Of a stretch of DNA of 64,000 bases, positions 1 to 64,000 are shown one piece after another. This DNA is from Octopus sinensis. Taxonomy: Eukaryota. The DNA lies in NCBI RefSeq assembly GCF_006345805.1, contig NC_043001.1, positions 132,494,001 to 132,558,000 of the forward strand, in the 5' to 3' direction. The first letter of the stretch is position 1; each line of letters opens with the position of its first letter. A model generated the notes under the pieces. It made no database searches. It saw only the letters and a program-made list of their open reading frames with translations, and was not told the origin of the DNA. Position numbers and translations under genes: made by a program.

Positions 1-9
1 TTCAAATAC

Positions 10-42
<33 letters not shown>

Positions 43-464
43 GTATGTATGTATGTATGTATGTATGTATGTATGCATGTATGTATTGTATATGTATATA
101 TATATGTATACTTACATATATATACAGATATATGTACGTATATATGAAGAGTTATGTATATAAAGGAAGGAACTACTTAAAAAAGGATTAAATGCATAAT
201 TTTTTTTTCTTTCTTTTATGATACAACTCCTCCATTTTTAACATTCATTCTTCAAAACAAACATAGAAAGAAATTGAATTGTTCTTTGTTTACTGTACCA
301 ACCAATTAATCATGTGTCTTATGAGACAGGAAACTTAGAAATTGTTTGCCTGTTGGTTATTCTTTAGTTATTTCCATGCCAGTCATTCAACCTACACAAT
401 GGTATACCATTCAAAATGTAAGGCATAACATATATGTAATATACACGATATATATATGTAAGAA

Positions 465-521
<57 letters not shown>

Positions 522-880
522 ATACATATGTATATATGTATGTATGTAATATGTATGTATGTATTTATGTATGTATGTATGTATGTATCTTTCTAACATA
601 CATAATAAGCTATCTACATACACACGTATATACACATGGCTGTGCATATACGTATACATATATGTATGTGTGTGTGTGTATCATGTGTCCAAATATATAT
701 GAACATGTCTATGTGTGATTGTGTATAATATATGTATGTATGTTGTGTAGATAATATATATGGTGTGTGTGTGGGTATATATATATATATGTATATATGT
801 GTTATATATATATATAATATATATATATATATATGTATATATTATATATATATGTATATGATATGTATGTATCTATATAT
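1..880. repeat. Compound (TA)n/(TATG)n/(TG)n microsatellite region
   Basis: Simple repeats directly visible; they produce the spurious YIYI/MYVC ORFs. Confidence 0.95.
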
Positions 881-1626
881 TTACATATAATCATACATAC
901 ATATGTTGTAAACATATAACGTAAATTGAATTGAAATGACAGGAGAGGTGGAATAAGTAAATAAACAGTGAAAGAAAGAAAGCAAGAGAAAGTGAGAGTC
1001 AGTGAAACAGAGAGAGAGAGTGAGAAAAAAGAGACAGACAGACAGACAGAGAGAGAGAAATGAGCGATGCAAAAATATATAGTAAGAGAGCAAGAGAGGA
1101 GAATTGATAGAAAAATTTGTAAGCTACAAGGCAGTAATCGAAAATAAACGAATATGCCTTCTTGAACTTTTCATTTAACAGAACAGAAACATAGAAATAG
1201 TTTACAAAGAACAAAGAAGTTCTTAGGTTGTTGTTAATTTTTGTTTTCTTCTTTGATGGTATTTTTTTTTTTTTTTTTTTTTTTTTCAGAATATAGTGAG
1301 ATAAGAACTGAAAATGTTACTCCACAGAGATATTTTCATTGCTAAATAGCAACGAACAAATTTTGTAACTTAATTTTTATTCATGTATTTGTCGATAAAT
1401 TTTGTTGTCAGTTCTGTTGTGTTGTGTTGTGTTGTTTTTTTCTTTTTTTTTTTTTTATTTTTTTTTTTACTTTTTTTCTATCTTTTAAAACAAATTCTAA
1501 TGTTATGCACGTGCAGATATATGTTCATAGGCACACACCACACAGACAAAAAAGCAAATACATACATTTATGCATATATATATATATATATGTATGTATA
1601 TATATATAGATATATATATACACACA

Positions 1627-1657
<31 letters not shown>

Positions 1658-1965
1658 TTTATATATATATATATATGAATGTATCTATACATATGTGTGT
1701 TTCTATGCATGTGTGTGTTTACATGTGTATCAGAGTAATATTCATACATAAATACATACATACATTTTCTCTCATATATGTGGACATCTGAATGTTATCA
1801 CATGAATAAGTTTATGTAGCAAATTAAAAGACAATCTAAACTTCTTTTTATATCATATAGTAAAAAAAAGTAACTTATTCTAAATTTGTATGTTAATATT
1901 TAATTTATCAGTATATATCATTATTTTCATGTGTGAAATTATATTTAATATTAAGAAATTTTATT

Positions 1966-4637
1966 CATATGTTCTGTGATGCATGTAACCTTTTAATCTG
2001 CAACACTAACTTCAGGAAGCCAGACAGCCACCTGATAACCTATCAATCAGATGACTCTGCTACCCAGATTGATTTCATCCTCACCAGACAGTGGGATGCA
2101 GGGCTGCTCTTAAATGCAAAGACCCTCCCAGGTGAAGAATGTACCCCCCAGCATAGACTAATCATTAGTGACTTTAGACTTGAGGCCAGAAGGATGCCAA
2201 GAAGCAGACCAATCCAGAAAAGATGGATTTGGATGCTAAAGAACCCTTCACATGGTCAGAGATTTAGGGACGTCCTCAACAATAATTTGATGAGAAGGAG
2301 GAGGAGCTACAGACCTCAGACACAGAAGGTAGCTGGAAATTCCTACGGGACAGCTTACTGAGTGCCACAGACCAAGTCTGCAGATGGTACAAAGCCCCTT
2401 CCAGACCTAGAGTAACGTCGTGGTGGAATAATACAGTAGACAAAGCCATTAGAGTAAAGAAACAGGCCTGGAAAGCCTGGAAGTGTGGGGGTAGCAGGAA
2501 ACTGTACCAGATAGCCAGAAAGGAGGCTGGGCAACAGGTATATAAGGCCAAGGGTGAAGCAGAAAAGAAGAAGTTTGCAACATGAGTACCAAAGAACTGA
2601 AGTATTTCGGATTGCAAGACAATGTGTGAGAGAAAATTGTGATGTCACAGGAGAGAAATGTGTCCGCATGGATGATGATGCACTTGATTTTAATGATTCA
2701 GAAAAGAAAGAGGCTTGGTGAAGCCATTATGAAAATAATTAAGGATATGAAGCCAGGAAAAGCGCTCCAGCCCATAAGGAAACATTGCCGAGATGCTTAA
2801 AACATCTGGTGGTGTGGCCTATGGCCTAGTCACCCGTATTGTAAACCAGATAGTTCATGATGAAGTCATACCCAATGTCTGGCATAGCAGCACCATAGTC
2901 AACTGCCAGAAGGGTAAAGGTGATGCTTTAAACAGAAATAGCTACAGGGGTATCAAACTGCTGGATCAGGTGATGAAGGTCACGGAGAGGGTCATAGCCC
3001 AACTAATTAAAGAGAGAGTCTGCTTAGATGAGATGCAGTTTCGTTTATGCAAGGTAGAAGCACCACTGATGCTATATTCCTGGTACAACAACTACAGGAG
3101 AAAAACCTAGCCAAAGATAAACCCCTATACTTGGCTTTTGTGGACTTGGAGAAAGCCTTTGACAGGGTACCCTGATCCCTTATCTGGTTGGGGATGTAGA
3201 AACTGGGGATTGACAAATGGTTAATAAGGGCTGTACAGGCCGTATACAGTGATGCCGTTAGTAAAGTTAGGGTTGGTAATGAGTATAGTGAAGAATTCTG
3301 GGTAGAAGTAGGGGTCCACCAAGGATCAGCCCTCAGCCCCCTCTTATTCATCATAGTCCTCCAGGCAATAACAGAGGAATTGAAGACAGGTTGCCCCTGG
3401 GAGCTCTAGGAGAATCACTACCAGAACTAGAGAAGAAATTTCAGGTGTGGAAGCAAGTTTAAAATCGAAGGGCCTTAGAGTCAATGTTGCAAAGACCAAA
3501 GTTCTAGTAAGTATGGTGAACACATCACACACCCCTTCAGGTAGGTGGCGCTGCTCAATCTGTAGAAAAGGCATAGGTAGAAACTCCATAAGATGTACCC
3601 AGTGTAAGCTATAGGCAAAGGAAGATTAACCAGGAAGATAGCTTTCATTTGCGGCAGATGCACAGGGGCAATAAACACCACAGATGCTCAGAAAACAGAT
3701 TCCATCACATGCCAGGGGGAGAAACTAGAAGTAGTTGATAGCTTTCACTACCTAGGTGATCAAGTCTGTAGTGGGGGGTTGGTTGCTCAGAGAGTGTTAC
3801 CACTAGAATAAGAATAGCCTGGGCAAAGTTCAGAAAGCTTCTACCCCTACTGGTGACTAAGGGCCTCTCGCTTAGAGTAAAAGGTAGATTGTATGATGCA
3901 TGTGTGCGAACTGTCATGCTTCACGGCAGTGAAACATAGGGTGCAACTGCTGAAGAATGTGTAGGCTCGAAAGAAATGTAGCTAGCATGATCTGCCAGAT
4001 GTGTAATGTCAGTGTGCACACACGACAGAGTGTAAGCACCCTGAGAGAAATGTTGGAGATAAGAAGCGTTGGATGTGGCGTGCAAGAGAATCATTTGTGT
4101 TGGTATGGTCATGTACTATGGATGGATGAGGAGGGCTGTATAAAGAAGTGCCACTCCCAATCAGTGGAAGGAATCCCGTGTAGAGAGTAGACCCAGGAAT
4201 AAATGGGATGAGGTGGTGAAGCATGACCTTCGAATGTTGGGACTCACAGAGGCAATGACAAAAGACAGAGTCCTCTGGACATATGCAGTGACTGAGAAGA
4301 GCCGGCAAATAAAGTGAGTTCACAGCTGTAACCTACACCAGTGTGGCATGACCAGCCCACTCAAAAGTACCTTAGATCATAGGGCAACATGCCATGCATG
4401 AGAAGACCAACTGAGTCAAGTACATCAAAATCTAATGGAAATTGTAGTTGTGATCTCCATGCCAGTGACACGTAAAAAGCTCCCACTACACTCACGGAGT
4501 GGTTGGCATTAGGAAGGGCATATAGCTGTAGGAACACAGCACTGCCAGATCAGACGGGAGCCTGGTGCAGCCTCCTGGCTTCCCAGACCCCAGTCGAATC
4601 ATCCAACCCATGCCAGCATGGAAAACGGACGTTAAAC

Positions 4638-4678
<41 letters not shown>

Positions 4679-4682
4679 CGAT
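1966..4682 (+). mobile_element. Decayed 5'-truncated RTE-clade LINE (APE endonuclease C-terminus + RT + 3' UTR, (GAT)n tail)
   Basis: Fragments NTNFRKPDSHLITY..QIDFIL..HRLIISD (APE), KGKGDAL..YRGIKLL, AFVDLEKAFDRV, GVHQGSALSPLLF; YADD segment deleted near 3407; many stops/frameshifts; 3' end CCATGCCAGCATGGAAAACGGACGTTAAAC(GAT)n. Confidence 0.93.
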
Positions 4683-5149
4683 GTATCATCATCATCATCA
4701 CCAACCTTTTGATGTCTACTTTTCTTTTTTCATGTTTGCATAGGTCAGACAGAATAAAACATACATGCATACATACATACATACATACAAACAAACATAC
4801 AAACAAACAAAACAAACAAACAAAATATATAATATATATACATATTATTCCAACAAGTGACGCTGTCTGACCACTTAGAATAAAGTACTGAAAGACACTT
4901 TTAGGCTGGCTAAAATATCTTCACCCATAATCATTAGTCCGACAAAATATATTGTTTTGCTTATCGCTCATTGACAACTTATTGATTATATATATATAAT
5001 ATATATAATATATTATATATATATATATATTATATATATATATATATATATACATAACATATATATTATAGATATATATATATATATATATATATATAAA
5101 TGTATATATATATATATATATTATATATATATATATTTTATATATATAT

Positions 5150-5196
<47 letters not shown>

Positions 5197-5330
5197 TTAT
5201 ATATATATCAACAATCAAGGAACGGCCATGATAGGCCATTCACCCACTAGAAATAACAGCCAAAGCTTCAACCGCAAATAAAGATTAATTCCGTAAACAG
5301 GAGAAAATTTAAAAAAACATTTACCCTGTA

Positions 5331-5436
5331 ATTTCTTGTACGATGCACCGTTTCATCTGCTGTTTAATGGTAAACTAACCTGATTAAATTAAATCAAGCC
5401 AATCTTCCATAGGCCCTCAGATCTTCAGCAAGAAAT
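5331..5436 (-). ncRNA. Type I hammerhead ribozyme with long stem II
   Basis: Minus strand: AUUUCUUG-CUGAAGA-UCUG..[long hairpin]..CAGAU-GAAA-CGGUGCAUC-GUA/CAAGAAAU. Stem I is a perfect 8 bp, stem III is near-palindromic (ACGGUGCAUCGU), and predicted cleavage is between 5339 and 5338. Confidence 0.8.
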
Positions 5437-5946
5437 AGCCAAGTCGGAACAGATATTTTCACGAGGCATTTCAAACCCTGCCAAGGTAATATCTGACCTA
5501 AAATTTTCAAATCGTCGCACTCGCGCCAAATTTATCGGCAGCAAATAAATATAAGCCGTCGATTCCATTACGGAATTAACCAAAAATTCATAATTAATCA
5601 ATATAGGGTGGCAGAAAAAATTTTGTAGAATTCTTTTTGCCACCAGCGGCCTAGTGGGAAAAAATTAAATAGTCATAGACCATTTTTAAGTTCAACATCA
5701 ACAATCAAGGAACGGCCATGATAGGCCATTCACCCACTAGAAATAACAGCCAAAGCTTCAACCGCAAATAAAGATTAATTCCGTAAACAGGAGAAAATTT
5801 AAAAAAACATTTACCCTGTAATCGACGGCTTATATTTATTTGCTGCCGATAAATTTGGCGCGAGTGCGACGATTTGAAAATTTTAGGTCAGATATTACCT
5901 GGCAGGGTTTGAAATGCCTCGTGAAAATATCTGTTCCGACTTGGCT

Positions 5947-6051
5947 ATTTCTTGCTGAGAATCTGAGGGCCTATGGAAGATTGGCTTGATTTAATTTAAT
6001 CAGGTTAGTTTACCATAAACAGCAGATGAAACGGTGCATCGTACAAGAAAT
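5947..6051 (+). ncRNA. Second copy of the same hammerhead in the inverted arm (core reads CUGAGAA)
   Basis: ATTTCTTG CTGAGAA TCTG...CAGAT GAAAC GGTGCATC GTA CAAGAAAT; the core variant may be a mutation or a sequencing error. Confidence 0.65.
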
Positions 6052-6276
6052 TACAGGGTAAATGTTTTTTTAAATTTTCTCCTGTTTACGGAATTAATCT
6101 TTATTGCGGTTTGAAGCTTTGGCTGTATTTCTAGTGGGTGAATGGCCTATCATGGCCGTTCCTTGATGTTGATGTTGAACTTAAAAAGGTCTATGACTAT
6201 TAATTTTTCCCCATAGGCCGCTGGTGGCAAAAAGAATTCTACAAAATTTTTTCTGCCCCCCCTATATTGATTAATT

Positions 6277-6311
<35 letters not shown>

Positions 6312-6745
6312 CATCATCATCATATATTTATATGAAGAAAATCATAAAGCAGAATGGAGAATTATACATCTTTAAAACTTGTTTATTTTAGTATTATTCT
6401 CATTAAATTCATGTTAGATTCCAATCTGACACGTTTTTCTGGTGCATAAGTGTCTTAATGGCCTTTGATGTAGCTGTTATGTATATTTTGTTGGTTCAGT
6501 TGCAGTACATCTAAAATTCATAATTCTCCATTCTTCTTTATGATGGTTTGATTATATACTTTGTATGTTGTATGAAATCCAATGAAGCAAACTCAAGATT
6601 TACCTATTTAATGAACTACTGTTTAATTGCTTATCGAAAACAGTTCTGGATTTTCCCTGTCATTCAATATAGTTAACCAGATCTGGATTATATCAAAATG
6701 TTAATAAGGTATTTGCCTAGATTCCAAATTCCTATTCCTTTAAAT

Positions 6746-6777
<32 letters not shown>

Positions 6778-6805
6778 TGTATGTATGTATGTATGTATGT
6801 ATATG

Positions 6806-7440
6806 TCAGGTCACTTTCGAGTGCTACTGGTAACATGTAAACCCAGTACAACCTGTTGCATGGTCGGGTCGTCGGCGACTGAAGCGGCAACCCCACCAAG
6901 CTTGCTTGGTGAGGAGGGTGTTTATTGGACACCTGCAGGATGAAAAACAAAACCCGTCAAAGGGCGGAGGAACTCTTGAGAGTCAACGGCCATCCAATAA
7001 ATGTCTTAAGGCTGTATCATGTGTGAGGACATAGAAATAATCGGACTGAATACCCGATCGCGTGGTTAAACCATTGGGAGTGAAGGGCTCCTAGCCTTTG
7101 TTAGGCATCCTTCTAGGAGAAGGTAACTCAGGTAACTGGGATACCGATGATGTTGACTTGTTACCGATGATGTTGACTTGTTCTTCTTTTCGGATTATGG
7201 CTGCTGTTGCTTAGTGAGTGGGATTGATTCAGTGCACAGCCTTTCCTCACTTAAAAAAAATCTTCTTGCTCAGGCATTGCACGATAACAACATTGTTCAT
7301 GATTGTTTATAGTGCTGTGAGTCTGAACTGAATGGCTGGCTGTAGCCTCAAAAAGCAAATAAAAGTCACATTCGATCACAGCACCAATAACAGTTGAGCT
7401 TCGTGCAATGGCCATACTTGATAATGAGGGGGCAGCCATC
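6806..7440 (+). mobile_element. Probable non-autonomous RTE-derived element embedded in (TATG)n
   Basis: GC-richer island flanked by (TATG)n on both sides; contains GGCATCCTTCTAGGAGAAGGTAACTC, resembling RTE 5' leaders, and a 20-bp tandem duplication at ~7143-7182. Confidence 0.5.
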
Positions 7441-7777
7441 ATGTATGTATGTATGTATACCCCCCCACACACACACACACATTCTTATACAAGAATGTTG
7501 TTGACAGTGACTTCAATGGGTTCAATCAGCTAAGCCCCTATCAGACTGCAATGCATTGGAACTTAGTTGGCCAAAACTTTGTAGTTACAGTCAACTGCAT
7601 TCTTGTATAAGAATAATAAACTTGTACTCTACAACAGAATAGAGTAACCCATCAAATTAATGTAAAATTGTTTCTATTATAATAGAACATAAAAACAAAC
7701 ATTAATACACACACACACACACATTTAATTCTGATACATCAAATATGGTAGTTTTCTGTCAGAATATTATTTTTTTT

Positions 7778-7814
7778 TTATGGGTAGATTTGGTAGACAG
7801 AGACTGCAAGAAGT

Positions 7815-7850
<36 letters not shown>

Positions 7851-8085
7851 TGTGTGCCTTTGAGTTTGTGTTTGTTTTCCACCAATGCATGACAGCTGGT
7901 GTTGGTTTGTTTACATCTCCATAACTTAGTGATTCAGCAAAAAGAGTTTGACAGAACTTAGTGGTTCAGAAAAAAGAGTTTGGCTTAAAAGGGATAAATA
8001 AGAGGTCAATTTGTTTGACTAAACCCATCAAGGTTGTGCCCCAGCAAGGCCACAGTGTAATGACTGAAACAAATAAAAGATAGGA
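7778..8085 (+). mobile_element. Degraded copy of SINE family A (3' part)
   Basis: Similar to 16534-16912 (GATTTGGTAGAC..TGACTGAAACAA). Confidence 0.65.
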
Positions 8086-8452
8086 GATGTTAAAGTATTA
8101 CAGAACTAGTGTTGCTCAATGTATATTTTGAAAAATTATTTTTCAAAAAATAATGATATAGATAAAAAAAAGCAATAAGATAAATGTTGTGCAAGTAAAC
8201 AAAATAATAATCATACTGCATAAATACATAAATATAAAATGCAGACCACATAATAATTAAAGAGGTTTTAGTTCTGATAGCTAGTTATTTGTATCCATTA
8301 AACCAGCTATAAATTGGCTGAAAACTGGTAAGCATGGGAGCTACACCAGGTTCCAATCTGATTTGGCATGGTTTCTAGAGCTGGATGCCCTTCCTAATGC
8401 CAACCACTCCAAAAATGTAGAGGGTGCCTTTTACATGCCACAGGGGCCTCTA

Positions 8453-8612
8453 TACAGTGTTATCTTAAGGCATGGACACTGGATAATTGTCTGGAAGCCC
8501 GGGAGCCCAAAGTTAACTTATATATACTGTGGACTGCTGTCAGTATATAAATGTAGAGGGCTCCCATTGCATTGTTTTGCCTGGTGTTTTATAATGCTGT
8601 TAAGACAACCTT
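8453..8612. mobile_element. Possible MITE remnant
   Basis: Imperfect terminal inverted repeats GTTATCTTAAGGCAT / ATGCTGTTAAGACAAC; internal GGGAGCCC / GGGCTCCC and TATATACTG / CAGTATATA arms. Confidence 0.4.
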
Positions 8613-9234
8613 ACTTCTATATGGTCACAAGACTTATTACAAATAGTAATCAAGGATTAATTTTATTACCAGCTACTACATTAAATATAATTACATTGGA
8701 TTAAGAAGTCTTACATGTACACATGCATACATGACATGCCAGTCATACCTGGGACACCTGTCAGCTCTGATGTTGTTGACCTGTAGTTAAACTATAACAG
8801 TAACAACAATTTATTATATAACAGCTAGGGTGATTTACATAATACAAATGTTGTTACCACTACTGACAATATAGAATATCACTTATAGTTCAAAACAGGG
8901 AACAATATGAAACAAGTGTCAGAAAAATTGTTGTTGTTATGGTGGTGGTAGTTGAGGTCATAGTTGTTTCACATCAAGTCGCTTCTGATTAAATATATCT
9001 GATTATATATATATGTCTGTTTAAAGAAATTCCAGCATTAAAAATCCTGTCCTCCCTATTTCAAGAATAGTCTATTGAGAATTACCTAATCTATGTGTCC
9101 TTCTATTTTTAGATAACAAAGTTTAATTCAGTGGAGATTTGGCTGCTATTTCTTGAAGGTTGAATGATCATGTTAGGCTTCCACATTGGCTCATGCATGA
9201 TGAGTGGTCCAGTATGGGTAAAATGATTTATGCA

Positions 9235-9408
9235 TTAACCATTTAGCATTCAGATTAGTCTTGTAGCTCCAAGATCTTTTTGATGTGACTGTTTATTTTG
9301 ACAATAATATTGTAGGGTAGAAGTGAGAGGCCAAATCTAACCTGTTTGAACATAAAACAGGCAAAATATTTTGGCCAGATATTGCCAGTTTAAATACTAA
9401 AGGATTAA
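9235..9408 (-). mobile_element. Degraded TTAA-flanked MITE (same family as 43266-43491)
   Basis: TTAACC..TTTAGCAT start, TTTAAATACTAAAGGATTAA end; internal similarity to the reverse complement of 43266-43491. Confidence 0.6.
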
Positions 9409-9788
9409 CTTGATTGCATAAGTTCTAGAAAAGCCAGAGGCAAAATAGTCAGTCATAATTTGATAGCTGAGCTAGGTTAACATACAGGAAAGGCAGGACG
9501 CAATTCAACTGTGAAAGTGGAGGTGTGTTAAACACATCATCAGAGATGATGCACACAGGATACGAGATAGCTGTACAATAAGAAGGGGCAATCAATAATG
9601 AGTGGAAAAATAAGTGTCATTTGCTGACAGTGGGACATGGCTGTAGCAGAGAAAGACTGAGGAAGCTGAGGAAGGATTTGGTAATTCAAAAGCTCAAGAT
9701 ATTGGACTATATGGGATGAGAGAGTAGGTTAGATTTTTACTGTACTGCAGACCTATTCATCTCATGCTAATATGGAAAATGATTCTGG

Positions 9789-9820
<32 letters not shown>

Positions 9821-12401
9821 GCAACAGCAGCAGTGGCAGTGATGAGAATTGTGATGGTGACAATGACAACAACAGTGACATGAAAAGTTGGTGGGGGTAG
9901 TAGAAATAGTAGAGTGCAGTGCAAAATGTTGTTACATCCTTTTTTTGTTCCGAGTGTTCGAATTCCATTGGGAGATCAACTTTGCCTTTTATCCCTCCCT
10001 ATCGATAAAATGTCTATCTGTCATGTTTTGAAGTTGATTCAATTGACTTTGAGTTTCCCTTTAAAAAAAAAAAATCTATGAATTTGTGCCACTGTGAAGA
10101 AATCAATTCTCTTTAACACTATCATGTCAGTGAAGCCTATGGCTTTAGTTTTGCTTGTGACACATTCCTAACAATGATGCCAATTAATTCCCTCCAAGCT
10201 TTTTTTTTCACTATAATTTAGACCTGATAGTATAAAAACAAAGTTTGATTTGATTTTTTTCCTTTTGTCTGCTGGAATATGAAGAAGACATAGCTAGTAG
10301 GAGGTGTCAATGATATCCACATACCAACTTATCAATTCTAGTATTGTTTTTTACTTTTTAATTTATGTTCTAGACCTGGGTAGGGAGTAAATCAAAGTCT
10401 CTACAGTAATAACCAGTGAATGACACGCCTCCTGAAATGGACAGTAACCTATCACAGCTTTGAACCTGTATTTCTGAGCCATCAAACTGTATTTTCAATC
10501 ATCCAATAGTTCACAACACCTAACACCAGTCATTCAAAATCTTTATTTTATTTTGTACTTAATTTTTTTTTATCGATATTGGATGGGTGGAGGAATTGAT
10601 TACTCAAAGATAGAAAAAAAAAAACCAATTAAGGGGCAAAAATCTATATGATAATTGAGTTTTACACTTAGTTATTATAAGCTTGTCGAATTACTCCTGC
10701 TAGTGTGTATCAACACCATCATTCTCATATCCAATTACCAAACTCTAGGTACTATTATTGAAATGTTTGCCTGCTTACTTGCTTGACTGAGTGTCTACTA
10801 TAGTATCACAGGGTTGACTGCAGAAACTAGACTGGTTTAAATGTCTGTGGTGAGTATTGGATATGAACCATATTGACTTGGCTAGCTGCAACTCATTCCT
10901 TAAAAGATAAGACTGCAATTATACAAAAGCCATTTTCTTTTCAAGTTTGACATTGATCACCAATTAATAAAATATTAATTAATCATACCATCTTTCGTTG
11001 ATCACTAATTTGGTTACTAAATCAAACATGGTTCATTTCATTTAAATTTAATAATTTTATTTTATTTCATTTTTTTTTTCAATTAGTCATTGTATTCAGT
11101 AAAGTACATTACAAAATACATCAGTTCATCTAAATTAGTTAATTTAAATCAATATAGGAAGTTGACAGACAGCACAAAGTCAGGTAAATATCAAAAATTT
11201 TATAAAAAGTAGTAGGTATTTATTGTGCTGTTAATCTCTCTTTTGTTTTATAATAATTACACTATACATCTACATTTTGCACTACTTTTCATTTTGTATA
11301 TATTCATTCTTTGTTTTCAGACAAAAATTTTTACACCATTAAGACTAGGATTGAACCCATAAACATGCATTACAACAACTATTATAACTGTGCCACATTT
11401 TTGTTCAATGTGAGTTTTCTTTTCAGCATAATTATACACAACACTTTTAGACGTGTAATATGTCTCATTCAAACCACTTCAAAAAGACATAGTCTTCTAG
11501 TCCCTTCACTGAAGTGGTGATGAAAGAATCACCAAATAAATGTACAAGATTGTGTGTAGGAAAATAGGAATGGTTAGAAATTAAATAATCCAAAGACTTC
11601 ATCCACATGAAAACAACAGAAAAATTTTAATAAACAGAGCACTAAAAAAAGCCAACTTTTTTCTCCTCAACAACAAATCTCAGACAAATAGTTATTAAAA
11701 TTTTCTTAAATTTATTTACATCATGAGAAGCATATTGCATATTACATAAGGTATTAGTCTTTCTTAATAACAAACTTCTCTATTGCATTATACACACTAT
11801 TTTTCAATATCAGTTTTGTCAAACTTTGGCATTAATTCACTGCATCAAAAAGCCTTTTCATTGGTTATCTTATACCAATATTTTTTCTTGTTGAAAATCT
11901 ATTTCAAATGTTTTTAATATATTTTATTGCTTTTTCTGTGTTTTCTACTATTTCACTGAAACTTATACTTGAAAAAAAAAGTCTTATACTGACTCTTTGG
12001 GTGAGTATTAATATATTTTGAAAAAATTGAAAGTTAACTGGTCGTATCCAATTCAAGCTACATCATGTGTGTCTACACATTATAACAGCTTGAAGTATTT
12101 TTTATACTTAAATTCCGATTTCTTATTATATTTTTTACATTCATATTAGGACTTACAAAAACCAATATAATAAATGAATTTATTTTTCTTTTGAATCTGC
12201 ATTGTTGTGGCTTCTATCATTCTATGCTTCAAGAAAACTAATCGACAACTTACAAACTGGTTCTTCATTAAATAATTCTTAAATCAACATAGTACTTGCA
12301 TAAATCACAGACTTATGTTCATGGTTTTTACATAAATTGCATATGAATTACATCATACCTATATATAAATAATTATGCACTAACTCTACACACACACACA
12401 C

Positions 12402-12463
<62 letters not shown>

Positions 12464-13294
12464 AGGGTGTATCAATAAAGTGCTTATTTAATTGGCACCT
12501 GCATAAAATATTTGCTCCTTTATATAGTATTGACACAAAACACTGAATTTCTTTTATGGCACTCAATTTTTTTTTAAATCATCTAAATGGTACCAAAATA
12601 ACAATCAATACTCATGCTTTAATTTTTTTTTTTTAACAGCTAGTCAAAAATTGACTTTGATCTGTAAACCTCCTTACCCACAAATCTTTTCTCATTCCAC
12701 ACTTCAGACAGGAGATAACCTTGTGTGAAATGACCCCATTGTTGCTGATAGGAGTATTTCTTCAGTGCCAAAGTTATTTCTTTGTTCACCGAAGCACAAA
12801 GCACAAACAGAATCCTTCAAAAATCTAAGGCAGTGATTCATTTAGAAGCTCAGTAGATTACATCATTTTTAATTTGTATTAGAAGCCAAAAAAGAAAGAA
12901 AAAATAGTATTTTTTTATGGATTTCAAATATGCAAAATTCAGCCAAATTTTCTCACATCTCCTTTGAAATTTTAAATTATTTAAAATCCATGTTTTTGAT
13001 GCTTTTAAAAATATTAATTTGATTGAATTCTAATAGTGATTTAAAGACTCTTGTTCTTTGTTACACTCTGGCTGTGTTTTTAGATCTAGTCGAATACCAA
13101 TTAGTATGTGTGTGAGAGGAATGAGGGAGCTGTAGTACAATCCATACCACCGGCGAAGAATATTGGCATTAATTGGTAGCTATGGTAATCAGGAATAGCA
13201 CCAGCTTCAAAACCTATTGCTCAGCACTGATTTAGACATTTTCTTAATCCATTGGGCATTATAAATATATATATATATATATGCATACATATAC

Positions 13295-13372
<78 letters not shown>

Positions 13373-13756
13373 TGCATATACATATATATGTGTATATATA
13401 TATGTATACAAACACACACATGTACACACACATATTCACACACACATACACACACAAAGAAAGAAGGAAAGACATGCTGTTATTCCTTCCTCTTACTTTT
13501 CTTTGTGTTGCAAGAGGAGTTAAATTCAGAGATTTAATTTATGCAAAGTCCTTGCTGTAATTTACATCGCTGCATCTAATGGGGATTTAATTCTTACTTT
13601 CCCCTTCTATTCATCCTGTTGTCAATCAGATAGCTCCGGCTATTGTTTCTCCAAACCATTCTTTTCTTTACTATATGTCCAGCCTTTTATTTTGTTCAGC
13701 ATTTGATTTTTATTCATATCAGCATATGTGCTACAAAACCATTTTCTCCTTTCACA

Positions 13757-13793
<37 letters not shown>

Positions 13794-15390
13794 GTTCTTT
13801 TCCTAATTCATGGGATCAAGAACACTACTTCGTGCTTTTTAAGATTTTTTTTTAATATTTATTTATTAGTGTATTTTCTTCAAAATTTAGCTTAATTTTG
13901 TTTTCATTTTTCAGTAAAAAATTACCACCACACACCACCAACACTGCCAACAAAACAAGAAGAAATAAAAAAAGAAAAAGATATTTAGATGAGTTTCAAT
14001 TTACTATATTATCATGTATCACAAACATTCACTTTATGATTATGTCCTTTAATTATCTTGCGGGCAACTAATTTCAAAAAGACCTTTAATGCTCTGATGA
14101 AGTTGAATTAATGTGCAATTCCATACCATAGGGGAGTATATCTACAAAAGCAGACCTATCCAAAAATAGCCTTAAATAATCAAGCAATCATATTTTTTAA
14201 ACAAACTGCAATAATGTGTTTTTAATCAGATATATTTGTCAAAATAAATGTTTTAGCATAACTTTACACATTGATGTTCAAAAGAATTTCTAACAATGTA
14301 TTTTATTCCATTTTAATTCATTATAATTTTAGTTGAAATAAAAACACAATTCACTTCATTTCTTTTTGCATTTCAATAAAATTTATGCACAGAATACAAT
14401 CCCAGATACCATTTCATGACATGCAAATCTTAATATATGTCCATATCAGTATATTACATGTGTATGTACTTATACATATGTATATAAATGTATGAAATAC
14501 AGACATATATACATATGTATAAGTATATATGTCTGTCACTTATTTTATGGGTGTGCATGTATATGTGTCAATATGTGCATATATATATATATATGTTTGC
14601 TTTGAGGTTTATTAAAATTTTTCTAATGGAGTGCAAGCTGGTCACTAACAAAGTGACAAAAACTTGTTTTTATGCATGTATTATGTAAGTATTTATTTAT
14701 GTATGTATACATTGATTGCTCTTTTTCTGACTTTATTTAATGAACTGTGGCCATGCTGTATATTAAGTCACTATTTCACTCTTCGTAGCCCCAAAATTTA
14801 CATTCTTCAATAAGCTACTGTTACCTATCTTATGTAATTAACGTAGCTTCATTTCAAATATAAACAAATAAAGTATCAGGATCCGTAGAAAACCAAATTA
14901 AACACACAAAAGAAGACATTTAATCAGTTACTCCCTTGTTCTAAATTTATATATTCACCATAGTTAAATGTCCATTTCTTTCCCCAGGTGACAATAAAAT
15001 AACTACCAGTCATGCATGGAGGTTGTTTATACACAACCCAAATCTACAAGTACATGTCCACTCTTCAAATTTTAAAAATAAATCGATATATCTTAACTTA
15101 TATTTCTATTTCAGGAAAACTTTGTATTTCATCAATCTTGTATGGTGAATTGGCAGAATTTAGAGTGTCAAGCAAGATGCTTCTTAGTATCCAATTCAAT
15201 TTTTGCATTCTGATAATAATGCCTGCAACAATACTGATGCCAAGCATTGGTATCGTGGTGAAGGGAAACTTGCATGCCTGGGTAACTGCCAGCCTTTTTT
15301 ACAAAATAAATAAATCTTGTGCAAGCCTACACATACATATGCAAATGCATAGTCTATCGTGGCCAATGAGGGACCTATATACATAAATAA

Positions 15391-15500
<110 letters not shown>

Positions 15501-15523
15501 TGTAATATTAATATAAATAAGCA

Positions 15524-15740
15524 AAGGCAGTGAACTGGCAGAATTGTTACCATGCTGGGAAAATGTTTAGTACCATTTCGTCTGTCTTTACATACTGAGT
15601 TCAAATTCCACTGAGGTCGACTTTGCCTTTCATCCTCTCAGGGTGGATAAAATAAGTATCAGTTGATCACTGGGGTTGATGTAAACAACTTACTCCTCCC
15701 CAACAAATTGCTGGCCTTATGCCAAAATTTGAAAGCAATA
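15524..15740 (+). mobile_element. tRNA-derived SINE family B, diverged
   Basis: GAACTGGCAGAATTGTTA..GAGTTCAAATTCC..GGTCGACTTTGCCTTTCATCCT core. Confidence 0.8.
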
Positions 15741-15920
15741 TTAATGCTAAACAGATCAGAAATACATCTGCTGCTGTGTAGGATACCAGCCAGTTTTCCA
15801 GTAACATTTCCAAACAGCCTAATTCTGATTCCAAGAAGATTGACAGAGTGAGGAAAGTATGGCTAATGCTCAGTTCAAATGAACTATGAATTATGCGAAA
15901 TTAATACCTAAGAATGCCTT

Positions 15921-16299
15921 TCTTTTTCTTTTTTCTTTTTTACTTGTTTCAGTCATTTGACCGCGGCCATGCTGGAGCACCGCCTTTAGTCGAGCAAATT
16001 GACCCCGGGACTTATTCTTTGTAAGCCCAGTACTTATTCTATCGGTCTCTTTTTGCTGAACCGCTAAGTGACAGGGATGTAAACACACCAGCATCGGTTG
16101 TCAAGCAATGCTAGGGGGACAAACACAAACACACACACATATATATATAGATATATACGACAGGCTTCTTTCAGTTTCCATCTACCAAATCCACTCACAA
16201 GGCATTGGTTGGCCCGGGGCTATAGCAGAAGACACTTGCCTAAGATGCCACGCATCTACTTGCCTAAGATGCCAAGCTACTTACCACACAGCCACTCCT
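15921..16299 (-). mobile_element. tRNA-derived SINE family A
   Basis: Minus-strand head AGGAGTGGCTGTGTGGTAAGTAGCTTG; internal (TG/TA) tract; ACAAGTAAAA tail; B-box region replaced by a 17-bp local duplication. Confidence 0.9.
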
Positions 16300-16533
16300 T
16301 ACCTCTGCAACAAATCTATTTCTCCTTACAATGAGACAATCCTTAATTGAGGGTCCTCAATTAGAAACTGGGTCCTCATTTATTCCATAAATTCTTTTCA
16401 ATAATTTATCATTTTTTTTCTTTTTCTTTCATTTTTTTTTTGTCATATTGGCTAGCTGGAAGTTTAGCAAAGAGTGTGTTACTGAGAAAATGTTAGAACA
16501 TTTGTTCTAAAACAAATTTGTTTATTTCTTCTT

Positions 16534-16912
16534 CTTGCTAACCAACCACATGGTTCCGGGTTCAGTCCCACTGCGTGACATCTTGGGCAAGTGTCTTCTG
16601 CTATAGCCCCGGGCCGACCAATGCCTTGTGAGTGGATTTGGTAGACGGAAACTGAAAGAAGCCTGTCGTATATATGTATATATATATATGTGTGTATTTG
16701 TGTGTCTGTGTTTGTCCCCCTAGCATTGCTTGACAACCGATGCTGGTGTGTTTACGTCCCCGTCACTTAGCGGTTCGGCAAAAGAGACCAATAGAATAAG
16801 TACTGGGCTTACAAAGAATAAGTCCCGGGGTCGATTTGCTCGACTAAAGGCAGTGCTCCAGCATGGCCGCAGTCAAATGACTGAAACAAGTAAAAGAGTA
16901 AAGAGTAAAGAG
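16534..16912 (+). mobile_element. tRNA-derived SINE family A (5'-clipped)
   Basis: GGTTCCGGGTTCAGTCCCA B-box, CTTGGGCAAGTGTCTTC CORE-like segment, (AAAGAGT)n tail. Confidence 0.9.
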
Positions 16913-18097
16913 TTATGTTCGTAATTTCTACATTTGCATCTCCAATCAGAATTTCCAGGCACTTTTTTTTTCCCTTACATAAGAAATAAAAATAATTTTT
17001 TTTTTTTTTAAATCTGTCATTAAAAATATAATGAAGAAATCTATAATGAAAGATTAATAACCTTTTTCTGAAACAGTAACTACATTAGCAACAATAACGA
17101 TAACAGTAATAAAACACAACAACAACAATTACGATGATGATGATGATGTTGATGATGATGATGATGATGATGAATAAAATCCATATATGTGAAATGACAA
17201 GTATATGGGGAGATGTAGAATGCGAGTGTGAGAGATGGGGCTGAGGGGGAAAAGAGTGTAAATAAGCAAAGCTAATAAGCTGAGTTCAATTAAAGAGGCT
17301 GATAATACCGCTTCTGTCACCTACAGGGAAAAGCAAGACCGTTATTGAAACCATGTACAGGTTTCCATTGATTAGTTAATATCATTTACAAACCATAACA
17401 CTTCTAATAAAATTTCACACACAACTCTTACTTTTGTTTCTGCCCATGGTGCAGAGATTTGAGAGCATTTCTGCAACAATTGAATCTCATATTGCTTTTG
17501 TTCATACTTATAAATCAATATTTATTTTGCCAAAGAACAAACTGTGAGTTGTATCAAGTTTTTCAATGATAATAAAAGTAAAAAGGATAAATTCCGAGAG
17601 CAAATAGCGTAAGCATGGAATAAATTTGCTGTAAATATAATCAAAGTTTTTAATGATATAATCCTAAAGCAAAAGTAGGTACTTGTAATATATAAAGCTC
17701 TGCATGGAAAAGGCTATTTACTTAAGCAGTAAGAACGTTGAGTAAAGAAAGGAAGGTATATATAACTACATATTTATATAAAACTATTAAAGGGCTCGAT
17801 AAGAGATGAAATCTTCATATCAAATATATCTAGCTATTTAAGGAAATTGCTTTTCATATAAGAATACTTGAAATTTATCAAACGCAAGAAGTTTACAACT
17901 CTGCAATATACTTGGTCAGTAATATACAAATGAATAAGCAAAAATTCTTTCTGAATTAAATGCAAGATGAAGAATATCTTGCTTGACACCCATTTGGCTT
18001 TAGGTTCAACCCCATTGTGTGGCACTTTGACAAGTGCCCTCTATTATAGCCTCAGATCAAGAAGGCCTTCTGAGTGGATATATATAGCCATTCATAC

Positions 18098-18478
18098 ATC
18101 ATCCTCATCCTCCTCATCATCGTTTAATGTCTGTTTTCCATGCTGGCATGGGTTGGACGGTTTGACAGGAGCTGACCTGCTGAAGTTGCTGTTCAGGCTC
18201 CATGTCTGTTTTGGCATGGTTTCTGTGACTGGATGCCCTTCCTAGCAGCAACCACCTTACTGGGTGTACTGGGTGCTTTTATGCAGCATCAGCATGGATG
18301 CTTTTGATGTGGGCACTTATGAGCTTGCAAGATTAGGGATGCTCAACTGAAGAGGATAGCAAGGGATGAGCCTGTATGCGAGATAACCATGCTTTTACTT
18401 AGCTTGATATGTCTTTTCAGGCACAGCAAACTGCCAGGAGCTCAGTCCCCTGTCATATCCACTGTGACTCCCTACGTT
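18098..18478 (-). mobile_element. RTE LINE 3' UTR fragment
   Basis: (CAT)n-like tract followed by GTTTAATGTCTGTTTTCCATGCTGGCATGGGTTGGACGG, the reverse complement of the RTE 3' end. Confidence 0.75.
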
Positions 18479-18947
18479 TATAATAATGAAATTATTGTAT
18501 ACAGTGCTCAGGTGCACCACAACTTGTCCCTCATGTGATGCACCATTTTACATAATTTAGGTACATCATTCGGTTCTGTAAATGCTGCAGTGGCAACCGG
18601 TGCAGAAGGTTTTCTCATATGGGCATTTTGTCCATGCTGGGATGATTTGAACAGTTTGACAAGCCACAGGGCTATGTTGGACTCCAATATCAGTTTTTGC
18701 ATGGTTTCTATGGCTTGATGCACTTCCTAGCACCAACTGCTTTGCAGTGCATATCCAGTGCATTTTTTGTGACACCGACACTAACATGGTCATCAAGTAA
18801 GTTGCAAAGCAATGAAAAGAAAGGAAAAAGCACACCTACATGAATGGGAGTGCATCGGAGAGAGGAGAAGGTAGCATTATGGCAGGTATTGAGGGCTAAA
18901 TGCAATAGATAGACAAGCACAGATGTCTTGCTATAGAGGAAATACCT

Positions 18948-19174
18948 ATTTCTTTACTACCCACAAGGGGCTAAACACAGAGGGGACAAACAAGGAGAGA
19001 CAAACGGATTAAGTCGATTATATCGACCCCAGTGCATAACTGGTACTTAATTTAGCGACCCCGAAAGGATGAAAGGCAAAGTCGACCTCGGCGGAACTTG
19101 AACTCAGAACGTAATGGCAGACGAAATACGGCTACACATTTCGCCCGGCATGCTAACGATTCTGCCAGCTCACC
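18948..19174 (-). mobile_element. tRNA-derived SINE family B with 18-bp target-site duplication
   Basis: Full head-to-tail copy; GCTATAGAGGAAATACCT at 18930-18947 and 19175-19192. The core GCCTTTCATCCTTTCGGGGTCG resembles conserved metazoan SINE central domains. Confidence 0.92.
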
Positions 19175-20745
19175 GCTATAGAGGAAATACCTGGCACCCT
19201 TCTGCATTCTATGATGGTAGATGAGAGTTGCTACAAAGATGATAAAGATGCTGGTGACAGAGTGCTAGGATGTACCTTCAAGATACAAGAAGATGAATAA
19301 AAAGGAGAATATAGTCAGTGGATTAGCAGGAAAGGAAAGGGTTTGTCCAGTGTTTTTATTTCTAATACATTTAAAGTATATGATTTTTGTGCAGTTATAT
19401 TTCATTATCTCATCTTTTATTTGAGGAGATATCTTGACTGACATAATTCAAAATTATGAAAGGTTTTGATGAAAGGAATCTCACTGCAGATTACACCTAA
19501 TACACAAGATTATAGACAGACACATAATGTAAAACTATATTATAGATTTGATATTTAATTAATACATACATCCCACTCATCTGAAATGCACATGCAATAT
19601 TGTAGAAACACATACACAAACTCATATAAATGATTATTCTTGGTCATCAATAAAAAATTTGTATTCCAAAGTGACATCAAAAAAAAAAAAAAACCCAAGA
19701 TGATTACCATCTATAAAATTAGAAAATTTCCTAATTTTTTTTCTAATTTAGCGGATCCAAAAGAGAGAATCTGTTAAATTGTTAAATGCTATTTAAGCAA
19801 TTACTAATTACCAATTGCTATGAGTCATCCTCTAAAGATTTCATGGAAGATTTCCTACTACTATGACTAAGCAAGTTTAGATTGGTCTGGTGCCGTAGTC
19901 AAGCTTGCAAGCTCTAGCTTTGAACACCTTACGTAAGTTGCATAGAAGCACATTGACAAAGTTATAACCAGTTAGCTGATGTCATTGTATTTGGTTAATG
20001 AACTGTAATATCATCTCTCTCACTTTTCATAATAATCTCCCAAGGATCTTCTCCAGTTCCTTTCATTTTCAACCATACACATCTCATTTTAGAATTATTT
20101 CTCTAGCCAACAAAGACCAACTAATGGAAATTTAAAATAAAAAAGCAAAACACCAGCATTAACACCCCATTTAAATCATTTCTATTATGCTATTACCACC
20201 TAAACAATATTATGTAACAAGAAATGGTTACTTAAAATTGAGGCATGAGATGTTCCTTTGTTTTATTTCTAAAAGAATATAATAAAAAAAGAATTGTGAG
20301 AAATAGACACTCTTTACAAATACAGCATGAGTAAAATAGTTGTTCTTTCTCTTTACAACTGTATATTTATATATTTATATATATTTTGATAATTATACGA
20401 AGTCAAATATCTTTGTAAAAGTTTAATGACAGGTAGTATATAGGTAGTTATTTAGCTATTTCTCTTAATACCAGTTAACAGTAAAATGAAGATGTATAAG
20501 TTGTAATAGTTATTTAGCCAAGGTTCTATCCAATTAGACACTCATAAAACCAACAGTTTTCCAGCTTTGCCCATCCAATTTTAGAGGAAACATTTATCCC
20601 CACTTAAATGTGGCTGTTCTGTGAGAACAAACTATACTGTGGTAGATATCATGAGAGAAACTCTTATTTTGGCTTTAGGTGTAAAATGAACTCTTGTTTA
20701 TGTGGCTAGTAGAGAGCTAGATCCCTTCCACCTCCAGTACCAAGA

Positions 20746-20792
20746 CCACCAGATCACGTGATTTCGACCTTCCTTTGTTTTGTCAATGATGG
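20746..20792 (-). ncRNA. Minimal type I hammerhead (U3:A8 variant), stem II damaged
   Basis: CCAUCA-UUGACAA-AACA AAGGAA GGUC-GAAA-UCACGUGA-UC/UGGUGG; palindromic stem III. Confidence 0.6.
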
Positions 20793-21101
20793 ACGCTTGA
20801 CCACTAGAGATAGCAGTGACTCATACACCCATCAATGATATATAGAAAAAATAGTGCTAGAACAGTGGCTGGTATTACAATTAACCAGTGAGCTTGTTAA
20901 AAAATATATATTAGCAACAGAGGCAGTATATATACTGAGATGTAATATTTATCCCCACTTAAACATGGATGTTCTGTTAGAACAAACTATACTGTGGTAG
21001 ATACCATGAGAGAAACTCTCATATTGGCTTTTGGTGCAAAATGCACTCTTATTTATATTGCTAGTGGGGAGATAAGTCTCCAACACTTCCAGCACCGAGA
21101 T

Positions 21102-21147
21102 CACCAGATCATGTGATTTCGACCTGCCTTGGTCTTGTCAATGATGG
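21102..21147 (-). ncRNA. Minimal type I hammerhead (U3:A8 variant)
   Basis: CAUCA-UUGACAA-GACC AAGGCA GGUC-GAAA-UCACAUGA-UC/UGGUG; all three stems form and the cleavage triplet is AUC. Confidence 0.75.
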
Positions 21148-21774
21148 ATGCTTGACTGCTAGAAAGAGTAGATATTCTATTTTAATTCAAATGGCATGAA
21201 CCTGACTACATTATCACTGGGCTCTTTTCTTTTTTAAGATGTAATGTAAAGGCAGTATGGTTGTTATTTGTAACTGGTGCAGTAATTATATAGAGATTCC
21301 TTCATTCTATTAGGGGGCAATATATTTTCAGCTAAATGTATTGAAACAAGTGTTAGTACTACTATTATGCTCCTTAGTTAAATGCTGAGCAATCTACCTA
21401 TAAGTGATGGGATTTGAACTTAGAAATCAGTTCAGCATGTTAATCCACATGAATTATTTACTGTTATTTTCAAATAAGAAAAATGAGATAAAAGAACAAA
21501 CTTAAAACTTGAAAAGTAAAATTAGAAAACAAATTCAGCATTTACCAGTTAAGATCTACACACCTTTCTATTGGTTATCTTAAACAAAGATAATCAGAAA
21601 AATGTGTGTAACTAAAATGTGGGTAACACTGTAGAGCAAGTAACACAGTTTCAATTCCTAGAAGTAGATTTACTTCACTTAAACAGTTACTGTTCTTGAG
21701 AAAGGTATGACTGATAGAAAATTTCATGCGTGTTACATTGAGGAAACCAATAATCATAACTACAATATAATGAA

Positions 21775-22156
21775 CTAGCAGTATCGCCCGGCGTTGCTCG
21801 GGTTTGTAAGGGAAATAACTATATAAGCATTTTTAGAGAGTTATAGCCAAAAAATAACAAAAAATGCATTAAAAATGGAAAAAAAATGATGGTAATTTTT
21901 TTTTAAATCGTAGACATTTTTAGAGAGTTACTTCCCTTATATGATAGCGAAAAATGCATTAAAATGGAAAAAATGATTTAAATTTTTTTTTAAATCGTAG
22001 ACTCATCGTAGACGCGCGCTAATACCCAGAAGGGCTCGATATGAATCATGACTATAAGATACCCGGTTTTGGTTAAACTGCACCGCAAAATGTGGGAGTA
22101 GTTAGGAATCTAAATCGTAGGAGACAGACACACAACTTCTCTTTTATATATAAAGA
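21775..22156 (-). mobile_element. Non-autonomous Helitron
   Basis: Minus strand 5' TCTTTATATATAAAAG ... 3' hairpin CCCGAGCAACGCCGGG then CTAG; inserted between A and T with no TSD. Confidence 0.88.
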
Positions 22157-22885
22157 TATTGTAAAGTATGTTTGGCAAAATAAATATTGCTTTCAGTTCA
22201 AAGTTAAAAATACAAAATGAATCCGGAGAAGATTTGAACTCAAGATACAAAGAAAGAGACAAAACTAATAACAGCTCAGCAAATTTCTACCAATCAAGAT
22301 GCTCACTTCATAACTATGTGGCTTAGGGTATAATTCTACTGTGCGGCACATCAAATAGCTATCTTCTGTCATTGCCTCAAGTAATCTGATACCTTGTGAG
22401 CACAATTTGGGAGACAGAGACTGTACAGAAGCCTGTTGAATATGCTTTACTTGCTTCATGATTGAATACTAGAAAATTTAATTGACAACAGATATATAAG
22501 TGTTCATCATGTATTGACTATTAAAAAATAGTCAAATATTGGGGCATATAAGCCCTCAAGAGAAAAAAGATGGGTATTAATACATGTGGGAAATGAACCT
22601 ACACCTCTTATTTTCCCATTTATATATCTATCTGTAGGGGTACAGTATTAAAGGAGGTGGCTTTGTGCCAGTTGTTGAAAGGCCAAAGTATGATAGAGTG
22701 ACATTGAAGCCTGATGTAACCCTCTGATGTGTCAAATCCTGTTGAACCATCTAACCAATGGTAGCATCATGTATATATGTATGTATGTATGTATATATGT
22801 ATGTATGTATGTATGTATGCATGTATGTATGTATGTATGTGTGTTTGTATGTATGTATGTATGTATGTATGTATGTATGTATGTA

Positions 22886-22932
<47 letters not shown>

Positions 22933-22939
22933 ATGTATG

Positions 22940-23338
22940 TATGTATGTATGTATGTATGTTCAGAAATAAATAGCCAACATCCTAGTCTTTGTACTGCTC
23001 TTTTGCACTATTTAGCTACATGTCTTTTGAATTCTGAGTTCAAACTCCATCCATGTGAACTCTGCTTTTCCTGATTCTGAAGTTGATCAAATCAATACTA
23101 GTCAGCTTGGAATCAAATTTTCTGTTCAGGATCTTGTCTCAAACATTGGATATCATTCTTATAATGGCTGAATCAGCAAGGTAACATACTGAATGCCTTG
23201 TAGCATTTTAATTATGTCCTTCTATGTTCTGAGTTCCAATCTTTCTGAAGTTAACATTGCCTTTCCTTCCTCTGGGGTTGAGAAAATAATTACCAGTCTA
23301 TTGCTGGAGTCAATGTAATCGAGGATACTTTTTGTCCC
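22940..23338 (+). repeat. Donor copy of a local ~400-bp duplication
   Basis: Near-identical to 24700-25087; consists of (TATG)n plus old SINE-B fragments. Confidence 0.9.
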
Positions 23339-24380
23339 CAAAATTTGTGGTCATGTCCCTATGTTAAAAATCATCATCATCATAATTATCATCACCATCA
23401 CCACCACCACCACCACCACTACCACCACCACTACCACCACCACTGCTGCCACTGCCGCCACTGCCATCACCATCATCATTATCTATAGTAGCAGCAGCAG
23501 TAATATCATCATCTTCATCTTTATTTTACTATGAAGAAAATATATTCAGAATTAAGTTCTGAATATTTTTCCATATTTTTATGCAGTTGCTGAGATCCTA
23601 TCGCTATCAATAATCAAATAATCAATCAATAAGATATAATAATTCATTTTTTTTCCTCTATCAAACAAATCACTGTTATACATATATATTCCAAATGCTC
23701 CATAAATACACTTGTTATGAGAGAAAAGAAAGTTATAATTACAATAAATTTTAGATGATAAAATTCATTTCGACAAATGTAAAAAGAGAAAAATTAAATT
23801 TTTTTTTGTTTTTTCCTATAGTTAGTTCCAACATTTTTTCTATCATGAATATTTCTTATAATTTTGAGAAACCAAAAATATCAATTGTGAATTAAACTTC
23901 TATATTTTTAGACGGTATTAACATGATCATTATAAGTCTCTTATTGCTATCTTTCTTTTGCTAAAATATATATTATATATAAAATATATAAAAAAACAGA
24001 TGATATTGATTTCTTACATAGACACAAGGCTTCAGATGTATAGGAAGAAAAGAAAATGAGATTGCATGATATTCATGAGTTTTTCAATATATTGGCAATG
24101 TAAGTGAAATAATAAGACTGCACTGTCAAGGATCAAAACTGAGTCACAAGTCTGGCTTCCAAAGAGAAAACCATAATTCTTGGTGTATGTTAAACTATTG
24201 TCAGTATTCTACCAGACAGAAATTTGAGGATAGTAGCTACATTTAAAAGGAAATAATTGGTCATCAAAGAAAGCTTTGTATTTTTTGTATAGTTTTAAGG
24301 AAAAATTAGTCAATCAGAGACCATCTCTCTCTACAAACTATCTACCACATCCAGATTGTAAGTTTGGAGACAAAGAATTG

Positions 24381-24605
24381 TTAATCTTTTAGCATTTAAA
24401 CTGGCCACACCAGGTTCCTATGTTCTACTTGTTTTATGTTCAAACCAGCCATATTCAGTCTCTCACACCTACCATACAATGTCATTCTAAAAATATACAA
24501 TCAGATCATTGAAATCTTGAAGCTATGAGAAAAAGCAGGAATATTTCAAACCAATTCAAATAAACAAGTATTGTTTGACAGAGTAATCTGACTGCTAAAA
24601 TGTTA
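24381..24605 (+). mobile_element. Degraded TTAA MITE (family of 43266-43491)
   Basis: TTAATCTTTTAGCATTTAAACTGGCC...TCTCTCACACCTACC..TACAATGTCATTCTAAAAAT. Confidence 0.7.
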
Positions 24606-24665
24606 GAGGGCTCAAACAGCATTTGAAATTGCATCACTGCTTTTACTTGTTGGACACTTATCTAT

Positions 24666-25087
24666 GTATGTATGTATGTGTGTAATGTATGTATGTATGT
24701 AAGTATGTATGTATGTATATTCAGAAATAAGTAGCCAGCATCCTACACTTTGTACTGCCCTTTTGCACTATTTAGCTACATGTCTTTTGAATTCTGAGTT
24801 CAAACTCCATCCATGTGATTTCTGCCTTTCCTGATACTGAAGTTGATCAAATCAATACTAGTCAGCTTGGAATCAAATTTTCTGTTCAGGATCTTGTCTC
24901 AAACATTGGATATCATTCTTATAATGGCTGAATCAGCAAGGTAACATACTGAATGCCTTGTAGCATTTTAATTATGTCCTTCTATGTTCTGAGTTCCAAT
25001 CTTTCTGAAGTTAACATTGCCTTTCCTTCCTCTGGGGTTGAGAAAATAATTACCAGTCTATTGCTGGAGTCAATGTAATCTAGGATA
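24666..25087 (+). repeat. Inserted duplicate of 22.9-23.3 kb flanked by 34-bp direct repeats
   Basis: CATCACWGYTTTTACTTGTTGGACACTTATCTAT at 24632-24665 and 25088-25121 (2 mismatches). Confidence 0.85.
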
Positions 25088-25576
25088 CATCACAGTTTTT
25101 ACTTGTTGGACACTTATCTATACACAATGGCCCTCAAGCATAAATCATATTAATTTTGTCTAAGACCTCAATAGATAAACTGATTCAAAATTGGAAACAA
25201 AAGCAAATAAACTTTATATTATACTGAAAGTTATACTCTGTACTACTAAACTAGTTCACAAATTTGAATTAGTTTATGCAGAGGGAAGATGTGAATTTTA
25301 CATCTTGGATAAAACTTTTCTTTGCAATATCTTGCTAAGTACAGATAAATGGAATGTTAAGCAGAATAAGTTATATCATTTTATTTTTTTACTTGATTTA
25401 GTTGTTGGGATGTGACTATAATTTTTAATTCTATGTTACTCTTCCTTCTCCCCATCCCAACCAACCTCCCACACTGTCCCTTAAAATACAAATCAACCCC
25501 TGAATTTATATTTCAAGTCCAGTCTTTCTTGTTTCTTTTTGACAAAATGCTAACTTATGGTGATGTAAACAAATCA

Positions 25577-26172
25577 GTAATAGTTATCTCCACATAAAAG
25601 TGGATTTTGTGTTTAAACATAGAATACTGCAATAGTTACCAAGAGAGATTCTCATTTGAACTTGTGGAGCATAGAAGTACTCTTTTTTATTGCTAGTGGA
25701 AGATAATCAATCACCACTGTTGCTGCTGGGACTACCAGACAATGTAATTTTGACCTTCCTTGGCCATGCCAATTATAGATGCCTGAAAGCTGAAGATGGC
25801 GGCAATTCCTCCATCAGCAATATATATATACATAGAATGTCAGTGCTTACTGGTGTCACAAATAACCAGTGGGCTTGTTAAGAAATAATTAATAGTGACA
25901 GAAAGAGTATTAATACCAAAAGGTAATAGTTGTCCCCACATAAAAGTGGGTGTTGTGATAGCACACCGAATACTGATGTAATCACCATGAGGGAGCCTCT
26001 CATATGGATATGGACTTGTGGTGCATATAAACACTCTTGTTTATCACTAGCAGAAGATAATCAACTGCTATCATCACTACCAAGACTACTAGATCCCATG
26101 ATTTTAGCATTCCTTAGACCTTGTCAATGGTAGATGCCCAAAAGCTGCAGATAGCAGCAATTTCCTTGCCAA
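25577..26172 (-). mobile_element. Diverged second ~350-bp partial dimer of the 20.6-kb hammerhead family
   Basis: GTAATAGTTRTCYCCACATAAAAGTGG at 25577 and 25923; homologous to 20592-21165; degenerate HHR cores at 25732-25778 and 26086-26133. Confidence 0.7.
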
Positions 26173-27222
26173 CACACAGATTATTTTATATATGTGTGTG
26201 TATTGTTCAAATTATTAGAAATCATGTATTCTCATGGAATACAAAATTTAAATAAATTTGCATACCATGAGAATTTGATTCATTTGTTAATGCAGTCCCG
26301 TGCTATTTTTCTTGGACTCAGATTTTCATTTGCTATTTCTGTTATTGTGTTAAGGTTTTCAGTGTTGACGTGGTCAGTATATTTGTTGATAAGTAAGGTA
26401 CACAGTTTTATAATAGTTTATTGAAAGTCTTTTGAAGCTTGTTGTCACTAATCTCTTGTTTGGAAAATGCTACTCAAAGTGTTTCATTCAAATGATAATT
26501 CCTGCAGTGCATTATTTATATCATGACATGACAGCCTAGAAACAAGTTAATTTTTGTACAGCAAAATCGCTTTTGAATTGAGCTCAAGTGCAATATAAAA
26601 TATCAACAAGTGTACATCAACTTAGAGTATGATTTTGTTTATTTTAGAAACAAAACAATTTTAATTGTGTAATGTAGATGACTATCGTGATTCAGCCATG
26701 GGATAATTGCTTCAGTTTCAACACACAATCTCAGAACAAATACTACTCCAAAATACAATTTCCATGAATGAACAAAGGAACAGAGGCATAGAAATAACTC
26801 CACAGTCTTGCTGAGGATATAATAACCTTTCCAGTACAGGGGATAAAATGCACTCAGTACACTCTGTAATGTGGTTAACAAGAGAATGGGTTTATAGCTG
26901 TAGAAAACAGACCAAAGTGAAATGCATGAGCGAAATGTAGTGCCCAACTTGTCTAGAAGAGCAGTAACTCAGAATAAAAATTGATTCAGTTGATTATGAC
27001 CTGTCCAGCTCATGCCACCTTTGAAAAGCTGATGTAAAATGACAATGATGAGGATGAGAATGAATTGAAATTGTATAATTGTATTATGGCAGTGTCATCA
27101 TAGCTATTGAGCACAAGCATGAAACAAAAGTGATTATAAGAACAAATGTTAAATGCACATGCATATTAAAATACTGCAAGATTTCACTTATGCTGTGAAA
27201 ATATGTAAATATTTACAATGAC

Positions 27223-28867
27223 ACATATAAACATATATCTTTCTTGTGTATATATATAAACATATATCTTTCTTGTGTATATATATAAACATATATCTTT
27301 CTTGTGAATATATATAAACATATATCTTTCTTGTGTATATATAAACATATATCTTTCTTGTGTATATATAAACATATATATTTCTTGTGTATATATAAAC
27401 ATATATCTTTCTTGTGTATATATATAAACATATATCTTTCTTGTGTATATATATAAACATATATCTTTCTTGTGTATATATATAAACATATATCTTTCTT
27501 GTGTATATATAAACATATATCTTTCTTGTGAATATATATAACATATATCTTTCTTGTGTATATAAACATATATCTTTCTTGTGTATATATAAACATATAT
27601 CTTTCTTGTGATATATATAAACATATATCTTTCTTGTGTATATATAAACATATCTTTCTTGTGTATATAAACATATATTTTCTTGTGTATATATATAAAC
27701 ATATATCTTTCTTGTGTATATATAAACATATATATCTTTCTTGTGTATATAAAACATATATCTTTCTTGGTATATATAAACATATATCTTTCTTGTGTTA
27801 TATAAACATATATCTTTCTTGTGAATATATATAAACATACATCTTTCTTGTGTATATATAACATATATCTTTCTTGTGTATATAAACATATATCTTTCTT
27901 GTGTATATATAAACATATATCTTTCTTGTGAATATATATAAACATACATCTTTCTTGTGTATATATAAAATATATCTTTCTTGTGTATATATAAACATAT
28001 ATCTTTCTTGTGTATATATAAACATATATCTTTCTTGTGTATATATAAACAATATATCTTTCTTTCTTGTGTATAATATATAAACATATATCTTTCTTGT
28101 GTTATATAAACATATATCTTTCTTGTGTATATATAAACATATATCTTTCTTGTGTATATATATAAACATATATCTTTCTTGTGTATATATAAACATATAT
28201 CTTTCTTGTGTATATATATAAACATATATCTTTCTTGTGTATATATAAACATAAGTCTTTCTTGTGTATATATAAACATATATCTTTCTTGTGTATATAT
28301 AAACATATATCTTTCTTGTGTATATATAAACATATATCTTTCTTGTGTATATATAAACATATATCTTTCTTGTGTATATATAAACATATATCTTTCTTGT
28401 GTATATATAAACATATATCTTTCTTGTGTATATATAAACATATATCTTTCTTGTGTATATATATAAACATATATCTTTCTTGTGTATATATAAACATATA
28501 TCTTTCTTGTGTATATATAAACATATATCTTTCTTGTGAATATATATAAACATATATCTTTCTTGTGTATATATAAACATATATCTTTCTTGTGTATATA
28601 TAAACATATATCTTTCTTGTGTATATATAAACATATATCTTTCTTGTGTATATATAAACATATATCTTTCTTGTGTATATATAAATATATATCTTTCATG
28701 TGTATATATAAACATATATCTTTCTTGTGTATATATAAACATATATCTTTCATGTGTATATATAAACATATATCTTTCTTGTGTATATATAAACATATAT
28801 CTTTCATGTGTATATATAAACATATATCTTTCTTGTGTATATATAAACATATGTCTTTCTTGTGTAT
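27223..28867. repeat. 27-bp minisatellite (TATATATAAACATATATCTTTCTTGTG)n, roughly 60 copies
   Basis: Direct tandem repetition, with unit-length variation in the TA run. Confidence 0.97.
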
Positions 28868-29618
28868 TCCTTTTCTTTGTGAACAGAAGACAAATGCATG
28901 TTCTTATTCAAGTTTCAATTCAGTTTGGAACCATCCTGAGAGAGACTATGTACACCTCCTTCTGACCACACAGAACTACATAGTTAATGGCTTTATAAAC
29001 CAATAAAATTTGATAATATCAGCGAATTAGAGATTTGAATTTGCATAATATTTTTAGTACTTGCTCTGCAAGTTAATTCAATTAAATATTAGAATTAATC
29101 ATTATTCAGGTGAGATGCTCATATGCTAACTAAGATACTCTCATGGAATATGACTAAATGAAGTTTATTTTTCAACACGGTCCCCCCATCCCACCTCCAC
29201 TGCAGCCCACACACTACTCCCATCGGTGTTGCAGTGCTTGGATCCCATTAGGGAAGAAGCTTTCATCCTGTTGGTCAAAAAAGTCATCCATAGCAAAATG
29301 CGATGTCATCATCACTGCAATACAGGTTCCCAGCCAAGTGTTTTTTCATGTTGGGGAACAGATGATTGTCAGATGAGGCCAAATCAAGATAATAGGGAGG
29401 TTGAGGAATCAGTTCAAAGCTACAGTCATGCACAGCAGCCTTTGAAAGCAAGACTTGTATGATGGAGCATTGTCCTAATGAAAAAAAAACCCCTTTCATA
29501 AGTTTCCTTGTGTGTTTCATTTTGATAGCCTTTTGTAACTGACTTAGGAAATTGGTATAGTACTCTCCATTGATTGTTTGGCTTTTTTGAAGACAATCAA
29601 TATACACAATTTGTACTA

Positions 29619-30006
29619 GAAGCACTCCGTCGGTTACGACGATGAGGGTTCCGGTTGATCCGATCAACAGAACAGCCTGCTCGTGAAATTAACGTGTAAG
29701 TAGCTGAGCACTCCACAGACACATGCACCCTTAATGTAGTTCTCGGGGATGTAGTTCTCGGGCATGACACAGAGAGTGACAAGGCCGGCCCTTTGAAATA
29801 CAGGTACAACAGAAACAGGAAGTAACAGTAAGAGAAAGATGTGGTGAAAGAGTACAGCAGGGATCACCACCATCCCTGCCGGAGCATCGTGGAGCTTTTA
29901 GGTGTTTTCGCTCAATAAACACTCACAACGCCCGGTCTGGGAATCGAAACCGCGATCCTACGACCGCGAGTCCGCTGCCCTAACCACTGGGCCATTGCGC
30001 CTCCAC
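29619..30006 (-). mobile_element. tRNA-derived SINE family C with 14-bp TSD
   Basis: Head GGAGGCGCAATGGCCCAGTGGTTAGGGCAGCGG..GGTTTCGATTCCC; TSD CACAATTYGTACTA at 29605-29618 and 30007-30020. Confidence 0.9.
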
Positions 30007-30373
30007 CACAATTCGTACTACATCCCAAACAACAGAGGCCATCACCCTCCCTGCTGAGGAAACAACCTTGGCCTTCTTTGGAGCAGGTGAAAAGGAGTTT
30101 TCATTGCACAGATTGTCTCTTTGTCTCTTGGTCAATATGATCAGCTAAATACTCACTTTGGATGAGGAAATGCTCAAGAAAACCAGTTGGATCTGTCTCA
30201 GACAATGATCAGATTTTCTGTGATGTGATCAGCCAGGTGCACATTTGATCAGGTGTCAGAAGATATGGCACCCAACAAGCAGAAGCCTTCATCGTGCCAA
30301 GCTCAATGTGCACAATATTCCCAACTCTCTCGCAGGATATACTAATAGCACCAGCTATTTGATTTAGAGTCAA

Positions 30374-30775
30374 CTAGCAGTATCGCCCGGCGTTGCTCGG
30401 GTTTCTAAGGGAAATAACTATATAAGCATTTTTAGAGATGTAAAGTATAATAGCCATCTCAATATGGCTAACCACAAAGGGGGGGGGGAGGGTGTTACTA
30501 TAGCTTTTTACGTTCTGAGATTTAATAATAAATTTTTAGAGAGTTACTTCCCTTATATATGCCAAAAATGCATTAAAAATGGGAAAAAATGATGGTAAAT
30601 TTTTTTTAAATCGTAGACTCATCGTAGACGTGCACTAATACCCAGAAGGGCTCGATATTAATCACGACAATAAGATACCCGGTTTTTGTTAAACTGCACC
30701 GCAAAATGTTGGAGTAGTTAGGAATCTAAATCGTAGGAGACAGACAGCACACAACCTCACTTTTATATATAAAGA
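30374..30775 (-). mobile_element. Non-autonomous Helitron (same family as 21775-22156)
   Basis: Same TC...hairpin-CTAG termini; A|T insertion inside the mariner. Confidence 0.88.
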
Positions 30776-33700
30776 TTGCTTGTCACCATGTGGTGATTAC
30801 GATCAATGTCTTCCTCAGTGATGGCCTTTGCATGACGTCCAGATGTCAGGTTATTTTTAAGATTCTCCATTCCCCTCCTAAATTCAGCTGACCACTTTTG
30901 CAATGTTAAACATTCCACCCAAGACCATCCCATCTCCTTTTCAGGCTTGCTGAATTTATTACTATTATATCCAATGCATCCTTTTTTTCTTAAAAGAAGG
31001 TAAGTTTGAAGGACATTTGGCTGTGATTTCTAGCAGGTTAAGTGACCACATAAAGTTTATCATGCTGGTTCAATTTATAATGAATTATTTTGTTGCTGAA
31101 CCTATATTTTGTTCTCAGACCTATAGTCAAACGCATCCCAGTTGTTGGTTAGTCTTAAGTCATCTCAGATGCAGCAGAATTATGATCAAAGATGTTCCAG
31201 TCATGACCATTCAGTTTTTTAAATATTTTTTTGTCACTAGTCCTTCTAGAATTACATTATTCAATACACTCTCCACTTCCTTTTTAAAACTGAGTGTGAA
31301 CAGAGAAAGATTTAGTTATTATTTCTTGTAGGTCAAGTAACCTTATAGAAGCTATCTCACCAGCTCAACTTATTCTTAGTTATTAATAAAGGTTTCAGCT
31401 ATGGATACAGAAGCATATCATAAAGAGAAATATTCAAGAAGGGTTGATAAGTTAAACCATTATGTAATGTTCCAAATGTTTGCAAAAGTTAAATAGTTGT
31501 ATTTAATTATTTTTTATCTTTTATTTTTTATTTTTATTTATCTTTCTTTTTGTGTGGTACAATACACCATTCTTAAATTCTAGCTGACCTAATTAATTTT
31601 AATTTTCCCAAAAAACAAAGCCAGTTTTATTTACGATGTCTATGTCTTAAATTACATATGTCTTTAACTATTCATCTTTTAATTACCTGCAGCAGGCATA
31701 GAAAAGAATACTACATGAAAAATAAACCAATATCTTTAATGGTATTGTTTTAAGGATGAAAGAAAATGTATATCAAACAAATTATGTTCATTTACTTACT
31801 AATTTTTCACAAACTAATTAACAGTGTATTATTCTTATTTCCTATTTGTGCAGAACTAACAACTTTTTACTTTATTTCAAAAGATACATCGAACTTTTCT
31901 AAAACTTTTCAAATTTTATTCCCTTCAAGCCATAAAATGAAAATATACTGCAAAAAGAAAAAAAAACATATCTTTGTCCTATATTTCAATCAAACTACAT
32001 TCAAAAGGATAATTAGTTGAGTAAATATGACATCATTTACAGTCAAAAATGAACAAAATAACCCAAGAAATTCCAATACAAATCATCACAGACATTTTAA
32101 TTTTATTATATTTTGTTTATGTGAGTAATGATAAGACCTATAACATGTACTAGGTAAGGTAAGAAAAATATCAAGATAGAAAAAGATACACATGCACAAG
32201 CAGCCATACATATATGTATTTGCAATATTTTGTTTAGATCTGATGAATTTTTATAATCATGCTTTTGATAAGAGTGTACATAATGTTTACATTGAAAATA
32301 AACTCAAATCTGTCTTTCTGAACAATGATATACTAACGAAACCCAACCAAGTTTCTATTACAAATTCAAATAAGAAGCAAAAAAATTTTTATAAATTATT
32401 ATTCGTATTATATTCCACTTGGGTTTCATTTCATGATTTCAGCATTAAATTTTAATGAAAACTATTTTTTTTAAAAAAAAGCAAAAGTTTACTTTATTAA
32501 AAAAAAAATTATACTAGTAGTAAAAAGATGATAGTAGTTATGTAGTGAAAATAAAGGATAGGGAGTGTCAAACAGGACCTCACTGAGAGTAACATTTCCC
32601 AAAAGGAATTAAATGCAAAAGAAGTGAGTCCAGCTAATAATTAGCCATAGCAGAAGCTATGTGTCATCATCAAAGGCTGAATTTCAGTTAGCAAATGTCA
32701 GCACCCCTTTTGTATAGTTTTCATGTGTGACATCTGTACACTTGTAATTATCAACTGCACCAATATGGTCATAAAAACTACTAAGCCTCAACTAGCCACT
32801 AATAGTAATTTCTGCGTTATTTGATAAAAAAAAATCTTTTTTCAAAGGATTGATTCACAATGTTTCAATTAAGTTAAATTCTGACGTTTACTATGCTGGG
32901 GCAATTTATGCTTTTCTCTCTCAACTTTTCCCCACCTTTCTCTCACTTTTCTCTCTCTTTCTAGGCCACCCTTTTACTCTCAGCTTTGTACTCCCTCTTA
33001 CAAAGCATACAATTAACAATGTTAATATTGTAATATCTTCTTTTCACTCTTTCTCTATTTTTTTTTTATCTGCTGCTATCCTTTATTAGTGAAGCTTACT
33101 AAATTCTCTTCTGATTTCACTTAGCTATCAGTGTCTGCTGGTAATTCTGATATAATACCCTTGCTTTCTTTCTACATCAAATTTTCTAGGTGTGAAAATG
33201 CAATGATCAGTTATTTACAGATAAAGCATATGACTAATTATAGTCTAATCTAACTAAAAATTGTTGTTCATTTCTCTAGGATCTTATTATGCATTTAATT
33301 CTTCCAGTTTGGCATTGACTTAAATAGTCTCAATAACACCTTTTTTATTTCTTAACTGACAAAACTAGTTAATCATTGACAATTCATGCTACACAATACA
33401 TACTTCCACTATCATAGTTTTAGATTATATATTTCATTTACAAATTCAGTCACATGCTGAAACTGGTCTATTGTCTAGAATGTTGTTGATGATGATGATG
33501 AGTGTATAACTGTATCCCATTTGAACACCACAAAGATACTATTTTCATTTATCATATCTAGGACAAGTGAGTTTGGTGGAACCTATCTCTGTTAGCACTA
33601 CAAGCAAATGAAATACTTGCCAATTATACAGAAATGTTGCTAATTCCAGTGGTAAGCTTTATGGTCATGTGGTCCCATTTCTGTTTTCATTTTGAGCCCT

Positions 33701-33804
33701 CAAACTTATAAGGCTGGTTACCCAGTTCCATAATGAATAACTGATTGAGATCACACTATCTCCCACAATGGGATGCTGGTCCACTGCAAGGTTCAAAGCT
33801 AACA

Positions 33805-33995
33805 ATTTTTGAGGGAAGGGAGCAAATCAATTGAATCAACCCCATTACTTGACAAGTACTTTATTTTATTGACTCAAAGAGATGAAAGATACAGTTGAAC
33901 TTGGCAGGAATTGAATTCAGAATGTAAAAAGCTGAAAGAACTGCTGCTATGCATTTTGTCTGATGCGATAATAATTCCCTCAACTTGCTGCCTTA
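33805..33995 (-). mobile_element. Degraded SINE family B
   Basis: GATGAAAGATACAGTTGAACTTGGCAGGAATTGAATTCAGAATG matches the reverse complement of the family core. Confidence 0.65.
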
Positions 33996-34027
33996 ATACC
34001 TATTTGCAAAAAGCTAAATGTCTCAGA

Positions 34028-34760
34028 CTACATTATTTACATTCGACAGATATTTGTCCTCATCTTGTTTGTTGTTAACACAATGTTTCAGCTGATATAC
34101 CTTCCAGCCTTCTTCAGGTGTCTTGGGAAAATTTCAAATGTGGGTTCTCATTCCTAAGGTATTTTTTGATGTTGTTATTATTATTATTATTATTATTATT
34201 GTTCAGGTCCCTGCTTGGAATTGAACTCGGAATCTTGGGGTTAGTAGCCCGCACTCTTATCCACTATGCCATATGCCCATGGGCAATTATGGAGTGAATT
34301 TTAGGGCTTATAAATCTGATATTTTTCTATCCTTCCTTAATACCAGTTCCCATATGCTACTCATATCTGCATTCAGTCTGCTTAGGAGGTTGTTGTGTCC
34401 AAGCATATGTGCTGCTTCTTTTAGTTTTCATATTTTCCAGTGGTGTTCTCTGTCTATTATTTTAACTTCATCCTACAGGGGGAGGTGGTCTCCATTTTTC
34501 CATACATGATCAGCTATACTCGATTTATCAATATCTCCTTATGTCACAGCTTTGTGATGTTCGTCTACCCTTATTCTAGTGGGGCAGCATGTTTTACCTT
34601 TGTATAAACTAACACACTGCATGGGATGGAGTACATGCAGTTCTGGGTCATATTCTCTTCTATTGGTGGTTTTACTCAAAGGAGATATTTGCAAAGTGTT
34701 GTATCTCCTTTGAGTAAAAATATCTCCTTTGTTTTAATTATGTGCTTGTTTTAAAATTTG
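34028..34760 (-). mobile_element. Penelope-like element remnant (GIY-YIG endonuclease + 3' pLTR)
   Basis: Minus-strand peptide fragments CMYSIPCS..YKGKT..R..EH..KSSIADHVWKNGDH..EVKIIDREHHWKI.KLKEAAHM, typical of PLE GIY-YIG, followed by a tRNA-like module and an HHR. Confidence 0.85.
34077..34122 (-). ncRNA. Penelope-associated minimal hammerhead (decayed)
   Basis: GACAC-CUGAAGA-AGGCUG GAAGGUAUAU CAGCU-GAAAC-AUU/GUGUU; stem III is probably a CpG-decayed AACGUU palindrome. Confidence 0.7.
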
Positions 34761-34774
34761 AGATTACATAGACA

Positions 34775-34779
<5 letters not shown>

Positions 34780-34824
<45 letters not shown>

Positions 34825-34856
34825 TATTATCATCATCATCATCACCATCATCATCA

Positions 34857-34889
<33 letters not shown>

Positions 34890-35108
34890 TATTATTATTA
34901 TCATCATCATCATCACCATCATCATCATCATTATTATTATTATTTTTTTTTTTCTTCTTTCAAATTTGCTTCCATTTCTTGCCGAGTGTCTTCCCGACTC
35001 CTAGGGCAAAGAAACTCATAGTATACATTGGTAGGCCATTAAACCAAACTCAATAGTTCGTTCATTTTTTTTTTATCATTATTATTATTATCATTATTAT
35101 TATTATTA

Positions 35109-35147
<39 letters not shown>

Positions 35148-35149
35148 CA

Positions 35150-35204
<55 letters not shown>

Positions 35205-35230
35205 TATTATTATCATTATTACTATTATTA
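34780..35230. repeat. (ATT)n/(CAT)n microsatellite cluster
   Basis: Directly visible. Confidence 0.95.
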
Positions 35231-35298
35231 AGGTGAAGGTGCATGGCTCAGTTGGTAGAGCATCAAGCTTACGATTGTGAGGTTGTGTGTTCGAATCA

Positions 35299-35548
35299 CT
35301 ATAATAGTTTCAGTATTAAAGTGAAACTATTAAAGTGAAAGCATCTGACATTACAACAGAGAGATGTTTTTGTTTCACTTTTAACACATAATACTGAAAT
35401 AGTGGAGAAGATATGATATTGCCTTAGGCAAGAAGTTAAAAATTTTTTTTGCCCATGACACTTAAATTTGAATGAAATTGGTTGTGTAGTTCTCAAGTTT
35501 TAGGGATTCACACATACAGACACACATTCTCAGTTTTATATATATAGA
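35299..35548 (-). mobile_element. Helitron-like 5' fragment truncating a tRNA-SINE head (35231-35298)
   Basis: Minus strand begins TCTATATATATAAAACTGAG; adjacent tRNA-like head TGGCTCAGTTGGTAGAGC..GTTCGAATC. Confidence 0.55.
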
Positions 35549-38012
35549 TTGTAATAGACATGTAAAAGCAGGGCTAGAGTGAAACAAACACTTCGATCAG
35601 TCCAAATATGTTTGGGACATATATTTACTGTACAAAAGCTATAATCACTGTTGTTTTGCCATTGAGAATAATTCTCACCTTAGGTAATAAATGCTAAAAA
35701 AAAACACCAACAATCATTTCAAGCACCCTTTAGTGAAGTGGTGAATGCATTTCTTCCTTCTTGGCTATCATTAGCATCATGTTTTGATATTGATTTACTA
35801 TAAAGAAATTAAGGCTCCAAAGTCATTTCAGGGTTGTCTCTCTTACAGTACATGTAAGTACAGTACATGATAACTAAGAAGCTAGAAATGCATTTACTGC
35901 TGCTCTGCCAGAGGTCACCTTGAGATGACTGTCATTTTTTCACACATATATAATTTACTTTTTCCAGAAGTTTCTGACAAATCAAAGATGCATTGATGTT
36001 AGAAGTATAATTGATATGTATACAAGATTGAAAGTTTTCTTTATAAATAAATAGTAAAATGGTTTTTGTAACAGTAATCTAAAGTTAAACAGATGTTTAA
36101 ATATTTTGCTGTCTCTTAATATTCTGTTCTACAGAAAAAAAAACATAATTTTCAAAGGATCACCTAATTGTAATGAAGCATTGATAATTATTCAGGTACT
36201 AATATGAACATCACACACACATACACACACACACACAAACTTTGCCATCCCAATAATTTATATTATCAAAACAGAAATTTAAAAAACGGTCTTTTAAATA
36301 TCATTTAGAAATGTGTGATACACATTTCAGATCCTATCAACCAAATTACACCATCCATTCACTCAAACAGGTATTATTTCATTGAAAAAAAATCTAACAT
36401 TGTGAAATAGAATATGAAACAAAAAAAAACAGAAAGAAAAGTACAGGTAGAGTCTCCCTTGAGAGATTATGTCCAGTTGCGTTCAGACAAAACTCATGCC
36501 AACATTTCTATCTGTATTCAAAAGGCAAATTTCTCTATAACCCTCTATGCAGTCAGGCAGCTCACCAAACTTTTATTCCCATGAAAACCATTAGTCATCT
36601 AGCCATTTCAGGCAAATAGCAACAAATCTTCAGATATCCCCCACTAACACACACACAAACACACACACTCACACAAACACACAGATGTGTACAAGCACAC
36701 TTTTATTGATAATTTAATTTCAATTGTGACGAAACTGGAAAAAGAACAATAAAAATAAATCTGAGTAAGAGAAGAACAGAATTTAATGGAAGCGGCAGAT
36801 ATGCAGATATCTTACAGTTGATAATTGAAAAACAAGTTGCAAGAGAGAATTCTTGCAGCTTTTGTTTTCTAAAGAATATATAAATAAATAAAAAAAATAG
36901 AATTTAAATCCACTGTCCAGTTAAAATTTGATGAAAGTAATATTTATTGTGAGATGCTAAATTTTAATGATGTATATAAGTTGTCATCTTGTTATGAGTG
37001 TGTATGAAAAGAATATTGATAATGAGATTATCCTGATTGATATAAGTAGAACTAAATTATCACATTTGACAAATATGACATGTTAAATTACCATACTACA
37101 TCCCAATGTTAAATTCTATGTATGGGCTAGCAAATGAAATAAAAATTCATCAGTGTCAAAATAAGGTTTTGTTTGTTTTTGTTTTAACAACAACAACACG
37201 AGAACAACAACAACAATAATAATAATAATAATCACAATGATAATAATGAATGTAAGAAGATGTTAGGGTTTATAAAATTAGTTTCATTGCCTTTTATCTG
37301 GAATACAATCAAAAATGTATGTTATGAGGAAACACACTGATTTGAGTTGTAAAGATAAAAACGGGGGGTGGGGTGGAAAAAACAACCAAAAATAATAGAA
37401 AAAGAAACAAAAATGAAGCAAACAATTCAAATAAATATGTAATTTGTAAACCTCCTTATGTTTATTTTATTGCTACTATAGTTGTTAACATTTGTTTATT
37501 CAGGCCAGTGAGAGTTAAGTGGATTATTGCAAAGGAAAATACAGGTTGTCTCATTAAATTGGTAGAGGTAGTTTGGCGGTAAGGTATATATAAGAGCACG
37601 GCATTGGAGAATGTTCCTTTCTTTTCTCTTGTTGCTTACATTTGCAGAATATTGAAGTAAACATAATGTAAAGCAAACTGGACAGCTTGTTTTAATAATA
37701 CTTAAGAGTATAACAAATCTTTATTAAAAATACACAAATCTATTAAATTACTTTTAGACTAGTTTGTTTAATATAATATAATATAAAAATGAATATAATA
37801 TAATATACATAGGAATGTGTATAAAGATAAACACGCTCTTTATATATATATATATATAATATATATATATATATATGAGTATGTACAGACATAATATATT
37901 CATATACTAATGTGCATAAACACATCTATATGTATACAGTGTATGCATATTTATATAGATTAACATACAAATGTACACACACACACATATATATGTATGT
38001 GTGCATATGTGC

Positions 38013-38051
<39 letters not shown>

Positions 38052-38923
38052 CACACACACATATACATACATATATAAATACAATATATATAAGCATAAT
38101 GCAATATATACATGCATGCATGTATATATATATATATATAAACACACATACACCTATATATATGCTTACACATATATATATGTATATACACTTATACATG
38201 TATATGAATGTGTCTTCTAAATTAGGAATTTCTACTCTAAATTAATAAGTAACATACATGTATTTATTTTCCTTTATTTGCTTTTTAAAAAACCATGCAT
38301 ATTTTGCATAGGGTAAACAGAAGCTCTTATCCAATTTGAATGCTTCAAAATTGAATATAACACTTTCTAAATTACTTATTTCTAAGTAGCTGACTTCAGC
38401 TCCATTGTACATACCAGCAGCAAAATAAAGTTAACTGAGAAGTTCTAATGAATTTAAACCCTGTTATTTTATAAATTACATTCTTCACACATGAATTTCT
38501 TATGTTTTCAGAATTGATTCTATCTTTTAAACAGTTTAGTCTTATCACATTGATTAGCATCAGACAGATAACCAAATTTAATTTTAGCTTTGAACAAAGA
38601 ATTATTCCTCCTCTCTTTCTTTTTCTCCCTTGCTTTCTCTTTATCTCCCTACTTCCTTTTTCTCTATTATGCTTTTGCTTTGCTATACTGTCATATCCAG
38701 TTCTTTTATTTTATTCTTTTATGGCTTATCTGTTGTCAACTAATGAAATGAATGAACTACTTGCCATTTTTATTATCACAGGTATTCATCAATGGGTGAT
38801 TTGCTGTACTGACTTTATAGATGAGACCAGTTAAGCCAAATGGACCCAACAGTACTCTTGCCTACACTCTGAAGGGGAAGCTGAATTCACCAAAGCAAGC
38901 CAAGAAAACACTTAATATTTGGT

Positions 38924-39153
38924 TTAACCCTTTCGTTACTGTATTTATTTTGAGATGCTCTCTGTTTCTTTCAATTAATTTTAAATATAACAAATAATTT
39001 AGTAAAATAACTTAGTTATCATTCAGCTAGTATTAGAAATATAAATTGCTACTAAGGTTTAGTGGTATATTTTGATGCAAAACTTATGAAAACAAGACAT
39101 TTGTACTACAGAGCCAGAGCCGGTTTTGGCCGGGTTGGTAACAAAAGGGTTAA
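38924..39153. mobile_element. TTAA-flanked piggyBac-type MITE
   Basis: TTAA CCCTTTCGTTAC ... GTAACAAAAGGG TTAA; second copy at 54430. Confidence 0.88.
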
Positions 39154-39464
39154 TGCTGGTTACCTAATTGCACCTAGATGAGCTGGACCATTGAAAGTAT
39201 GTGTTTTGGCTATAAGCAAAGTGCAATGCTTGCAGCTGAATATGAACTTTTCATGCTCTGGTAAATTGACCAATATATTTTCAACTTATTTCTTAGCCAA
39301 AGGAAGAAGAGAAGCGCTCATTCCATTTGTCAGCGCCACTTGTCAAACTGGTGGGAGGAAGGTTAGAAGTTGTCTTCAGCCTGCAGACCTGGTTTGAATG
39401 CTTGTTTCAGAATCAACATTGCTAAAGTTACCCAAAGATAAAAATGGTATGGTTAGACAATGTA

Positions 39465-39527
39465 ACTAAGTAAATCTACCACCCAAATACAAGATATTCT
39501 TATATTTGGGTGGTAGATTTACTTAGT
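39465..39527. other. 63-nt hairpin with perfect 25-bp arms
   Basis: ACTAAGTAAATCTACCACCCAAATA / TATTTGGGTGGTAGATTTACTTAGT. Confidence 0.9.
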
Positions 39528-41186
39528 CCCTTCAACAAGCGGCCAAATTTTACTCATGAGTCTTTGACTTTCTTGGGCTATAAGAAACAATAGACATTAC
39601 ATTGAGATTGAAACCAAAACCATGTGTTTGTAAAGCAAACTTCTTGTAGACAATCATGCCTGTACACTTGGCTGTTTGCAACTTTCTAATTGTTTTCTAA
39701 TAGGCAAAACTCAAATACTGTCCCAATTTTTTGGGCTCTTAGAATAATATTCGTTATATGTAGCTTTGAATTATTAATCCAGATGCCTGGTGTTAACATT
39801 GAAAAACAATAATCCATCGTTTTAAAATTTTAAAGTTTACAAAGAATTTATATTGAAGGAATCCTGCGATTTTATTTTTAATTTATACAATTTTTTGTAT
39901 TTACTTTTCAAAACTGAACAAAACAGTATGCTTACAGATGATTTAAGATGTCTGTTTCTGACCATAGAATTAAACTTATTTATTTATCAGGCATGGGATA
40001 CTACTAATTGTCATCACCATCATCCTAATCATTATCTTTATCATCCTCATTGTCATTGCTAAATTCAGCTTTATCATTAATATATTCTCCACTACCATTG
40101 AATTTAAACACCATACATACCCTCCTACTCAACCCCACAGAACTTTTATTTATTTATTCATTTATTTATTTTTATTTTGAAAGTTTCTGGAATTTCTTTA
40201 AAGAAAATCTTGCAATTTTTTTTTTTTTTTTTCAACTTTTGATATTTCAATTAATTTCTGTCTTTAATTGGGTAAAGATCTAAGAGAAGGGTCTTGTAAT
40301 TAGTACTTGTGAAGTGAATTGACCATTGACATGAAATTATGGTGAATTACTGACAAGTACCGATTAGATAAATAAGCAATTAATCCATCATTTAACTGAA
40401 TGCATAATTATAAAGGATCTACAAAATCAGAAGAAGGAAAGAGATTTGAAACGGTCTCATCTCCTCTATTCTTTTCCTTTCATTTTCTTCATCTTTTCTT
40501 TCTTCTCCTTTTGCATTTTTCCACTTCCAAGTTCTACATACATTTTAGATCTAGTGCTATAACTAGATGACAGTTAAAGAATACAGGTAATCACTATATT
40601 CTAAACAAACATCCGCACTCTGACAAGATCAAGAATCTATAGAATCTATTTCATGTCAACTATAGAGAAAACAAAAAAAAAAACCAAACAAGTCATTATG
40701 ACATTTTTTTTTAAGACCAGCTTCTCATCATTGTTCTTTTTTTCTATATGTAGAGGTGGATGAATTTTTTCAAGTGTTAATTAGAATATTTTTTACTACG
40801 AGTACATTTTTTTTTTTAATTAAAGAGTGAAATAAAACCTAAAATCATAGCAAACATCTGTTTTCATTTTTGTTGTATCTGTTCTTTCTTATTTTTTTTT
40901 TTTTTTTTTTAGCTAACAAATTTTGTATTAGTTAACTGTGCCAGCTATGAGAAATAATACTATGGATTTATTGTCATTCTATTCCTGCCCTTCCAGCAAC
41001 TTCTTCCTTCATCTTTCATATGTGGAATGTGTGCAGCAGTTGTATAGCAATCATAATAACAATAAAAAAACATCCTTTATATTGATGAGTTAAGATCACC
41101 ATATTGCTCATGTATTTCAGTGATATATGTATATATATAAATATATATATATATATACATAAATATATATATATATATATATATAC

Positions 41187-41249
<63 letters not shown>

Positions 41250-42040
41250 ATATATATATATATATATAAATATATATATATATAATATATATATATATAC
41301 TGAACTACAGAAGAAATGTCACACTGGTAAAGATTATTTGCTTCGCACACAATATTGAGATTTTATTACATTTCCAGGTCATTTGACATCAGGAAGATGT
41401 CACCACAACACTATGCAGTGTGCATGTAGGATTCGAACTCACTTACCCTTTGTGAACATGGTAATGCTTGTGAACACATCTTTAGGAAAAGCATGATGCA
41501 CATGCAAAACATCGGCTCATCGGGTATAAAAGGCACCCAAATTTACCAGCCTGTCGTTCATTTCCTGAATGCAGCAAGCATGCCAAGACTGACATGAAAT
41601 CAGAGGGAGCAAGCTATCGGACGTCTCCATGCTGGTCAATGTCCATGGGTCATTGCTATTGACTTGAACTGCAGTATTTGGACAATTGAGCAGCTGAGGG
41701 GACGATACAATGCCACAAACAGCACAAATGATCATCAACACAGTGGCTAACCGTGGGTTACAACAGCAAGTCAAGATCATCCTCTGCATCGACAGCACTA
41801 GCAGGACCAATTCTGGATGGCAATGGGGTCAGCTAGGCAGACCATAGGGAATCACCACAGACCCATTTGTGCAGGGACAGTTCACCACCGGCTGAGATCT
41901 TTCAGTCTGTCTTGTTGATGGGGCCCCATCCTCACAGATCATCATCGATGGGCATGTCTGCAGTGGGCTCAAAAAGGTCAGAACTGGCGATATCAGCAGT
42001 GGAGGACTGTAGCTCTTCTCTGACGAAAGTCGAAATTACA

Positions 42041-42272
42041 AGGCGGCGAGCTGGCAGAAACGTTAGCACGCCGGGCAAAATGCGTAGCCATATTTCGTCT
42101 GCCAATACGTTCTGAGTTCAAATTCCGCCGAGGTCGACTTTGCCTTTCATCCTTTCAGGGTCGATAAATTAAGTACCAGTTACGCACTGGGGTCGATGTA
42201 ATCGACTTAATCCGTTTGTCTGTCCTTGTTTGTCCTCTCTGTGTTTAGCCCCTTGTGGGTAGTAAAGAAATA
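42041..42272 (+). mobile_element. SINE family B inserted in the Tc1 transposase
   Basis: Full copy GGCGGCGAGCTGGCAGAAACG...GTAGTAAAGAAATA. Confidence 0.92.
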
Positions 42273-42776
42273 GATATTGCATTTCTGAGACAGATGGCAG
42301 AGATAGGGTTTGGAGAAGAAGGGGTGAATGTCCTGCCAATGGCTGCATGGTGAAGAGAGACTCATGGGGAGGACAGAGCATCATGATATGGTGTGGGATT
42401 GCACTCAACCAGAAACTTGGACTGGTGGTCCTCCAAAACATCAGCCGAGGCCGGGGCAATGGAGTAACTGCTGCTTGTGTCATCGGAATCACATGTTCCA
42501 ACATGACAATGCCCATGCCCATACTGGTTGCCAACAGACTTCCTCCAACAGCACAATATTCAGAAACTGTCATGGCCTGTCCTAAGTCTGGACTTGAACC
42601 CCATGGAGCACTCATGGGACGAAATCCAAAGAAGGCTAAATGACATCCATCCAAGGCTGACAACTGCATCACAACTCGCTACATGTTTTAACAGAGTGTG
42701 GGCTGCCATCCCTATGTCTTTCATCAATCGTTTGGTGCATTCAATGTACAGATGATGCCTGGTCGTAATCAATGCT

Positions 42777-42966
42777 AGTTAAGTTAAGTTAAGTTAATTT
42801 TTTGGCTCAAACAGCAAAAAGCAAGGCCATGTAGGGGAACATGGAGTTATGTACGGGGTGGTGTTCATGCAAAGAGTTCAGGCCATTTGTGGTCAAGGGA
42901 GACTTTGAACCGAGCGGTCGTCGGCATCTTCACTATCTTGTCTGGCAGCTTATTCCACGGATCAAC
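42777..42966 (-). mobile_element. CR1/L2-group LINE 3' fragment with (TTAAC)n tail
   Basis: Minus-strand peptide VDPWNKLPDKIVKMPTTARFKVSLD, the WNxLP motif of CR1-like ORF2 C-termini; (GTTAA)n on the plus strand. Confidence 0.8.
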
Positions 42967-43265
42967 GGTGGTCACACAAGACATTGAATTCCTCTCTTTG
43001 GATCCAGGACACTCTGTCATCACATAACACCATGTGACATCAAACATGTTTTAGGAAATGATGTTTTATCATTAGGAAAGAACGGTTTCTAAATTAGCAC
43101 TCTTCAATCAATGCTATGGCAGTCTGTTAATAAACTGGTTTCTATTTAGTGTGTGACGTTGCTTTTGTGGTTCAGTTTGTGTGTGTGTGTGAGTCAAGAA
43201 GCATTAGCTTATATAACAGCTCCGAGTGTTTGCAACAATATATTTAATTCAGCCAGAAATGTAAT

Positions 43266-43491
43266 TTAACCCTTTAGCATTTAAACCAGCCATATCCGGC
43301 CAAAAGTATTCTGCCTGTTTTATGTTCAAACTGGCCAGATCTGGTCTCTCACACCAACCCTACAATGTCATTTTAAAAATTAACAGCTACCTCATCAAAT
43401 TCTCATTTACAAGATAATGCATGATTAGTCAAAACAATGTGGATAAAAAAGCATTAATTTGGGTAGAATAATGCAAACACTAAAGGGTTAA
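43266..43491 (+). mobile_element. TTAA-flanked MITE (second family)
   Basis: TTAA CCCTTTAG ... CTAAAGGG TTAA. Confidence 0.85.
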
Positions 43492-44007
43492 GGAACAACT
43501 GGTAAAACTGATTTCCATCAAAACAAGATAAATAAATTTACATAATTAAACAATTTTACATAAGTAAAAATAATAGGAAAAATGTCAAACATATTGAGCA
43601 TTCTGTCATTTATGTATTTTGTCATAATAAATTTGACTGTAAGTTTATAGTACATGCTGATTGTAGAAGATAAGAAACTATTTGATCATACCTGATAAGA
43701 AAGACTAGCATATGACTTATGAAGTAACATTCAAAATAAGATGATTGTACTTCAGATTAGTTCATCCCATGACAATATATGTATATGTATATATATATGT
43801 ATATATATATATATATATATATTATATACACACATATATAGCATACATAATATAGTCAAATCAAATAAATGAACATAAACAGTAACAAACAACAAGAGGA
43901 TGTGCACGTGGAATGTATTAGCTTGACGCTCAGTATTATATATGTGTATGTGTGTGTGTGTGTGTAGATATTATATATATATATATATAATATATATATA
44001 TGAATAT

Positions 44008-44403
44008 ATCTCTTTTACTCTTTTTACTTGTTTCAGTCATTTGACTGCAGCCATGCTGGAGCACCACCTTTAGTCGAGCAACTCGACCCCAGGACTTATT
44101 CTATTGGTCTCTTTTTGCCGAACTGCTAAGTGACAGGGACATATGCACACCAGCATCAGTTGTCAAGCAATGCTAGGGGGACAAACACAGACACACAAAC
44201 ATACACGCACATACATACACATATATATATACATATATACGATGGGCTTCTTTCAGTTTCCGCCTACCAAATCCACTCACAAGGCTTTGGTCAGCCCGAG
44301 GCTATAGTAGAAGACACTTGCCCAAGGTGCCATGCAGTGGGACTGAACCCGGAACCATGTGGTTGGTAAGCAAGCTACTTACCACACAGCCACTCCTGCG
44401 CCT
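44008..44403 (-). mobile_element. SINE family A, full length
   Basis: Minus-strand head AGGCGCAGGAGTGGCTGTGTGGTAAG; same body as 15921-16299. Confidence 0.92.
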
Positions 44404-44430
44404 ATATATATATGAATATATATATATATA

Positions 44431-44835
44431 TCATCATTATCATCATTATCATCACTTAACGTCCGTTTTCCATGCTGGCATGGGTTGAATGGCTTGATAT
44501 GGAGCTGGCTAGCTGGGAGCTGTCCAGCTTCCAATTGTCTGTTAAAGCATGATTTCTATTGCTGGACACCCTTCCTAATGCCAACCACTTAACAGAGTGT
44601 GTTGGGTGCTTTCTTTGTGCCACTAGCATGGGTGTGCTTATGCATCACTTGCATGGGTGTGTTTACACAGCACCGGCACGAGTGTGTTTATGTAGAACCA
44701 GCGCAGATGCTTTTTACCTGGCACCGGCACCTAAAAGGACAAGCCTGTATGTGTGGAAGATAATGATTTTACTTAGCTTGGCAAGTCTTATCGAGTACAG
44801 CAAATCGCCTTATATACATGAATACCCGGTCCCTT
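44431..44835 (-). mobile_element. RTE 3' UTR fragment
   Basis: (CAT)n followed by GTCCGTTTTCCATGCTGGCATGGGTTG and CCCTTCCTAATGCCAACCAC. Confidence 0.75.
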
Positions 44836-44935
44836 ATATACATGAACTTGCATGTGGATTAGACTTTGAACTCAGCATATATGGATAGTGATGAAAACAG
44901 CAAAATGGTAAAAATGTAGGTAAGTAGAGCATACG

Positions 44936-45345
44936 TGTGCGGAGTGGCTGTGTGGTAAGTAGCTTGCTTATGAACTACATGGTTCCGGGTTCAGTCCCAC
45001 TGCGTGGCATCTTGGGCAAATGTCTTCTACTATAACCTCGGGCCGACCAAAGCTTTGTGAGTGGATTTGTTAGACGAAAACTGAAAGAAGCCTGTCGTAT
45101 GTATGTATATATATATGTATGTGTGTGTGTTTGTGTGTCTGTGTTTGTCCCCCTAGCATTGCTTGACAACCGATGCTGGTGTGTTTACGTCCCCGTTACT
45201 TAGCGGTTCGGCAAAAAGAGACCGATAGAATAAGTACTGGGCTTACAAAGAATAAGTCCTGGGGTCGATTTGCTCGACTAAAGGCGGTGCTCCAGCATGG
45301 CCGCAGTCAAATGACTGAAACAAGTAAAAGTAAAAGTAAAAATAA
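44936..45345 (+). mobile_element. SINE family A, full length
   Basis: GGAGTGGCTGTGTGGTAAGTAGCTTG...GAAACAAGTAAAAGTAAAAG. Confidence 0.92.
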
Positions 45346-45845
45346 AGTATATCTAAAGTGGTAGGAATGCGGAGACCAGTGTATTGCTGCATAAGGTGAT
45401 TATTTAGTTAAATAAGTTATTTTTTATGAAACATAACTAGACTGGGAACCTTTTGATACCACCTCATATATCAACTCTATGGAATTTAAGGTGTATATTC
45501 AGTAACAAGAGCATTCTCACTGTATGATGACATCTGGTAGCCAATAACTTGGATGGGCTTTGCATAGAATACCACAAAATTTTTACCCAAATCTTAACAT
45601 TATATACATCATCGTATGTATATACATCGTATGTATGAATGTATGTATGTATGTATGTATGTATGTATGTATGTATGTATATATATATATATATATACAC
45701 ATGAAGTAAAAGAGAAAGACTTGGTATGGCAGATAGACAGATTACATAATGTAGATGTGGGTTCAGTGCTACTATATGGTACATTGAGCAATGTCATCCG
45801 TTTTCCATTAATATGTATGTGTGTGTGTGTGTGCATTCATATATT

Positions 45846-46043
45846 TATTCTTTTATTCTTTTACTTGTTTCAGTCATTTGACTGTGGCCATGATGGAGCA
45901 CCACTGTTAGTCTAACAAATCAACCCCAAGACTTATTCTTTGTAAGCCTAGAACTTATTCTATTGGTCTCTTTTGCTGAACCACTATGTTACGGGGATGT
46001 AAACACACCAATATCAGCCACACGCACAAATATATACATATAT

Positions 46044-46102
<59 letters not shown>

Positions 46103-46257
46103 GGCTTCTTTCGGTTTCTGTCAACCAAATCCACTCACAAGGCTTTGGTCTACCTGAGGCTATAGTAGAAGACACTTCCCAAAGGTGCCACACAGAGGGA
46201 CTAAACCCAGAACCATGTGGTTGGGAAGCAAGCTTCTTACCACACAGCCACTCGTGC
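45846..46257 (-). mobile_element. SINE family A, diverged
   Basis: Same head, body and tail on the minus strand. Confidence 0.85.
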
Positions 46258-46329
46258 ATTCATCTGTAAAAAACATAAATCCAAAAGAAGCAAACTTTAA
46301 GATATAGACCAGTGTATATTAAAAATAGG

Positions 46330-46421
46330 GAAGGCCAACAGGTTTCAGGATCTGATGATAGGCCATAAAGCTAAACCCTTTATGGATGGGAAACTTAATG
46401 CAATCCCATAAACTGGCCTTC
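46330..46421 (+). ncRNA. Orphan degenerate type I hammerhead-like motif
   Basis: GGAU-CUGAUGA-..CCAUAAAG/CUUUAUGG..-GAAAC..GCA/AUCC with extended stem I (GUUU/AAAC, GAAGGCCA/UGGCCUUC); the cleavage triplet is GCA rather than GUH. Confidence 0.5.
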
Positions 46422-46560
46422 ACCATTTTCAATTTATATACATATATATATATACATACATATATATATATATTATATATATATATATATATATACATGT
46501 TTATATATATACATGTTTATATATATATATATACATATATACATGTTTATATATATATAC

Positions 46561-47857
46561 CATCATCATCATCTTCATTTAATACCCACTTTCTATGCTG
46601 GCATGGTTGGACGGTTTGACTGATGACTGGTGAGCAGAAGGCTGCATCAGGCTCCAATCTGATCTGGCAAAATGTCTACAGCTTGATGCCCTTCCTAACG
46701 CCAACCACTCCAAGAGTGTAGTGGGTGCTTTTATCCATCACCAGCACAAGGGCTAGTCAGGCAGTTCTGGCAATGACCATGATCAAAAGGATTTTTTTAA
46801 GTGTGACCTGAACAGGAGCCAGTCTATGAGCACTGGCAACGACCACACTCAAATTTTGTTTTTCATGTGCCACTGGCACTTGTGCTAGTAAGGCGACATG
46901 GGCAATGATCACGCTCAAATGGTGCGTTTTATGTGCCACTGGTATGGGAGCCAATCAGCGGCCTTGGCAATGATCATGCTCGGACAGTGCTTTTAATGTT
47001 CCACTGGCACAAGTTCCAATTAGGTGGTACAGTCATCAGCCACGTCAGTGATTTTGATATTGATTTCACTTGCCTCAACAGGTCTTCGCAAGTGAAGTTT
47101 ATTGCCCAGTGAATGAGGGGTACTCATAAGTGGGTTGGTTACATGCACTAGCATAGGCCATGGGTTATGGTCTCACTTGGCTTGTTGGGTCTTCTCAACC
47201 ACAGCATATCTCCAAAGGTCTCAGTCACTAGTCATTGCCTCGGTAAGGCCCAATATTCAAAGGTCTTGCTTCACCACCTCATCCCAGATCTTCCTGGGTC
47301 TACCTCTTCCATAGGTTCCCTCAACTGCTAGGGTATGACACTTTTTCACACAGCTGTCCTCATTCATTTGCAACACATGACCATACCTGCACAGTCGTCT
47401 CTCTTGCACACCACATCTGATGCTTCTTAAATCCAACTTTTCTCTCAGGGCACTTACACTCTGTCATGTATGCACACTGATATTACACATCCAGCGGAGC
47501 ATACTGGCATAATTCCTTGCAAGCCTACATGTGTCCTCAGCAGTCACAGCCCATGTTTCACTGCCATATAGCATGGCTGTTCATATACATGTGTCATACA
47601 GTCTACCTTTTACTCTGAGTGAGAGACCCTTTGTCACCAGCAAAGGTAGGAGCTCTCTGAACTTTGCCCAGGCTATCTTATTCTAGCAGCTACACTTTCA
47701 GAGCATCCCCCCCAGCTGCTGACTTGGTCCTCTAGGTAATGGAAGCTAACAACTACTTGTAGTTTTTCTCCCTGGAATGTGACAGAAGCTGTTTTCTGCA
47801 CATTTTCAATGCTTATAGCACCTGAGCATTTGTCACATACAAAAACTATCTTCCCAA
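46561..47857 (-). mobile_element. RTE LINE 3' portion (RT C-terminal region + 3' UTR)
   Basis: Minus-strand GKIVFVCDKCSG..EKLQVVVSFHYLED, similar to 3640-4680; (CAT)n tail at 46561. Confidence 0.9.
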
Positions 47858-47877
47858 TATATATATATATATATATA

Positions 47878-48243
47878 TCGAATCGTGGCTGATGCCAGCG
47901 CCGCCTCGACTGGCTTCCGTGTCGGTGGCACGTAAAAAGCACCATCCAAATCGTGGTCAAAGCCAGTGCCGCCTTGACTGGCTTCCGGGCAGGTGGCACG
48001 TAAAAGCACCATCCGTTCGTGGCCGTTGCCAGCCTCGCCTGGCACCTGTGCAGGTGGCACGTAAAAAGCACCCACTACACTCACGGAGTGGTTGGCGTTA
48101 GGAAGGGCATCCAGCTGTAGAAATTTGCCAGATAAGACCGGAGCCTGGTGCAGCCTTCTGGCTTCCCAGATCCCCGGTCGAACCGTCCAACCCATGCTAG
48201 CATGGAGAACGGACGTTAAATGATGATGATGATGATGATGATG
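47878..48243 (+). mobile_element. Young RTE 3' UTR copy
   Basis: Repeated GGTGGCACGTAAAAAGCACC subunits, CCATGCTAGCATGG and a (GAT)n tail. Confidence 0.88.
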
Positions 48244-48263
48244 ATATATATATATATATATAT

Positions 48264-48432
48264 ATCATCATCATCATCATCATCATCATCGTTTAACGTC
48301 CGCATTCCATGCTAGCATGGGTTGCACAATTTGACTGAGGACTGGTGAACCAGATGGCTGCACCAGGCTCCAATCTGATCTGGCAGAGTTTCTACAGCTG
48401 GATGCTCTTCCTAACGCCAACAACTCCGAGAG
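48264..48432 (-). mobile_element. RTE 3' end, tail-to-tail with 47878-48243
   Basis: (CAT)n CGTTTAACGTCCGCATTCCATGCTAGCATGGG. Confidence 0.85.
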
Positions 48433-48440
48433 TTTATGTA

Positions 48441-49432
48441 TACCAACTCTGACCCGCCACACATCCCAAATTTTATTTTGGTTTGCGGGAGCAACTAATT
48501 CTCGAAGACACATATTGTCATGAATTGCTTGTAATGTGAAGTAGATAAACAACCGACAACTGATGAAGGGTCGTTCTTTGTGTTGCTGGTCTTATTTTCC
48601 AATTGTTTCTCTTGTTGTTCGCATAACCAGGTTTGCCTTCATATTTGATGTTTTCGTATTTTGCAATCCATGTCATTTTCATATTTCATGTTGTTTATGT
48701 TTTGAGACATCCTGTACCCATATGTGCATATATATATGTAAGTACAAACATATATGTATGTATATATGCATATATATATATACATATTTTTTACATTATT
48801 ATATGACTAAATGCCATGCATCCATTTCCAAGTAAGTTTATCTTAATAATTTTGATGCGATTCTACCCTGTACTGTTCTCTCTCTCCCCCTTTCATTTTT
48901 TCTCTCTCATTCTTTTCTTCCCCTTCACTGTTTTCTAACTGTCTCTCTCTCTCCCTCTTCCTCCTTTACTCTCCCTCGTTGCTCACACGTGACTATCGTC
49001 CATCTTTCTTTTCCTTCAGTCTGTCGCTACAGACCAGATGCATTCTTATCTGTCTCCTCTCCTATCTTTTCTCTTATCAAAGAATATTCTTCCAATATTC
49101 ACTGCCTTACCACATATGGCCCTCCCGGTTTGTTTTTGTTTTATTTGGTTCATTGTATGTCCTGTTTTTGTTACCAACTTTGACCCTCCGCAAATCCCAA
49201 ATCTGATCTTAGTTTGCGGGAGCAACTAATTCTCGAAGACACATATTGTCATGAATTGCTTGTAATGAGAAATAAATAAACAGCCGATAACTGATAAAGG
49301 GTCGTTCCTTGTGTTGCTTGTCTGTTTTTTTCCATTTGTTTCTGTCTTTGTTCGCATATCCAGGTTTGCCTTCATATTTCATGTTTTCATATTTCATATT
49401 GTTTACGTTTTGTGACATCCTGTACCCATGTA
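48441..49432. repeat. ~731-bp-period partial tandem (direct repeats 48441-48725 and 49172-49432)
   Basis: TACCAACTYTGACCC...GTTTGCGGGAGCAACTAATTCTCGAAGACACATATTGTCATGAATTGC...GACATCCTGTACCCAT present twice. Confidence 0.85.
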
Positions 49433-49543
49433 TGCATATATATAGACATATATATGTAAGTAGTGCATATATGGATTTATATATACATATATATATACAC
49501 ACATATACATGCATATATATATATGTAATATATATATAGAATA

Positions 49544-49586
<43 letters not shown>

Positions 49587-49789
49587 TACATATATATCCA
49601 TATATATATATATATATTATATATATATATATAGATATAGATATATAGATACATAGATATATACATGTATATATTCATATATATATAGATGTATATATAC
49701 ATATATATACACATATATATACACATATATATACATATATACACACATATATACATATATACATATTTATATATACATATATTTATATA

Positions 49790-49932
49790 CATCATCATCA
49801 TCGTTTAGCGTCCGTTTTCCATGCTAGCATGGGTTGGACGGTTCTACTAGGGTCTGTGAAGCCGCGAAGAACCGTCCAACCCATGCTAGCATGGAAAACG
49901 GACACTAAACGATGATGATGATGATGATGATG
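49790..49932. repeat. Fold-back of two RTE 3' ends (~56-bp arms, 22-nt spacer)
   Basis: (CAT)nCGTTTAGCGTCCGTTTTCCATGCTAGCATGGGTTGGACGGTTCT ... AGAACCGTCCAACCCATGCTAGCATGGAAAACGGACACTAAAC(GAT)n. Confidence 0.9.
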
Positions 49933-51077
49933 TACATATATATATATACATATATATTTATATATATACACATATATACATACATATATAGCCATATATA
50001 CATATACATATATACATATATATGTGTATATACATAGACATATATATATACGTATATATATACATATATATACATATATATATTATACGCATATATATTC
50101 ATATATATATACATATATATATATAAATGTGTGTGTGTGTGCGTATGTTTGTGTGTGTGCGTGTGTGTGCGTATGTTTGTGTGTGTGCGTGTGTGTGTGT
50201 TGTATTAATATTCATTATGTTTTAATTATAACGCAGATATCAATCCATTACACTTCCAAAATTTTGCATATCTAATATAAATATATTTCATACATTGAAT
50301 TCATGCACCTACTCCTGTACCCAACAATATATTCAATTTAGGCAACATATACATTTATAAGTTAAAAACATTCCAATATGGAAGACTATTTATTAAGTAG
50401 CAACATCAATTACAAGCACAGAAATAATTTATAAATTATCTACAATTTGTTGTTGTGTGAGGCAGGAATATATACATAGATACATAGATACATATATACT
50501 CACACACGTATATGCATGTATATACATATATAAGTATATTTCTTCTCAAGCTGTAAGTAATTATTTCTCTTATTCTAATAAATGTATTTTGATGTTCATA
50601 TTGTTATAAAGGATTTTGCAATTTGTTGTTTTATTAATCAGTTTCTGTATATTTGCCTACTCAGTAAATTACTATTCTGACAGGAAGTTTTAGCTTAATT
50701 GAATTGTTTATTTCAACAAATATTTCTAAATGAGATAATAAATAAAGTATACAATGTAAATTAAAAATTATGATTAAACCAAAGCAATCTTTTAGGAGTG
50801 CCAAAATAATGTTTGATATATAAATACACACAACACACACACACACACACATATATATATTAATTTACATATAAATATATATATATATAGTATGTATAGA
50901 TAAATATTTATGTACATATACATATACACGCATAAATATTTATGCATACATATATATATATACACACATACATTCATGTATGTATATATAAATATTCATA
51001 TATGTGTGTGTGCATACATGTGTGTATATATATAGATATATATATACATATATATATATATACATGTATATATGTAC

Positions 51078-51116
<39 letters not shown>

Positions 51117-53124
51117 CTTCCTAATAGTAATTTCTAAATTATCCGTCAAGAGATTTTTTTTTTCCTTATAATATTGAAACATTTTAAAGTATTGACAAGT
51201 TTATATCCATCACAGTTTATAAGTATTATTAAAGTTTACAGCAATTACATGTAACACATTTTGAGTGATGTTATACTAATTATATGCTGTTAATACATTA
51301 ACTTTTACAAACATATTCATATTGTTATAAATGAAATATGACTTTTTTTTTGTACTTGTGCTTTAAGTTATCAATAGAAATTTTGCTAACTAAATTTACT
51401 CTTTTCTGTTTTCAGTTAGAAGCTGAATTTGTGTAAGATTACATGGTTTGTTTCTAATCTTTTTATCATTCTGTGATATTCTCATCATTATCACCATCAT
51501 CAACTTTTCCATGCTTGCATGTGCCAGATGGAATTTATTGAGGCAGATTCCCTGCAACCAGATGACTTTTCTGTCACCAGCATCACACAAAATGCTTTAC
51601 AGTATTCCTTCCAGCTCTTTATGTTCTGAGTTCAAATGCCACCAATGTCAACCTTGCTTTCATCTTTTCAGGGTCGATAAAATAAGTACCAGTTGAGCAT
51701 TGGGGTTAATGTAATCAGCTTGCCACGTCCCTTTAAAATGACTGGCTATGTGCCAAAATTAGATAGAAGGAATATTAATGTGTTCAATTTGAAATCATGT
51801 CATTCTGTTACTGTAGCAAGATTTCCCTGGCACATACAATGTGGTATTTCTTTTACAATGTGCTAGTATTTTATGGTAATATACCAGCAAGAATAGTACT
51901 TCAAAATTTAGTTTCCATTTGAAATTTTAATGAGACAAAAACAACAAAAAACTTCTTTATAATCTATTTTCCTGGCTTTATTCTTATGAACATACTTCTT
52001 TTTGTCAGATTTTTATAATAAAATTTAATCAGTTTTTCCTGTAATATTAATTTAATGATCTATCATACCTTACCAATTGGTTTTTACTTATAATCAAAAG
52101 TGTAACAAAAAAGTGTCATGGGGTAAATCGCACCTAAGTACAAGCATTATGCAGCATAAAATTTCCTTTGGTCTATCATACCTGATCATTAACATAGAAA
52201 TGCTAAAAATGCTTTAACCTCACATACTGAGAATCCTTGCTACATCATTCCTTATACTCCAAGATAATCTTTAAAACATATTTGAGTGAAAACTGAAAAT
52301 GGTATATCACATGCATCTGAACTGCTTTGTATTTCAGACTAAACCAAAAATATAACAGAGTGCTATCAGAGAAATATTTAATATGCTTCTGTTTTCCTTC
52401 TCTCATCTTAAATTCATTTCCTAAGCATTCAGCTGTGCAAGAAATTCACTAATACAGAACTGGGTCTGAAATAATTTACATGGAATCCAATAACTATACA
52501 TATTCCTTTTGAATATTATTTTCTTCTTTCAGTCAAGACACGGTTCTTTTGATCCCATGCCGATGACTTCCACTTTTTTTGTAATTCATCTATAATTTCA
52601 ATAAGAAAAGAAAAAGTAGCCACTAAATTATTGATGAATACTTTAAATGAAACAGCATTATATGAAATTATTGCTTTTGATTGAACAATAGCAAGAGGAC
52701 CAGGACTTAAATATTCAAAGGTAATATTCTCCAAATGAGGGGTGGGGGCAATAAGTTGATGATCAAATACGATTTTCTAAACAAAAATATGTGAATGTTA
52801 TTATTGCTGCTGCTACTGCTGTTCCAAGTAAATTTTAAAATACATCAGCCCCTATTTTTCTCTAACCATTATGGTTCAATTATTGCATTTGTTCTTCATA
52901 GTTTTCTTGGAGCAATAAGTAATAATTACTTCATACATAGTCACAAGGTCGTACATTCTGAAGAAGAAACCATTTCACAAGTATATATTTAATTGTCTAC
53001 AAAATGATAGGAGGCAAAGCTGACTGCTGTGAGATTTGAATGTAACATGAGATGGGTTAAACTAAATACTGGAAAGCATTTCATCCATCACTCACCAACT
53101 TTATGCCAATGATATAACATGTGT

Positions 53125-53537
53125 TCAATTCTACTATATGGCTCAGAAACCTGGACGCTATCAAAGAAGCTTGAGAGGTGGTTGGATGGAACCTACACCT
53201 CCTTATGAGAGCTCAAAATCTCTCGTGGAGGCGCCATCCAACCAAAATGCAAATATATGGGAAATTACCCCCTGTGTCATCTCTTGTGAAAGGTAGGAGA
53301 GTCCAGTTTGCTGGACATTGTTGTAGAGCTGAAAAAGAAGTAATTTCTACTCTTCTCCTCTGGAAGCGATCTACTCGCAATACCAGAGGGCGCACACTCT
53401 CCTACCCTGATGTAATCTCCAGGGATACAGGCATCCAGCAACAGGACCTCCGTAATGCTATGATGGACCGTGAAGTCTGGCGTAACATAGTAAATTCTAT
53501 TGTCTCGACCACGGTCGAACAATAAGAATAATAATAT
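53125..53537 (+). mobile_element. 3' fragment of a second RTE-type LINE family
   Basis: LLYGSETWTL..RAQNLSW..H..IYGKLP..RRVQFAGHCCR..MMDREVWR; (AAT)n-like tail. Confidence 0.85.
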
Positions 53538-54429
53538 TCATTTTTCAGTGCATAGATGGTTAGTTTTTATAAAAGATGAGCAATAGATAATTGAGTATAT
53601 TACTGTTAGCTCCAAGTATTGTAGATTTGGTTAAACTGCTTCCCTGATAATTGCATAATTCAATTAATGGAATGATTAATTACATAACTTCTCAAAACAT
53701 CAAACTGTATAGAATCAAATGTATTTAAAATTGATCATTTAATTGCATATGCTAATTAACAAGTAGCATGTACTCATAAATATGCATAGGTGATGAAGTC
53801 AGCACAAGTTTTTTTATATAGATTATTTGCTTAAAATATCTATTACAATGAGATAAACAGTAAGTCTGTGTGTGTGTATGTGTTACCAATCATATTCTTA
53901 GAATGTCAAGGGCTATACATTCCATTACCAAAAGCTGCAGAGAAGGCCACTAGGTGACTTTGGATAAATAAGGGAGCCCTGTGATTTGCTGCTACTAGAA
54001 TGCAAAATTGAACTTGATCAACCAATACTAAGTCAACTAGGTGAATAGGTCTGATGTTAAAAGTTCTGAATCCTCTAATAACCACAGAAACATCACTGAA
54101 GGTTCATCCCAGAGGATCCACAAGACGTAGCTTGGAACTAAGAACTATGCATATATATATTTATATAATATTATACACACACTTTTGCATATATATATTA
54201 TAGTAAATAAATATTGCTATTTTTCTGTATCAAGTTTTTTGTTAAACAGATGCATGCAATCTGAAGAATTCTCTATTTAGCATGAAACTTAAAATCATTT
54301 TTAGAGGAGTGATAAGAATCTGTCATGTCCTTAAAAAATTTTACTATGCATTGTAATTAAATCCAAAGTAAAATACAAGCATGGTCTGATCTAAAGCAAG
54401 CATGAGTTAGCTGATGATTTAATGTTCCC

Positions 54430-54657
54430 TTAACCCTTTCATTACTGTATTTATTTTGCGATTCTCTGTATTTCTTTCAATTACTTTAAATATAACAAAG
54501 AATTTAGTAAAATAACTTAGTTATCATTCAGTTAGTGTTAGGAACATAAATTGGGACTAAGGTTTGGTGGAAGATTTTAATTCAAAACTTATGAAAACAA
54601 GACCTTTGTACTCAGAGCCAGAGCCAGTTTCAGCCGGGTTGGTAACAAAAGGGTTAA
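54430..54657. mobile_element. TTAA-flanked piggyBac-type MITE
   Basis: Copy of 38924-39153 with the same TIRs. Confidence 0.88.
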
Positions 54658-55448
54658 ACCACCATGTCATAAAAAAAATTTTGATTACACAACTCAAATT
54701 ACTTTTTTATAATATGGAGTTGAAATATTACTTTAAAGTATAGATATATAGACTCATACAAAATATACTAGGATATACTAAGAAAATTGTGCTCATTTTT
54801 TTTTGTTTTCTATATGACATGTCATATCCAAACATATTTGAATGAGACATACACCTGTTCAGAACTTTGCAGATCTTACAAACTAGAAAATTCCTATTGT
54901 AAATTAAAGCAAAATTTTCTTCAGTTCTGACACTTTTTACAGTAAAATAACATAAAAGATACATATTTAAATACTTTATGAAAACTAAATGTATTAATCC
55001 ACATAAAAGCTTTCCAGTTTAAAGAATTTAAAGTTTTTTCAAATCAGATTTGTCTTTTCTAATTGGATATGTATAAAATTTTTGCAAAAAGATTTCCATC
55101 ATAAAATACAGATAGATTTCAGAAGAGATATCTAAATAAGCAAAAATAAAATTTAAAATTTGATAAAATATACAGTATATTTATCTTAAATCTTTCTTAT
55201 GTATGAAACATCAATGATAGGATTTAAAATTTTACACACGAAAAGGAATTAGTTTATAAATAAATAGAAAATTTTCTTTTCATTATAAGATAATATTTAA
55301 AGAATAAGTTAAAAGCAGTCAATAATTTACTTTAATTACAAGAAGATGGCAAAATTTATTTCTTTGAAGATTGTAAATAATCTCTTTGTTTCTCTTTACA
55401 TAGGTGTTTATCTTTGTAAGTTTGCGTGTGAGCATACACACACCAATA

Positions 55449-55480
<32 letters not shown>

Positions 55481-55754
55481 AATATCGATATATATATAAA
55501 TATAGATATATACATAATTATGTATATGCACATAAATATTTATATATACATTTCTATTTACATACATATATGCGTGTAGATAGAGAGATAGGTAGATAGA
55601 CAGACAGACAGACAGACATAGATAGATAGATTTACAGACACATACATAAATTTACATATACATACACAAATAGATATAAACATAAATACATAATAATATT
55701 TGTGATGGTGCGATTACATAAGTTATATTTATAAATATATATGGCCATGTAGTA

Positions 55755-56010
55755 TGTGGAGGCACGTGGCTTAGTGATTAGGGTGTCAGCATCATGATCA
55801 TAAGATTGTGGTTTCGATTCCTGGACCAGGTGATGCATTGTGTTTCTGGAGCAAAACACTTCATTTCACATTGCTCCAGTCCACTCAGCTGGCAAAAATG
55901 AGTAACGCTGCGATGGGCTGGCGTCCCATCCAGCTGGGGAACACGTACGCCATAGAAACCAGGAAACTGGGCCCATGAGCCTGGATAGGCTTTAAAAGAG
56001 TACATTTATT
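55755..56010 (+). mobile_element. tRNA-derived SINE family D
   Basis: Head GGAGGCACGTGGCTTAGTG..GGTTTCGATTCCTGG; CORE-like GAGCAAAACACTTCATTTCAC; CTGCGATGGGCTGGCGTCCCATCCAG. Confidence 0.8.
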
Positions 56011-56336
56011 TATTATTTTTATGTAGTTAAGATGTGTACCTCCCAACCACTTGGTTTTGGGTTCAGCCCCATTGCACAAGACCCAGGTTGACCAAAGCCT
56101 TACGAATGCATTTGACTGACAAGAAACCAAAAAATGCCCATTGTATATGAGTGTGAGGATACACACATGTGCATGTATGTATAGATACTGTGTGTAAGTG
56201 TGAATGTGCATGTGTTTGTGGCACTCTGTCTTGACATCACAGGAATCATGTAAATGAATGTCATATATTTTCAATATTCTGTGAAAAAAAAATCCAAAGC
56301 AGACATTATATCAATGAGGATTGATATATATATATA

Positions 56337-56513
56337 TAAAGCACCCACTACACTCACGGAGTGGTTGGCGTTAGGAAGGGCATCCAGCTGTAGAAACATT
56401 GCCAGATTAGACTGGAGCCTGGTGCAGCCTTCTGGCTTCCCAGAACCCCGGTCGAACCGTCCAACTCATACTAGCATGGAGAACGGACATTAAACGATGA
56501 TGATGATGATGAT
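56337..56513 (+). mobile_element. RTE 3' UTR fragment
   Basis: GCACCCACTACACTCACGGAGTGGTTGGCG...TAAAC(GAT)n. Confidence 0.85.
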
Positions 56514-56550
56514 GACACACACATATATATATACACATATATGTATATAT

Positions 56551-56581
<31 letters not shown>

Positions 56582-56851
56582 TACACATATATGTATATAT
56601 ATGCATATATACATATATATATATACATATATACATACATACATATATATACATACATAATATATATATATACAACATACATATATATATCATACATACA
56701 TATATATATATATACACATACATACATATATATATATATACATACATATATACATATATATATATATACATACATATATATATATACATACATACATATA
56801 TACATATATATATATACATACATATATATATATATACATACATATATATAT

Positions 56852-56899
<48 letters not shown>

Positions 56900-56917
56900 A
56901 TATATATATATATATAT
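56514..56917. repeat. (TA)n/(CATA)n microsatellite
   Basis: Directly visible. Confidence 0.95.
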
Positions 56918-57221
56918 GAAAGAGGCACATATTCTATGGTTGGTTTCCTTTTTGTTGCCAACCATTACTTTTTTAAAACCAAGCTAATATTTCCACAATG
57001 TCAGGCATGTTTTTCATGGAATACTGGAAATTATCAACACTGCTTGTATGACGGTGATGCTCACTTACAATCAGCCCATGATATGAAGACATGGATACAC
57101 ACAAACATACATATTGATATATGTCCAACCCATGCTAGCATGGAAAACGGACGTTAAACGATGATGATATATAAACTACAGGCTTTTTCCAGTTTCCATC
57201 AAGCAAATCAACTCACAAGCT

Positions 57222-58434
57222 CCGTAGTCAACTGCCACAAAGGTAAAGGTGATGCATTAGATACGAATAATTACAGAGATATCAAGTAATGAAAGTCACA
57301 GAGAGGGTCATAGCCCAACTAGTTAGGGAGAGAGTCAGTTTAGATGAGATGCAGTTTGGGTTTGTACCAGGGAAAAGCATCACTGATGCTATAATTTTGG
57401 TAAGACAGCTGCAGGAGAAATACCTAGCCAAAGATAAACGTATGTACTTGGCTTTCGCTGACATGGAGAAAGCCTTTGACATGGTCCCCCAATCCCTTAT
57501 CTGGTGGTCAATGCGGAAACTAGGGATAGATGAGTGGTTAGTGATAGCTGTACAAGCTATATACAGGGATGCTATCAGTAAGGTAAGTGTTGGCAATGGG
57601 TATAGTGAAGAATTCCAGGTACAGGTAGGGGTCCACCAAGGTTCAATCCTCAGCCCCCTCTTATTCATCATAGTCCTCCAGGCAATAACAGAGGAATCCA
57701 AGACAGAATGCTCCTGGGAGCTTCTGTATGCTGATGACGTTGCTCTAATAGCTGAGTCACAATCAGAACTAGAGGAGAAGCTACAGGTGTAGAAGCAAGG
57801 TCTAGAACTGAAGGGCTTTAGAGTCAATCTAGTTAAAACCAAAGTCTTAATAAGTAGGGAAGCAGAAAAATCACAAATCCCTTCAGGTAGATGGCCCTGC
57901 TCGAACTGTAGAAAAGGCATAGGTAGAAACTCCATAAGATGTACCCAGTGTAAGTTATGGACACATACGAGGTGCAGCAATATCAAAGGAAGGTTATCTG
58001 GGAAGATAGTTTTTGTGTGTGGTAAATGCTCAGGGGCAATAAACACTGAAAATGTGCAGAAAACAGCTTCTGTCATATGCCAGGGGGAAAAACTAGAAGT
58101 AGTTGATAGCTTCCATTACATAGGTGACCAAGTCAGTAGCGGGGCTGGATACTGAGAGTGTAGCTGCTAGAATAAGAATAGATTGGCCAAAGTTCAGAAA
58201 GCTCCTACCTCTACTGGTGACAAAGACCTCTCGCTCAGAGTAAAAGGTAGACTGTATGACACATGTGTGAGAACAGCCATGCTACATGGCAGTGAAACAT
58301 GGGCTGTGACTGCTGAGGACATGTGTGTAAGCTTGCAAGGAATAAAGTTAGTATGCTCCGCTGGATGTGTAATGTTAGTGTGCATATACAACAGAGTATA
58401 TGCATGACAGAGAAAAGTTGGACATAAGATGCAA
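57222..58434 (+). mobile_element. RTE LINE internal fragment (RT domain with PHD-finger insert), pseudogenised
   Basis: ORF 57289-57792: QFGFVPGKS..AFADMEKAFD..GVHQGSILSPLLF..LLYADD; downstream C4HC3 motif and MLHGSETWAVT. Confidence 0.93.
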
Positions 58435-58890
58435 CATATATAGAAACAACTTATAGATAAGGGCAAATGAAAAAATTTCTAATGCCAAATATGCTGAAAA
58501 TTGGACGTATTGTCTATTACCATATAATTTTTCACAATAAGCACGCTACTCGAAAAAAAGCTGACAGAAATTTCTAAAAAATTCCATTATTACCATATCG
58601 GACCGATTTCAGGATTAGTTCATACGAACCATCCCTTCGCCAGTGATAAATGTGGTAAAGAAATAAATGAGATACTTACTCATACCCATGGAAGAAGCAA
58701 AACACTAAGTCATGAGCAAAATTAAGTACCCCAAATACATCCAAAATAGAAATACTCCAGCCCATTCATGACATGTGCAATTTGAACTGAGGCTCTCACA
58801 GAGTGAAAGAGTCCGGAAGTGAACACTTAAATTTATATTTAATGTAGGATAAATTTTTTTTCGAAAAAAATTTATCCTACATTAAATATA
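58435..58890. mobile_element. Unclassified insertion truncating the RTE, ending in a long palindrome
   Basis: Abrupt junction with the RTE at ~58435; terminal palindrome 58834-58890 abutting (TA)n. Confidence 0.4.
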
Positions 58891-59125
58891 TATATATACA
58901 TAGATCAATACAGTACCAGACCAATTGTCCAGCAAGCTTGGAACCAGAAACGTTCTGGATTTCTGGATTTTCCAGTTTCCTGGAGACAGCCTAAATATAT
59001 ACTTAAAATATAAAATAAACTGTGAAAAATAGATATAAACTATATTTAACAGATTCAAATTAATACACTTCTAAAGCAGAATCTGTTTGATATTTATTAA
59101 TTAACTTAAATTCTTAAAATCCTTA

Positions 59126-59450
59126 TCATCATCATCATCATCATCATTTAGCGTCCGTTTTCTATTCTAGCATGGGTTGGACAGTTCAACTGGGGTCTGT
59201 GAAGCCAGAAGGCTGCATCAGGCCCAGTCTGATCTGGCAGTGTTTCTACGGCTGGATGCCCTTCCTAATGCCAACCACTCCGCGAGTGTAGTGGGTGCTT
59301 TTTACATGTCACCCACACAGGAGCCAGACGGAGCTGGCAAACTGCCACAAACAGATAGTGCTTTTACGTGCCACCGGCATGGGGGCCAGGCGAGGCTGGC
59401 AATGGACATGAATGGATGGTGCCTTTACATGCCACCGGCACGGAGGCCAG
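59126..59450 (-). mobile_element. RTE 3' UTR fragment
   Basis: (CAT)n TTTAGCGTCCGTTTT..GGATGCCCTTCCTAATGCCAACCACTCC. Confidence 0.85.
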
Positions 59451-59780
59451 ACTATATTATACTATATCATACTATATCATGTTTACTGTATGATGTTTAT
59501 AGGATGAAAATTAAATGAAGTAAAATTAAGACTGTGATTTTATTTCATATTTAAGGTTCAAATTAATACAATTTAAAGCAGAGTATGTTTAATCTTCATC
59601 AATTCATTCCAAAAAATGAAGAACAAAACTATTATTAACACACCATACGCAGAATAAACAACTTCAAAAACAGGGTCTCTTTACTCAACACAGGGTACAG
59701 TATATTTCATGGTATTGTACAGTATTCGTTTCTGGGAGCCAGATGAGATGTCCAGTATTAGATATATATGAATACATATA

Positions 59781-60010
59781 TATTTCTTTACTACCCACAA
59801 GGGGCTAAACATAGAGGGGACAAACAAGGACAGACAAAGGATTAAGTCGATTACATCGATCCCAGTGCAAAACTGGTACTTTATTTATCGACCCCGAAAG
59901 AATGAAAGGCGAAGTCGACCTTGGCGGAATTTGAACTCAGAACGTATTGGCAGACGAAATACGGCTATGCATTTCGCCAGCATGCTAACGTTTCTGCCAG
60001 CTCGCCACCT
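59781..60010 (-). mobile_element. SINE family B, full length
   Basis: Matches 18948-19174. Confidence 0.9.
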
Positions 60011-60027
60011 ATTATGAATACATATAC

Positions 60028-60072
<45 letters not shown>

Positions 60073-60137
60073 TGTGTGTGCATGAGTGTGTGTGTGAGTG
60101 TGTGCATGCACACGCTTTATTATTATAACTATTGTTT

Positions 60138-60345
60138 AGGTGGCAAGCTGGCAGAACTGTTAGTGTGCCAGGCAAAATGCTTAGTGGCATTTTGTCCATC
60201 TTTATGATCTGAGTTCAAATTCCACCGAGGTTGACTTCACTTTTCATCCTTTTAGGGTCAATGAAATAAGTACCAGTTGTGTACTGGAGTCAATGTAATC
60301 AACTTACCTCGAACTTGCTGGCTTGTGCCAAAATTTGAAACCACT
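60138..60345 (+). mobile_element. SINE family B, diverged
   Basis: GGTGGCAAGCTGGCAGAAC..GAGTTCAAATTCC..CATCCTTTTAGGGTC. Confidence 0.8.
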
Positions 60346-61149
60346 ATTATTACTATTGTTAATAAATGTAATTAGTGATATAATTGTTATAAAGTATTTA
60401 TAAAACTCTATAATCCGAACATACACTCTCCCTCACACTCTCTCTCTTTCTCTCTCTCTCTTCTCTCTCTATCTCTCTCTCTCTCTTCTCTTTTCCACAT
60501 GATTTTTTTTATATTTTGTTAATTAAATTGAAACTAGAGAGCTACTGAGATTAATAATGAGGGAAAGAAAAGTTTTCCTCTGAGTCATTTTGTATTGGTG
60601 ATAAATCATATTTTACAGTGGAGAGGACATGGACACTGATTGAGCAACAAGCCGACTCTCTTTTAAGTTCAAATTCTGCTAGTGTTGACTTGTACTGAGA
60701 TTGAGCAAGTAAATATCAGTAACATAGCAAGTCAGTGTCAATAAACTACAGAAAAATTTTGTCTTATTTCTCTTCAAAAGCAATCGATATTTTACCTGGA
60801 CACTGAAATGCTGAAATTCAAGTTCTGAAAAGTGGCTAAAAGCACTGTCCGTAATGAGTGATTCAAATTAGCATTAAAAAAATTTCCATTTTGTGAAAAT
60901 ATCCAAGGTATTTTTAGGGATTTCCAATAACTACAGTAATATTTTTTATTGCTTTCAATCATTCTTTGACATACAGTGTCAAAGATGATAGCAGAGTATA
61001 AAATCAACTGATGCCCCTTATTTTGCTTTTGTTTGCTGGGGAGTGGGGGGTCTGTTATTTTTTTTTGGTTGAGATTTTATCCATGACTAAATTCAATTAA
61101 TTTTCAGTTATTTGTGCATTAAATCTTCTAAAGATTAACTAGATCAATA

Positions 61150-61214
61150 CTTTGATTTTCCAAGTTCACAACAAATCTCGAATTGAGAATTGTTGTGAAC
61201 TTGTGAAATCAAAG
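61150..61214. other. 65-nt imperfect hairpin (30-bp arms, 3 mismatches, 5-nt loop)
   Basis: CTTTGATTTTCCAAGTTCACAACAAATCTC GAATT GAGAATTGTTGTGAACTTGTGAAATCAAAG. Confidence 0.85.
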
Positions 61215-61721
61215 ATTTCAAAAGTCTCAAGATAAAAGGAAATGTATTTTAGTGGACTTGCCAAGTGCCTCTTTTAAACTAAATACCAGATGAGTCTGTA
61301 TGGGTCATTTGTGTTGGTGGTGACATGCTTTAGAATATCAATTGGATCAATGTGATTTGAATATGAGCAGAAATAAAAACAACAACAAAAAAAAACAGAA
61401 TAGAACAGAAGAGATAATTTCATTAGTCACCACAACATACATTCTGCCAAACTTTTCCGTTTTTCTTTTTTTATTCCGTTTTTTTTTTTCTTTTTCATTT
61501 TTTTTTTGTAATGATACATTAACTAACTAATGACGAGAAATATTCTGAAACCAATAGAAATTTATATTGACTTGGAAGAACTTTGAGGGAAGTATTCGTA
61601 TTTGCTAACTGTGTTCCCTGATATCACACGTTTGAAATATGCATAAATGTGACCATTTTTGTAATTTCTTCAATCTATCAAATTACTCAATAAAACTTTT
61701 TTAAAATGTATATATATACAT

Positions 61722-61784
<63 letters not shown>

Positions 61785-63767
61785 ATACACTCACTCACAC
61801 ACACACACATATTTTAGTCTTTAAGTGCATGTACAGGAGCAGGGTGAGTGTGAAGATAAAGAGAGGATGAGGAGAGAAAGGGCATGAAAGAGAGAACTAG
61901 GAAGTAAATTTAATCAAATTTCTGAACAAATTAAACAGGTTGGATGAATAGAAAAGAACAATTAAAACTTTGAGTGAATATTTGATAATAAAATACCAAG
62001 GCATGTTGTGTGAAGTGCTTCAAAGAGGAACTTTTAGTCAACTTTGACATTTTTTTTTAATTTTAAAGACTAGTGAATGTGTTTAAATATACAGTAGCTG
62101 ATATTGTGGTGACATGAACAAGCTGGCCTGTGATAAAAAAAAATATTGTTGTTCACAATAATAGAATGGGTAGAAGACAAAGAGACAAAATGGTATTTGA
62201 TACAAAAAGAAAAAAAGAGAGAGAGAAAGAGAGAGAATCACAAATAATGAGAGAAGCATATTGAATGTGATAATTATCAAAGAGTATACAAATTAGCTGT
62301 GTGTGGCAGTTGGCAGTTTTATCACTTCCATGCCTACAGAAGAATTTATTTTTCATTTTGTTTTTTTATGTTTTTTTTTTCTTTTTTTGTCTTTTTACTT
62401 GGCTGCTTCTTGTCACAAAAGAAGACAACATTAGATTAGGTGTAAAACATTCAAAATCACTATTAAAAGTTAAGTATATTGTCAAAGAGAGGAAGCTGGG
62501 ATATGAAAGCATCATGCATGACATTTTCAAGAAATTGACCCCCAGGAATGTGCATTATTCACACCACAAAACAAGCCAGTTTGTCAAAATAGTTGTCAAT
62601 TTCTATAACATTGATTAGTTGCAGCAGAAAAGAATCATAATTAATATAGATAATAAACCTCATTAGTACTAAATGTTCTCATTCGCATTATGGTTTTCGT
62701 GAAATAAAAGATGATTTGCAACAGCAATCACTTTACAAAAGATGAAACTTGAATAGTTTATGATAATATGTTACTCTGAAACCTTTAAATGTTTTGGGTT
62801 ATCTAAGGCTCTAAGCTTTCACTACACTAATGAAATTACTGTTATCATCTAGGTCAAACGGTATTAAGTTTTCTGTAATAGAGAAACAAGATTGTATCCT
62901 TTTCAAACATTGAGGTTATTATCAAGTATAGTTATTTACCGTTACTTGGAGAAGAAACTGTGAGGAAACTATTTAGTTTCCTTTCAGTCACAGCATTCTT
63001 GTAAAATGTTATAATGATAAACAAACTAAAGGTTAATTAAATACATGCATACTTAGACCATATGTACGGGTAGCTAAAGTGGTAAACAACTATTTTCATT
63101 TCACTCATTCTTATAAATTATCTTAATGATTTGACTTATCAATAGATTTGAATTCAGAACATAAACAATCAGAGTAAACATTGCAAAAGCATTATTTTTG
63201 TCTGATGTTCTAATGATTTTTGCCATTGAATTACAAAATATTCAGCCCAGTTTCACTTCTTTGTTGAAATGATTGAATTTTATAGAGATGATTTGATGAA
63301 AGCATTATTGTCACACAGGTTAATTTGTCTACAGACTTTTGCAATTTTACCAAAGTAGGTATGAAGGATCTTGCGTGAAGCCCTAATTACTACTTAAACT
63401 AATAAAGGAGCTGCTACATGGTCACTAAATCTGCTAGAAATAGCAACCAAATCTGAAATCACAGCTTACAATCTTTATAATATAGATATGCCTGGTAAAA
63501 AGAAAAACAAACTGCTGGCCTCAATTAGAAATCTTTTCAACACAAATCTACTTTATTAGGACAGACCAAACCAACAATTCTTGTCTCTACATCCTCCCAT
63601 GCTAAACCCATTAAATTAATACTGAAGCAGCAATCATTAACCTACTAAATCTATCAATAAGTCTAATTATTAAGATAATTTATAAGAATGAGTGAAATGA
63701 AAATAGCAGTTTACCATTTTAGCTACCTATACACATAGTCTAAATATGCATGTATTTAATTAACCTA

Positions 63768-63968
63768 AGGTGGTGAGCTGATTGAATCATTAGCACACTG
63801 GGCAAAATACTTAGTGGCATTTCATCTGTCCTTATGTTTGGAGTTCAAATTCTGCCAAGGTCGACTGTGCTTTTCATCTTCTCAGGGTTGATAAAACAAG
63901 TACCAGTTGAATACTGGTGTCAATGTAATCGACTTACCCCCTGCCTTGTGCCAAAATTTGAAACCAGT
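63768..63968 (+). mobile_element. SINE family B, diverged
   Basis: AAGGTGGTGAGCTG..GAGTTCAAATTCTGCCAAGGTCGAC..GTACCAGTTG. Confidence 0.8.
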
Positions 63969-64000
63969 ATATTATTTAAATATGATGCCATGATAGATCA

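Follow-up and report, generated by a model that had tools for sequence, protein, structure and literature searches.

The window, a stretch of 64,000 nt of the Octopus sinensis genome (NC_043001.1, 132,494,001 to 132,558,000), lies on C5, in a genome of 2.72 Gb. It contains an insertion (5207-6278) that is built of a 490-bp unit and adjoins (TA)n at both outer ends. The unit (5207-5696, minus strand) has a GC content of 36.5% and lacks a long open frame on either strand. When it is doubled, all six frames are closed, and no open frame for a reverse transcriptase with GIY-YIG is present. The original prediction described a non-coding unit repeated about 1.25 times head-to-tail and followed by a circularly permuted inverted arm, and this is what the locus holds: 1.26 units in the left arm, the last 126 bp (5697-5822) copying 5207-5332 with zero mismatches, and an inverted arm at 5820-6278 with 97% identity and 10 single-base gaps. 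Positions in the unit are numbered in RNA sense, as q = 5699 minus the window position. The features of the locus are:

4987-5206, no strand: (TA)n target tract, left flank (sequence, with a TRF array at 4987-5208)
5207-5822, minus strand: left arm, 1.26 units; its RNA-sense 3' end is fixed site A (5207) and its 5' end is q367, 6 nt past the predicted cut
5207-5696, minus strand: non-coding monomer, 490 bp (genome matches at 91-100%)
5697-5822, minus strand: exact 126-bp head-to-tail repeat of 5207-5332
5331-5436, minus strand: predicted type I hammerhead motif, one A short of the family form (fold, family alignment, covariation)
5590-5780, minus strand: conserved structured domain holding sites A and B, predicted as a multi-branch junction and a hairpin (consensus fold, 18 copies)
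5820-5822, no strand: head-to-head junction of both arms, overlap 3 nt
5820-6278, plus strand: inverted arm on the right, with 0.94 unit, running from a 5' end at q135 to a 3' end at fixed site B (6278)
5947-6051, plus strand: second hammerhead motif, predicted cut 6043/6044; core CUGAGA, one base short
6174-6278, plus strand: 'tail' from site A to site B, measuring 107 nt in the family and found at just one end of the insertion
6279-6311, no strand: (TA)n target tract, right flank (sequence and TRF)

The insertion has one hammerhead per strand, since the additional 0.26 unit begins 6 nt past the cut site. Thus, the locus cannot excise a unit-length RNA alone, and is likely a dead-end product. 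Both flanks of such insertions are (TA)n, which would mask a target-site duplication (>4 bp in non-LTR retrozymes, when present).

The predicted hammerhead of the minus strand comprises stem I (AUUUCUUG/CAAGAAAU, 5436-5429 / 5338-5331), the core CUGAAGA...GAAA (5428-5422, with GAAA at 5354-5351), a near-palindromic stem III (CGGUGCAUCG, 5350-5341) and the triplet GUA; cleavage is predicted at 5339/5338 (q360/361). At minimum energy, 5331-5436 folds into a three-way junction (z = -3.9; 0/200 shuffles as good). The stem I, core and triplet pattern named in the original prediction was found, but both copies at the locus lack one base relative to the family form: the left copy is missing one A at ~5421 and the right copy reads CUGAGA-AUCUG. 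Neither copy as assembled thus has the full family core, through decay or assembly error. Stem II, which had been called unusually long, reaches 68 nt in the family form. The proposed check against Rfam hammerhead models went against the prediction, with no match in 1-20000 (E <= 1) or in 5205-6280 (E <= 10); the long stem II is the likely cause.

Among 51 distinct family copies (first 30 loci), the whole motif is identical in 33, CAGAU-GAAAC...GUA is present in 48 and CUGAAGA-AUCUG in 46; the copies thus keep the core, contrary to what had been set out as the mark of a plain satellite. In an alignment of 27 copies across subfamilies, two-sided changes occur in 8/23 hammerhead pairs (stem I, 3/5; base of stem II, 3/3; stem III, 2/4), and the distal part of stem II has one-sided variation only. 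Paired cells amount to 93%, compared with 26-43% in slid controls, and the covariation score, which is inflated by relatedness among the copies, was reached by 0/500 shuffles. Because the search patterns preset the core letters of the sister copies, the independent evidence is confined to the stems. A chance hammerhead is excluded because of this covariation and because the exact 20-nt stem III motif has 457 genome matches, against 0 for the control. The prediction of a type I hammerhead on the minus strand is upheld at the level of sequence, by a core and a predicted three-way junction with open stem I, whose stems I-III are kept by compensatory change. Stem III is palindromic or nearly so in the family, a form linked to dimeric hammerheads in the accessible text of PMC3088659 and PMC7229834.

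The unit is a young dispersed family, and the insertion in the window is one of several hundred recent copies. The original prediction made further genomic copies a test, and they are plentiful: besides the stem III motifs, we identified 195 matches to the unit at 91-100% identity in the 40 of 1100 candidate places that were scored. Exact junctions of the A end with (TA) number 484 and those of the B end 766, with 0 in either control. Among the youngest copies, 189 units have a median substitution divergence of 1%. Dispersed loci with at least two tandem hammerheads occur in the family, in arrays of up to >9 units. Unit length and both ends are preserved in older subfamilies of ~70% identity, and every subfamily retains the closed 490-nt unit. 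There are at least three such older sisters (loci L031-L060 and L131-L150), with CCGAUGA or CCGACGA cores (U4C) and GUC triplets; the CCGANGA-core pattern has 162 places against 1 in the control, and a few of the matches listed are due to chance. U4C lowers hammerhead activity in vitro, according to the accessible part of PMC3088659.

The 10 single-base gaps in the right arm could be taken as a sign of an assembly or long-read artefact made of fold-back chimeric reads. We consider the chance of this next to negligible, given that hundreds of loci have the same two ends with a junction of their own, and that the unit and its head-to-tail joint are present in independent public runs. Assembled contigs from four runs guessed to be RNA cover 29/29 unit bins, and three of these runs have a contig across the head-to-tail joint, which is also present in DNA. 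On the unique DNA of a control stretch, X1, X3 and X5 have zero depth compared with ~40 in X15, and other repeats in that stretch are as deep as the unit or far deeper.

Insertion anatomy was compared in two sets. The first comprises 54 insertions, of which 24 come from the best unit matches and the others are all but one of the 31 on the list for C1 and C2; L024/L025 and L030, whose arrays exceed the extracted stretch, are excluded, and overlapping duplicates were counted once. The second consists of 40 further C1 loci, taken in order by end pattern. Site A was defined as q490-q4 and site B as q102-116, 107 nt apart. Head-to-head arms are present in 41/54 insertions of the first set; in 37 of the 41, one arm ends at A and the other at B, and the other four are damaged or end elsewhere. 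In the second set 26/31 junctions pair A with B, giving 63/72 when pooled, with no A+A or B+B. In the first set (TA)n adjoins 90/95 3' ends. The 5' ends are variable, and arm length ranges from 0.1 to >9.4 units. Both sites lie inside a structure that the subfamilies share; the consensus fold of 18 copies has 33 pairs, of which only 3 show two-sided change. As modelled, this domain (5590-5780) likely acts as a recognition element for the reverse transcriptase.

Fixed 3' ends, a one-sided tail, variable 5' ends, an inverted 5' copy and a microsatellite target form the pattern of a non-autonomous Penelope-like element. Insertions of Penelope-like elements are described in the accessible parts of 10.1101/2021.04.23.441226 and PMC3846280 as partly tandem, with a 5'-truncated copy in inverted orientation, a tail at one end and (TA)n as the target. 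In the one in vitro system (PMC11167929), the enzyme cuts and extends both strands of the DNA, and two internal start sites delimit the tail. As far as these sources and PMC11167929 describe them, the endonuclease-bearing elements (Neptune, Penelope/Poseidon, Naiad) resemble the 490-nt family in their partial tandems, in the inverted 5'-truncated copy at the 5' side, in the one-end tail, in the (TA)n or AT-rich target and in a hammerhead upstream of two start sites. The family differs in having no coding frame, a tail of 107 nt rather than 30-40 nt (10.1101/2021.04.23.441226, in part) and a hammerhead with all three stems, stem II being long, rather than the minimal hammerhead of Penelope-like elements. 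Chlamys elements such as MRC1 are likewise non-autonomous; they are green-algal, have 3' sequence in common with an autonomous partner and come without a described hammerhead in the accessible text of 10.1101/2021.04.23.441226. Penelope-type machinery thus very probably mobilises the 490-nt family, and the mobilisation by Penelope-like reverse transcriptases named in the original prediction gains support from insertion anatomy, through the A+B junctions and the (TA)n at the 3' ends.

Tandem units are also what an ordinary satellite or a DNA-level mobile repeat (spread by unequal exchange, or MITE- or Helitron-like) would leave, with the hammerhead incidental. Inverted arms can resemble terminal inverted repeats, and Rfam gave no match. 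Such an origin is nevertheless very improbable in view of the compensatory changes in all three stems, the contrast of variable 5' with fixed 3' ends, the one-sided tail, the strict A/B pairing and the surplus of ends where the RNA would be cut (below).

The genome encodes Penelope-like elements with open frames of ~770-850 codons that have similarity to reverse transcriptase and GIY-YIG, both with Pfam scores below the curated cut-offs. By their CxxxxCxxC linker we take these to be Neptune-like. The coding elements also end in (TA)n. There are 29,017 and 8,657 Penelope-like candidates, from which about six families were sampled. Several young autonomous families have open frames and (TA)n ends (L084 and relatives, in the 3' UTR; L169, L171, L176, L177 and L182). 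In one young family the tail is 35 nt long, and ~140 nt before the end of the element lies what looks by eye like a minimal hammerhead, its core reading CCGAAGA; another has a UUGAA(A/G)A...GAAA-CCGG-UA motif.

The unit might be the pseudo-LTR (pLTR) of an autonomous Penelope-like element outside the sample, with the copies being its 5'-truncated ends. The geometry is that of a pLTR (ribozyme, ~130 nt, end A, tail, end B), and the sampling covers about six of many families. We nevertheless find this decidedly improbable: past site B, an arm enters the next unit or stops, reaching an open frame in 0/94 loci; (TA)n separates unit copies from adjoining coding elements; and the closed 490-nt unit is kept in all subfamilies. 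The unit sequence had no match in 50 Penelope-like loci (30 + 20) from about six of the many families. A further 20 B-end loci without an exact A end contained no pLTR and are older copies of the 490-nt unit.

L061 was considered as a coding element whose pLTR would be the unit and was rejected because a (TA)n tract separates the two, as also in L181 and L202. At these three loci, unit copies lie in (TA)n tracts directly beside coding Penelope-like elements, pointing to a shared target.

Haplotypes bear on the template from which insertions were copied. At 17 sites, haplotype distance is 0.017 within an arm, 0.021 between arms and 0.246 between loci. Of 138 private variants, 109 occur in a single unit, 26 in some units and 3 in all covering units on both arms; 20 of the 26 come from one chimeric locus, L076. 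In L068 and L120 private variants fill 6/6 units on both arms. Uniform long arrays with fixed private variants imply a bottleneck of one monomer, then repetition, and a circle is in our inference the simplest source of both. The comparison of in-register variants between arms, multimer against circle, covers few sites. In L076 (3719-5190), the arms differ in haplotype (91% and 98% identity to the unit of the window), and this locus is a template switch between two RNAs.

Ends near the predicted cut carry a second signal. In the first set, 5' ends within q361-376 number 13/96, against 3.1 expected (best-window scan P = 0.003), with 4/56 in its C1 and C2 part (p = 0.11). The independent second set has 8/78, against 2.5 expected (p = 0.004; P = 0.006 under a length-aware null). 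Overall, ~12% of 5' ends stop just past the predicted cut and ~88% elsewhere; the left arm in the window (q367) is such a cut-adjacent end. About one in eight 5' ends thus resembles run-off from an RNA whose own 5' end was made by the ribozyme, indirect evidence of in vivo cleavage and of some linear templates. In L068 (4050-5867) and L206 (372-1324), arms are rebuilt from repeated segments that start just past the cut, with three successive q366 starts in the former and two q362 starts in the latter; this looks like run-off followed by re-priming.

Our preferred reading, with a probability of roughly 0.6, is that the insertion in the window is an integrated copy of a non-LTR retrozyme, placed in (TA)n by a Penelope-like reverse transcriptase/GIY-YIG protein from a circular 490-nt RNA. 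Multi-unit loci would be transcribed, and the hammerheads, perhaps as dimers via the palindromic stem III, would cut out monomers that a host ligase would circularise. A Penelope-type protein would then nick both (TA)n strands and start two cDNAs on a single RNA, one from site A and one from site B, and each cDNA would run for 0.1 to >9 laps. The far ends of the two cDNAs would be joined, in many cases through microhomology. Linear cleaved RNA may serve as some of the templates, and on these the cDNA would run off at the cut.

The same element and a Penelope-type enzyme could also work with no circle, the arrays being copies of linear read-through multimers that are partly cleaved, or products of end-to-end template jumps on linear monomers. 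The clustering of 5' ends just past the cut, the successive starts in L068 and L206 and the chimera of two haplotypes in L076 favour such templates, as does the finding that unprocessed RNA is the main substrate in vitro, where cleavage is dispensable for insertion (PMC11167929). We think it unlikely, however, that linear templates suffice: 5' truncation would shorten arrays in each round, yet arms reach 8 to >9 uniform units, internal junctions are clean at the cut (48/51 identical), and private variants fill all units.

A narrower form of the circular reading is tentative, and we rate it below even odds. Each insertion might be the footprint of a Penelope-type reverse transcriptase dimer on one 490-nt ribozyme circle, one subunit being primed per nicked (TA)n strand, with starts at A and B, up to at least 9 laps and the hammerhead cut as a stop. 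If so, the family would be a minimal natural substrate showing the way in which retrozyme circles integrate as well as the origin of Penelope tails and inverted ends, and the 68-nt stem II would be a new hammerhead form missed by standard models. Counted against a circular Penelope-type model are the ends at the cut and L076, which point to linear templates, the stem I pairing probability of ~0.25 in the predicted circle, U4C in the older subfamilies, the lack of shared sequence in the sampled Penelope-like families, the length of the tail and the p = 0.11 of the cut-site excess in C1 and C2. From the literature, insertion without cleavage in vitro (PMC11167929) also counts against it, as do 8/9 frog retrozyme dimers that did not cleave, in the accessible part of 10.64898/2026.07.22.740005.

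On sequence features, the 490-nt family would be a new member of the animal non-LTR retrozymes, every sequence-level feature being present; the kind named in the original prediction is supported by a short non-coding tandem unit with GC <50% and one predicted type I hammerhead per unit. In the accessible text of PMC7229834 and 10.64898/2026.07.22.740005, these retrozymes likewise have non-coding AT-rich tandem units, a type I hammerhead, many dispersed copies, a short stem III with a palindromic loop and a genome with Penelope-like elements. Unit lengths given there are 150-450 nt (PMC7229834) and 51-972 nt (10.64898/2026.07.22.740005), compared with 490 nt here. The 68-nt stem II sets the family apart from the animal non-LTR retrozymes those texts cover. 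They contain no description of head-to-head arms, two fixed ends or (TA)n targeting for retrozymes, and 'inverted' occurs 0 times in the main text of PMC7229834. Frog retrozymes often match pLTRs, as far as 10.64898/2026.07.22.740005 is accessible, unlike the 490-nt unit, which has no pLTR sequence match among the sampled families. Circles and cleavage have been shown for coral, mussel and axolotl retrozymes (PMC7229834, in part), whereas those of the 490-nt family are predictions. A literature search, with most subscription journals outside its reach, found no description of a cephalopod retrozyme.

The integration of retrozymes and the tandem, inverted and tailed insertions of Penelope-like elements are open questions in the papers cited here, and the mobilisation of the former by the latter has so far rested on co-occurrence and pLTR similarity. 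The family adds hundreds of young insertions that bear the Penelope footprint and are protein-free, and in which three rules can be counted: every insertion has a single A end and a single B end, its units share one haplotype, and stops occur at the ribozyme cut. The third rule points to cleaved RNA as a template in vivo, which was not seen in the one in vitro system (PMC11167929). Reconstitution could start directly from a 490-nt RNA whose start sites are mapped, and the long stem II points to a class of animal hammerheads missed by Rfam searches.

Elsewhere in the window, a 27-bp minisatellite (60 copies, 93% matches) occupies 27225-28867. Broken reverse-transcriptase-like frames, presumably of LINE type, lie at 1897-3405 and 57271-58155, and transposase-like fragments at 29284-29688 and 42266-42643, which we take to resemble Tc1/mariner transposases.

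Follow-up and report, generated by a model that had tools for sequence, protein, structure and literature searches.

The window, the whole 64,000-nucleotide stretch of Octopus sinensis DNA that was analysed (contig NC_043001.1, positions 132,494,001 to 132,558,000), carries on its minus strand two independent insertions of a 355-nt repeat family, one from each of two subfamilies designated A and B. Their parts are as follows, in window coordinates.

20583..21171, minus strand: subfamily A insertion (alignment to the family consensus)
21095..21155, minus strand: hammerhead copy A (motif scan, folding)
21141-21135, minus strand: core UUGACAA of copy A (U3 at 21141, A8 at 21136)
21134-21121, minus strand: stem II of copy A
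21120-21117, minus strand: GAAA of copy A
between 21107 and 21106, minus strand: predicted cut of copy A
20752..21106, minus strand: predicted 355-nt monomer between two cuts (folding against shuffles)
20740..20800, minus strand: hammerhead copy B (motif scan, folding)
20786-20780, minus strand: core UUGACAA of copy B, with a perfect AUCACGUGAU palindrome
20752/20751, minus strand: predicted cut site of copy B, likely dead
25577..26162, minus strand: subfamily B partial dimer, 4.4 kb from the subfamily A insertion

The subfamily A insertion (~89% identical to the family consensus) is 589 nt long, or 1.66 units of the 355-nt repeat, and consists of a 5'-truncated partial tandem of one 355-nt unit plus 228 nt whose 3' terminus is the family's short fixed 3' end, at about unit position 228. 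An initial annotation of this DNA had correctly recognized a partial dimer, but placed its limits at 20592 and 21165; alignment to the consensus moves these to 20583 and 21171. The sister copy that it described around the AUCACGUGAU palindrome indeed lies at a spacing of exactly 355 nt, with 84% identity over about 226-228 nt (37 differences in 228 nt, 12 of them at CpG columns). No open reading frame of at least 110 aa was found within the insertion, and no target-site duplication is evident around it. In the subfamily B insertion (26162-25577) one unit has a UUGACAA core and the other a decayed core.

Elsewhere in the window there is a tandem array of 60 copies of a 27-bp unit, with 93% matches (27225-28867), as well as two related reverse-transcriptase fragments, 78% identical (57218-58429 and 2889-4064), that we take to be RTE-like. 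A short element is repeated in two pieces (21773-22157 and 30372-30776), and its start resembles a Helitron end.

The annotated minus-strand motif, CAUCA-UUGACAA-GACC(AAGGCA)GGUC-GAAA-UCACAUGA-UC/UGGUG, is present at 21146-21102 and is the only match when both strands of the window are scanned with a strict type I hammerhead pattern. Copy A, like the consensus sequences of both subfamilies, has the type I core (N3-UGA-N-N8-A / GAA, a Watson-Crick 3-8 pair, A15.1-U16.1 and H17). Its core and stems are kept, a single CpG of the stem III palindrome having decayed, and it is among the copies (as locus L039) that passed a filter for fully intact hammerheads. Rfam reported no hammerhead at E<=10 on the insertion region, and none among the 150 of 158 window matches listed. 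The proposal of a hammerhead in each repeat fails at this locus: stem II of copy B reads AACA/GGUC, with G10.1 and C10.4 altered and two of its four pairs gone, and folding yielded no hammerhead for it. When copies A and B are cofolded, copy B's stem is missing and the energy is -22.5 kcal/mol, compared to -33.3 kcal/mol for a pair of consensus hammerheads. The segment 20752..21106 does fold better than its shuffles (z -3.8). Because copy B lacks G10.1 and half of stem II, the release of a 355-nt monomer that had been anticipated here is unlikely, and the locus is without the two consecutive complete hammerheads by which Li et al. recognize an active copy. It appears to be a fossil with one dead ribozyme.

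The repeat is not a chance motif, since a 24-mer derived from the unit has 273 exact matches in the 2.72-Gb genome, against 0 for a reversed control, and the genome search for loci returned 3238 first-look candidates (40 of which were scored). Copies are dispersed and mostly truncated, and at many loci 355-nt units (GC 44%) stand head to tail as dimers and trimers without an open reading frame. Non-CpG divergence is 10.7% in subfamily A and 14.6% in subfamily B, CpG decay is pervasive, and in a sample that favored intact cores the filter for fully intact hammerheads was passed by 24 of 193 copies in subfamily A and by 0 of 22 in subfamily B. The family appears to be extinct; near-identical copies examined as possible signs of recent activity (C3:G8) turned out to be segmental or local duplications. 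Contigs of the family also occur in sequencing runs under five organism codes. ORF-less tandem units of ~170-400 nt with a type I hammerhead in each, low GC, scattered copies and a highly self-paired monomer are the marks of non-LTR retrozymes, and all are found in this family. The annotation's retrozyme-like family is thus borne out by dispersed, ORF-less 355-nt tandem units with a type I hammerhead in their consensus, and, judging from these sequences, we consider the repeat a real, old, genome-wide retrozyme family whose founders carried a U3:A8 hammerhead.

That last point requires that UUGACAA not be a decayed CUGACGA, produced by CpG deamination at position 8 and a C to T change at position 3. 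Such an origin is suggested by the heavy CpG decay of the family and by the presence of some CG and TG at N7N8 in subfamily A. A sample blind to the core was drawn from 90 of the 273 loci, anchored by the downstream 24-mer (171 matches, or 165 after removal of near-duplicates), in which 57 subfamily A copies span the core: 33 are U3:A8, 10 U3-G8, 6 C3-A8, 1 C3:G8 and 7 other, while N7N8 is CA in 35, CG in 6, TG in 6 and TA in 6. At 12 true CpG columns the counts are CG 199, TG 276, CA 290 and TA 38, with G kept in 59%. Compared to this decayed-CpG expectation, A8 is in excess in subfamily B (P 6e-9) as well as in subfamily A (P 7e-8), although the latter value overstates certainty because the CA:TG ratio differs among the 12 columns, up to about 2:1, and is higher at two omitted columns. 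Independent of that P value, B hammerheads matched by their flanks only are U3:A8 in 12 of 12 genomic matches (31 of 41 copies in the aligned B set). Position 3 is U in 46 of the 57 core-blind A copies, whereas T at non-CpG C columns of the hammerhead is found in no more than roughly a tenth of the copies. Even where both other CpGs of the hammerhead survive, U3:A8 is present in 33 of 59 copies (a hand tally that includes about three rows from other families). Some A8 copies do arise by CpG decay; as a general origin of UUGACAA it is very improbable, and it is already refuted for subfamily B and most of A, where the sequences indicate that U3:A8 is the founders' state, as had been supposed.

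The consensus sequences of A and B differ at ~18% of positions 66-237 (~31/172 by hand count), and at five positions in the 47-nt hammerhead, all of them pair-preserving and none in the core. Two pairs changed on both sides, from C-G to U-A in stem I and from A-U to G-C in stem II. In a simulation of five random changes, pair preservation alone has P 0.011, and P 2.8e-4 once the two two-sided pairs are added. A third two-sided change is seen in upper stem I, A-U in 130 of 148 A copies and G-C in 19 of 30 B copies, so that stems I (two changes) and II (one) covary; stem III is invariant between subfamilies and hence without covariation support. These pair-preserving stem changes indicate that the fold was under selection in the founders, with U3:A8 retained. 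Three of 41 B copies (L236, L249, L229) show a possible further A-U to G-C compensation in stem I.

All three stems are present in both consensus sequences, as the initial annotation had it, but its term 'minimal' does not apply. Helix I has 6 bp, an internal loop and then five more pairs, helix II has 4 bp and the palindrome 10 nt, such that the hammerhead is full-length; a tiny or absent helix III, a helix II of 7-8 bp and an extra base 5' of stem II, which characterize minimal hammerheads, are not seen. The minimum free energy cofold of the consensus is a double hammerhead in both subfamilies (-33.3 and -38.7 kcal/mol), and the hammerhead fold of a monomer has an ensemble probability below 0.01 (0.003-0.006). 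These predictions favor the proposed action as dimers through the palindromic stem III. The circular consensus monomer is strongly self-paired (z -6.1 over 60 shuffles), with a long helix that pairs unit positions ~80-112 with 324-355.

At the level of individual copies, the covariation of positions 3 and 8 implied by the annotation is absent from the core-blind A sample (Fisher p=1), and none is found in copies retaining both CpGs (p=0.33) or in subfamily B (p=0.45). Pooled A copies, a sample enriched for U3:A8 and C3 copies, give p=0.013. In a flank-anchored list (100 of 103 rows, scored by hand) 21 are C3:G8, 10 C3-A8, 15 U3-G8, 51 U3:A8 and 3 other, and with duplicates dropped (13, 10, 15 and 50, respectively) covariation has p=0.0045. 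This signal was traced largely to one G8-rich sublineage, recognizable by six positions that lie outside the hammerhead, whose 15 copies comprise 7 C3:G8, 5 U3-G8 and 3 U3:A8. A tree built with the core masked contains a 17-member clade (support 0.95) with the same G8 enrichment. Because B has the main-lineage letters at most of the diagnostic positions in the alignment, the G8 shift would be derived, and we infer that one A sublineage moved toward C3:G8. C3 is found in 7 of the 57 core-blind copies against a T to C background of 3.6% (p=0.004 before correction for multiple columns). RNA editing as a source of G8 was rejected, there being no excess of A>G (191/5121) over T>C (209/5772). Additionally, U4C cores recur at several independent A loci (CCGAUGA in L069, L080, L176, L182 and L210; CCGAUAA in L192), which suggests amplification from a template whose core was impaired. 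Together with the mismatched cores, this recurrence would mean that an intact core was perhaps dispensable in some rounds of copying. A sub-branch with loop II AAACAA is entirely U3:A8 (L033, L045-L047, L049, L199, L266, L274).

A survey of 135 arms from 90 loci provides a record of how copies were made. Their 3' ends cluster at unit positions 220-229 (37 arms) and 260-269 (42 arms), two sites ~38 nt apart, and of 29 back-to-back arm pairs 20 join a short and a long arm, one is long-long and none is short-short. The cut site is crossed by 59 of the 135 arms, with no pile-up of 5' ends there (6 of 135 arms in the bin), from which the template would have been either a ligated circle or an uncut multimer; both fit. 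Derived letters are shared by 12% within a locus and 7.6% between loci (0 at the window locus), and this sharing does not separate the two templates. Partial tandems, an inverted 5' arm and a 30-40 nt tail on one arm together make up the Penelope-type insertion pattern, and elements with intact reverse transcriptase (RT) plus GIY-YIG are present in the same genome. It is likely that the family was spread by a borrowed Penelope-type enzyme. A search for a mobilising partner with shared DNA sequence gave no match among 30 of 149 GIY-YIG loci.

The same genome contains a young autonomous Penelope-type family (L296:1-2480, at G000:C6:82398301-82401564; also L305, L309, L310 and L311) that encodes RT plus GIY-YIG in a 780-aa frame, with a CxxxxCxxC linker as in Neptune. 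The 3' repeat of this family, which in many cases terminates at TA repeats, includes a UUGAUAA U3:A8 hammerhead-like motif with 361 exact flank-anchored matches; among 100 listed, U3 is found in 100 and A8 in 95 (hand tally). DNA similarity between this family and the 355-nt family is not detectable. At L301, L331 and L333 there is another hammerhead-like motif, UUGAAAA, whose stem III is CCGG or CTGG, one copy being inside a GIY-YIG locus, and a U3:A8 hammerhead pattern with a shorter stem III has three matches.

We regard the 355-nt repeat as probably a decayed, ORF-less tandem element with a founder U3:A8 type I hammerhead, predicted cutting as a dimer and likely copying by a borrowed Penelope-type enzyme. 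Under this model two hammerheads of a multimeric transcript would pair by way of AUCACGUGAU, cutting after AUC, and a host ligase would close the 355-nt monomer into a circle. A Penelope reverse transcriptase/endonuclease would then start downstream of the cut site, at a distance of ~165 or 200 nt; copying round through the junction could generate both the partial tandems and the back-to-back arms.

An uncut template would explain just as well why 5' ends do not accumulate at the cut site, and it is possible, if rather unlikely, that the fold was conserved while cutting was rare or nil, with the Penelope enzyme copying uncut multimers and the fold serving for recognition by a protein or as a weak signal for processing. 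Read-through of the cut site by 59 of 135 arms and the mismatched and U4C cores at independent loci are consistent with this, as is the weak activity in vitro of related motifs (available portions of PMC4209133 and 10.64898/2026.07.22.740005). It accounts less well for the other catalytic core letters, unchanged between A and B despite ~18% divergence elsewhere (positions 66-237), for a 3-8 pair that remains Watson-Crick between subfamilies, or for a long helix that would bring the ends of a cut monomer together. Much less probable still is an origin of the copies from the terminal repeats of an autonomous Penelope element, with no ORF-less retrozyme involved. The end pattern is of Penelope type, U3-A8 is known in Penelope terminal repeats (PMC4209133, in the part available), and short Penelope-like protein fragments are found in 3 of 288 family loci. 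However, those three fragments are isolated, fall mid-ORF and lie ~1 kb off or in opposite orientation; head-to-tail 355-nt joins lack an ORF at many loci; and sequences common to 5' flanks abut many different unit positions, resembling unrelated repeats. An ORF with RT plus GIY-YIG between repeats, as in an autonomous Penelope-like element, was not found in the loci examined.

As for the founder U3:A8 hammerhead, it is tempting to speculate that its core pair was in transit: held as U3:A8 in two subfamilies, then moving through U3-G8 toward C3:G8 in the derived sublineage (G8 in 12 and C3:G8 in 7 of 15 copies), with U3:A8 selected repeatedly in hammerheads linked to Penelope elements. The recurrence is suggested by the young autonomous Penelope family, also U3:A8 and in the same genome. 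We consider this doubtful; if true, the swap would tune the cutting rate, letting multi-unit or circular templates survive for copying.

The overall significance of the family is modest. As foreseen, CUGANGA patterns miss most copies; censuses based on them undercount animal retrozymes, and a family with thousands of candidate loci is mostly invisible to them and also to Rfam. One scaffold offers natural U3:A8, U3-G8, C3-A8 and C3:G8 cores, making the cost of the swap assayable, and the footprint of two fixed ends strengthens the case for Penelope enzymes mobilising retrozymes.

No published description of this octopus family or of a U3-A8 retrozyme was found in the portion of the literature available, the supplements of which could list cephalopod entries. 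The U3-A8 swap itself is already published: the available parts of PMC4209133 describe it in ~1,300 Penelope-related motifs of S. mansoni, and those of PMC3088659 in natural hammerheads, with one sentence giving prior in vitro activity, in agreement with its annotation as a natural compensatory variant. The covariation in the latter set is the same as ours; the difference is that here the pair is traced from subfamily to subfamily within a single animal repeat. In the accessible text of PMC4209133, the S. mansoni Cercyon/pLTR Penelope hammerheads share with the 355-nt family a U3-A8 core, a palindromic helix III and a dimer model. They are minimal, however, cut weakly, and have a short helix I (4-5 bp), a long helix II (7-8 bp), an extra base 5' of stem II and little or no helix III, whereas the octopus hammerhead has a helix I of 6+5 bp and a helix II of 4 bp in an ORF-less tandem. 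Penelope insertions, as described in the part of PMC8557442 available, similarly comprise partial tandems, an inverted 5'-truncated arm and a tail of 30-40 bp confined to one end; the 355-nt family differs from them in having no ORF. The closest parallel is with metazoan non-LTR retrozymes, for which the available portions of PMC7229834 and 10.64898/2026.07.22.740005 report ORF-less tandem units of 170-400 nt (350-390 bp in mussels, PMC7229834), each bearing a type I hammerhead, and failure to cut in eight of nine Xenopus dimers (10.64898/2026.07.22.740005). Our family resembles these in unit structure, in its GC of 44%, in a self-paired monomer and in the Penelope elements of the same genome; unlike theirs, its core is U3:A8 rather than C3:G8, and it is old (10.7% and 14.6%), mostly truncated and known from DNA copies. 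It is a fresh example of an element type already known, and not a new kind of system.
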